Under the pieces are notes generated by a model. The model was not told the DNA's origin. It saw only the letters and a program-made list of their open reading frames with translations, and ran no database searches. The position numbers were made by a program, and so were the translations under genes. A stretch of DNA of 64,000 bases from Geosiphon pyriformis uo1 (Eukaryota > Fungi > Glomeromycota): contig JAAOMT010000523.1 in NCBI GenBank assembly GCA_016748015.1, positions 551,719-615,718 of the forward strand. The letters run 5' to 3'. Shown one piece after another: positions 1-64,000 of the stretch. Every line of letters starts with the position of its first letter. The first letter of the stretch is position 1.

Positions 1-3000
1 AAGAACAAGAAGAATCTGAGGATCAAAAATTTACTTACCAGAATCTGATCTCAGGAAACCTGGACATTAAAACCCCAAACTTTCAGACTCAGCAAAATCT
101 AAATTTAGAAAATCTGGAAATTGAAACTCTGAACTTTCAAACACAGCATGATTAGAATAATCAAAACCCTAACATTAATAATCAATAACACTTATCTCCA
201 GTAATCATGATTAATTCATTCCCAGCTCCACCAATCAGCGAACAGTAACAACAGCCACCCCAATCACCCCAACAACAACAACAGCAGCTGCTTCAACAGC
301 CACAACCACAACAACTTCAACAACCAAATGTGGATCCAATGGTCTATGTTCCAATAGCAAAACTTGAGAAGTTCACTGGCAAAGAAGATAATGTCTAGAT
401 CTGGCTCAATGACATTGAAAAAGCCATCACAATCAATGGATGGAATGATGCAAAAGCACTTCAAGCCATCCCCTATTTTTTACAGAATACTGCCAACTTG
501 TGATATCAAAGTTTAGTTGCCAAACCTCAAACATTCTAGGAATTTAAAGTTGCATTCCTGGGATATTTCAGTAATAATAACAGTATTAATTACTTAGCCA
601 ACACTTTTACCACCATCAAACAAGGAAAAAATGAAGCAGTCACTACTTACTTAGGATGCTTTCACAGAAATCTGTGCCAAATCCAGACCATACAGACTGA
701 CTATTTTACAGCGCCACAAATCTTAAACCAATTTATCAGAGACCTGTGCAGTAGCATCCTCCAATACATATGTCCAATACATCCAGCAGACCTTCAAGCT
801 GCAGTTACTAATACCAGAGATTTTGAGACAGCTGAACTCAAAGCTAATCATGCCCAAGCCGTAAATCTAGTGATGAATAGATCATCTGAATTGAATTCCA
901 AATTGAAACAACTCAGTAATTCCATTAACCAGAAACTTGAAAGGTACTTAGCTAACAATCATGCAATTTATCAGCCATCCCAACAATGCAATAATTTAGA
1001 AATCACCAATCGCCCACAAAATCAGTCATGTCTATTATCATCGTCCAATCAGCTGTGACAGCAAAAGATGCGTATCTACCACTACTGTGGTAAACAAGGA
1101 CATTTAAGGATTAATTGTAGATTAAAGATAGATAACCAATGATCAGAAAATCAATATCAAAATCCCAATCATCAGTTTTCAACTCTGAATTACCAATTCA
1201 ATCCAGCACCATATCAACTGACTTATCTGTTAATGACACAACAGCCAATATATCAACCACCAGTTTATCAACCACAGCCACCAATAATATATCAACCACT
1301 GCAGCCACAAATAATTTATCAGACACCAGCAGTTCAAACACCACCATCAAACCCAGCTCAAATGACATCAGAAAACTCTAAATTAAGAGTCACCCAAAAC
1401 TGGAGATCAATGATAGTTGTTTACCAACCAATTTTCAGTTCATTTAACCAGCCATCTGGATCACAACAGTGGAGTTCAAGAACTGGGTATACTCAAAACC
1501 TGAGTTCCCAAAACTATTTAAGTTTTCTGGTTATCACAGAAAACACCCTATTCAATAATCCGAAACCCAACCAAAAACAATCACTCACCAACAACATACC
1601 TCTAGCCACTATCACTAATAACAAATCATTAGCAGCAATCTTTCCATTCAAACTCGAGAAAACCACACCAGTCTCATTATTCAGTAAAGTCATTCTTGAT
1701 ACCAAACCAATCACTGCCATGTATACTGACACAAAAATTGATGGCTACACCATCAAACTGATCCTAGATAGTAGATCAGCTGGCAGTATTATCACCAGAC
1801 AACTCATGGACCAATTAGATTGCCAAGTCGATCAAACTGCCAGTACATAAATAATTACTGCTGATAGAGCAACCAAAACTCCAATCGACAAGATTGATAA
1901 CCTCCCTATAGAGGTCAATGACATCATGATATCAATCAAAGCATTAGTGATGGAGACTACCCAGTATCAATCACTTGTTGATAATGACTGGCTGTCCAAA
2001 GCCAATGCAACACTCGATTAGAACACCCAAGAGCTCCAAATTAGTCAAAATGGCTAACATTTATGTGTACTAGCCATGTGTAACCATTTCAAAACCATCA
2101 CCATGCCATCAGCCCCACTTATCAAATTTGAAGGAAAAGAGAAGAAACCTACCTGGGAAGCATACCAAGTTTTCTGGGCTAACACAGAACACAACAAGCT
2201 GCTGCCAGTATCTTTGTGGGATGAAAACAGAAAAAAAAAGCAGAGAAAAAAACTTACCTGGAGAGCAGACCAAGTCTGGGAAACCAACCTTGATTCAAAA
2301 GAACTGACAACTTGGGAATGGGATGAGAGAAAAAAAGAGAAGAGAAAAGTGAAGAAAGAAGAGCCACTACCAGCTATCATTGACAACACTTACTCATATA
2401 CACCACCACAATGATCAAGCTATTGTCAACCAAAGCTAATATGCATCAATTGTGACAAGGAATTGTCGTCAATGGGTGCATGCTGTGGTAACAATAAAGA
2501 ATACCAAATGGTGACCAAATTCTATTGTCGCGCATGCATCATAGAATGCTTTAGATGACCAAAAAGGCAAGAAAAATGGGACAACAAACTCTGTCTAGCT
2601 TGTGTGGAAACCTTACTCGATGAATAAATATGGAACAACATTCCTGGTCGAGAAGAAACGTGTGATGCTTCGTGCCAGTACACAATTCTCATCAGTGACT
2701 GGGTCAAGAAAAAAACACCAATAGAAGCTGCCTAAAGAAGAGCCATACAGCAATTAGACAGTTGTTCACATGACAATGATGAGATATAGAAAATAGTAAT
2801 GGCCAAAATAGAAGGAGCATTATCTAAAGAAATCAGAAAAATAAAAAACAACCCACCAAAACCCATAGAACTTGACTGGAACCCAGAACCAGTCATAAAT
2901 CTTCTGAACCCAGAACAATTTCATGAATACTACCAGGAGTTAGCACTCACTAGAAAAGAGCAGGAGCAATGCTTAGAACAATTGAATACTTGACTATGCC

Positions 3001-5545
3001 AACACTGCCTAATTTCCTGTGACTTTCAATATTGTAATAAGTGTGACCTCATTTACAATTCACCACCACACATGATCTACACAATTTCAGAGGAAGATGA
3101 ACCAATGAGCAACTGTGCATCAGAATCGGAATTAACTTTCAATTCTGATTCAAACTCCAACAACAATGATGACAAAAACAACAGTTCCAGCTTTGCTCAA
3201 TATAGCAATAAAAATAACAATGATTCGGACTCCAATTTAAACTCCGAAATATACATTGTGCTTCTTAATTTCTCCAAGAAACAGAAACTTAAATAGTTCA
3301 GTGATAATGGTAAAGGTATTATGTCAGAACATGCACATAATACTGATGCAGGGTTTGATTTGAAATATCCAGAGAAAGATCTCATCAAATTGGAACCACA
3401 TTTGTGCATTTGCATTAATCTGAAAATAGCACTGGAAATTCCAGCAACAACAATAGTTCAACTAGCATCCAGAAGTAGTTTAGCAAAAAAAGAGATAAAC
3501 ATCAGAGGAGGAATAATTAATGCAGAATATGTAGAAAATATCATTGCTATGTTACAAAATGATTCAGAAAAAGCATATACTATAGATCCAAACAAAAAGA
3601 TAGCACAGGCAATATTCCTATCTCTGGTGAAAATAGCTCAATTAGTGTCAGTGGGAAACAGAAAAGAATTAGGGATTACTGCTAAAGGGATACAGAGATT
3701 CAGATCAATGGGTAAAATAGATATACCAGTTAATATGGCAGAAGAAAAGGTTATTGACAAAGGAGAAATTATTTCAATCTGTCAAACAATTTCTATTCCA
3801 CCATATGACCAGTATAGGTTAACCATAAAAAGAGAAGTAAAGAATCAAGCTCAACTGTTTGAAGCAAAAGCTACCATTTGCAAATTAGAAGAGACTGGAC
3901 TTATTAATCTCTATATATCAGCCAAAAGCCCGAAAAACATCAAAATTCTCATTTACAACACAATAGGAAGTATTATTAAAATACCAAAAGGAACTATTAT
4001 TGGATATTTAACCACTGAAGTTGAGGATCAACCACTAAACCATATTCCGGATTTTCCACAACTTTGTGAATATGTAGACATCATATTACAAACTATATAC
4101 AGACAAAATGAATGTTATCTGCTCCAACCAGAACAATTGGAACAGATAAACATAGGAAATCTAGACTCACTTCAACAAATACAACTAAAGATGCTACTCA
4201 GCAATTTCAATGACATCTTTGCTAGTGAAAATGAATTTAGCCACACCAACATCATTCAGCATTAGATTAAGACTGGAAATGCAATGCCAATTAAACAAAA
4301 AGCATACAGAATACCACCAGCTAGCTACAAGATTATTCATCAAGAAATTAACTGAATGCTTGACAATAGGCTAATTCAACTATCAATGAGCCCATGGTCA
4401 TCACCAGTAGTACTAGTCCAGAAGAAAAATGTAAAAATCCATTTCTGTGTGAATTATTGAAAACTAAATGGAGTGACTAAAAGTGATAGCTATCCAACTC
4501 TAAAAATCTAAGAACTATTCAACACTTTTGGAGGAAATAAATGGTTCTTGATACTAGATTTAGATAGTGGTTACTGGCAAGTAGCCATGGATTCAGCCAA
4601 CAAAAAAAAAACAGCATTCACCACAAGAGAAGAAAATTTTGAGTTTGAAATCATGCCATTTGGCTTGATAAATGCTCTAGCAACATTCCAACAGCTCATG
4701 AAAATTGTCTATACTGGATTACTATGGAAATCAGTAGTTATATACTTGGATGACACCAATGTGTTTTCAAAAACATTTGATGATCATTTGCATTATCTCC
4801 AACAAATGTTTGAAGGATTAAGAAGAGCTGGACTAAAACTAAATGTGACCAAATGTTTCTTTGGAAAAACTGAACTCAAGTTTTTGGGACATGTGGTGAG
4901 CAAAGATAGAATCAAAACAAATCCAGACAAGATTAAAATTGTCAAGAACTTTTTAGTATTAAATAATCTTACAGAATTGAGAGCATTTTTGGAATTTGCC
5001 AGATACTACTGCTGCTTTATAAAAAACTTTTCCAAAATAGCTCAACTACTACACCAACTCCAAACAAAGAATGTAAAGTATAAATGGACAGGAACTCAAC
5101 AAGAAGCTTTTGACATATTAAGAAGAAAGCTTATTCAAGCTTCAGTATTATGTATCCAGACCACGGCAAACCATTCATAATTACCACTGATGCATCAAAC
5201 CAAGCATTGGGAGCAGTACTCTCACAGAAAAGACCCGATGGAAGAGAGCATCCAGTAGCTTATGCCAGTAGAAGTTTAAGTCCAGCTGAGAAGAACTATG
5301 GAACTCCAGCACTAGAACACTTAGCTATCTATTGGGCTGTCATCAAATAAAAGAAATACTTGAGCCAAAAGTTTGAAGTGTATACTGATCACAAAGGATT
5401 GATTTCAATTCAGAAATAAGAATTTGTAGACAATTGCCATGCCAGATAGAAAATAGAACTTTCACCATTCAATTATACAGTACATTATAAAAAAAGAAAA
5501 AACAATAGAAATGCTGATAGATTGTCATGAATAAGACAAATTTAA
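1..5545 (+). pseudogene. gag-pol: gag-pol of A (capsid, zinc knuckle, aspartic protease, Cys-rich domain, dUTPase, RT, RNase H)
   Basis: PIAKLEKFTG capsid motif; degenerate knuckle YHYCGKQGHLRINC (~1077-1117); LILDSRSAGS (from DSG); YLDD at 4743-4754; TTDAS..LGAVL and VAYASRSL RNase H motifs; ORF-track pieces share one frame apart from a shift near 5155; many nonsense codons. Confidence 0.93.
3321..3713 (+). pseudogene. dut: dUTPase domain in A
   Basis: DAGFDL, RSSLA, GGIINAEYV (from GGIIDAGY), IAQA and a degenerate RGxQGFGS motif. Confidence 0.88.
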
Positions 5546-5575
5546 AAACATTTCAACCCAAAAATATAACAAAAG

Positions 5576-6958
5576 ATGAACACACAAAAATACCAACAAT
5601 TTCAGCATTATATAAATACTCAATTGTTCAAAGAGAAATTATCTCAAAAAGAACAAAGCAACATAAAACAACAATCAAAATATTTTATCAATCATCAAAA
5701 TATACTTTACTAGAAAAACAGAAGAAATCCAGATCAACTAACTAGAGTAATCACAGAATCAGAGAAAGAAACAATATTATTCAACATGCACTCAGACCCA
5801 ACAGCAGAACATTTTTATAAAGAAGCAACTATGGAAAGAACCAGAAAAAGATATTATTGGCCATCAATGTATCCAAACATCATCCAATATGTTCAAAATT
5901 GTGATGCTTGTCAGAGAAGAGGAGGAACAAAACCCAGTAAACCATTAAGACCAATCAAAGTGGGACAACTATTTGATCGAATTGGAATTGATCTAGTCAG
6001 ACCATTAACAATTATCAGCAGAGACAACAGATATATTGCAGTAGCCATGGACTATCTTACTAAATAGCCAGAAGCAAAAACCATTCAAAGAGCAGATGCA
6101 GAACCTGTTGCTGAATTTGTTCATCAAGATTTGATCTGTCGACATGGATGTCCAAAAAAACTATTATCAGATCAAAAAACTCACTTTGTAAATAGAACAT
6201 TGACAAAATTAAGTCAAAGATTTGGGATAAAAAGACTATTATTATTACCATACCATCTACAAACAAATGTATTAATTGAAAAATTTAACAGAATATTGTG
6301 TGAAGCAATCGCCAAGATCAGTTAAAAAAACCAGGACAAATGAGATTTGGTTATACTATCAGTATTATTTGCTTATTGGACAATGAAGCAAGACACTATA
6401 CAAGCAATACTATTTGAATTAATATACAATAAAACAGCAATATTACCAGTTAAGATAGAAATACAAATATATCTAACAGAACCAATAACAGAAGATAATT
6501 TCCAAGAAACATTGTTGAGAAGAACATATGACTTAATAGAAACACTAGAAAACAGACAATGAAAAGCAGCTGATAACATTTAAAAGTCACAAGAAAAGCA
6601 AAAAAAATGACATGATAACCAACTACCAAATAAACCAGTTGAATTCAAGATTGGAGACAAAGTACTATTATATTGTACCAAAGCAGAAAAACAATGGAGT
6701 GAAAAATTTGATCCCAAATGGGATGAACCATTTTACATAGAAAAAATTTTTGGAAATAAAACTTATAAATTAAGATGGAACAACAAAATCTTAACCAAAG
6801 CAGCACATGATGATTAACTGAAACCATATCACCAGATAGCATTATCATCTACCAATAACATTTCACAACTGGGAGTACAAAGAATAATAGTTCAACCAGA
6901 TAAGATTCCACAAGATTTGGAATCAATAATAGTTATTGAACCAAACATGTCAAATTAA
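5576..6958 (+). pseudogene. int: Integrase ORF of A (separate ATG)
   Basis: MH..AEHF..CDAC HHCC zinc finger, IGIDLV, LSDQ, LIEKFNR (D,D35E) and KWDEPFYI GPF-type motif. Confidence 0.92.
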
Positions 6959-7012
6959 ACAACCAAAAGAGTATATAAAGACACAGTACACATGACAAAA
7001 TCAACCAAGAAA

Positions 7013-7648
7013 ATGAAAATACCAGATTATATTCACACTTTAGCTCAACAATTGTTCCAAGCCTTAAGTAAACAACAGTTAGATATAGAAATTGTTATTA
7101 ACAACCAAATAATTTGCTATTGAAACATCCAAAAAAAAATAAAAAATACACCATACTAGCAACCACCAAAGAACAATAAAAACTGGACAGATAACTTAAT
7201 AGAAAAAGTAAAGAACACTTTTGAGAAAATACCTGTTATGGTATCAACAGAAAAGCTTACAAAAGAAAATTGGAAGCAATGAACAGAACGACTTCCAATA
7301 TCATATTGCTACTACCAGTTAGGTCAAAAATTAAATATTCAGGAGTTGTATATTAACAAATCCAAGAAAATATTTAACCAAAACATAATACAACAAATTA
7401 AAAAATTTATTGGAAAAAAACCGAATTCAACACTATATGTTAGAACAATATACTGACTATACAACATATTTCAAGACTATTCAGAAATACTGTTACACTC
7501 TGACATGGAAACCATAATCATTAATCAATAAGGAAGAATGAACAATACACAAGTAGAAGACATAAAAAACAGAGTCAAACAAACAATACTTGAAAAAGAA
7601 GTATTAGAATTAATTCAAAACGAAAATTTTGATGGAGCTCAATATTAA
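7013..7648 (+). pseudogene. ORF3 of A, hypothetical ~211 aa protein
   Basis: ATG 7013 to TAA 7648 in frame, with internal nonsense codons; homologous ORFs in B, C, D1, D2, F, G; TATATAA at 6972-6978. Confidence 0.8.
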
Positions 7649-7662
7649 AAAAAAGAAAATAA

Positions 7663-8515
7663 TATTATTCATAGAAAAAAGAAAACAGATATAGAAAAAT
7701 AGTAAACCAATAGAAGAGTAGTAGTTAGCACATGAGCACATTGCTTAGCAATATAAAGCAATGTTAGAAATCACAGCACATTGCTCAGCAATATAGAGCA
7801 ATGTTAAGAAAATATGACATATTGCTTAGCAATATGAGCATTGCTTAAGAAATTATAGCACATTGCTCAAGAATGTGAACAATCTTGTAGAACCCAAATT
7901 ATGTATATATAGCAATAGCATTAGAAGTAAAAAGAGCAGAATCCTTCTATTAGAAAACTTTTCAGTTTAGATTTGATCTAAGCAACCTTCCATTCACAAA
8001 TATTAATAAATAATTATTCACTATCTCAATTCACTCTTCACTATCAATCTTTCATGTTGATAGTAATTGATACTTAACTATACTGGAACAATAGCTCTTG
8101 ATTATGACTATTGACGGAATACTAACTTGCAATTGCTTTTCATTATTTCATTATTTTCTTTTATTTTCTTTTATTTCTTTTGTTATTTCTTTGGGTTTTA
8201 TTAAATTGATTAAGAATTAAGCACTAAGATACAGACGTCATAGAGACTGGTAAAAATCTTGTGAAATAAGAGTAGAACACTTATAAATTTGAAGATAGCT
8301 TACCAGGAGAATTACTGGCCACTATACTGAGAAAGAAATTCGATAGAATTGTGATTCCAAGAGGCTACTGAAAACTACTATTAAATCTCTGTTCATTATA
8401 CAAAAAACTTCACAACAAAATCTTCAGATAAAACAACATCTTCAGATATTACCAACTAATCACCAAGTTATGGATTTGTTATTTGACTTAAGACCCTAAA
8501 TAATCATCTGTAATA
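7663..8515 (+). repeat. 3' LTR of A (family-A LTR)
   Basis: Follows PPT; ends tattattc/tgtaata are decayed TGTTA..TAACA; homologous to LTRs at 53351-54151 and 56046-56966. Confidence 0.9.
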
Positions 8516-9300
8516 CCATCCAATTATACTTGGTGTTCTTTGTTTGGAGCTGATGTAATAATTGAACTATTTTAGAAAAGTTTTTGATAAAACAGCAGTA
8601 GTATTCCACAAATTCCAAGAATGCTCATAATTCAGTCAAGTTGGTAGATACTGGAAAGTTTTTGATTATCTCAATTTTGTCTGGATCTGTTTTGATTCCA
8701 TCTTTGCTTACTATATGTCTCAAAAATTTTAATTCTGTTTTTCTAAAGAAGCATTTGTTGGCATTTAACTTTAGTCTTGCTCTTTTTAGTTTTTCAAATA
8801 CTTATTGGAGATAATGCAAATGCTCATCAAATATCTTAAAGAACATATTAATGTCATCCAGATATACAACTACTGATTTCCATAGCAGTCCAGTATAGAC
8901 AATTTTTATGAGTCATTGAAATGTGGTAGAAGCATTTATCAAGCCAAATGGCATAACCTTGAATTTGAAATTCTCTTCTCATATTGTAAAAGCTGTTTTC
9001 TCTTTATCTTCTAGTTTTATGGCTACTTGTCAATAATCACTGTCTAAGTCTAAAGTCAAAAACAATTTTTTTTCTCCAAAAGCATTGAAAAGTTTTTGGA
9101 TCTTTGGAGTTGGGTAGCTATCTCCCTTAGTTACTTCATTAAGTTTCTGGTAATCCACACAAAAATGGATTTTTCTATTCTTCTTATGAACTAGTACCAC
9201 TAATAATGACTATAAGCTCATTGATAGTTGAATTAATCCATTATTCAACATCCAATTGATTTTTTGATAAATAATCTTATGGCTGGCTAGTAGTACTTGG
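8516..9300 (-). pseudogene. RT fragment of an older family-A-like element, interrupted by A (left) and B (right)
   Basis: Minus strand reads ASHKII..FCVDYQKLN..LDLDSDY..MPFGLINA..YLDDINV..YYCCFIKNFSK. Confidence 0.88.
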
Positions 9301-10342
9301 TGTTATGGATAAACTTAATAAAGTAGAAAGATGGTAATATTTGGTGCTCTCAATTATTGGTAAGACATGTTTCACATAATTTTGGTAGCTTAATCTTGAT
9401 TATCAGTCTTTGAAGGTCTTATTTTATTGGTTGTGAATTTATCTGTTGAGTTTTTTGGTTATAAGACACAAAGTTTTGGTTCTTGCTAATTGCAACTTCT
9501 TATAAAGATGAGCTTTCTTTTCCGAGCTAATAAGTGCAGTTGTTAGGGTCTAACATTGTTTTTTTGTCTTTTTGGTAAGCTATTAAGATAATGTTAATAT
9601 CCAAAAACCTAGAAGAAGCTTCTCTCTTTTACTAGGCTATCACAAAATCTATTCCTAGACAGTTGATTTTACTATGTTGCTGTTCCACAAGAAAAAAAGA
9701 AAAAAAAGAAAAAGAAAATAAAAAAAAAGAAAGAAAATAAAAGAAAAAGATAAATTAGTATTGTTAATTGTCATGATCAAGAGCAATTGGTCCAAATTGT
9801 TAATAGTTTGAAGCAGTTATGCTAAGAGCATTTGTTCTAGAACAAAAGTATGAAACAATGATTAATTCACGTAAATTTCACAAAGTTCAAGAACATAAAT
9901 TTATGATTCAGATTTCTTAATAATTGATTTATTTCAGAAGATGAATATAAAATATAATAAATAATAAAGGAATATGGATATTTGATTCTTGTTTAGTAAT
10001 TCATATCTATTTGTCTGTTTTTCTACCTTCTACAACTACTTGCTTTTATACATTCTTTTGGTTTTGCAGAATTGTTTCTGATTGTTTTGTTATTGCTAAT
10101 TATTGCTTTGTTATTTCTGTTATTGTTTTGTTCTTCTATGTTATTACTAGTTATTCTACATTATAACATGTTATCTGGTGTTATTATATGTTATTCTGTA
10201 TTATTCTACATTATAACACATTAATCTGTGCTATCCTAAGTTATAACATATTATCCAACATTATTGTATGCTATCCTGTGTTATGTTACATTTTGGTTAT
10301 GTTTTTTTATAATTTTGGATCAATTTCTTTACTTGGATAATA
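9301..10342 (-). repeat. 3' LTR of B
   Basis: Begins next to the PPT (tattatcc, decayed TGTTA) and ends CCATAACA; tandem ttattctacattataaca-type repeats at ~10085-10295. Confidence 0.82.
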
Positions 10343-10356
10343 TTATCCCTCTTTTT

Positions 10357-11087
10357 TTAGAATTGAGCTCTTGTGAAATTGTATGTATCTGTTTCTATGT
10401 CTTTTTTTGTGTAATGTTTGATGGTTGTGTTAAGTATTGTTTTTTGTAGGTCTTCAAACTGTCAATTGATAATTTGTCTTATGTTTTTAACTGTTATTGT
10501 CTTTATAGATCCATACAACAGTACATTTGGACAAAGTTAGAAAGTAGTATATAATTGGTATGCTGCTTTGTAATGTAGGGTCAGGTTGCTTTTTCTTATG
10601 AATTTTTCTACTTGTTGCATTGCTTCTTTGTTGAAAGTTTTCTGGCTAAAGTTTCATATGGTGTCTTTAAGTTTAATTGTTTACCTATTTTGTAGAACCA
10701 ATAAGCTGAAAAAAGTCTTTCTTTCCATTCTTTTGTGTTGTCTGGTGTCTATTCCCCTGTTTCGGGAAGATCAATCTTATAAGCTAAAGCTTCTTTAATT
10801 TCTTTGAGTTTGGGAACCAAGTATCTTCTTTTATAAACTTTTTCTCATTCCTTCACTCTTTTTTCAAGCCATGCCCAAGACAATTTAATTTCTTTTTGTA
10901 AAATTTCTTTCTCAGATGGAGTGTAGAGATGAGAATGATTAATTTTAGTTGAACTTATGCCCATCTCTTTCTTGCTTCTATCTTTATAGCATATTTTTTT
11001 TCTATTAATTGTTACTTCTATTTGAGGAGAAAATTGTTGAATTGCATCAAATAGTTGTTTCGAAAGTTGTAAAATTTGATCTGACAA
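10357..11087 (-). pseudogene. ORF3 of B
   Basis: SDQILQLSKQLFDAIQQF..IEVTIN..WKERLFSAYWFYKIGKQL..YKAAYQLYTTF..RAQF*, aligns by eye with ORF3 of A. Confidence 0.78.
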
Positions 11088-11151
11088 GTTTATGTTGAAA
11101 GTTTTATTGTTTTTTGCTGTTTTTCAAATGCTATATATATTTAAATTCCTT

Positions 11152-12541
11152 AATTTAATTTGCTGTACATTGTCTATGTTTTAATGACAATGATTGGTTT
11201 CAGATCTCATAATATATTTTCTGGTCTGATTAATGAAATTTGTATTCCTAGCTGAAGTACTGATAATAATAATTTCTGTTTTACATGATAAATTTTTAAC
11301 CAATTTCTATGCATTACTTTTTTTAAAATTCTGTCTTTCAATCGTAATTTGTAAGCTCCATTTCCTAAAGCTTCATGTATGTGGAATAGACTATTCCACT
11401 TTGGGTCAAACTTTCCACTCCACTGTTTTTCAGCTTTTGTACAATATAATAGTACTTGGTCTCCAATTTTAAATTCCATTAGTTGTTCTAATAGGCGATT
11501 ATTATGTTTTTTTTTTTGTCATTCTTGAACATAACTAATATTGTCAGCTGCTGTTCTTTGATTGTCTTCCAATATTTCTATTAGCTGATACATTCTTTGG
11601 TATAAGATAGCTTCAAAATTTTCTTTGTTGATTGTTTTTGTTGAGTATAATAGTATTATTTGTTCAATTAGTAACATAGTTTTTCTTTTATAGACTAGTT
11701 TAAATGGTGTGAACTAAGTTGTATTTTGTTTCAATGTTCAGTATACAAAGAGTACAGAAGATATAAATAAGTCTCATTCTTGTTTGTTTTCATGACTTAT
11801 TTTTGCTAGTGCTTTGCACAGTGTTTAGTTAAATTGTTCTATTAGTCCATTCATTTGTGGGTGGTATAGTGACGATAAGAATTGCTTTATTTCAAACTGT
11901 TGACTTAGTTCAGTTAGTGTATTATTAATGAAATGTGTTCCTTGATCAGATAATAATTCTTTCAGACATTCATGTTGGCAAATTAGGTCTTAATACACAA
12001 ATTTGGCTACTGTTTTGGCATCGGCCACTTAGATTGCTCTGGCTTTTGGCCATTTTGTAAGATAGTTTATGACTACAATAATGTAACAATTTTTTTTGAA
12101 TGTTATAAAGAGAGAACCAACCAAATCAATCCCAATTCTATTAAATGGATTTCCAACTGGAATGGGTTAAAGTGGTTTTGTTGTTCTGGCTCCTCTTTTT
12201 TGCTGACATAAGTTATAATTGAGCATGTATTCAAAAATGTCTTTGTATATTATTGGTCAATAGTATAAATTTAGGGTTTTTTTGAGGATAACATCTTTGT
12301 TAAAGTGTTTTGTGGTTGGATTAGAATACATACTGTGTAATATAGTTTCCTTTTCATTGTTCTTTATAACTCATTGTGGAGTGGGACAGTTTCAGTGTTC
12401 TCATCAATATAGTTGGTTGTCTTAAATAAAATAATTTTGGGCTTGTTTTTGTATGGTACTTTGTTTATGTTAAGATAATATCTCTTTGAAACATAGTGTT
12501 AATAGATACTAATGTAGTCGTTAATAAGTGAGTGTGTTTAT
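11152..12541 (-). pseudogene. int: Integrase ORF of B
   Basis: IGIDLVG, LSDQGTHF and KQWSGKFDPKW motifs; start ATA (decayed ATG) 10 nt after the RH stop. Confidence 0.85.
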
Positions 12542-12551
12542 GGGTCTGGGA

Positions 12552-14336
12552 TTAGGTTTGTGGCATCTTCAACAAACTGTTAGCATTGGTGTTCTTGGAT
12601 TCTTCTTTGTAATAGACTTTAAGTGGGAATTGCTGCAAATAAGTACTTCATCTTGCATATTTTTCTTTCAGTTATGGGTTATTGAGTAACCAAATAAGTC
12701 TTTTATGATCTGTATATAGATCAAATAGTTGACTGAGATGGTGTTTCCACGTTTGTACTGTCCAATAGATGGCAAGACATTCTAGATCTATTGTGCTGTA
12801 GATTTTTTTAGCTGGATTTGTGCTATGACTAGCATATGTAATTGAATGTTCTCTGTCATCTGGTTTTATTTGTAACATGATGGCTCCTAGTGTGTTCTTT
12901 GAGGCATCTGTAGCAACAATGAAATGTTTAGTAAAATTGGAGTAGATTAATATTGGGGATGTAATCAATCACTGCTTAAGATAGTTGAAGACTTTTTGTT
13001 GATCTTTCTTTTACAGATATGGCACATATTTGAACAACAAGTGGTGAAGAAGTTTTGCAATAGCTGAAATCCCTTTGACAAATTGGCAGTAGTATTTTGT
13101 CAATCCTAAAAATTCTTATAACTTTTGAAAGTTGATTGGAGCTGAGAAATCTTTAACTTTTTGGATCTTATCTAGATTGGATTTGACTCTGTCTTTGCTA
13201 ATTACATGTTCTAGGAATTTCAACTTGGTTTTCCCAAAGAAACATTTCTTAGGATTGAGTTTTAATCTGGCATTTTAAAGGCATTCAAAGACTTGTTAAA
13301 GATGGAGCAAATAATCATCAAATGTTTTAGAGAATATGTTTGTGTTATTTAAATAAACTATAACTGATTTCCAAAAAATTTCTTTGTACACAGCATCTAT
13401 AAAACATTAGAATGTGGCAAGAACATTGCAGAGTCTAAAAAGCATTACATTGAACTTGAAGTTTCTATCTTGAGTGGTAAATACTGTTTTTCCTTTATCT
13501 TTTGGATCCATTTCGACTTGTTAATATCTGCTGGCTAGGTCTAATAATAAAAACCATTTCTTTTTTCCTAGATTGTTCAAGATTTTTTGGATGAAGGAAG
13601 TGAGATAACTATCTTCTTGGGTAACACTATTTAATTTTTGGTAATCTATGCAAAATTATATCTTTCCATTTTTCTTAGTGACCAAGACTATTGGGAAAGA
13701 CCAAGAGCTTAATTATTTCTTAATTAAGCTGTTATTAAGTATTCATTGGACTTCTTGTTTGATAAGATTGTCACCAGATAGAAGTATTTAGTAAGCCTAT
13801 TGTTTAATAGATTGAATGTTTCCCATATTAATCTGATGCTTTACAATGTTGGTATGTTCAAACTCATTTTCACTTGCAAAGACATCAGCATATTAATTTA
13901 AAAAAATCTTGAGTTGTATTTGCTGCAAAATACTTAAGTTTCCAAGATTCAATTTATTGATCTCTTCTAACATTAACAAGTAACTTTTTTTTGGCAAGTT
14001 TTATACTTATAAGGTAATATTGCAAAATAAGAATAGCTGTGCAAAATCTGGAATGGGCTGGGGTTTTTCAGAATATTGGATGTCTGGTGAGATGAAACCA
14101 ATGAAAGTCTCTTCAGAGATTTCAATTACACCTTTATGGGGTTGTGGATGGGGATTTTGAAGTGTTTATAAACTTTAATCAGTAGATATAAGTTAGTAAC
14201 ATCAGCTAGGGAACAGATTTCAGGTTCAGCTTCAAATAACAGGGCTTAATCTTGGATTTTTTGATTCATCTTGAGGATGTATTGTCAATAAGAAGGGATG
14301 GAAATAACTGTGTTGGTATAAATAAGTTTTATCTGG
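12552..14336 (-). pseudogene. pol: RT-RNase H portion of B pol
   Basis: CIDYQKLN, LDLASRY and VATDAS..LGAIM..ITYAS motifs; ends NANSLLKMPQT-TAA. Confidence 0.87.
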
Positions 14337-15174
14337 TATTACAGGTGATTATTTGGGGTCTCAAATCAAATAACAAACCCGTAACTTGGTGCTGGATTGA
14401 TATTTTGGCATTGATTTCTGAAGATTCTGTTGATTTGAAGGTTTTGTTGTGGAGATCTTTGTATAATAGACAGAGATTCAGTTGTTGTTTTAGTAGCCTC
14501 CTGGAATCACAATTCTGTCGAATTTTTTTTTAGTGTGGTAGCTGGTAATTCTCTTGGTAAGCTATTCTTAAATCTATGAGTGTTCTATCCTTGTTTTATG
14601 GGTTTTTTACCAGTCTCTATGACATCTGTATTCCAGTGCTTAATTTTTTAATCAATTAGTAAATAATATCAAAGAAAATAAAAAAAAATAAAAAATAAGA
14701 AATAAGCCAAGGCAATAATGGTTAGTATCCTGTCAATAACCATGATCAAAAGCTATTGTTCTAGTGTGATTAAGTATCAATTACTATCAACATAAAGTGT
14801 TGATAGTAGAGAGTAGATTTGAGATAAAAAATAATTATTTATTGATATTTGTGAGTTAAAAAATCACTTAGATCAAATTTAAACTGAGAGGTCTGTTTTT
14901 TTTTATTTTTAATGCTACCACTATATATACATAATTGAAATTTCTCAATTCCTCAATACTTTACACCAGAAATTCTAGAATTTCTGGAATTTTGCAATTC
15001 TTTTGAGAAAAATTTTGGAATTCTGGAATCCTGCAATTCTTTGTATAAGAATCTTGAAATTCCTGAAATTCTGCAATTTCTCTGAAAAAAATCCTGAAAT
15101 TCCATATTTTACTACAGTTACTTCTGATTGACTAATTTATATGTTAATTTACTTTCTATATTCTATAAGTAACA
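14337..15174 (-). repeat. 3' LTR of C
   Basis: Starts TGTTACTT after the PPT and ends gagaccccaaataatcacctgtaata; U3 carries ggaattcc/gaatttc-type repeats. Confidence 0.88.
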
Positions 15175-15188
15175 TTATTTTCTTCTCT

Positions 15189-15807
15189 TTAATATTAAGC
15201 TCCATCAAGATCTCCTAATTCTAATTCTCTGTCTTTAAGTATTTTTTGAACTTTTTTTCAAGAATTACTTGTGCTATCTTGTTCTGTAATTTTTCAAATT
15301 AAATATTTGTTATTTTTCCCATTTGGTTAATGGTAATGAAGTTTATTTCTGGATTGAGTAAGATTTCTGAAATTCAGTGTGTAGCCAATAAATGGCTTTT
15401 GCTTGTATGGTTAAATTGTTCTTCCTCATAAATTGTTTCAGTTGTTGCAGTATTGTTGTGTCAAATAATTATTTTGTCTTATTCATATACAAGCTCTGAA
15501 TGTTCAAGTGTCATCCCAAATAAAAGTAACAAAAGTTTTTTGGAAATTGTTGTATCTACCAATTCCAAGTTTCTATAGTCAATTCTTGATATTGGGTGAT
15601 TTTTGATTGTGTTTCTATTGCCAATTTTACTTTTGTAATTATTTTGTTCATAGTATTCTCTGTTTTTCTCTGTATTTTATTTTATGGTTTTTTTCTGGTG
15701 TTTGTGTATTTGATAGTTTGTTGGTTGATTGTGATTTCCATCTCTTGTTGTTGTATTAGTTAAAAAAATTGTTGTGCTAGTGAGTGAATGTTGTTAGTAA
15801 TCTCCAT
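15189..15807 (-). pseudogene. ORF3 of C
   Basis: MEITNNIHSLAQQFF..MEITINQQTIKY..GA(Q)Y*; TATATAA upstream at ~15843-15850. Confidence 0.75.
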
Positions 15808-15862
15808 TTTTCTGCTGTTTTTTTATTGCATATCCTGTGTTTTTATATATTTTTTTGGTTGT

Positions 15863-17245
15863 TCAATTTTATGTGTTTGGTTCAATGATTATAATTGGTT
15901 TTAGATCTTGTGAAATTTTATCTGGTTTGACTAGTATTCTTTGTACTCCTAATTGTGGAATATTAATGATAGATAATAATACTATATGGTGATATTGTTT
16001 TAGTTAATTACCATATGCTGCTTTGGTTAAGATTTTGTTGTTTAACTTTAATTTATAAGCTTCATTTCTAAGAATTTCTTCTATGTAAAATGGTCTGTCC
16101 CATTTGGGGTCAAATTTTTCATTCCATTATTTTTCTGCTTTAGTACAATATAAAAGTACTTTGTCTCCAATATTGAATTCAACTGGTTTCTCTAGTAGTT
16201 GGTTATTATGTATTTTTTTTTGTTTTTTTTGTGACTTTTGGATGTTATCAGCTGCTCTTCACTGTGTGTTTTCTAGTGTCTTCATTAAGTCATATGTTCT
16301 TTTTAACAATGTTCTTTAAAAATTCTCTTCTGTTATTAATTCTGTTGAATATGTCTTGACTTCTATTTTAACTGATAATATTGCAGTTCTACTGTATATT
16401 AATTCAAATGGTGTTGTTTGTGTAGTGTTTTGTTTTATTGTCCAATAAGCAAATAATATTAATGGTATAATTAAATTCTATTTGTCCTGGTTTTCTTGGC
16501 TGATTTTTTTAATAGCTTCACACAATGTTCTATTAAACCTTTCAACTAACTCATTTGTTTATAGATAGTATAATAATGATAATGGTCTTTTTATTTCAAA
16601 TCTTTGACTTAATTCTGCCAATGTTCTATTTACAAAGTGAGTTTTTTGATCTGATAGTAGTTCTTTTGGACATTTGTGTCAACAGATCAAATCTTGATGA
16701 ATGAATTCAGCAATAGATTCTGCATTTGCTCTTTGAATGGCTTTTGCTTCTGGCCATTTAGTGATATAGTTTATGGCTACTGCAATATATTTGTTGTCTC
16801 TGCTGGTTATTGTTAATAGTTCGACTAAGTCAATTCCAATACAATCAAATAGTTGTCCCACTTTGATTGGTCTCAATAGTTCACTGGGTTTTGTTCCACT
16901 TTTTCTTTGACAAGCATTACAATTTTGAACATATTGAATAATGTCCAGATATATTGATGGCCAATAGTATCTTTTTCTGGTTTTTTCTATGGTTGCTTTT
17001 TTGTGAAAATGTCCTGCTGTTGGGTCTGAATACATGTTGAATAATATTGTCTCTTTTTTTAGTTTTGTGATTACTCTGGTTGATTGATCTAGATTTTTTT
17101 TGTTCTTTTAGTAAAGTATATTTTGATGGTTGATAAAATATTTTGATTGCTGTTTTATATTGTTTTGTTCTTTTTGAGATAATTTCTTCTTGAACAATTG
17201 GATATTTATATAATATTAGAGTTGTTGGTATTTTTGTATATTCAT
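15863..17245 (-). pseudogene. int: Integrase ORF of C
   Basis: MYSDPTAGHF..CNAC..IGIDLV..TKWPEAKA. Confidence 0.9.
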
Positions 17246-17276
17246 GTTTTGTTATATTTTTGGGTTTAAAATGTTT

Positions 17277-20121
17277 TTAGATTTGTTTTATTTGTAACAA
17301 TCTGTCAGCATTTCTGTTTTCTTTTCTTTTTTTATAATGTACTGTATAATTAAATAGTGAAAGTTCTATTTTTCATCTAACATGACAATTATCTACAAAT
17401 TCTTGTTTCTGAATTGAAATCAATCCTTTGTGATTGGTATATGCATCAAACTTTTAACTCAAGTATTTTTTCTATTTAATAACAGTCCAATAGATAGCTA
17501 AGTGTTCCAGTACTGGAGTTTTATAGTTTTTTTCTGCTGGACTTAAGCTTCTACTGACATAAGCTACTGGATGTTCTCTTCTATTTAGTTCTTTCTGCAA
17601 TAGTACTACTTCCAATGCTTGGTCTGATGTATTAGTGGTGATGATAAATGGTTTGCTGTGATTTGAATACATCAACACTGGAGCTTGAATAAGCTTTCTT
17701 TTCATTGTGTTGAATGCTTTTTGTTGAGCTTTTGTCCATTTATATTTTACATTCTTAGTTTGTAAATGATGAAGTAGCTGAGCCAGTTTAGAAAAGTTTT
17801 TAATAAAATGGTAATAATATCCAGCAAATTCTAAGAAGCTCTTAGTTCTGTCAAGTTGGTTGGTATTAAAAAATTCTTTACTATTGTGATCTTATCTGGA
17901 TTCATTTTGATACCATCTTTGCTTACAACATGTCCCAAAAACTTGAGTTCTGTTTTTCCAAAGAAGTATTTGTTGGCATTTAGTTTCAATTCTGCTTGTC
18001 TAAGTCTTTCAAATACTTGTTGGAGATAATACAAATAATCATCAAATGTTTTTGAGAACATATTGGTGTTATCTAAGTATACGATTACTGATTTCTATAG
18101 TAGTCCAGTATAGACAATTTCCATAAGTCTTTGGAAAGTGGCTGGAGTATTTATCAAGCCAAATAGCATAACTTTGAATTCAAAATTCTTTTTTCATGTT
18201 GTAAAAACTGTTTTCTCTTTATCTTCTAGTTTCATGGCTACCTACCAATAACTGCTGTCTAAGTCCAAAGTTGAGAACCATTTTTTTCCTCCAAAAGCAT
18301 CAAACAGTTCTTGGATCTTTGAAATTGGGTAACTATCTCCTTTTGTTACTCCATTCAGTTTTCAGTAATCCACACAAAAGTGGATTTTTCTATTTTTCTT
18401 ATGGACTAGTACCATTGGTAATGACTATGGACTCATTGATGGCTGAATTAGCCTGTTGTCAAACATCTGATTGATTTCTTAACAAATAATCTTATGGCTA
18501 GCTAGTGGTATTCTGTATGCTCTCTGTTTAATTGGCATTGCATCTCCAGTTTTGATTTAATGTTAGATGATGTTAGTTCTGCCAAATTTGTTTTCACTGG
18601 CAAAGATGTTATTGAAATTGTTGAGTAGTATTTTAAGTTGCATATGTTATAATGAGTCCTAAATTTTCCAAGTTCATCTGTTCCAATTGTTTTGGTTAAA
18701 GCAGATAACATTTTTTTCGTCCATATATAATTTAAGATGTGATATCTACATATCTACACAATTATAAAAAGTCTAGAATAGTATTTGGCAGTTGGTCTTC
18801 AATTTTGGTGGTTAAGTATCCAATAGTAGTTCTTTTTGGTATCTTGATGACATTTCCTGTGTTGTTGTAAATGGTGATTTTGATGTAACTGTAGTTCTTG
18901 ACTGGTATGTGTAGATTGACTAATCCAATTTCTCCTAATTCACAAAGTGTTACTTCTGCCTTAAAAATCTGAGCTTGGTCTTTTATTTTTCTTTTTATAA
19001 CTATTATGTACTGGTCATATGATGAAATGGAAATTGGTTGATAAGTGAAGATAATTTTTCCCTTGTCAATAATCTCTTCTTCTGCCATATTGACTAGTAT
19101 ATTTATTCTATCCATTAATTTGAATTCTTGTATCTCTCTTGTTGTTATCCCTAATTCTTCTTTGTTTTCCACTAATACTAATTAAGCTATTTTAACCAGA
19201 GACAGGAATATTGCCTATGTTATCTTTTTGTTTAGATCTATAATATATGTCTTTTCTGAGTTATTTTGTAGCATGGCAATGATATTTCCTACATATTTTG
19301 CATCAATTATTTCTCCCTTGATGTTGATTCCTTTTTTGGCTAAGCTACTCCTAAATACTAACTAAACTATTGTTGTTATTAGAATTTCCAGTGCTATTTT
19401 GAGATCAATGCAGGTGCATGAATGGGGTTCCAATTTGATGAGATCTTTTCTCAGATATCTTAGATCAAACTCTACATTAGTATTATGCACACGTTTTGGC
19501 ATAATAGTTTCATTATTATCACTAAACCATTTAAGTTTCTGTTTCTTAGTGAGATTAGGAAGTGCGATGTATGTTTTGGCACTTGAATCAGAGTTTGAAT
19601 TATCATAACTTTTGTGGTCATTTGGAACAGAGTTGGAACTATTATTTTTGTCATTATCATTGTCAGAGTTTGAATCAGAATTGAAAGTTGATTTTGATTT
19701 TAATGTGCAGCTGCTGATTGGTTCTTCTTCTTCCAAGATTGTGTAGATCATGCATGTTAAATTGTAAATGAGGTCACATTCATTACAATATTGGAAGTCA
19801 TATGGAATCAAACAATGGTCATATAGTCTTGTGTTTATTTCTTTTAAACATTGTTCTTGCTCTTTTCTTGTTGGTGCTAAGTTTTAATAGTGCTCATGAA
19901 ACTCTTCTGGACTTGTTTCTATGTTGAGAAAAACATCTGGATTTGGGATAAGTATGATGTCAACTGGTTTTGGGGGATTATTCTTAATTTCTAGAATTTT
20001 GCTGGGTATGGTTCCTTTGACTTTGGCATTTGCCATTTTCCAGATTTCATCTTTGTCATGTGAGTAGCCATTCAAGCAGGTTATTGCTTGGTGCCAGGCT
20101 GCAGTAATAGGAGTACTATGA
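17277..20121 (-). pseudogene. pol: pol of C: Cys-rich tail, dUTPase, RT, RNase H
   Basis: ORF-track pieces FQYCNECD, VEFDLRY, KFLGHVVSKDG, HPVAYVSRSL. Confidence 0.9.
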
Positions 20122-20995
20122 TGTTATGGTTTAAGAATTTAGCAAAAGAATTATAAAAATAATATAAACTATTCAATTATAATATAGCACAGTAATAATT
20201 TTAGAAAGGTAATAATTAACATAGTAGCAAAACATCATCTCGTAATAGTGGCAAGCACCAGTTCACAATAGCAGCCAACACCAATTGGTCATAGCAGCAA
20301 ACATCAGGTTAAAATATCAAAAAAAAAGCATTACAATGTGTTTTTTTGTAGAACTACAAACATGTATATATATAGTAGCTTTAATATTGAGAAAAGTTAA
20401 TTAAGTAATAAAAATCATAACTCATCAAGCAATAGATCCAATTTATTCAACAAACTCCACTTAAATCATACCTTTAAATTAAATATCCCAAAAAATCTTT
20501 AAATCAAAAAGAAATGAAAAAAAATATTTAAAACTGAATTATCACAACCCCAAAGTAGTAAGAAACTTACTTGTGTTAATTATTAAATAAAACTATCATT
20601 CATCAGTTGAATCCTTTGAAAGAATAATCCCTGATCAAGATTATTCACGTTGTTACTAATTGATAAAAGCTTTATTGTGAAAATTAAAAAAAGCACTAAA
20701 AGCCATTAACATTCTGTGTTTTTAAATTAGAGAAACACATCAGGCAATTGCAAGGATAGCCTCAAAGAAAACCCCAGACAGTGGGTAAATTTCAGTTCAG
20801 CCTCTAAAAAGGATTACATAAACATACACAACAATCAGGAATTGAGAAATAACTTACATCATGACATTAAAGAGAAAGCCTTCAGTATAACAGTAACATT
20901 ATCACACAAATAGAATTGAGGAACTCATAAGAGACTGATTGCAATTAAGATGGGATATCAGCAATTAAATATACTAAGAAAACCATTTCGTAACA
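20122..20995 (+). repeat. 5' LTR of E1
   Basis: Inverted homologue at 54821-55616; TG..CA termini; PBS follows. Confidence 0.88.
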
Positions 20996-21077
20996 TTTGG
21001 TGAATCTTATGAGGAAAGAAAATTAAAAAAGAAATAATAATTAGCAATAATTCATTGCTAAAAAAGAAAAGACAAAA

Positions 21078-22494
21078 GTGGTAACAAAAACTTCTAATCT
21101 TACTGTTCTTGAATTCTGCTATGCTATTTACACACAAAATCAAAGTGATCTTAGATTACCAGAAGGGTGTTGTCCAGCAGAATCTGCCCTCACTTATTAT
21201 ATCAATGCCAGAATAAATTATTATATAGGAAAAGAAGAAGAACTACACGACGCAAAACTTGAATTGTATAGAGAATTATCACAATATACTACAAAGAAAG
21301 TAGCAGTAATAGCCACAACTATTGTCAAAATCCATTGAGAAATTGAGCAATATGCCAATGAAAATTTTCTAATATCCACAGGAAACACTAGGGAACATGC
21401 CAACAAAACCAAAGAAAATTTAGAAACTAATCAGAAAAGTAACCAGCAAAAACTAGGAACATCTGCTCAAACACCAAAGAAAACTGTTACTCAATTAATA
21501 AAAAAACAATGTATTTATTCACCAGAAAATAAATCATACCATTTTTTACCAGAAAATAAAATACAAATTCTATTAGGAGCTGCATCATCATCAACATTAA
21601 CTTCACAAATGTCAAGAACTCCTAGTTATACTGATAAAATTAAACAATGTAACTGGAGAAACATACCAATTACAGAAAAATATTCATTGTTATTCCAAAA
21701 CTCTCTTTTTCAGCCAAAATTTGGAACAGGTTTTGAAAACCATGAAGAAAAGTCTGAATCAGAATCCGAAAAAGAGACCAGCAAAAAAACAATTACAAGA
21801 CCAGTTATTGGAACAAGCAGCCAGTCCAGAAACTAAAAAACTTATAATCAAGAAGAAGAACCGAATATAAGGAAAGCCACCTTTAAAAATGCTCAAGGAA
21901 ATATCATTCTACTTCCTTTTAGACCAATAAGTCCACCAGCAGAAAATGGTGACAAAATGATCACACCATATATTACAAGACTAACAGATTTTTCAAAAGA
22001 GGAAGAAGAAACGGACATGCACACATAGTTCAGAGAAGTGCAAAAAGCCATCCAGGCAAATAACTGGAGTGACCAAAGAGCAATTCAAACATTATCTTTC
22101 TTCCTGAAAGGCACAGTCGACTTGTAGTATCAAAGCCTGAAAACAAAACCCATGAGCTTCACTGAATTTAAAAATGCACTCCTGAAGTATTTTAGCAACC
22201 CAAACACCATAATCCAACTACAGAATGAATTCAATACTATCAAGCAAAGTACTGGTAAAACTGTCACCCAATACCTTGCTCGATTCAATTGAATTTGCCA
22301 TCAGATTGAAGTGATTGAACAAGGATACTACATTGATTTTCAGGTTTTAAATCAGTTTATTAGAGGATTAAAAAGCGGCATTTTAGGAAGAATATGCCCT
22401 GCCCACCCTAATTCTTTACCAGAAGCCATTACACTTGCCAGAGCTCTTGAATCAGCTGAGAAAGAAGCTAACCATAGTCAAATAATTAACATAG
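21078..22494 (+). pseudogene. gag: gag (5' part) of E1
   Basis: GTG-initiated VTKTSNLTVLEF..; capsid motifs; nonsense codons. Confidence 0.82.
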
Positions 22495-23475
22495 TGTTAT
22501 CAGTAGAATTTTAGCTATTAATTAGCAGGAAAATTACCCTTATAATTCCTATAATTAATTAGTATATTAATATCATTCCAAATTATCATTTATTATTTAA
22601 TCAATTATCACATATCACGATTTAATTAAATAATCCAATTAGTATAACAGAAAGTAAAATGATCAAATTACACAATACCCTGAACTTTGTAACATTCAAA
22701 AATTCGCCAAAATTTACAAAAATTCGCCGAAATCTATAAGAAATTCGCCGAAATTATGAATAGTTCACCCAAATTAATCAATAGTTCAGCAAAATAACTT
22801 GTAGTCCATCAAAATGTATCTTTAGTTTGCCAAAATTTGAGCAAAGAGAAAAAGTGCAAGTTCATAGACTAATACTACAACAAGTTGTAAAAAAGAAGAG
22901 CTTTTTTCTTCAAGAAAATGTATCTTACTTTAGATTTATCACTTAGAACCATTCCTACACACACAAAAAGAAATAAATATCAAATAATTCGAAAAACCAA
23001 ATTCTTTAATTATTGTACTTGGAAAATCCCCAAAACCCAATTAACGTTTTGAAATTGATTAGCTACCAATTTCAGTAAACTGTTAGTGACTCCAGGCCTG
23101 TATAGAAAACGTTTCTCTTAACAGAATTCAATTTCTTTTACTTTTCTTTTATTTTCTTATTATAATAATTAGGATAGCCTACAGACAAGATTCTTATAGA
23201 AGAGTTGACTTTCACAACAAAGTAACTACACATTTTTAGTAAGCTTCCAGACGAGCAATTTTTGGGAAAGAGTTGACATTTACTATAACATAACTACATA
23301 AAATAACTGGCAAAAAATTGGTCATTCTACTTAGAAGCCCAGCAGTTCAAATTATAGGAGATAATTTGAAGATAAATTCAGTTACTGGAGGTCCAACTAC
23401 TTCCTGGAAACGTGAATTCATAGCAAATTAACATTAACAACATTCAAGAAAAGAGACCAAAAACCACCAGTAAGA
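22495..23475 (+). repeat. 5' LTR of D1
   Basis: Near-identical to 31417-32406, 34983-35970 and 43791-44798. Confidence 0.95.
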
Positions 23476-23495
23476 TTTGGTGCTCTTTCACGGAA
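23476..23495 (+). promoter_or_regulatory. Primer-binding site (TGGTGCTC...)
   Basis: TGG-initiated, 2 nt after the LTR end; complementary to a tRNA 3' end ..GAGCACCA; tRNA identity not determined. Confidence 0.8.
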
Positions 23496-23522
23496 ATAAC
23501 ACAGCAAACAACAAACTTCAAA

Positions 23523-26500
23523 GTGGCAACCACACCAGACACAACAATTCTAGAGTATTATCAGTTAATTTACACCCATTGCAAGCAGAGATTTAACATC
23601 CCAGACAGAATTGAAATTGTTGAAAGAACACTCTACCAATATATTAAAAACTGTATTAACAATTATCTTCTTGGAAATTACAACATTTCAGAAGTTAGAA
23701 GCAATCTTTACAATAATCTAGTGCACTATTCACAATTAAGAACTGAAGATCTTAACAGTGAAACACTTGCCATCTACTTTCAAGAACTCAATTACAACAT
23801 TATCAAGTATTGTGAAGAAAAATACCCAGTACAGTCTAAATACTCTCTTGACTTTGAATCAGAAACAGAAACAGACAACAAAGGCAAACAAAAAGTGAAA
23901 CAACACTCAAAAACTGCTCCAAACACTCCAATACTACCAAAGACAACTGCCAAACACTTGCAAACACCTGAACAAGAAACAAGTGTCAAATTACCACTTT
24001 CTATTACACCATTTCCAATTTCACTTGCTCGACCACAAACACCAAATTCATCACTTAACCATTTTTTCAGACCAGAAGATTTTCAGTCACCTAGAAATCC
24101 TACTTAACAGCAGAAACCTATATTAACAAGCACTAATATTATTGAATACTTGCAGAAAAACGAAAGTGATCATTCAGAAAATTTGGAAAGTGAAGAAACT
24201 GAATCAGAACAAGGAGAAGCCACAGAAAATAAAAAGGAAATAACAACTGCTTACATTGCAAAAATTCCAGAATTCACTGGTGAAGACAATAATACCAGTC
24301 CTCAAGAATGGCTTGACAAAGTTCAAAAAGCAGGAGATACAAATGGTTGGATTGCAGCAAGAATGCTCAAAGCAATTCTCTACATTCTCCAAGGAACAGC
24401 AGAAGAATGGTTTGAAAATTTAGAAGAACCATTTGAAAACTGGCAAGTATTCAAAGATGCTTTTCTACAACAATTCACCGACAACAATATCTCTATCACT
24501 CTCAGAAATTGCTTTTGCAATATCAAACAAGAAACATCTGAAACTGTTATGACTTATCTTGGAAGATTTAACAAACTTCTCAGATGAATCCAACAATTGA
24601 AAACCAATGACTACTATTCTGATGCTCAAATTCTGAATTAGTTTATAGCAGAGTTAAAAGACAAACTGATTAAGAAAGTCTGTCCACATGCTCCAGCAGA
24701 CTTAGCAACTGCTATTAGACATGTAAAAAGCTATAAAATAGCAATGGAAGAAGCAAATCACAGCAAACTTGTAAACTTTACAATTAGAGAAACCAGTTCA
24801 GCAGCTGAGAAGAAGATAGACCAACTCACAAAAAAGGTTCAAAGCTACTTCACAAACCAACAATAACAGCAACAACAACCACAAAGATATCAACCCCTAC
24901 AATGATGCAACCAAAACAATTTTGGATCACCATCCAACAACCAACCTCAAAATTGTCATTATTGTGGAATTCCAGGACACTGGAAACAAGATTGTAGAAA
25001 ATTACAAAGAGACCAACAAAACAGAAGTAATCAATGTTACTCTTCACCACAACAATTTTATTACCAATCTCCCCCACCAACTTATTATTTACCAAGACCA
25101 CAAAATCAAAACAGTTACTATCTACCAGCTCTACAACCAATGCAGCAACAATATCAGCAACTTTTACCAATTCAGCCATATCAGACACCACCCACTCAAC
25201 AATATCAAGTACCAGCAAGAAGATTGATTTAACATAACCAATTTACACTCCAAAATCAATTGCAGAGTAACAACAACAGAATCAATCCAAATAACCAGTT
25301 GGTTCCCCGAAATTCTGGTCAGCAAAGACCCAATTACTATCACACTCAATCCAGTTATCTTACAATACCAGAGGAATCAGATTTTCAACAAACTGCACTT
25401 TCTGAAGGTAAAGTTGCAGCACCAAGATCAAACCCTTCCAACCACAACATTCTACCAGCTCAAATTGCCCAAAATGCCAATTTGTCAGATATATTTCTAT
25501 TTGAATTTGAAGCAAATAAATCACCATTTCTGTTTAATAATACAGCAGTTAATCAACAGAAAGCAATTACTGCTATGTACACAGAAGCTATAGTGGAAAG
25601 AAAACTCATTCGCTTAATCTTAGATAGTAGATCGGCTGGAAGTATCATTACTTACCAGCTGATACAACAACTCAAACGAAATGTAAACAGACCAGCTCAA
25701 ACAGTTATTGTCACAGCTGATGATATGAAGAAGACTCCAGTAAGAGAAATTGATAATTTCCTCTTTTCAATTGATGGAATCACCATTCCAGTTAAAGTTC
25801 TTGTTATGGATGCACCCCAATACTAAGCTCTAGTCAGAAATAATTGGCTTCTTAAGGCCAATGCAAACCTGAACTGGGAAATTCAAGAACTTAAAATTTT
25901 ATATCAAGAACAATATACCATAGTACCTGCAACTTATGGTACCTTTAACAAATGATCAGAAAAAGCTCTAATATTTGAATTTGAAGAAGAAAAAGAAATG
26001 CCACTTACTGAAACCTACATGGCTCTTGGATCACCATCCAATTGGGCTGAGGAAACAGAACCAGAGATTTTCGAAGAATCAAGAAGATGAAAGAAAGTTA
26101 GATATTCTACACCAGAATCACGAAAAGAACCACCATACATTCCACTAAAATGCAAAGATTGCAAAAAGAAGCTTTCATCTATGGGAGCCTGTATTTCCCC
26201 AGAAAAGGAATACAAAACTCACACTTGCTACTTCTGCAAGGCATGCCATAAAGAATAATTTGGATTCCCAAAGAGAAGTGGAAAATGGGACAAAACTCCT
26301 TGTCTTACTTGTGGAGAAAGACTACCAGAAGAATGCAATTGGATTGATGTAGCAATGAGAGGAGGAGTATGTAATTAAACCTGTCAATATGCTCTATCAA
26401 TTTCGGAAAAAGTCAGAAGAAAAACACTATTTGATGCAGCATACAACAGTGCTTTCAATAAATGTTACCACTACCCTCATAATGCTGAAATAATTTTTGA

Positions 26501-29147
26501 CTTAGCAATGGCATTGATCAATAGAGCCACCCAAGAAGATGTTTGCCAAATGAAAGAAGCTAAATACATTGAGTATACTATGGAATTAGCTGGATTTGAT
26601 TATGAAGATAAAGTAGAAACCTACCACCAAATTGCAAGTCACACATATCCGACCAAAAAAGCTCAAATTCAATGATTAGAGCAAATAAACATTCAATTGT
26701 GTGAAGAATGTGTTATGCCTTGTGATGACCAATGGTGTTTAGAATGTTATGCTCTTAGCATTCCTCTGCTGGATGAGAATGATGAAAATGAAATCGAATT
26801 TGGAGTATTTAAACTAGTAGAAAAACTACCAACCACCCCATTCTATCTTCTTAAAAAGCAACTACCTCTACAACTTAAATATTTTGACAACCATGGCCAA
26901 GGAATCAGACCAGAAAAAACACACAAAATTGATGCCAGATATGACCTAAGATACCCAGAAAAAGATACTTTGGTTCTCCAACCAAAGTCTTTGACAAAAA
27001 TCAATCTCAAAATTGCTCTTGAAATTTCACCTAAAGCAATAGTTCAAATTGCCTCCAGATCATCATTGGCAAGCAAAGGAATCAATATTAGAGGAGGAGT
27101 TATAGATGCAGGATACATTGGAGATATTATCATCATGTTGCAGAATGTAACAGACAAACCATTTAAGATTGAACATGCTGAAAAAATTGCTCAAGCAATT
27201 TACCTACTCTTAATCAATATTTCGGGTCTACAATCAGTTAACAACAGAGAACAATTGGGAAAAAGTGAAAGAGGAATTCAAGGTTTTGGTTCAACTAGAC
27301 GATTTACAGTTCTAGTAAACATAGCTCTTAAAATACAAAATGAATCTCATCAGATTCTTCAACTTCCCCAACCAATTACTATTTCACCTTTTGGAGAACA
27401 TCACGAAATTTACACTTGCTCAAAACCCACTACTACCCAACAAATCTTTGAATCCAATAAACAAATCTGTTTGAAGCATGAAATCTCAATTCCAAACATT
27501 TATATTTCCAAAGGAATAAAAAAATTTTGAGTTACATTTTACAATCCCAATAATTACTCTATTGTTTTATTAAACAAATTAGAGATTAGAATCATACACA
27601 GCAATATTTTTCAAGATGAAAACCCTCAAATTGTCTCTAATTTTATCGAAATTGTAAGGCACACTCTACTCCCAAATCCAAATATCATTTCCATCACTGA
27701 AAACTACCATCTTTTGAAAGAAAAACTCTCTTATATCAACATGAGTCTCTTAGAACCTCAACAACAAAGACAATTGAAACAATTGATAGCTGAATTTCCA
27801 AATATATTTGCAAAAAACAACAATGATCTAGGAAAAATGGATATTGTTCAACATCAGATCCATACAAAAGATGCTCCACCAAAATGTCAGCAAGCTTACA
27901 GAGTGCCACCTGCCAGTTACCAATTCATCAGAGAAGAAGTCCAGAGAATGCTTAATAACGGATTGATTCAATCATCAAGAAGTCCTTGGGCCTCACCAGT
28001 AGTCTTTGTCAAAAAGAAAAATGGAAAAATCAGATTTTGTGTTGACTATTGCCAATTAAACAGTGTGACAATTGGAGATGTCTACCTTCTTCTAAGAATT
28101 GATGACATGTTAGATGCTTTAGGAAAAGCCAAGTTTTTCTCAACTTTGTACTTAGAAAGTGGCTACTGACAAGTCGAAATGGACCCAAAAAACTGACCCA
28201 AAACAGTATTTACCACCCAAGGAGGAAACTATGAGTTCAATGTTATGCTTTTTGGACTCTGCAATACACCAACAACATTCCAATGACTCATAGATGTTGT
28301 ATATAAAGAACTCTTATGGCAATCAGTAGTTGTTTATCTTGATAACACTAATGTATACTCACCAAGCTTTAAAGCCCACCTCATTCACCTGCAAAAAGTT
28401 TTTCAATGATTATGGAAAGCAAGATTAAAGTTAAACATTGAAAAATATCACTTTGGAAAAACAAGCTTGATTTTTCTTGGACACATAGTTAGTAAAGATG
28501 GAGTCAAACCAAATCCAGGAACAATTAGTGCTGTCAAAAACTTTCAAACTCTCAGAAATACCACTGAACTACAAGGATTTATAGGATTAGCCTCTTACTA
28601 TCAAAAATTCATAAAAAAATTCTCAAAAATTGCCAAACCACTCAATTATCTTACCAACAAAAATGTGCCATACAAATAGACTGAAGAACAACAAAAAGCT
28701 TTTGAAACTCTCAAAACAAAATTGACAACAGCCCCAGTTCTTGCTTACTCAGACTTCAACAAACAGTTCTAATTAGCCACTGATGCTTCACACATAGTAT
28801 TTGGTGTCATTTTATCACAATTAGATGAAAATGGGCAAGAACAAGTCATTGCCTATGCTAGTAGAACACTCAAATCAACAAAACTAAAATATGGCTCAAC
28901 TGAATTAGAAGCTGCTGCAGTCATCTGGGCTCTTAAACATTTTCAACAATATCTGAAGAATGGAAAAGAATTTAACATTATAACAGACAATATTGGTCTT
29001 AAATGGCTCAATAAAAAGAAAATTGAACAAAGTACCAAACAGTCTTGATGGAATGACTTCTTAGCAGACTACAAATATATTGTACATCACAAACCAAGAA
29101 AAATACACACTAATGTTGACAGCCTCTCAAAGATGAAACAATATTAA
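23523..29147 (+). pseudogene. gag-pol: gag-PR-Cys-rich-dUTPase-RT-RNase H of D1, single reading frame
   Basis: ORF pieces at 23523, 24150, 25260, 26697, 27714, 28467 and the terminal TAA (29145) share one frame; CHYCGIPGHWKQDC knuckle at 24954-24995; LILDSRSAG; LATDAS. Confidence 0.94.
26900..27300 (+). pseudogene. dut: dUTPase domain in D1
   Basis: All five trimeric dUTPase motifs: DARYDL, RSSLA, GGVIDAGYIG, IAQA, RGIQGFGST. Confidence 0.93.
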
Positions 29148-29203
29148 TACCAACATCAACACCAATAAACTGAACAGCAGAACAAACAACAAAATCAACA
29201 ACA

Positions 29204-30588
29204 ATGAATCCAGAAAACTACAACAACATCAAAAACTATTTGGAGACCCTCACCATGCTAGAAAATTGGTCCCCAAGTAAAAAACATCGATTACAACACC
29301 AATTCAAACAATATTTTATACACCACAACAAAATCTATTACAAAAATCGTAAAAACCCAAACCAACCACTCAGATTAGTACAAGAAAATGAAAAAGAAAC
29401 AATTTTATATAACATGTACACAGATCCGGCTTCAGCACACTTGGAAAGAGATGGAACAATTCAAAGAACTCTTGAACATTATTTTTGGCCTTACATGCAA
29501 AAAGACATTTGATAATATGTAGAATCTTGTGATAGTTGTTAAAGAAGAGGAGAAACTCACTCCACAGAACCTTTAAATCCAATCAAAGTTGGACAACCAT
29601 TTGACAGAGTTGGAATTGATTTAGTCGGATTATTATCTATCACAACCCAAGGAAATTACTATATTGCAGTAGCAGTAGATTATCTTACCAAATGACTTGA
29701 AGCTAGAGCCATCCAAAGAGCAGATGCAAAATTAGTAGCAAATTTTATCTATGAAGACATTATTTGTAGACATAGATGTCCAATTGAACTCTTATCTGAT
29801 CAAGGAACACATTTTGTGAACAACTTGATACAAGAAATTTGTGAATGATTCAATGTCAAAAGACCTCTATCATTGCCTTATTACTTTCAAACAAATAGAC
29901 TTGTAGAATGTTTCAACAGAACATTGTGTAAATCATTGGCCAAAATCTCAACAAATTTTGAGCAAGAATGGGATATCTTTATTCCATCAGTGTTATTAGC
30001 ATACAGAATACTTAAACAAGATACTATGAAACACACACCATTTGACCTTACTTATGGAAGGACAGCAACATTACCAATTAATTTCACAGTAAAAACATAC
30101 CCAGTGCAACCAATTAATAAAGAAAACTTTCAAAAAACACTTCAAAGAAGGGCCTACACTCTTCTCAGTACACTGGAAGGAAAAAGAAGAATAGCAGCAA
30201 CTCACATTGAACATTCCCAAGCTCAACAAAAAAAAAGACATGACAACAAATTACCACCCATTATCAACGAATTAAAGTTGGAAATAAAGTTCTCTTACAT
30301 AGAACTAAGGCTGAAAAACAATGGAGTGGAAAATTTGAAAACAAATAGGACAGACCATTTTATATTCACGAAATTTTAGGCAATGAATTATACAAGTTAA
30401 GACTTGATGACAAAATACTAGCAAAAGTTGCACATAGAGACAGATTGAAACACTATTATTTCAGAAACAATCCTGAAACATTAATTCCACAAATTGGTAC
30501 ATATTCCTCTTTAATTAATTCTGAAGATATTCCCCAAAATTTAGAACCAATAATTATAATAGAACAACAACCAAACTTAAACACTTAA
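29204..30588 (+). pseudogene. int: Integrase ORF of D1 (different frame from gag-pol)
   Basis: MNPENYNN..; VGIDLVG, LSDQGTHF, LVECFNRTLC. Confidence 0.92.
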
Positions 30589-30730
30589 ATTTTACAATAA
30601 TTCTCTAATAAAAACACAAAGACAAAAATAGTAAATAATTACAAAACACCCAAAACCAAAAACAAATAAAAACCTCATATCCAAAAATAATTTTCTTTAT
30701 TCTCTCTTTTCATAATTAGTCAATTTTATC

Positions 30731-31436
30731 ATGATTATTCTCCGAAATATTCAACAAATATCCCAAAAGTTAATGTTAATCTTGAAAATACTTCCTGACT
30801 TATCCATAATGATTAATGGAAGTCAAATTAATTATATTCAGAAAGAAACCACAGCCCCAGTAGCAAATTATTCACAGAACTATCACTCCTATAAAAAAAA
30901 CAAGAAGTCACTCTGAAAATAGGTTACCAAGACTTTTAAAGCAAGCACTAGAAGAAAATTTTTTAATTGCTCCTATTGACATTCCACCAAATACTACAAT
31001 GCAACAAAAACTTCTACTACTTTTCAATAAACAGAACAATGAACACACTTCTATTTATAAATACTTTCACATTGGAAAGACACTTTATGAACGAAAACTG
31101 GAACTTGAAACAACAAATCTTACTCCTAAAGCTATAAAAAAACAAATTCATAATGAATTCAAAACAGCAGCTGGACCAACAAACACTTACTACAAACTTA
31201 GAGCAGCTTTTAGACTCTATGATTTGTTTAATACTTGTGAAAATGTTCTACAAAATCTAATACTGCAACCAATGAAAGTCCAATACATTGGCAAACTCAC
31301 AGAACTGAAATTTCAACAATTTTCAGACCAGATTACTTCAATTATTTTAGATCACTATCTCAATATCATAGATAGTGCTTGGACTTTGATAGAGCTCAGT
31401 CTTGAGAAGAAGATTATGTTACCAGTAGAATTTTAG
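30731..31436 (+). pseudogene. ORF3 of D1 (reads through the PPT, stops inside the 3' LTR)
   Basis: ORF-track pieces 30731-30916 and 30999-31436; YFHIGKTL..AAFRLYDLF..YIGKLT. Confidence 0.82.
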
Positions 31437-32406
31437 CTATTAATTAGCATGAAATTACCCTTATAATTCCTATAATTAATTAGTATATTAATATCATTTC
31501 AAATTATCATTTATTATTTAATCAATTATTACATATCACGATTTAATTAAATAATCCAATTAGTATAACAGAAAGTAGGATGATCAAATTACACAATACC
31601 CTGAACTTTGTAACATTCAAAAATTCGCCAAAATTTACAGAAATTCGCTGAAATTTATAGAAATTCGCCAAAATTATGAATAGTTCACCCAAATTAATCA
31701 ATAGTTTAGCAAAATAACTTGTAGTCCATCAAAATATATCTTTAGTTTGCTGAAATTTGAGCAAAGAAAAAAAGTGCAAGTTCATAAACTAGTACTACAA
31801 CAAGTTGTATAAAAGAAGAGCTTTTTTCTTCAAGAAAATGTATCTTACTTTAGATTTATCACTTAGAACCATTTCTACACACACAAAAAGAAATAAATAT
31901 CAAATAATTCGAAAAACCAAATTCTTTAATTATTGCACTTGGAAAATTCTCAAAACCCAATTAACGTTTTAAAATTGATTAGCTACCAATTTCAGTAAAC
32001 TGTTAGTGACTCCAGGCCTGGATAGAAAACGTTTCCCTTGACAGAATTCAATTTCTTTTATATTTTTTTTATTTATTTTTTATTTTCTTATTATAATAAT
32101 TAGGGTAGCCTACAGACAAGATTCCTATAGAAGAGTTGACTTTCACAGCAAAGTAACTACACATTTTTAGTAAGCTTCCAGATGAGCAATTCCTGGGAAA
32201 GAGTTGATGTTTACTATAACATAACTACATAAAGTAACTGGCAAAGAATTGACCATTTCACTTAGAAGCCCAGCAATTCAAATTATCTCCTATAATTTGA
32301 AGATAAATTCAGTTACTGGAGGTCCAACTACTTCCTGGAAACGTGAATTTACAGCAAATCAACATTAACAACATTCAAGAAAAGAGACCAAAAACCTCTG
32401 ATAACA
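31417..32406 (+). repeat. 3' LTR of D1
   Basis: TGTTACC..ATAACA, direct repeat of 22495-23475. Confidence 0.95.
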
Positions 32407-34587
32407 GTGTTTTTTAGCTCTGTTCTAAGATATTCAATGATAGTATTTTCCAGAATGTAGACAGGTTTTTCTGTGATGTTTGCGATAAAAATTTTTATCC
32501 ATTGAATTTTATCAGCTGGAATAAAAAGATTAATAAGTCCTATAAGAAACTGTTGGCAAGTTTCTGAGTAGAGCTTAAATATTAGGTCTTTTTCTTTACT
32601 TGTCCTTCTTATTCTTATTTCTGATTTTCCATATAGCATAAATGTAATGGGCTGCTCAGTTTTAATTAATTCGCTTTTTTTTTTTATTGTTTCAGCAAAA
32701 TTTGCTTCAATTCCTTTTTCTGTTAATCCAAAATCATAAATTCTTCTCATTGTTTGTGTCAATTCCTCTCAATTTTCCACTGGTACAAATTTCCAACTTT
32801 TACTAATGGTATGAAAATTGCTTGTGCAATCTTTTCCTTAAATTCAATAGTATAAAATTTTTCTGAATTGTTCTGTAGCAAAACCATTAAATTTCCACTG
32901 TAGCCAGAGTCAATTACTTCTCCTTGAATGCTTATTCTTTTTTTTGCGAGGCTTGATTGTGATGCTATTTGAACCATTATTCCTGGTGGAATTTCAACTA
33001 CTATTTTCAGATCGATTTTGGTGATGCTCCTAAGTGGTAACATTGTGCATTAGTCTTCTGGATAATGTAGATCAAATCTGGTGTTGATTGGATGGGCTCT
33101 TTTAAGTACTATTCTTAAGTGCCTATTGTCATAGTACCAGATGCTAATCTTCTAATCTAGATTGGTATAGACTAAAATATTTTCTGACTTGGGACCATCA
33201 GATGAGTCTTGTTGATTTATTGTACTGCTGATTCTCAATTTCCATTTTTCTTGTCAAGTTCCTTTTGTATTGACACTCTTCACAATGCTGACTTTGGCAC
33301 AGAATAAGACAATTTTTGCAAAAGTAAATGTTGATCTGGGCAAAATACTGTTCTTGCTCTTGGCGAGTGAGACACAGCTGTTAATAATTTTCTTAGAATT
33401 CGTCCACTGGGTCAAACATGTTATAGCTGGCAACTTTATTGGCTATTTTGGCTGACACTTTTCAACATTGTATTTTTTCGGTGGTTCTTTCTCTTACTTT
33501 GGCTTGTACAGTGTTGTATAACTTATTCTTGTCATGTGGCTAGTGCTGTAGTCTTCTTAATACTCTGTTGAACACTGCTTTGAATGGCATTTTTCTTCTT
33601 ACCCAGTTACAGATGAGGATCATGTATTGGCAAGTTGCATCACATGTTCCTTCTTTGTCTGGCTTGTTGATCCAGTTATACTCTTTTGGTAATAGTTCTC
33701 CACAAGCGAGACATGGTTCTTCATCTCATTTTCTGTGTCTTTCTGGGTAACCATATTTTTTTTTGTTACAATAATTACAATAGTAGTGTGTGAGGTTTCT
33801 TGGGTCTTTATTTAGTGCATTGCACACAGTCATGGATGAGAGTTTTTTATTGCAAACTGAATATTTCAGTTTTGGTTTGTGTTGCTAGCGGTTTTTTTGT
33901 GAACTTACCTGGTTTCATTCGGATCTTTCTTTGTTCCTCCAAGTTGGTATGACCAGTAGTCCTGTTCTTTGGTTATTAGCTTATGAGAGCTAATAAGTTT
34001 TAATGGCTGGTAGGGCTGGATTTTCTTTGAATTCGAAGGTAGATCTTTGGTTGGTACTGGGTTTTTGAAAGTGGCTACATGTGGCTGAAATTCTGGCATG
34101 GTGGCTATTATAATTAATAAGAAGCTCTTGGGTGGTCCAGTCTAATGTGGCATTGGCTTTTGTTAACCAGTCATTTCCTACTAACACTTAATATTGTGTA
34201 GTGTCCATTACTAATACTTTGTAAGTATTATTATGCCATTAATTTCAAAAGGAAATAAGTCGATTTTGTCATGAGGCAGCTTGATACTTCTATCAGCTGT
34301 TATAATTTGGAACGTTGCAGTGTAATCAACTTTGAAACCCAGTTGGTTTATTAGTTGAAGCGTCACAATGCTTTTAGTGGATCCACTGTTTAAGATGAGT
34401 TTAATTGGCATGTTGTTTACTTTTGCTTCCATGTACATAGCAGTAATTGGGCATTTTTTATCCAATGCTGCTCCACTAAACATAGTCTTTTTTTTCCTCT
34501 AATTCAAAAAAAAAATAGCTACGAGGCTGCTATCTTCTATAATAATAGCTGGTGGTATTTTTTGAATCAAGTTCTGGCTATTAGTAA
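32407..34587 (-). pseudogene. pol: Protease, Cys-rich domain and dUTPase of E2 (continuation of 54152-55616)
   Basis: ITAMY..LILNSGS, LVGNDWL, SSLAKK..GEVIDSGYSG..IAQA; joined to E2 gag by the TSD flanking F. Confidence 0.85.
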
Positions 34588-34982
34588 TGTTACAAGTAAT
34601 TATTTGGGATCTTAAATCAAATAATAAACCTGTAACTTGGTGCTTAGTATCTTGATGGTGGTAGTATTAGTACGTTGGTTGTATCTGAAGATTTTGAGTT
34701 GACTTCTTTGTATAATAAACAGAGATTCAATGGTAATCTTCTTCATAGTCTCCCGGAATTGCAATTCCATCAAATTTTTTTCTCAGCATGGTGGCTGGTA
34801 ATCTTGGCAGAAATGTCCTTCTGGTAAGCTATCCTTAAATTCTCAATTTATATATCTTTCTTTTGGGGTCTTTTACCAGACTATTCTTGACATCAATAAT
34901 TTAGCACTTTTTTATCAATTAGTAAACAACAGTAAAATCAAAGAAAAAAAATAAAGACAATAAAGAAAATAAGCCAAGGTGT
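34588..34982 (-). repeat. Distal (U5-side) part of the F 3' LTR
   Basis: Matches 53351-53744. Confidence 0.9.
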
Positions 34983-35970
34983 TGTTACCAGTAAAATTTT
35001 AGCTATTAATTAGCATGAAATTATCTTTATAATTCCTATTATTAATTAACATATTAATATCAATTCAAATTATCACTTATTATTTAATCAATTTATCACA
35101 TATCACGATTTAATTAATAATCCAATTAGTACAACAGAAAGTAAGATGATTAAATTATACAATATTCTGAACTTTGTAGCATTCTAAAATTTGCCGAAAT
35201 TTACAAAAATTCGCCGAAATTTATAGAAATTCACCGAAATTATGAATAGTTCACCCAAATTAATCAATAGTTCAGCAAAATAACTTGTAGTCCATCAAAA
35301 TGTATCTTTAATTTGCCAAAATTTGAGCAAAAAGAAAAAGTGCAAGTTCATAGACTAGTATTACAACAAGTTGTATAAAAAAAGAGCTTTTCTTTTCAAG
35401 AAAGTGTATCTTACTTTAGATTTATTACTTAGAACCATTTCTACACACACAAAAAGAAATAAATATCAAATAATTTGAAAAACCAAATTCTTAATTATTG
35501 CACTTGAAAAATCCCCAAAACCTAACTAATATTTTGAAATTGATTAGCTACCAATTTCAGTAAATTGTTAGTGACTCCAGATCTGGATAGAAAACGTTTT
35601 CTCTGACACAATTCTATTTTTTTTACATTTCTTTTATTTTTTTTTTATTTTTTTATTACAATCATTAGGGTAGCCTACAGACAAGATTCCTGTAGAAGAG
35701 TTGACTTTCACAGCAAAGTAACTACACATTTTAGTGAGCTTCCAGACAAGCAATTCCTGGGAAAGAGTTGACAGTTACTACAATGTAACTATACAAAATA
35801 ACTAGCATGAAATTGGCCATTCCACTTAGAAGCCCAGCAGTTCAAATTATAGGAGATAATTTGAAGATAAATTCAGTTACTGGAGGTCCAACTACTTCTA
35901 GAAAACGTGAATTTACAACAAACAGACATTAACAACATTTAAAAAAAGAGACCAAAAATCTCCGGTAACA
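34983..35970 (+). repeat. 5' LTR of D2
   Basis: TGTTACC..GGTAACA followed by TTTGGTGCTC. Confidence 0.95.
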
Positions 35971-36017
35971 TTTGGTGCTCTTCTACAGAAATAACACAGC
36001 AACAACAAACTTCAAAG

Positions 36018-39000
36018 TAGTGACCACACCAGACACAACAACTCTAGAATATTATCAGTCAATTTACACCCATTGCAAGCAGAGATTCAACATCCCAGAC
36101 GGAATTGAAATTGTTGAAAGAACACTCTACCAATACATTGAAAACTGTATTAACAATTATCTTCTTGGAAATTACAACATTTCAGAAGTTAGAAGCAATC
36201 TTTACAATAATCTAGTGCACTATTCACAATTGAGAACTGAAGATCTTAACAGTGAAACACTTGCCACCTACTTTCAAGAACTCAATTACAACATTATCAA
36301 GTATTGTGAAGAAAAATACCCAGTACAGTCTAAATACTCTCTTGACTTTGAATCAGAAACAGAAACAAGCAACAAAAGCAAACAAAAAGTGAAACAACAC
36401 TCAAAAACCACTTCAAACACTCCAATACTACCAAAGACAACTGCCAAACACTTGCAAACACCTGAACAAGGAACCAGTGTCAAATTACCACTTTTTATCA
36501 CATCATTTCCAATTTCACTTGCTCGACCACAAACACCAAATTCACCACTTAACTGTTTCTCCAGACCAGAAGATTTTCAGTCACCTAGAAATCCTACTCA
36601 ACAGCAGAAACCCATATCAACAAGCACCAATATTATTGAATACTTGCAGGAAAATGAAAGTGATCATTCAGAATATTTGGAAAGTGAAAAAACTGAATCA
36701 GAACAAGAAAAAGCTACAGAAAACAAAGAGAAAATAGCAACTGCTTTCATTGCAAAAATTTCAGAATTCACAGGTAAAGATAGTCATACCAGTCCTCAAG
36801 AATGGCTTGACAAAATTCAAAAAACAGAAGATGCAAATGGTTGAAATGCAGCAAGAATGCTCAAAACAATTTCATACTTTCTCTAAGGAACTGCAAAAAA
36901 ATAGTTTGAAAACTTAGAAGAACTATTTAAAAACTGGCAAGCATTCAAAGATGCTTTTCTATAACAATTCACCAACAACAACACCTCTATCACTCTCAGA
37001 AACCGCTTTCGCAATATCAAGCAAGAAACATTTAAAACTGTTATGACCTATCTTGGAAGATTCAACAAACTTTTCAAATGAATTCAACAATTGGAAACCA
37101 ATGACTACTATTCTGATGCTCAAATTCTGGATCAGTTTATAGCAGAGTTAAAAGACAAACTAATTAAAAAAGTCCACTCACATGCTCCAGCAGACTTAGC
37201 AACTGCCATTAGATATGCAAAGAATTATGAAATGGCAATAGAAGAAGCAAATCACAGCAAGCTTGTAAACTTTGCAATTAGAGAAACCAGTTCAGCAGCT
37301 AAGAAAAAAATAGACCAACTCATAAAGAAGATTGAAAGCTATTTTACAAACCAACAACAACTGCAGCAACAACCACAAAAATATCAACCATCACAGTGAT
37401 GCAACCAAAACAACTTTGGACCACCATCCAACAACCAACTTCAAAATTGTCACTATTGTGAAATTCCAGGACACTGGAAACGAAATTGCAGGAAACTACA
37501 AAGAGACCAACAAAACAGGAGTAATCAATATTACTCTTTACCACAACAATCTTATTACCAACTTCCACTACCAACTTATTATTCACCAAGACCACAAATT
37601 CAAAACAGCTATTATCAACCAGCTTCACAACCAATTCAACAACAATATCAGCAATCTTTACCAATTCAGCAATTTCAGACACCACCCACTCAACAATATC
37701 AAGTACCAGCCAGAAGATTGGTTCAATATAACCAATTCATATCTCAAAATTAATTCAGTAATAATAACACCAGAATCAACCCAAACAACCAGTTGATTTT
37801 TCGAAATTCTGGTCAGCAAAGACCAAACTACTTTCACACACAACCTAGTTATTTAATAATACCAGAAGAATCGGATTTTCAACAAACTGCACTTTCTGAA
37901 AGTAGAGATACAGCACCAAAATCAAATCTTTCCAACCACACTATTCCACCAGCTCAAATTGCCCAAAATGCCAATTTGTCAGATATATTTTCATTTGAAT
38001 TTGAGACAAATGAATCACCATTCTTGCTGAGTAATGCAGCAGTTAATGAACAGAAAGCAATTACTGCTATGTACACAGAAGCTACAGTAGAAAGAAAATC
38101 TATTCACTTAATCCTAGATAGTAGATCTGTTGGAAGTATTATCACTTACCAGCTGATACAATAACTCAAACAAAATGTAGACAGACCAGCTCAAACAGTT
38201 ATTGTCACAGCTAATGGTATAAAGAAGACCCCAGTAGAAGAAATTGATGATTTTCCCTTTACAATTGATAGAATTATCATTCCAGTTAAAGTTCTTGTTA
38301 TGGATGCACCCCAATATCAAGCTCTAATCGGAAATGATTGGCTTCTCAAGGCCAATACAAACCTGAACTGGAAAACTTAAGAACTTAAAATCTCATACCA
38401 AGGACAATATACCATAGTACTTGCAACCTGTGGTACCTTTAACAAACAATCAGAAAAAGCTCTAGTATTTGAATTTGAGGAAGAAAAGGAAATGCCAATT
38501 ACTGAAACTTACATGGCTCTTGGATTAACATCCAATTGGACTAAAGAAACAGAACAAAAAATTTTTGAAACAAGAGAATGGAAGAAGGTTTGGTATTCTA
38601 CACCAGAATCACAAAAAAAACCACCATACATTCTACTGAAATGCAAAGATTGTAAAAAGAAGCTTTCATCTATAGGAGCCTGTATTTCCCCAGAAGAGGA
38701 ATACAAAACTCGCATATGCTACTTCTACAAAGCATGCCATAAAGAGCAATTTGGATCCCCCAAAAAAAATGGAAAATGGAACAAAACTCCTTGCCTTACT
38801 TGTGGAGAAATGCTACCAGAAGAATGCAATTGGATTGATGTAGCAATAAGAGGAGGAGTTTGTGATCAAACCTGCCAATATGCCTTGTAGATATTAGAAA
38901 AAGTTCACAAAAGAACACTTTTTGATGCAGCATACAACTAAACTTTACCACTACCCTTATGATGCTGAAATGATTTTTGACTTAGCAATAACATTGATCC

Positions 39001-41626
39001 ATAAAGCCACCCAAAAAGATATCTGCCAAATGAAAGAAGCTAAATATATTGAGTATACCATAGAATTAGCTGGATTTGATTATGAAGATAAAGTAGAAAC
39101 CTACCACCAAATTGCAAGTCATACATACCCAACCAAAGAAGCTCAAATTAAACAATTAGAGCAAATGAACATTCAATTGTGTGAAGAATGTGTTATGCTT
39201 TATAATAACCAATGGTGTTTGGAATGTTATGCTCTTAGCATTTCTTTGCCAGATAAGAATGATAAAAATGAAATCGAATTTGGGGTATCTGAACTAGCAG
39301 AAAAACTACCAACCACTCCTATCTATCTTCTTGAAAAGCAACTACCTTTACAACTTAAATATTTCGACAACCATGGCCAAGGAATCAGACCAGAAAAAGC
39401 ACACAAAATTGACACTGAATATGATCTAAAATATTCAGAAAAAGATATTATGGTTCTCTAACCAAAGTCCCTGACAAAAATTAATCTCAAAATTGCTTTT
39501 GAAATACCACCAAGAGCAATGGTTCAAATTGCCTCCAGATCATTATTGGCAAGCAAAGGAATCAATATTAGAGGAGGAGTTATAGATGCAGGATATACTG
39601 AAGACATTACCATTATGTTATAAAATAAAACAGACAAATCATTCAGGATTGAACATGCTGAGAAAATTGCTCAAGCAATTTACCTACTCTTAATCAATAT
39701 TTTGGGTCTACAATCAGTTAACAACAGAGAACAATTGGGAAAAAGTGAAAGAGGAATACAAGGTTTTGGTTCAACTGGATAATTTACAGTTTCAGTAAAC
39801 ATAGCTCTTAATATATAAAATGAATCTTACCAGATTCTTCAACTTTCCCAACCAATTACTATTTCATCTTTTGGAGAACATTACGAAATTTACACTTGCT
39901 CAAAACCCACTACTACTCAAAAAATCTTTGAATCCAATGAACAAATCTGTTTAAAGCATGAAATTTCAATTCCAAAAGTTTATATTCCCAAAGGAATGAA
40001 AAAATTTTGAGTTACATTCTACAATCTCAATAATTATCCTATTGTCTTATTAAACAAAATAGAAATTGGAATCATACACAGCAATATCTTTCAAAATAAA
40101 AACCCTCAAATTGTCTCTAATTTCATCAAAATTGTAAAGCACACTCTACTTCCAAATCCAAATATTATTTCCACCACTGAAACTATTACTTTTTAAAAGA
40201 AAAACTCTCTCAAATCAACATGGGTCTCTTAGAATCTCAACAACAAAGACAATTAAAACAATTGATAGCTGAATTTGCAGATATATTTGCAAAAGACAAC
40301 AATAATCTGGGAAAAACGGATATTGTTCAACATCAGATCCATACAGGAAATGCTCCACCAAAATGTCAGCAAGCTTACAAAGTGCCACCTGCCAGCCACC
40401 AATTCATCAGAGAAGAAGTCCAGAGAATGCTCAATAACAGATTGATTCAACTATCAAAAAGTTTTTGGGCCTTACCAGTAGTTTTTGTCAAAAAAAAAAA
40501 TAGAAAAATCAGATTTTGCATTGACTATTGCCAATTGAACAGTGTGACAATTAGAGATGCCTACCCCCTTCCAAGAATTGATAACATGCTAGATGCTCTA
40601 GAAAAAGCCAAGTTTTTCTCAACTTTAGACTTGAAAAGTGAATACTGACAAGTCAAAATAGACCCAAAAGACCGACCCAAAACAGTATTTACCACCCAAG
40701 GAGGAAACTATGAGTTCAATGTTATGCCTTTTGAACTCTGCAATGCACCAACAACATTCCAATGACTCATGGATGTTGTATATAAAGAACTCTTATGGCA
40801 ATTAGTAGTTGTTTATCTTGATAACACTAATGTATACTCACCAAGCTTTAAGGCTCATTTTATCTACCTGCAAGAAGTTTTTCAACAATTACAGAAAGCA
40901 GAACTGAAGTTAAACATTGAGAAATGTCACTTTAGAAAAACAAGCTTAATCTTCCTTGAACACATTGTTAGCAAAGATGGAGTCAAACTGAATCCTGGAA
41001 CAATCAGTGCTGTTAAAAACTTTCAAACACCCAGAAATACCACAGAGTTATGAGGATTTGTAGGATTAGCCTCCTATTATCGAAAATTCATCAAAGGATT
41101 CTCAGAAATTGCCAAACCACTCAACTATCTCACCAATAAAAATGTGCTATACAAATGGACTGAAGAACAACAAAAAGCATTTAAAACCCTCAAAACAAAG
41201 CTGACAACAGCCCTAGTTCTTGCATATCCAAACTTCAACAAACAATTTCAACTAGCCACTGATGCTTCACACATAGTATTTGGTGCCATCTTATCACAAT
41301 TAAATAAAAATGGGCAAGAACAAGTCATTGCCTATGCTAGTAAAACACTCAAACCAACAGAACTAAAATATGGCTCAACTGAATTAGAAGCTGCTGCAGT
41401 TATTTGGACTCTTAAACATTTTCAACAATATCTGAAAAATGGAAAAGAATTTGATATTATAACTGACAATATTGGTCTCAAATGGCTCAATAAAAAGAAA
41501 ACTGAACAAAGTGCCAAACAGTCTTAATAGAATAACTTCTTAGCAGACTACAAATATATTGTACACCACAAACCAAAAAAACTACACACTAATGTTAATA
41601 GCCTCTCAAGGATAAGACAATATTAA
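36018..41626 (+). pseudogene. gag-pol: gag-PR-Cys-rich-dUTPase-RT-RNase H of D2
   Basis: Colinear with D1; DAYPLPRID, YLDNTNV, LATDAS; TAA at 41624-41626. Confidence 0.93.
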
Positions 41627-41694
41627 TACCAACATCAACACCAACAAAACACCAACAAACTTAACAGCAGAACAAACAACAAAATCAACAACAA

Positions 41695-42950
41695 ATAGAT
41701 CCAGAAAACTACAACAACATCAAAAACTATTTAGAGACTCTTACCATGCCAGAAAATTGGTTTTTAAGTAAAAAACATTGATTACAACACCAATTCAAAC
41801 AATATTTTATACACCACAACAAAATTTATTACAAGAATTGTAGAAATTCAAACCAATCACTCAGATTAGTACAAGAGAAGAAAAAAGAAACAATCTTATA
41901 CAACATGCACACAGATTCTTTTTCAGCACACTTGGAAAGAGATGAAACAATACAAAGAACTCTTGAACATTACTTTTGGCCTCAAATGCAAAAAGACATT
42001 TGACAATATGTAGAATCTTGTGATAGTTGTCAAAGAAGAGGAGGAACTCATCCCACAGAATCTTTAAATCCAATCAAAGTTGAACAACTTTTTGACAGAG
42101 TTGGAATTGATTTAGTCAGACCATTATCTATCCTAACCCAAAAAAATTGTTATATTGCAGTTGTAGTGGATTATTTTATGAACAACTTGATACAAGAAAT
42201 TTGTGAACAGTTCAATGTTAAAAAACTTTTATTATTATCTTATTACTCTCAAACAAATGGACTTGTAGAACATTTCAACAGAACATTGTGTGAATCTCTA
42301 GCCAAAGTCTCAACAGACTTTGAGCAGAAATGAGATATCTTTATTTCATCAGTATTATTAGTATACAGAACACTAAAACAAAATACTATGAAATACACAC
42401 TATTTGATTTAACTTATGGAAGGACAGCAACACTACCAATTAATTTCACAGTGGAAACATACTCTGTGCAACCAATTAATAAAGAAAACTTTCAAGAAAC
42501 ACTCCAAAGAAGGGCCTACCTTCTTCTTAGTACACTGGAAGGAAAAAAAAGGATAGCAGCAACTCACATTGAACATTTTCAAGCTCAACAAAAAGAAAGA
42601 CATGACAACAAATTACCACCCATAACCAATGAATTTAAAATTGGAAATAAAGTTTTCTTATACAGAACTAAGGCTGAAAAACAATGGAGTGAAAAATTTG
42701 AAAACAAATAGGATGGACCATTTTATATTCACGAAATTCTAGGCAATGAATCATACAAGTTAAGACTTAATGACAAAGTACTAGCAAAAATTGCACATGG
42801 AGATAGATTGAAACACTATCATTCCAAAAACAATCCTGAATCATTAATTTCACAAATTGGTACACATTCTCCTTTAATTAATTCTGAAGATATTCTCTGA
42901 AATTTAGAACCAATAATTATAATAAAACAACAACCAAACTTAACACTTAA
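41695..42950 (+). pseudogene. int: Integrase ORF of D2 (internal deletion near 42175)
   Basis: Colinear with D1 IN; the segment around LSDQG is missing. Confidence 0.88.
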
Positions 42951-43102
42951 TTCAATATAATTTTACAATAATCTTTTAATAACACACAAAAGACAAAAAT
43001 AATAAATAATTACAAAACACCCAAAACCCAAAAACAAATAAAACCCCAGACCCAAAAATATTTTTTTTCATTCTTTCTTTTCATTAATTAGTCAATTTTA
43101 TC

Positions 43103-43810
43103 ATGATTATTTCCCGAAATATTCAACAAATATCTCAAAAATTAATGTTAGCCTTGAAAACACTTCCTGACTTATCCATAACGATTAATGGAAGTCAAAT
43201 TAATTACATTTAAAGAAAAACCACAGCCCCAGTAATCAATAATTCTTAAAACTACCACCCCTAGTGAAGAAAAACAAGAAGTCACTCTGAGAATAAGTTA
43301 CCAGAACTTTTGAAACAGGCACTAAAAGAAAACTTTTTATCTGCTCCTATTGACATTCTACCAAATGCCACAATATAACAAAAATTTTTACTATTACTTA
43401 ATGAACAGAACAATGAACATACTTTCATATTTAAATATTTTTGCATTGGAAAAACACTCTATAAACGAAAACTAAAACTTGAAGCAACAAATACCACCCC
43501 AGAAGCCATACAAAAACAAATTTACAATGAATTCAAGACAGCAGCTGGATCAACAAACACTCACTACAAACTTAGAGCAGCTTTTAGACTCTATGACTTG
43601 TTTAATACTTGTGAAAACGTCCTACAAAGCCCAATACTTCAACTATTGAAAATACAATACATTGAAAAGCTCACAGAACTGAAATTTCAACAATTTTTAG
43701 AGCAAATCACTTCAATCATCTTGGACCACTATCTTAATATTACAGATAGTGCTTGAACTTCAATGAAGCTCAGTCTTAAGGAAAAGGTTATGTTACCAGT
43801 AGAATTTTAG
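43103..43810 (+). pseudogene. ORF3 of D2
   Basis: ATG 43103 to TAG 43810 in frame (236 codons), with internal stops; colinear with D1 ORF3. Confidence 0.8.
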
Positions 43811-44798
43811 CTATTAATTAGCATGAAATTATTCTTATAATTCTTATCATTAATTAACATGTTAATATCAATTCAAATTATTACTTATTATTTAATCAAT
43901 TTATTACATATCACGATTCAATTAATAATCCAATTAGTACAACAGAAAGTAAAATGATTAAATTACATAATACCCTGAACTTTGTAACATTCTAAAATTC
44001 GCTGAAATTTACAGAAATTCGTCAAAATTTATATGAAATTTGCCGAAATTTATAGAAATTCGCCAAAATTATGAATAGTTCACTCAAATTAATCAATAGT
44101 TCAGTGAAATAACTTGTAGTTTATTAAAATGTATCTTTAGTTTGCCAAAATTTGAGCAAAAAGAAAAAGTGTAAGTTCATAGACTAGTACTACAACAAGT
44201 TGTATAAAAAAAGAACTTTTCTTTTCAAGAAAATGTATCTTACTTTAGATTTATCACTTAGAATCAGTCTATACACACAAAAAAAAATAAATATTAAATA
44301 ATTCGAAAAACCAAATTCTTAATTATTGTACTTGGAAAATTTCCAAAACCCAACTAACGTTTTGAAATTGATTAGCTACCAATTTCAGTAAACTGTTAGT
44401 GACTCCAGGTCTGGATAGAAAACGTTTCCCTTGACAGAATTCAATTTCTTTTACATTTCTTTTATTTATTTTTTATTTTTTTATTACAATTATTAGGGTA
44501 GTCTACAGACAAGATTCCTGTAGAAGAGTTGACTTTTACAGCAAAGTAACTATACATTTTAGTGAGTTTTTAGACAAGCAATTCTTGGGAAAGAGTTGAC
44601 ATTTACTACAATGTAACTATACAAAGTAACTGGTATGAAATTGGCCATTCCACTTATAAGCCCAGCAGTTCAAATTATAGGAGATAATTTGAAGATAAAT
44701 TCAGTTACTGGAGGTCCAATTACTTCTAGAAAATGTGAATTTACAACAAACAAACATTAACAACATTTAAAAAAAGAGACCAAAAACCTCTGGTAACA
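43791..44798 (+). repeat. 3' LTR of D2
   Basis: Direct repeat of 34983-35970, with one extra aaattcgccgaaattta unit. Confidence 0.95.
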
Positions 44799-45311
44799 GC
44801 ATTACAAGTTAGTATTCCATCAATAACTGTAATCAAAAGCTATTGTTCCCATGTAGTTAAGTATCAATTTCTATTAACATGAAATGTTGATAGTGAAGAG
44901 TGGATTGAGATAGTAAATAATTATTTATTAATATTTGTGTTGTGGACAGTTGCTTAGATTAAATCTAAATTGAGAGGTCTCTAATAGGAGAATTCTGCCT
45001 TTTTTTTACTTTTAACGTTACCACTATATATATATAATTGATGTTCTATGAGATCACTGACATTCCCGAGTAATGTGCTATGATTTTTTGAGCAATGCTC
45101 ATACTGCTGAGCAATGTGCTCTAATTTTCTAACATTGCTCTACATTGCTGAACTATGTGCTGTGCTTTCTGATATTGCTCCACATTACTGAGCAATGTGC
45201 TGTGATTTTTGTTATTGCTCTATATTGTTGAGCAATGTGCTCATATGTTAAATACTATTCACTTATTGGTCTACTATTTTCCCTATATCTGTTTTCTTTT
45301 TATGAGTAACA
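44799..45311 (-). repeat. Proximal (U3-side) part of the F 3' LTR
   Basis: Starts TGTTACTCATA after the PPT; attgctnagcaat repeats. Confidence 0.9.
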
Positions 45312-45326
45312 TTATCTTCTTCTTTT

Positions 45327-45541
45327 TAATATTAAGCTCTGTCAAAATCTTCATTCTAAATTAGCTCTAATACTTTTTTTTCTAATATTGTTTGTTCAAC
45401 TTTATTTTTCACGTCTTCTACTTGTATATTGTTCATTTTTTCCCATTGGTTAATGGTTATGGTTTCCATGTTCAAAAGTTGTTAACTTAAGGCCTGGAAT
45501 AATTGTTGAGCTATGATGTGAATATAATCTGGTATTTCCAT
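45327..45541 (-). pseudogene. ORF3 of F with a large internal deletion
   Basis: MEIPDYIHIIAQQLFQALS joined directly to NMETITINQW. Confidence 0.75.
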
Positions 45542-45601
45542 TTTTCTTGGTTGCTTTTGTCATGTATACTGTGTCTTTATATATTCTTTTATTGTTTGAT
45601 T

Positions 45602-46978
45602 TTACGTGTTTGGTTTAATGATTATAATTGGTTCCAGATCTTGTAGAATTTTATCTAATTGGATTAGTATTCATTGTACTTCTAATTGTGGAATGTTATT
45701 GGTGGATGATAATACTATTTAGTGATATGGTTTCAGTTGATTACCATGTGCTGCTTTGGCTAAGATTTTGTTGTCCTATCTTAATTTATAAGCTCTATTT
45801 CCAAGAATTTCTTCTATGTGAAATGGTCTATCTCATTTGGGATCAAATTTTCCACTCTATTGTTTTTCCGCTTTGGTATAATATAGAAGTACTTTGTCTT
45901 TAATCTTAAATTCAATTGGTTTATCTGGTAATTGGTTATCATGTCATTCTTTTTGCTTTTCTTGAGACTTTTGGATGTTATTAGCTGCTTTTTATTGTCT
46001 GTTTTTTAGTGTTTCTATTAAGTCATATGTTTTTCTCAACAATGTTTCTTAGAAATTAGCTTCTGTTATTGGTTTAGTTGGGTATGTGTTAACTTCTATC
46101 TCAACTAGTAATGTTGCTGTTCTACTGTATACTAATTTAAATAGTGTTGCTTATGTAGTATCTTGTCTTATTGTCCAATAAGCAAATAATACTGATAGTA
46201 TAACCAAATCTCATTCATCTTGGTTTTTTTGACTGATTTTGGTGATTGCTTCACACAATGTTCTATTGAATCTTTCAACTAGTCTATTGGTTTGTGAATA
46301 ATATGGTAATAATAATGATCTTTTTATTCCAAATCTTTGACTTAATTCTGTTAATGTTCTATTCACAAAATAAGTTCCTTGATCTAATAGTAGTTCTTTT
46401 GGACATTTATGTTAACAAATCAAATCTTGATGGACAAATTTGGCAATGGATTCTGCATCTGTTCTTTGGATGGCTTTTGCTTCTGGCCATTTAGTGAGAT
46501 AGTCCATGGCTACTGCAATATATTTGTTGCTTTTGCTAGTAATTGTTAGTGATCTGACTAAGTCAATTTTAATTTGATCAAATAGTTGTCCCACTTTGAT
46601 TGGTCTTAATAGTTTACTTGGTCTTGTTTCTTCTCTTTTCTAATAAGCATTACAGTTCTAAACATATTGAATGATGTCTGGGTACATTAATGGCCAATAG
46701 TATCTTTTTCTGGTTTTTTCTATAATTGCTTCTTTATGAAAATGTCCTGTTATTGGATCTGAGTGCATGTTGAACAATATTGTTTCTTTTTCTGATTCTG
46801 TAATTATTCTGGTTGGTTGGTCTGGATTTCTTCTGTTTTTCCAGTAAAGTATATTTTAATGATTGATAAAATATTTTAATTGCTGTTTTATGTTGTTTTG
46901 TTTTTTTTGAAATAATTTCTCCTTGAACAATTGGGTATTTATATAATGCTAGAGTTGTTGATATTTTTGTGTATTCAT
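45602..46978 (-). pseudogene. int: Integrase ORF of F
   Basis: IDLVR..AMDYLTKWPEAKA; ATG 38 nt after the RH stop. Confidence 0.9.
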
Positions 46979-47016
46979 TTTTTTGTTATATTTTTTGGTT
47001 TGAAATGTTTTTTTTT

Positions 47017-50000
47017 TTAGATTTGTTTCATTTACAACAATCTGTTGGCATTTCCATTGTCTTTTCTCTTTTTATAATGTACTGTATAATTGAATGGTAA
47101 AAGTTCTATTTTCCATTTGGCATGGCAATTGTCTGCAAATTTTTGTTTCTGAATTGAAGTCAATTTTTTGTGATCAGTGTACATATCAAACTTTTGACTC
47201 AAGTATTTTTTCCATTTAATAACAGCTCAATAGATAGCTAAGTGTTTTAGTGCTGGAGTTCTATAGTTCTTTTCAGTTGAACTTAAACTTTTACTGGTGT
47301 AAGCTACTAGATGTTCTCTTCCATTTGGTCTTTTCTGTGATAATACAACTCCTAATGCTTGGCCTGATGCATCAGTGGTGATAATAAATGGTTTGCTGTA
47401 ATCTGAATACATCAACACTAGAGCTTGAATAAGCTTTCTTCTTAATGTGTCAAATGTTTTTTGTTGAGCTTCAGTCCATTCATACTTCACATTCTTGGTT
47501 TGTAGATGATAGAATGGCTGAGCTAGTTTAGAAAAGTCCTTGATGAAGTGGTAATAATAGCCTGCAAATCCCAAAAATGCTCTTAGTTTTATTAAGTTGA
47601 TTGGTACCAGAAAGTTCTTAACTATTTCAATCTTGTCTAGATCAGTTTTGATTCTATCTTTGCTCATCACATGTCCCAAAAACCTGAGTTCAGTTTTTCC
47701 AAAAAAGCACTTAGTTGCATTTAGTTTCAATCCGGCTTTTCTGAGTCTTTCAAATATATGTTGGAGATAATGCAGATGATCATCGAATGTTTTTAAGAAC
47801 ACATTAGTGTTATCCAAGTATATGACTACTGAATTTTATAGCAGTCCAGTATAGACAATTTCCATAAGCTGTTGAAATGTTGCTGGAGCATTCATTAAGC
47901 CAAATGGCATTACTTCGAATTTGAAATTCTCTTCTCATGTTGTAAAAGCTGTTTTCTCTTTATCCTCTGGCTTTATGGCTACTTGCCAATAACCACTGTC
48001 TAGATCCAATATTGAGAACCATTTTTTTCTTCCAAAAGTGTCGAACAGCTCTTGAATCTTTGGAGTTGGGTAACTGTCTTTTTTTGTTACTCTATTCAGT
48101 TTCCAGTAGTCTACATAAAACCGGATTTTCCCTTTTTCTTATGAACCAGTACCACTGATAATGACCATAGACTCATTAATGACTGAATTAGCCCATTGTC
48201 AAGCATTTAGTTAATTTCTTGATGAATGATCTTATGGCTGGCTGGTGGTATTCTATATGCTCTTTGTTTTATTGACATTGTATTTTCAGTCTTGATCTGG
48301 TGCTGGATTATGTTAGTTCTGCCAAATTCATTTTCACTAGCAAAAATGTCATTAAAATTGTTGATTAACATCTTAAGTTGCATTCACTGAAGTGGGTCTA
48401 AGTTTCCCAAATTTATCTGTTTCAATTGTTCCAGTTGAAGCAGATAATATTTGCTTTGTTTATAAATGATTTGTGATGTGATATCTACATATCCACAAAG
48501 CTATGAAAAATCTGGAATGTAATTTGGTGGTTGATCTTCAACTTCAGTGGTTAATGTCCAATGATGGTTCTTTTTGGTATCTCAATGACATTTCCAGTTG
48601 TGTTGTAGATAAAGATTTTGATGTTTTTGGGGCTTTTGGCTAATATGTAAAGATTAGTGAATTCAATCTTTTCTGATTTACAAATGGTGGCTTCTGTTTC
48701 AAACAATTAAGCTTAATTTTTTACTTTTTTTTTATGACTAACATATACTGGTCATATGGTGGAATGGAAATTGGTTGACAGGTTAAGATAATTTCTCTTT
48801 TGTCAACAATTTTTTCCTCTGCCATATTGACTGGTATATTTATTCTACCCATTGATCCAAATTTCTGTATCCCTCTTGCTGTCATATCTAGTTCTTCTCT
48901 CTTTCCTACTGAAACTAACTAAGCTATTTTCACCAGAGGTAAGAATATTGCCTGTGCTATTTTTTTATTTGGCTTTATAATATAGGTTTTTTCTGAGTCA
49001 TTTTGTAGCATGGCAATAATATTTCTTACGTATTTCACATCAATTATTCCTCCTCTAATGTTGATTCCTTTTTTTGCTAAATTACTCCTAGCTACTAATT
49101 GAACTATGGTTGTTGCTGAAATTTTCAGAGCTATTTTGAGATCAATACATGTGCATAAATTTGGTTCCAATTTGATGGTTTCTTTTTCCAGATATCTTAA
49201 ATCAAACTCTGTGTTAGTATTATGCACACGTTCTGGCATAATACCTTCATTATTGTTACTATACCATTTAAGTTTCTGCTCCTTAAAAAGATCAAGAAGT
49301 GCAATATATATTTAAGGGTTTGAATTGGAGTTTGAATTATTAATATTTTTGTTGCCATATTAAGTAGAGCTAGAACTGGTGTTTTTGTTATTATTATTGT
49401 CGGAGTTTGAATTGGAATTGAAAACTGATTCCAATTCCAATGTGCAGCTGCTGATTGGTTCTTCTTCTGGGATCATGTAGATCATGCATGGTGGTGGATT
49501 GTAAATAAGATCATACTCATTGCAATACTGGAAGTCACATGGGATCAGACAGTGGTCACATAATCAGGTGTTTATTTCTTCCAAGCATTGTTCTTGCTCT
49601 TCTCTGGTGGGTGCCAAATTCTGGTAGTGCTCATGAAATTCTTCTGGGCCTATCTCTATGTTGAGAAATGCCTCTGGGTTTGATATAAGAATAATGTCAA
49701 CTGGTTCTGGTGGGTTGTTTTTGATTTCTAAGATTTTATTGGATGTGGCTCCTTCAATTTTGGCATTGGCCATATGCCAGATCTTGTCCATATTGTGTGG
49801 ATATCTGTCCAAGTGATTGATTGCTTGATGCCAAGTTGCAGTAATAGGCATTCCACAACTTATCCAGTTGCTAATTAGGATTGTGTATTGGCATAAAGCA
49901 TTGCACATTCCTCCTTGTCCAGGAATGTCATTTCACATTCCTTTATCAAGTAGTTGTTCATCACAAGCAAGACATGGTTCGTTGTCCCACTTGTCTTGCC

Positions 50001-53000
50001 TTTTTGAGTAGCCATAGCATTTATGGTAATAAGGTTTGCAATAATAATGGGTTTGCATTCAGTAATCTTTGTCTAGCGTGATCCAAGCTCTCATGGAAGA
50101 AAGTTTTTTTCTACAGTTCTTGCATTTGAGAGGTATATATGGTGGCTCTTTTATTGGTTTCCATGAGTATTTTTATTTCTAGCCACTAGTTATTTCTTCT
50201 GTAACAATGGTTTTTTCAAGTAGGTCTTTTTACTTCCTTTTTTCTTTTCTTTTGTCAATTTTTTCCCATTCCCAAGTTGGTAGCTTGTTCTGATTGTGGT
50301 TAGTTTTCCAGATTTAGTTGGCATTCCAAGTAAGTTTGGTTTTGTTCTGTTTTCTTTTGCCATTGTTGTCCCAGGAAAGTATAGATGGTAGTTCATTGTG
50401 ATCTTTATCTGTCCAGGACATTTGATAAGCTTTCCAGATAGATTTCTTTTTTTCTTCTTCAAATTTGACAAGTGGTGCTGATGGTGTGGTGATGGGCTTA
50501 AAATGGCCACACATGGCTGGTACTCATATGTGTTGGCTGTTTTGGCTGATTTGCAACTCTTGGGTGGTCCAGTCAAGCATTGCATTTGTTTTGAACAGCC
50601 AGTTGTTACCGACTAGAGCTTGGTATTGGGTGGCTTCTATGACTAGTACTTTAATTGGTATGATAAGGCTATTAACTTCAAATAAGAAGTTATCTATCTT
50701 ACTGATGGGAGTCTTTGTAGTTCTATCAACTGTAATAATCCTGGTGCTGGCAGTGCAATCAACTTAGCAATCTAATTAGTTCATGAGTTGTCAGGTGATT
50801 ATACTGTCTGTTGATCCACTATTAAATATCAGCTTAATAGAGTGACCATTAACTTTAGTGTCAGTATACATGGCCGTGATTGGTTTGGTGTCTAGAATGG
50901 CTCCACTAAATAATGGGACTGGTGTAATTTTATCAAGATCAAAAAAAATATGGCAGCTAGTGTTTTGTCTTCAGTACTGGTGGCTAGAGGTATATTACTA
51001 GTAAGTAATTTGTTTTGGTTGGGTTCTAGGTTGTTGGATATTGTGTTTTCTGGAGTAACCAGGAGACTTAAGTAGTATTGAGAATTTTGGTTTTGGATGT
51101 GCCCAGTTCTGGAATTCCAAGAATGTGATCCTGTTGATAAGTGAAAGGAACTGGAGATCAGTTGATAGATAACTATCGCTGATTTCCAGTTTTGACTGAC
51201 TCTTGATCTGGAATTTTCTGATGTTATTTGAGCTGAATTTGGTGATGGTGTTTAAAGTTGCTGAAGTGAATATATTGCTGATGACTGTGATTGATATAGT
51301 ACTTGTGGCTGCAGTTAATAAATTGAAGATTAATATATGATTGGTTGATAAATTGGTTGTTGCATCAAGAGCAGGTAATTCTGATAATATTGTTCTGGTA
51401 ATTAATTACTAACATAATTTTGAGTTTTTAGTCAGCAATCAGGATTTCGATACTGATAAACTGATCTCTGGTCACTTATTTTTTTTTGGCATTCAAATTG
51501 CAAATGTCTTTGTTTGCCACAATAGTAGTATGTATGCGTTTCCTGTTGCCACCATTAATTGGTCGAGGATAATACTAGACGTAACTGATTTTGGAAGTAA
51601 TTTCCATTTTCCTGATTGTTGCATCATTGTGGAGGTTAATAAATGGCTTAATTTGTGTTAGCTAAGTATCCCTCTAATTTCTGATTGATAGAGTCACTGA
51701 ATTGCTTCAATTTGGAGTCTAAGTCAGATAATTCATTCATTACTAGATTTACAGTTTGGGCATGGTTGGCTTCAAGTTTAGTGGCTTCAAAATCTCTGGC
51801 ATTCATAACAGCAGCTTGAAAATCTGCTGGATGCATTGGACATACACGTTGGAGGATGCTACTGTACAGGCCTCTAATGAATTGATTTAAGATTTGTGGC
51901 ACTGTAAAATAGTCAGCCTATATGGCCTAAATTTGGTGTAGATTTCTGTGAAAGTGTCCCAAACAGGTAGTAACTGTTTCAGTTTCTCTTTGTTTGATGA
52001 TAGTAAAAGTATTTGCCAGGCAGTTGATACTATTGTTGTTACTGAAATATCTTAAAAATTCTATTTTGAATGTGTCAAAAGTTTGTGGTTTCTGGGCCAA
52101 ACTTTAATACCATAAATCAGTGGTATTTTGAAAAAAATAGGGAATGGCTTGGAGAGCTCTTGCGTTGTTCTATCCATTGGCCATGATGGTCTTTTCAACA
52201 TCATTGAGCCATATCTGGGCATTATCTTTTTTGTCTGTAAACTTTTTGAGTTTTGCTATTGGAGCGTAGGCCATTGGATCCAAGTTCAGTTGTTGTTGTT
52301 GTTGTGGTGGTTGTAATTATTGTTGTAGCTGTTGAAGTGGCTGTTGTGGTTGTTGGGACAGTTGAAGTGGCTGCTATTGAATTGGTTTAACAATCAGTTC
52401 AATTGGTGGTTGATTGATGATGATTACTGGAGATAAGTTTTGCTGATTAATTGTTTCAGGATTTGTATTGTTCAGATTTTGAGGAGTTTGAAAGTTCGAA
52501 GTTTCAATTTCTGGATTTTCTAAGTTAAAATCTTGCTGCATCTGAAAGTTTGGGGTTTTAATGTCCAAATTTTCTGAAATTGGTTTTTGGTAAGTAAATT
52601 CTTGATCTTTGGCTTTTTCTTCTTCTTTCTCTTTTGATTTTGTTATCTCCCAGAGACTTGCGTTTCCAAAATCTGGTTGAGGTGGCAGTGATCAGAATCC
52701 TAATAGCATTGGCAATTTTGATTAAAATTCTTCAAAGTAATTGCTGTATGGTCCTAATAACTCTGTTTTTCTTTGTGTAATTTGAAATGGAAAGCATTTA
52801 AAGATTGATGTTGTGTTTAATGTGGACGTGTCTGTTGATAAGATGTTGATGGCACTTCTGAGCATATAATGGTATGATGGATTGGTAGGTGATTTAACTC
52901 AGATCTTCTTCCAATTAGGTGGTTGTATTTGTTTTGGTGTTATTCCTGGGGTTTGTAATCTTTCTTTGTCTTTGTTTGCATAAGTGATGGGAAATTGTTG

Positions 53001-53288
53001 TTGTGTATACCTTTTAATGATTTGATTGATTTCTCTAATAATTGGTGCAAAACTGTAGTTTTTTGGTAAGCTGGTATGTTGAAATAATTCTGTATAGAAG
53101 TTTTCTCTTGCTGATTTGATGTTAACTGTTTCTTCTAAGCAATCTGTGATTTTATCATTGATGTAGAAGTTAAAGACTGATTCTGCTGGGAAATGATTAT
53201 TGTTCAATTTTAATTGTTGACTGTACTGTTGAAACAAGGATTTGGCAAATCCCAAATGGTTTGTCTCTATGATTTCTGATTCTGTCAC
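47017..53288 (-). pseudogene. gag-pol: gag-PR-Cys-rich-dUTPase-RT-RNase H of F
   Basis: GTG start; QFIRGL capsid; dUTPase 48919-49239 (FDLRY, RSNLA, GGIID, IAQA); TTDASGQALG. Confidence 0.92.
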
Positions 53289-53332
53289 TTTTGAATGATT
53301 GTTGATGGCACTGGTTCTCTGTAGAATTATAC

Positions 53333-53350
53333 CTTACAGAGAGCACCAAA
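53333..53350 (-). promoter_or_regulatory. PBS of F (TTTGGTGCTCTCTGTAAG)
   Basis: Adjacent to the LTR end; H copy reads ..TGCTCCCTGTGAGG; fits tRNAs ending GAGCACCA (elongator Met or Ile-UAU types are candidates). Confidence 0.8.
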
Positions 53351-54151
53351 TGTTACAAGTGATTATTTGGGGTCTTAAATCAAATAACAAACTCATAACT
53401 TGGTGCTTAGTATCTTAATGGTAGTAGTATTAGTATGTTGGTTGTATCTGAAGGTTTTGAATTGAGTTCTTTGTATAATGAACAAAGATTCAATGATAAT
53501 TTTTTCCGTAGCCTCTTGGAATTGCAATTCTGTCAAATTTTTTTCTTAGTGTAGTGGCCAGTAATCTTGGCAGGGATGTCTTTTTGATAAGCTATCCTTA
53601 AATTTTCAATTCATATACCCTTCCTTTGGGGTTTTTTACTAGGCTATTCTTGACATCAATAATTTAGTGCTTTTTTATTAATTAGTAAACAACAGTAAAT
53701 CAAAGAAAGAAAATAAAGAGAATAAAAAAAATAAGTCAAGGTGTTACAAATTAGTATTCCGGCAATAGCTGTAATCAAGAGCTATTATTCCCATATAGTT
53801 AAGTATCAATTTCTATCAACATAAAATATTGATAGTGAAAAGTGGATTGAGATAGTAAATAATTATTTATTGATATTTGTATTGTGGATGGTTGCTTAGA
53901 TTAAATCTAAACTGAAAAATCTCTAATGAAAGAATTCTGCTTTTTTTCTACTTCTAACATTACTGCTATATATACATAATTGATGTTTTACGAGATTGTT
54001 TACATTCCCAAGTGATGTGCTATAATTTCTTGAGCAATGTGCTGTGATTTCTGTTATTGTTCTATATTGCTAAGCAATGTGCTCACGTGCTAAATACTAT
54101 TTACTTATTGGTCTACTATTTTCTCTATATCTGTTTTTTTTATAAATAACA
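53351..54151 (-). repeat. 5' LTR of F
   Basis: TGTTA..TGTAACA on the minus strand; matches the split 3' LTR. Confidence 0.92.
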
Positions 54152-55616
54152 GTGATATTTTCGGTTCCAGGTATATTATCATTAATATTTCTGAGATTTA
54201 AGTTTTCTGATATATTAAGATAAGTTGACTGGAAATTTGGGTAGTTTGCATTTGTTTGCTGATTAGGTTCTACATGATTAAGATTTCTAGTAATAATTGC
54301 ATTTTGACCTAATACTGGCTGGCTTCAAAACTCTGAATGCCAGTTTAGATTTGGAATTGCTGGTCATTGCTGGTAAGTTCTTTGATTTTGGTATGTAGTA
54401 GGGTATTAGTGTGTATTGATTTCTGAGCATTTAGAAAGTGCATAATAATTATTTTTATTGGCATATTGCTCAATTTTGGGATGAATTTGAACAATAATTG
54501 TGGCTAATGCTGTTGTTTCTTTTGTAGTAAATTTAGATAATTCCCTATATAATTAATGTTTTGTATCATTTGGTTCTTTTTTCTTTCCTATGTAATAATT
54601 TATTCTGGCATTAATGTAATAGGTGAGAGCATTTTCAGCTGAACAATACTCTTCTGGTAATCCAAAATTACTTTGATGTTGTAAATAAAAGGCATGGCAA
54701 AATTCAACAACAGTGAGATTAGGAGCTTTTGTCATCACTTTTGTTTCTTCTTTTTTAGCAATAAATTATTGCTAATTATTATTTTCTTTTTGATTTTCTT
54801 TCCTCATAGAGTTCACTAAATGTTATGAAGGTGTTATTTTGGTATATTTTAATTGTTGATATCTCGTTTTAATTGCAATCAGTCTCTCGTGAGTTCTTCA
54901 ATTTTATGTGTTGGATATTAATGATAATGTACTGAAGATTTTCTCTTAATGTTGTGATATAAGTCTTCTTTTTAATTTTAGTTGTCTTTGTATGTTGTGT
55001 ATTTCTTTCCAAAGGCTAATCTGAAATCTACCTGCTGTCTGGAGTCTTCTCTGAAGCTATCTTTGCAATTGTTTGATGTGTTTCTCTAATCTAAAAACAC
55101 GGAATGTTAATGGTCTTTTCACAATTTCCCTAAGTATATAATAAAGCTTTTTCAATTTAATTAGTAATCACATGAATAATCTTGATCAGGAATTATTCTT
55201 CCAAAGAGTTCAGAGATAAAATGATAGTTTTATTTGCTAGAAAGGGTATGTAAATTCTATTATTAATTTTGTAATTGTGATGTTTATTCAATTTATTATT
55301 TTTTTTATTAATTTTTTTTGAATAAGATTTTATTTAGATATTTGTTGCTTCGAGTTGAAGCTGTTTTTTTCTTTATCATTAAAAACTATTGTATATATAT
55401 ATAATTATTGTTTTACAAAATAATGTTTTGTAATACTCTATTTCTATTATTTCTAAATAATGCTTGCTGCTTTTGCACAATAGTGCTTGTTGCTATTGTA
55501 AAATAGTGCTTGCTGTTATTTGTAAATCATTTTTTTTTATAAATTGTTGCTGTGCTATTTCATGATTGGCTAATTTATATTATTTATAATTCCTATTAAA
55601 TTCTTGAACTGTAACA
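54152..55616 (-). mobile_element. Gypsy copy E2 5' part (LTR 54821-55616, PBS, internally deleted gag)
   Basis: Homologous to E1 in inverted orientation; gag TKAPNLTVVEF; capsid region missing after YAN(E)N. Confidence 0.87.
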
Positions 55617-56966
55617 CCATCATGGTTCCAACAGAAGAACTTTTAAAAGAAAATTGGAAACAATAGACAGAACAATTTCCAATACCATACTACTACTATC
55701 AATTAGAACAAAAGTTGAACATTCAGAAATTATATCTTGATAAAGCCAAAAGAATATTCAATTAAGAAATAATACAGAATATTAAAAATATTATCAGGAA
55801 AAAGACAAATCTAACACTGTATATTAAAACAATCTATTAACTACACACAATATTCCAAAATTACCCAGAAATATTGTTACATCTTGACATGGAAACAATT
55901 ACCATTAACCAATAAGAAACAATGAACAATGTGCAAATCAAAAATATAAGAAACAAAGTTGAACAAACAGTATTAGAAAAAAAAGTATTAGACTTAATTC
56001 AAAGTAAAGATTTTAATAGAGCTCAATATTAAAAGAAAGAGATAATATTACTTATAAAAAAAAATGTATAAAAAAAAATAGTAGAAAAACAGATAAACCA
56101 ATAGAAAAGTAGTAATTAGTATATAAGCATATTGCTTAGCAATATAGAACAATATTAAAAATTATAGCATATTGCTTAACAATATGGAGCAATATTAGAA
56201 AATTAGGGCACATTGCTCAAAAAATTATAGCACATCACTTGGAAATTTGAGCAATCTTGTAGAATCTAAATTATGTATATATAGCAAGAGCATTAAAAAC
56301 AGAAAAGACAGAATCAAGACCAAGATCTCTTAGTTTAGACTTCCCTTTTTATTTATTCACTAATCACTTTACAAATAATTTATATCTACTAAAGTGAAAT
56401 CATTAAAATATCAATAAAATACTTATTTATATTCAATTCATGTTGCTATCATTTGATTGAAAAATATTCACCAAACTCTGATTATTAATACTTTATGTTA
56501 ATAGCTGCCAATACTTAACCATGTTGGAACAATAGTTTTTGATCACAGCTATTAATGAGATACTAACTTTTCATTGTCTTGGCTTATTTTTTTATTTTCT
56601 TTTCTTTTCTTTCTTTAATTTTCTCTTTTATTGTTGTATACTAATTGATTAAAGATTAAGCACTGAGTTATTGATGTCATGGATAGCCTGTTAAAAAATC
56701 TAAATAGAAAAGTACAGAGTAAAAATTAGATAGCTTACCAGAAAGACATGACTGTCAGAATAAACCAGCCACCAAGCTGAACAAAAAAATTGGAAAACTT
56801 ATTACAAAAAAAGTGCACACCATCAAATTTCTGTTCATTATACAAAGAATTCAACCAAAATCTTTAGATCACCAAAACCTTTAGATAATATTAATCATAT
56901 TAGCTATTAAGTACTAAGTTATGGGTTTGTTATTTGATTTAAGATCTCAAATAATCACTTGTAACA
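55617..56966 (+). mobile_element. Gypsy copy G: 3' part of ORF3 (to 56032), PPT and 3' LTR 56046-56966
   Basis: MVPTEELLKENWKQ..YYYYQLEQKL..RAQY*; LTR ends cacttgtaaca. Confidence 0.88.
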
Positions 56967-59749
56967 ACAGAAAGCTTACAACTCTGTAAATTGGCATTAT
57001 CTGAGAAATAGTTTGGTCAGGATTAAAATGTGCAAGCAGTTTATTTGATTCTTTAGGGGAATTTATGATGGTAAAATCAATTGAGTCATGACTGATTATA
57101 ATTTGACAAATGAATATTATGTGTACAATAGTCTAAACCAAAATGAAATTTTTTTCTTTCTGCTCTAGAGAATTTTTTATGACTCTTTTTTATCTGAAGT
57201 CAAACAGTAAAAAAGTTTGTGTGGCTAATATATTAATATCAAGTTTGTTGCCAAAACTGACAAATTAGAGAATCAGAATAAACCAATCTTATTTCTAGCA
57301 ACTAGTGCTTTTGTTAATAACACAATTTGGGTTAAGAATAGTTAAGCAGTTACTCAATATATTCTAGATATTGCAAGTAGTTTTTTTAAAATCAATAATA
57401 TTTCAATTAATAATAATAAAACAGTAGTCATCCCTATTAACCAGAGAGTCAAAGATGTTTTATTATTGATTAGTGAATTGCCAATTTTTATTGCATGAAA
57501 AGAAGAGTCCCATTAGTATTTAAGTATTTTTTTGTTTTCTGAGAGTTTGTCCAAATCTAGTCTAATAAAAGCTTATGTAGATGTCAAATTTTTTTCTAAT
57601 ATGGTTCTAAGAAAAACTATTTTGGATAAACAATTTCTTTATTTGGTCTTGGTAGTGTTATATCCTATTGTTGGTTACAAAACTCAATTTAATTTTGTCT
57701 TTAAGAGTGTATATGTCAAATAAGATATACTAATTAGAAAAAATTTGAGAATAAAAGCTGATTTGTCTAAGGACTTTTCCAATAAGGCTCTTTATCATCT
57801 GTTTTTATATGGTCTAAAATTATTTGAACAAGTACAGACAGAAAGTAAGTCAGCTTTGGTGTTGTGTTTTTTAAATGCTCATAAAATTCTTAGTTATTTA
57901 TTTGACCATAGATTTCTGAACTTACAAGCTTCAAGTTGGTCTCCTGTTTATTTTTTACAAACCCTTGTAAGATTGAAAATCAATCTGGTCAACAACTTCT
58001 TAGCTGGTATGGTAAAAATTTTTTTAAAATATGATATGGTTTTTGACAACAATTTCTCTTTTGTGTTTTGGTTCTTGGATAATACTTTAATGTCTTCTGT
58101 TTTAGAAGATTTAGTGTTTTATAATATTTTTAGATTACTTAAAAGATTTAGTATTGCATTTATTGAATAATTACATAATAAAAAAGGCTTAGTTTTTGAT
58201 TAAAAAAGATTTTATCATTAGAAAAGGCTTGATTCCAGAGGCTTTGTCCTTGAGTAGTTCAAATTAGCATGTAAGTATTTGGTCTGCTCTCCTTGTGGTC
58301 TTATTATTCAGCTTCTCTGTAATGGATTTCTGTCTTTAAGTGTTTTTGATTCTAATGGTTTTTTATTAGTATGGCAGTATTTTTTTAATGCCAATTCGAA
58401 TATTATTAATATTTACATGAATGGTTTTCTGAAAAACTTGGGTATATACAAAATAAAGTATGATGTAACTGCATTTTTTACTGACTTAAATTTAGATATT
58501 GGTGTCAAAGTTAGTGATTTGGTTTCTTCAATATTAGTTAAATTACAGACTATTGCCCTTGCTTTAAAGTGTGTTTTAGCTAATAATTATATTATAGTGT
58601 ATTTAAACAATTAAACCACTTTAAATGCATATATTGCTTAATTGAAATTGGCTCTGCTAGATTTTTGTAATTATTGTTAAATGGAAAGACATAATGTTGT
58701 GAATTTTATTAAAAACAGAAGGATTAATGTATTTTGGTCTAAGGTTAAAGACCATTTGGGTGTTCTAAAAAATAAGTATGCTGACAAGTTAGCCAACTTG
58801 GCTTTGTATTCAAATTTGACATTCCTTGTTCTTGTTAAGGAAAGATTTATAAAGACCAGTAAAATAGTGATGTTTGGTAATGTTTATTATTTTACTTGTG
58901 ATGTTTTTAGGGCTGTTCATTGGGCTTATTGAGAAGTTGGGTCTGGATTTAATATTATTGGTGCTAATATGATTGAAGATGTGAATTGGAATTGGAATTT
59001 TTTGGTTTGGCACTTTAATTCACATATAACAGCTGGTTTTATTAGTAGATTTATAACTAACTTGTGTTTGTATTTTATAAAGACTTTATATTGTTATTTG
59101 CCTATTGTTATCAGAAAATAATTATATAACAAGATGTACTCTAGTGTATTGTGTCTTTATTGCAGAGAGATAAAACTTTCCAATTATTTATTTACATGTG
59201 TAGTAGACTCTGCTGCTTGTGTAAACTTAATTGATTCTTGTTTTGGCTTATTGGGTTTTCTTATCAAATTTGGGTCTATTATTGTTTTGAATTATGTAGA
59301 TGTTTTCTATATGTGTCTCTAACTTTGAGATATATATGGCCTTGTGCAAGAGTTTTGTTTTTAAGAACTAGTATTTAGAAGCTTTATTAATATTCAAATA
59401 TGCTAAAATTGCAGGCAAAATAGTCATTAATTTGGTAAGAAATTTGGAAATTGTTTATCAAACAGAAATGTAATTGATAAGAGCTAAGTTTAGAGCAGTT
59501 TTAAAAAAAAAATTTAATTGTATGTAATAATTTGGTGTTTTTCATTATTTGTAAATTTTCATCTTTGCTTTTTGACAATATTATTAAGTTGTTTAATATC
59601 ATAAAAGTACATGGAGTTAGTTTTGGTTTTCGCAAACCTTGCAGTTTTTTTTCTAATATTAATAACTTTGTATTTATTATAATAGATCCATAGTGTTGCT
59701 CTAACTGGCCTAAGTAACTGGTTATGTATAGAAAGTACATGATTTGCAT
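56967..59749 (+). mobile_element. Degenerate non-LTR retrotransposon (LINE) ORF2: RT, RNase H, C-terminal Cys knuckle
   Basis: KAYNSV (KAYDSV), NSLNQNE (GLxQG), AFVNNT (AFVDD), INNNKT; RNase H IYMNG..KLQTIALAL..KVKDH..NKYADKLA; CLYC..YLFTC. Confidence 0.85.
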
Positions 59750-62283
59750 TGTTACTAATAGAAAAAGAATACAAGAAAAATAGTAGAAAAAAATAGATAG
59801 AAAAAATAGACTAATAAAAGAATAGTATTTAGCACATAAACATATTACTTAGTAATATGAAGCATTATCAGAAAATCATGGCATATTGTTTAGCAATGAG
59901 CACATTATTAGAAATTACAGATACATTGCTCAACAATGTGAGTATTGTTTAAAAAATTATGGCATATTGTTCATAAATATATAGAATCTTATATAACATA
60001 AATTATATATATATAGTAAGAGTATTAAAAGCAGAAAAAGTAATTTCTGGAAAATTCAATAGAGTTTTATTAATTTAGAACAATTCTTTTTCTTTTCTAT
60101 TTATTAACTCTTATTTTAAAGATAGTTGCTATCAACCAAAATAGAATTATATAAATAAAATATTTCAAATCCATGTTATTGTCATTTGTTTGAAAATCTA
60201 ATTACTCTTCTATTATCAACACTTTATGTTGATAGTATCTAATACTTAATTACACTGAAACAATAATTCTTGACTATAGCTGTTGACAGAATACTAACAT
60301 AAATTGCCTTGGCTTAAATTTTTTTATTTTTTTTTCTTTCTTTTATTTTTTTCTTTTATTGTTGTATACTAATTAATTAAAAATTAAGCACTGAGTTATT
60401 AACATCAAAGATTGTCTGGTAAAAGACCTCTGTGAAAGAATAAACACTTGAATTTAAAAATTACTTACCAGAGGATTGTCAGCCATCAAGCCAAGAAAAA
60501 AATTAATGGAATTGTGATTCCAGAAAGCTATAAATAAAAACAATACTTGAATCTTTGTTCATTATATAAAGAACTTAACCAAAACTTTCAGATAATACCT
60601 ATTGTATCAGCTATTAAATATCAAATTATGGGTTTTTTATTTAATTTAAGACTTCAAATAATTATCTGTAATATTTAATGCTCCCTGTGAGGTATAATTC
60701 AACAGAAAACCAGTTTCAGCAACAACTATGCAGAAAAGTGGCAGACCAAAAAAAAACAAGAAAAAATTACTTAGAATTCGCAAAATTCTTATTTTACTAT
60801 TATCTTTGTAAAACTCATTAAATTAAAAAAAACTTTAATTATTCAAGACTCGATTATTTAAAAACCCAAACATTTAAAACCTGATAATTCCAACTCCATT
60901 ATTATACAAAAAAACTTACTATCAATAAAACTCATTAAATTTCTAGCAATTCAAACTTCAAGAATTATTCAAAAACCTGAATATTCAAAGTTCAATAAAT
61001 TCCAAACACCATTATCATACAAAGAAACTTACCTCTAATAGTCCAATAAAACCTAATTTTCACAGTACCAATAAATCAGCAAAACTTATCTAACAGTCCT
61101 AAGTCAGAATATTAGGATGTAATTACAATTAACTTCCATGTATCATATATTTAAAAAAGAGCCAATTAGCAAAAACAAATAAGAATCAGAATTAAAACTT
61201 AATTTTAATTCAAACTCCACTAAGAATGACAACAATTCAAACTTTGCTAATAACAACAATGATTTAAATTCTGTCAACAACAATTTAAACTCCACTTTAA
61301 ACACTAAACAATATATCATGTTTTTAGATCTTACAATAGAGCAAGAATTAATTTAATTCAGTAATAATAATGAGGACATTATATCTAAGCATATACATAA
61401 TACAAATACAAGATTTGAACTTGTATATTCTGAACAAACTACTATAGTTAAAAATTCCAGTTACATATAAAATTAGATTTAAAAAAAAATAGCAATAGAA
61501 ATTACAGCAACAACATTAATACAAAAGAGAAATTTAAAAAATTTTGCAGAAGTTCAATATTATAGAAGAGAATAATGTTATTTATAGAAAAAGAATACAA
61601 GAAAAATAGTAGAAAAAAATGGATAAAGAAAATAAACCAATAAAAAAATAGTATTTAGTACATAAGCACATTGCTCAGCAATATAAAGCATTGTCAGAGA
61701 ATTATAATAAATTGTTTAGTAATGAGCATATTGTTAAAAATTACAGATATATTGCTTAGCAATATGAGTATTGTTCAAAAAATTATGATACATTGCTCAT
61801 AAATATATGGAATCTTATATAACATAAATTATATATATATAATAAAAGTATTAAAAACAGAAAAAATAATTCCTAGAAAATTCAATAGAGTTTTATTAAT
61901 TTAGAACAATTCTTTTTTTTTTCTATTTATTAATCCTTATTTTTCTCTTTTATTGTTGTATATTAATTGATTAAAAATTAAGTGCTGAGTTATTGACATC
62001 AAAAATTGCTTGATAAAAGACTTCTGTAAAAGGATAGATACTTGAATTTAAGGATTACTTACCAGAAAATTGCCAGCCACCAAGCTGAAAAAAAAATTGA
62101 CTGAATTGCAATTCCAGAAAGCTACAGATAAAAACAACACTTGAATCTTTGTCTATTATACAAAGAACTTAACCAAAATTTTCAGATTTTAAAATCTTTA
62201 AATAATACCTATTGTATCAGCTATTAAGCACCAAGTTATAGGTTTGTTATTTGATTTGAGACCCCAAATAATCACTTGTAACA
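59750..62283 (+). mobile_element. Small non-autonomous LTR element H (family-A LTRs 59750-60673 and 61576-62283), TSD GCAT
   Basis: Two direct LTRs, decayed PBS at 60674, PPT at 61564-61575, GCAT at 59746-59749 and 62284-62287, no RT or IN. Confidence 0.9.
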
Positions 62284-62365
62284 GCATCTAGTTTAGATTA
62301 CTTAGTTTAATGTATTGTGTTAGATAGTATTTGGGTCTTATTTATAAAACATTAATAAAAAAAAA
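62284..62365 (+). mobile_element. 3' end and poly-A tail of the LINE
   Basis: Continues after the TSD of H and ends aataaaaaaaaa. Confidence 0.6.
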
Positions 62366-63115
62366 CTATTGTAAATAATATAAAAATATTATAAATATTA
62401 TTGGCAAAATTTTTGGTATTAAATTAAAGTTTATTAGACAATAATAATATAATATTGTGTATTTTAAATTACATGTGTTTTTAAATACTGCTTTGATTTA
62501 TTAATTAGTTTTTATTAAAAAAATAATATTAAAATTTTGCTTATTTTAAATCAAAAACAGTTTATTATTTTAACAAATATATTTAAAACCAAATTAATAA
62601 TTTTTTTAATTATATTGTTTTTATATTTACAAATTAGTTTTTTAAATATATAATTTTATTTGTTTTATTTCTCAATTTTTTAATTTTATTTAATAATTAA
62701 AATATATTATTTTAGATATTAAATAATACAAATATTAAAATTAGTATTTTAAATAAAAATTAAATTTAATAAGAAATTTTTAATTGTTAATGTTATTTTA
62801 AGTATTAAAATATAAATTATTTAATATTAAACTATGAAATATTTTTTTTAAATTATTATTTAAATATATAATTAATTTTAAAAATTTTAAGTATTATATT
62901 ATTAATGCAAAATTTTATGTAATTTTTCGGGTTTTTTTTGTTATTGTTTTTAATTTTGCTATTAGCTTTAAATTGGTCTTTTTAATTATATCTATTATTA
63001 AATTAATAAAATTTTTTTTAAATACTAAAGTAAATTGGTTAGAAATTTAATAAAAAAAAAGTAATCAATATTATATTAAAACATATTTTTTTAATAATAA
63101 TATAATTAATAATAT
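62366..63115. other. Extremely AT-rich low-complexity spacer
   Basis: Almost only A/T, no ORF. Confidence 0.7.
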
Positions 63116-63243
63116 GAGATAAACTGCAACAAAACCAGACAAAGTGAACATTCTATAAATGAGAGTTAATTTTAATGCTCACTTTATCATACCAGAATGC
63201 GATGCATATGATTAATATAGGATTATCTCTATAAAAATATAAT

Positions 63244-63646
63244 ATGAAACTAATATACATTAAGTCCACTATGAAACCAAAGAATTACAGCACTATTAGA
63301 AGCATATTAAAGAAAGCCCAAGGAGAAAAAATTGCTCCATATGTTTTTAAAATCAACAATACCCAAACTCTCCAGGAGTATCTAGATAAAGAAAAAATCA
63401 TTTATGAAATTTACCAAGAAGAACAAAAAATAATAAATAATAAACGAGCATTAACACGCTATGAACGTAGACCCACTGAGCCCGCTGAAATTTGGTGCTC
63501 AATATGGACGAGACTATCCCAACGCAACTGACAAGATCGAAGAAGCATACGAGGAATATAAAGACTTCTACCTTAATTACCATCGCGACAACCCCACAGC
63601 AACAACAGATTGCTACACGCAATACCTCCAAACACTTGGTAAGTAA
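63244..63646 (+). CDS. Possible short coding segment(s) of unknown function (overlapping ORFs 63244-63531 and 63461-63646)
   Basis: ATG-initiated and stop-free, CpGs retained, GTAAGT donor-like site at ~63639; no recognisable motif. Confidence 0.2.
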
Positions 63647-64000
63647 GGTAAGCACACGTTTATTGGGAGGATAGAGGAGCAACAGGGAGAAGAGTTTGAA
63701 TACTGTTACTGGTTTTGTGCTATATTGCAAGAGAGGCAGTTGGTATTAGTTGGGGCAGAGCTGGATCGTAGCAGAGCTAGGTTTATACGTAAACCCATTT
63801 GAAAGACAAATAAGCAAGATACGATACGTTTGGGGTCGTAGGAGAAGTGGTTGCTGTGCTGTCAATATTCAATAGTGACTGCCAGGCTTCATTATCTGAA
63901 AGCTCTTTGGAATGTTATCAGCTGAGAAAGGAAAGAGTGGGGGCGTGGCAGACGGGCAAAATTGCTTCTCCGAAATGATGCTCACGTAATCTCTTTCTTA

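Follow-up and report, generated by a model that had tools for sequence, protein, structure and literature searches.

In a 64,000-nucleotide stretch of Geosiphon pyriformis DNA, which we call the window, a reading frame at positions 7013-7648 lies between the integrase and the polypurine tract of an LTR retrotransposon, and it raises the question of whether it is a gene of the element and, if so, what its protein does. The window itself consists of decayed Ty3/Gypsy elements that carry dUTPase, nested into one another and lying in both orientations (22-37% GC, CpG observed/expected 0.15, TpG/CpA 1.3). Pfam recognizes pieces of gag, protease, dUTPase, reverse transcriptase (RT) and integrase in Gypsy order, and we assigned the elements to Ty3/Gypsy on the basis of gag, protease, RT, RNase H and integrase lying between LTRs, together with LTR pairs, a polypurine tract and a TGG-type PBS-like site. 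Nested insertions dominate the window; one element, D2 (34983-44796), lies within 34588-45312, inserted in the 3’ LTR of element F, and splits that LTR, and element C has no 5’ LTR within the window. The dUTPase domain lies within pol in A-like and D-like elements (3297-4265 and 26676-27530), and the PBS-like sequence right after the 5’ LTR is similar in both groups (23477-23495, 35971-35990, 53330-53350). In 6/6 window elements examined (5480-5660, 12440-12620, 17170-17350, 29080-29260, 41560-41740, 46930-47110), as well as in a metagenomic locus described below (L001, 740-810), the RNase H frame closes with a stop, and integrase follows in a frame of its own beyond a short A/C-rich spacer. 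Such a split pol is unusual for Gypsy elements and would call for a separate RNA or reinitiation to produce integrase.

The first-pass annotation had proposed that a frame of about 210-240 codons (ORF3) occupies this position in three families of elements, namely A/C/F/G, B and D1/D2. The copies in the window are as follows.

7013-7648, plus strand: A-type ORF3 of element A; 211 codons with 5 in-frame stops; 83% identical to the intact protein P0124 (211 residues)
10357-11093, minus strand: B-type ORF3 of element B; one frameshift plus stops; intact relative P0165; own U3 array at 10081-10264
15189-15807, minus strand: C-type ORF3 of element C; broken by stops and a frameshift; then a 39-base U3 array at 14970-15092, different from that of A
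30731-31436, plus strand: D-type ORF3 of element D1; one frameshift; reads into the LTR; 20-base U3 array at 31621-31715
43103-43810, plus strand: D-type ORF3 of element D2; 6 stops; U3 array at 43995-44070
45326-45541, minus strand: A-type ORF3 of element F; internal deletion, about 420 bases missing
55616-56032, plus strand: A-type ORF3 of element G; 3’ two-thirds only, 4 stops; A-type U3 array at 56126-56217

A homologous gene is thus indeed present at this place in all seven elements, but not as an open frame, since every copy is interrupted by stops, frameshifts or deletions. The frame at 7013-7648 nevertheless stands out, with 5 stops against 12-19 in each of the other five frames, and integrase is equally broken in the same copies. 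Intact proteins exist for the A type (P0124), for the B type (P0165, 244 residues) and, in large numbers, for the D type, where 84 of the 120 proteins listed are of intact length (200-249 residues). The grouping into three families had to be revised. ORF3 of element C shares only 45% amino-acid identity with that of element A, while their integrases share 75%, and we therefore distinguish four ORF3 types in the window.

Because these copies decay by transitions, we split substitutions into transitions and transversions when estimating selection. For transversions, the pN/pS ratio of ORF3 is 0.39 (A-C), 0.32 (A-G) and 0.20 (D2-D1), with small counts for the latter two pairs, compared with 0.81-6.2 when either shifted frame is read and with 0.13-0.43 for integrase; the corresponding transition ratios are 0.61-0.88 for ORF3 and 0.73-1.04 for integrase. 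Pooled transversions number 29 at codon position 2 versus 72 at position 3 (p 2e-5). This shows that ORF3 is under purifying selection, like integrase, and the neutral dN/dS that might have been feared did not appear. Between types, ORF3 diverges much faster than pol. As a same-strand frame after integrase and before the polypurine tract, found in seven window copies and L001 and kept by selection, ORF3 belongs to the sense additional ORFs (aORFs) of LTR retrotransposons.

Identity between the ORF3 types is only about 20-37%, yet their profiles align significantly, as the first-pass annotation implied. HHalign of a D profile against the A type gave a probability of 84 (E 7.8e-6, 171 columns), BLASTP of the B pieces against the A type gave 3e-9 and 1e-17, and intact B-type P0165 found A in the window at 6.5e-25 and D1/D2 at 1e-9/1e-8; the D profile against the B 5’ piece alone gave a weak match (probability 5.8). 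The motifs picked out by eye at the outset proved to be aligned columns across types: an N-terminal I..L/I.Q.L...L...I.I....I.Y, then Y[YF].[IL]G..L, N148, R/Q-L-Y..F and a late G. A late “DGAQ” at the ends of the A, B and C proteins was discarded as a protein motif; as the D type and L001 read the same DNA in another frame, it is likely a cis element. The ORF3 stop abuts the polypurine tract in A, B, C, F and G, and in the D type and the metagenomic types the frame continues through the tract into the LTR. A GGAGCTCA-like DNA motif right before the tract (window 7630-7668 and equivalents; L001 3085-3125) is common to all types, read in different frames, and is likely a cis element for plus-strand priming.

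The relatives of ORF3 lie almost entirely within the same fungus. All four matches of the A type, and all 120 listed of the 195 matches of D1 ORF3, are G. pyriformis proteins. A D-only profile run against 1.84 billion representative proteins returned 35 matches, including a further G. pyriformis type (P0158/9, E 1e-9), the B type (E 9e-5 and 5e-4) and two metagenomic proteins (E 1e-15 and 9e-12), and it missed the A type. A profile built without D members, run against 6,264 candidates, gave 66 matches (64 from G. pyriformis and two metagenomic) and recovered the D members at E 1e-20 to 6e-16. No named protein outside G. pyriformis was matched in these HMMER searches, of which the exhaustive one used the D-type profile. 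The first-pass annotation had likened the pattern to helical domains common in hypothetical proteins of Glomeromycotina; the Atlas clusters ranked highest for ORF3 are from Mucoromycota (0.94 and 0.93, with low recognition) and are possibly the ORF3 family itself. No related locus was found in viral contigs, prokaryote genomes or one metagenome scan, and tblastn against phages gave a single match at E 0.4; a second metagenome scan yielded at least one, L001. This locus carries RT-RNase H, integrase, a 316-base spacer, an intact ORF3 of 230 codons, a polypurine tract and the start of an LTR, and as the order is the same, the slot between integrase and polypurine tract is conserved outside the families of the window. 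Residues 40-143 of P0158 also gave a weak tblastn match (E 6e-5) to the gag-pol of D1 (24988-25311), which is probably compositional. Many G. pyriformis gene models among P0133-P0218 are decayed ORF3 copies fused to integrase tails, gag, dUTPase or RNase H of neighbours. These chimeric models are annotation artefacts that inflate the gene count, and hundreds of annotated “hypothetical genes” of G. pyriformis are copies of transposon ORF3 (195 matches for the D type alone).

The first-pass annotation had seen no signal peptide or transmembrane segment and had taken ORF3 for an accessory protein unlike env, and this view is upheld. The maximal 19-residue Kyte-Doolittle hydropathy is 0.44-1.33 in 8/8 ORF3 proteins, with no hydrophobic or signal-like stretch, and the proteins have 1-3 cysteines. 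Neither Pfam, searched with 38 members, nor PHROGs gave a family at cut-off, only scattered weak matches, and the Pfam results contain no RNA-binding, known suppressor, env or chromodomain family. Taken together with purifying selection, this makes ORF3 an accessory gene that selection maintains in the Gypsy elements and that encodes a soluble protein. Each of eight intact proteins has a basic 20-residue patch (+5 to +7), located in the linker at 36-59 in six D-type and metagenomic proteins; the pI is 8.8-9.7 for the Geosiphon types and 5.2-5.9 for three metagenomic proteins, which are acidic overall. Conservation is highest at aromatic or aliphatic columns and at G113 and N148, and these positions form no catalytic set.

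AlphaFold2 with a diverse alignment of 38 sequences predicted a mainly helical protein (mean pLDDT 83, pTM 0.66), in which a helix and a two-strand hairpin at the N-terminus (11-42) are joined by a loose basic linker to a compact helical core at about 85-210 (pLDDT mostly above 90); a D-only alignment gave a poor model (pLDDT 43). The PDB gave no match by sequence, Foldseek with the better model gave none at E≤0.001 in the PDB or viral sets, and a wide fold search (VIA) reached a best Z of 4.0 (4.1 in a second look), with 0/48,161 chains at Z≥5. The CHD1 C-terminal domain (Z 3.9, rmsd 3.7, 79 aligned), sigma F (Z 3.8, rmsd 2.5, 56 aligned) and ParB/KorB/Spo0J domains (Z 3.3-3.5) are all at background level and were rejected. 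Judged from the predicted model, whose N-terminal part was barely covered, the fold searches show neither a match nor a new fold. The N-terminal domain of YhcG, DUF1016_N (PF17761), has a similar arrangement of Y..IG..(helix)..G..N..Y over about 50 residues, and both profile comparisons picked this register; the likeness is not significant (HHalign probability 1.7-2.0%, P 0.024-0.029 with nine sequences; 3/38 ORF3 members match, best E 0.037) and is at most a lead.

What the protein may do is suggested by the DNA next to it. The relevant features of element A, all on the plus strand, are listed below.

5546-6958: integrase, a frame of its own beyond the stop of RNase H, with 54 bases between its end and ORF3
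6972-6979: TATA-like box, candidate internal promoter of ORF3, 41 bases before its ATG
7000-7896: block of different ancestry in A and C, comprising ORF3 and U3 up to the TATA box (from the transversion profile)
7647-7662: polypurine tract, beginning inside the ORF3 stop codon
7663-8515: 3’ LTR (alternative loose end at 8513)
7735-7867: U3 tandem array of 41-base period, with three 13-base palindromes at 7740, 7780 and 7821
7904-7912: TATA-like box of the LTR, common to A and C

In trees, the integrases of A, C and F group closely (100/99), while ORF3 of C falls outside the A clade. Along the A-C alignment, transversions per base stay at or below 0.04 through integrase, rise to 0.17-0.25 from 7000 to about 7900 and then return to 0.035-0.058; in counts, these are 14/400 bases at the integrase end, 191/900 in 7000-7899 and 24/620 from the TATA box onward, with Fisher p values of 4e-19 and 2e-24. 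The edges of the block lie 13 bases before the ORF3 ATG and just before the LTR TATA box, and inside it a transversion-free gap (7617-7676) covers the end of ORF3 and the polypurine tract. No such block is seen in A versus F (maximum 0.078) or in D2 versus D1 (maximum 0.052). Synonymous transversions between A and C are also ten times higher in ORF3 than in integrase (0.228 versus 0.022, p 5e-11), and thus the block reflects different ancestry rather than fast protein change, with pol and TATA-R-U5 shared by A and C. We have seen one such swap, that between A and C. Contigs of run X1, which may come from the window’s own sample, reach every one of the 30 bins in the A stretch and likewise in the C stretch, and one contig with 21/179 letters differing bridges the spacer and the start of the C-type ORF3, so that the C arrangement is probably a multi-copy family.

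Every ORF3 type is accompanied by a U3 tandem motif of its own, which lies shortly before the TATA box of the LTR. With motifs chosen by eye from the same 13 LTRs in which they were then counted, the A-type half-site occurs 10, 8, 3, 6, 5 and 2 times in six A-like LTRs, twice in B and never in C, D or L001; the C motif occurs eight times in C and 1-2 times in D, the B motif 11 times in B and 0-2 times elsewhere, the D motif 3, 3, 3 and 1 times in D LTRs only, and the L001 motif six times in L001 only. The A, B and C arrays contain perfect palindromes and zero CpG. It needs to be mentioned that U3 repeats are also a common feature of LTRs whose elements have no transactivator. Upstream of ORF3, TATAWAWR is found at -41, -42, -42 and -46 in A, C, F and B (4/7 upstream regions, two independent lineages), against a background of 0.02 per 30 bases. 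D1 and D2 have no TATA-like box and instead show a pyrimidine tract plus AG 12 bases before the ORF3 ATG; in L001, a TATA-like box occurs only at -126, and neither a box nor a splice-acceptor-like tract is clear.

We hypothesize, at a rough probability of 0.45, that ORF3 is an element-specific transactivator or anti-silencer which would bind the U3 repeats of its own element. In this scenario, ORF3 would be made from its own short RNA (from the TATA-like box in A, C, F and B, or through the splice-acceptor-like tract in D), enter the nucleus via the basic linker, and, probably as a dimer, bind the palindromic units of U3 that lie shortly before the LTR TATA box; its binding may switch on elements of its own type or shield them from silencing. 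ORF3 and U3 would then form a key-and-lock cassette moved by recombination onto a shared pol backbone. We infer every step of this scheme, from expression to binding. A regulator, a role that the first-pass annotation had also put forward in the form of a transactivator or anti-silencing factor, is favoured by the ORF3+U3 block and by the type-specific U3 repeats as read from sequence comparison, and as near-sister elements differ just in ORF3 and the adjoining repeat array, the protein may well switch on its own element. On the other hand, ORF3 and U3 are neighbours, and one crossover after integrase together with a strand transfer near R carries both, whatever ORF3 does, so that their coupling is not independent evidence and adjacency alone could explain it. 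The acidic character of the three metagenomic proteins also speaks against the scheme, as do the missing TATA-like box of D1 and D2 and its distant position (-126) in L001. Of the two modes, protection from methylation has little target in the U3 of A, B and C, because their arrays have no CpG. As a side observation, D LTRs (22495-23470, 31417-32400, 34983-35970, 43791-44796) retain CpG (observed/expected 0.43-0.58, versus 0.07-0.14 in D pol), with 3-5 of the 8-11 CpGs per LTR falling in U3 repeats, a slight hint on methylation loss.

The chief rival to a DNA-binding activator is an RNA regulator of the Rev/CERV kind, which would bind element RNA and control its splicing, export or translation, and which we regard as unlikely. 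As integrase and ORF3 are separate frames, the elements would need several RNAs, and both the recurrent RNase H/integrase split and the acceptor-like tract of D1 and D2 agree with such a regulator, for which CERV of Cer1 is a precedent (PMC10309623). The block itself fits an RNA target too, since the element RNA includes the U3 of the 3’ LTR, and Atlas feature matches include RNA-binding helical proteins at 0.90-0.93, a range reachable by shuffled sequences. What weighs against it is that the repeats are short DNA-type palindromes immediately before the LTR TATA box, where enhancers are usually found, and that Pfam matched no RNA-binding family. Alternatively, ORF3 might assist integrase or Gag in a structural or targeting role, as an integration-site tether, in nuclear entry or in movement between nuclei in coenocytic hyphae, and so replace a missing chromodomain: the integrase tail is SH3_Tf2-1-like, no chromodomain family was matched by Pfam in integrase tails or ORF3, and the window’s insertions sit inside other elements. 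Yet the C-type ORF3, so divergent from that of A, goes with an integrase that differs from that of A mostly by decay transitions, a pairing that speaks against close and specific cooperation with pol and makes this role quite improbable in our view.

We give even less credence to a general counter-defence protein, for instance an inhibitor of RNAi or of a methyltransferase, without a sequence-specific target. The strong CpG loss in the window and the fast divergence of ORF3 relative to pol would suit it, and in Rhizophagus, CG methylation and small RNAs are described as acting on Gypsy copies (10.1101/2021.03.30.436303); it gives no reason, however, to expect a separate U3 motif for each ORF3 type, and no known suppressor family was matched in Pfam. 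As for an envelope-like protein or a functionless passenger, the env slot of ORF3 and its 7/7 broken copies would be in keeping with either, but both are largely refuted: the former by the low hydropathy, the few cysteines and the lack of a Pfam env family, the latter by the in-frame pN/pS, the bias between codon positions and an integrase as broken as ORF3 in the same copies.

The slot of ORF3 has precedents. Sense aORFs between pol and the 3’ LTR are known in plant and other LTR retrotransposons, with functions given in that source as mostly unknown (PMC7264820), and ORF3s have been reported in rotifer LTR retrotransposons, lineages of which also carry dUTPase (PMC5408684). As in the aORF-3S accounts of these two sources, the Geosiphon frame has the same slot and orientation, occurs in all family copies and is conserved like other element genes; unlike them, it has no transmembrane segment, GDSL esterase, DEDDy exonuclease or Pfam match, and it moves as a block with U3. 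Foamy virus Tas/Bel-1 (PMC8670036) offers a working analogy for the favoured activator: a gene near the 3’ LTR, with a candidate promoter of its own and a proposed U3 target. ORF3 differs in occurring without env in a fungal Gypsy element rather than a retrovirus, the comparison was by Pfam families (38 members, no match), and its U3 binding is a prediction. Tas is described as acting also on its own internal promoter (PMC8670036), whereas the A-type palindrome is absent, by eye, from the 180 bases before ORF3. VANC of VANDAL elements is likewise an element-encoded accessory protein; it diverges from family to family, and each family has its own tandem repeat (PMC5735166), and the one U3 motif per ORF3 type resembles this co-variation, confounded by adjacency. 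VANDALs, however, are DNA transposons, there is no sequence match, and most U3 arrays next to ORF3 lack CpG; anti-silencing is suggested here by analogy. CERV of C. elegans Cer1 is a non-env accessory protein of an LTR retrotransposon made from a separate RNA (PMC10309623); set beside ORF3 by description, it differs in acting on RNA export and in its position and host. In the literature searched, which was mostly open-access, we found no description of the ORF3 family, its range or the ORF3+U3 block. Sense extra ORFs in this slot are already known; the ORF3 family and the ORF3/U3 block appear to be new within the literature covered.

An ORF3 family without a Pfam match is thus conserved in no fewer than five types from G. 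pyriformis and in two metagenomic ones. Some of its members are intact, its structure is modelled with confidence, and the short U3 motifs, one for each type, provide a ready set of candidate targets, so that cognate versus non-cognate binding is directly testable. We propose more tentatively, and at rather less than even odds, that Geosiphon-like fungal Gypsy elements carry the gene for a sequence-specific activator or anti-silencer of their own LTRs. The protein would belong to an undescribed helical family, and its gene would be exchanged with the U3 array as a key-and-lock cassette on a common pol backbone. LTR elements are reported to make up 41.2% of the G. pyriformis genome (PMC11952901), and an element-encoded activator would offer a mechanism for LTR expansion under CpG methylation. 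If true, the proposal would mean that self-regulation in the style of complex retroviruses and diversification in the style of VANC occur in a fungal retrotransposon, and this may have driven the LTR expansion of the genome.
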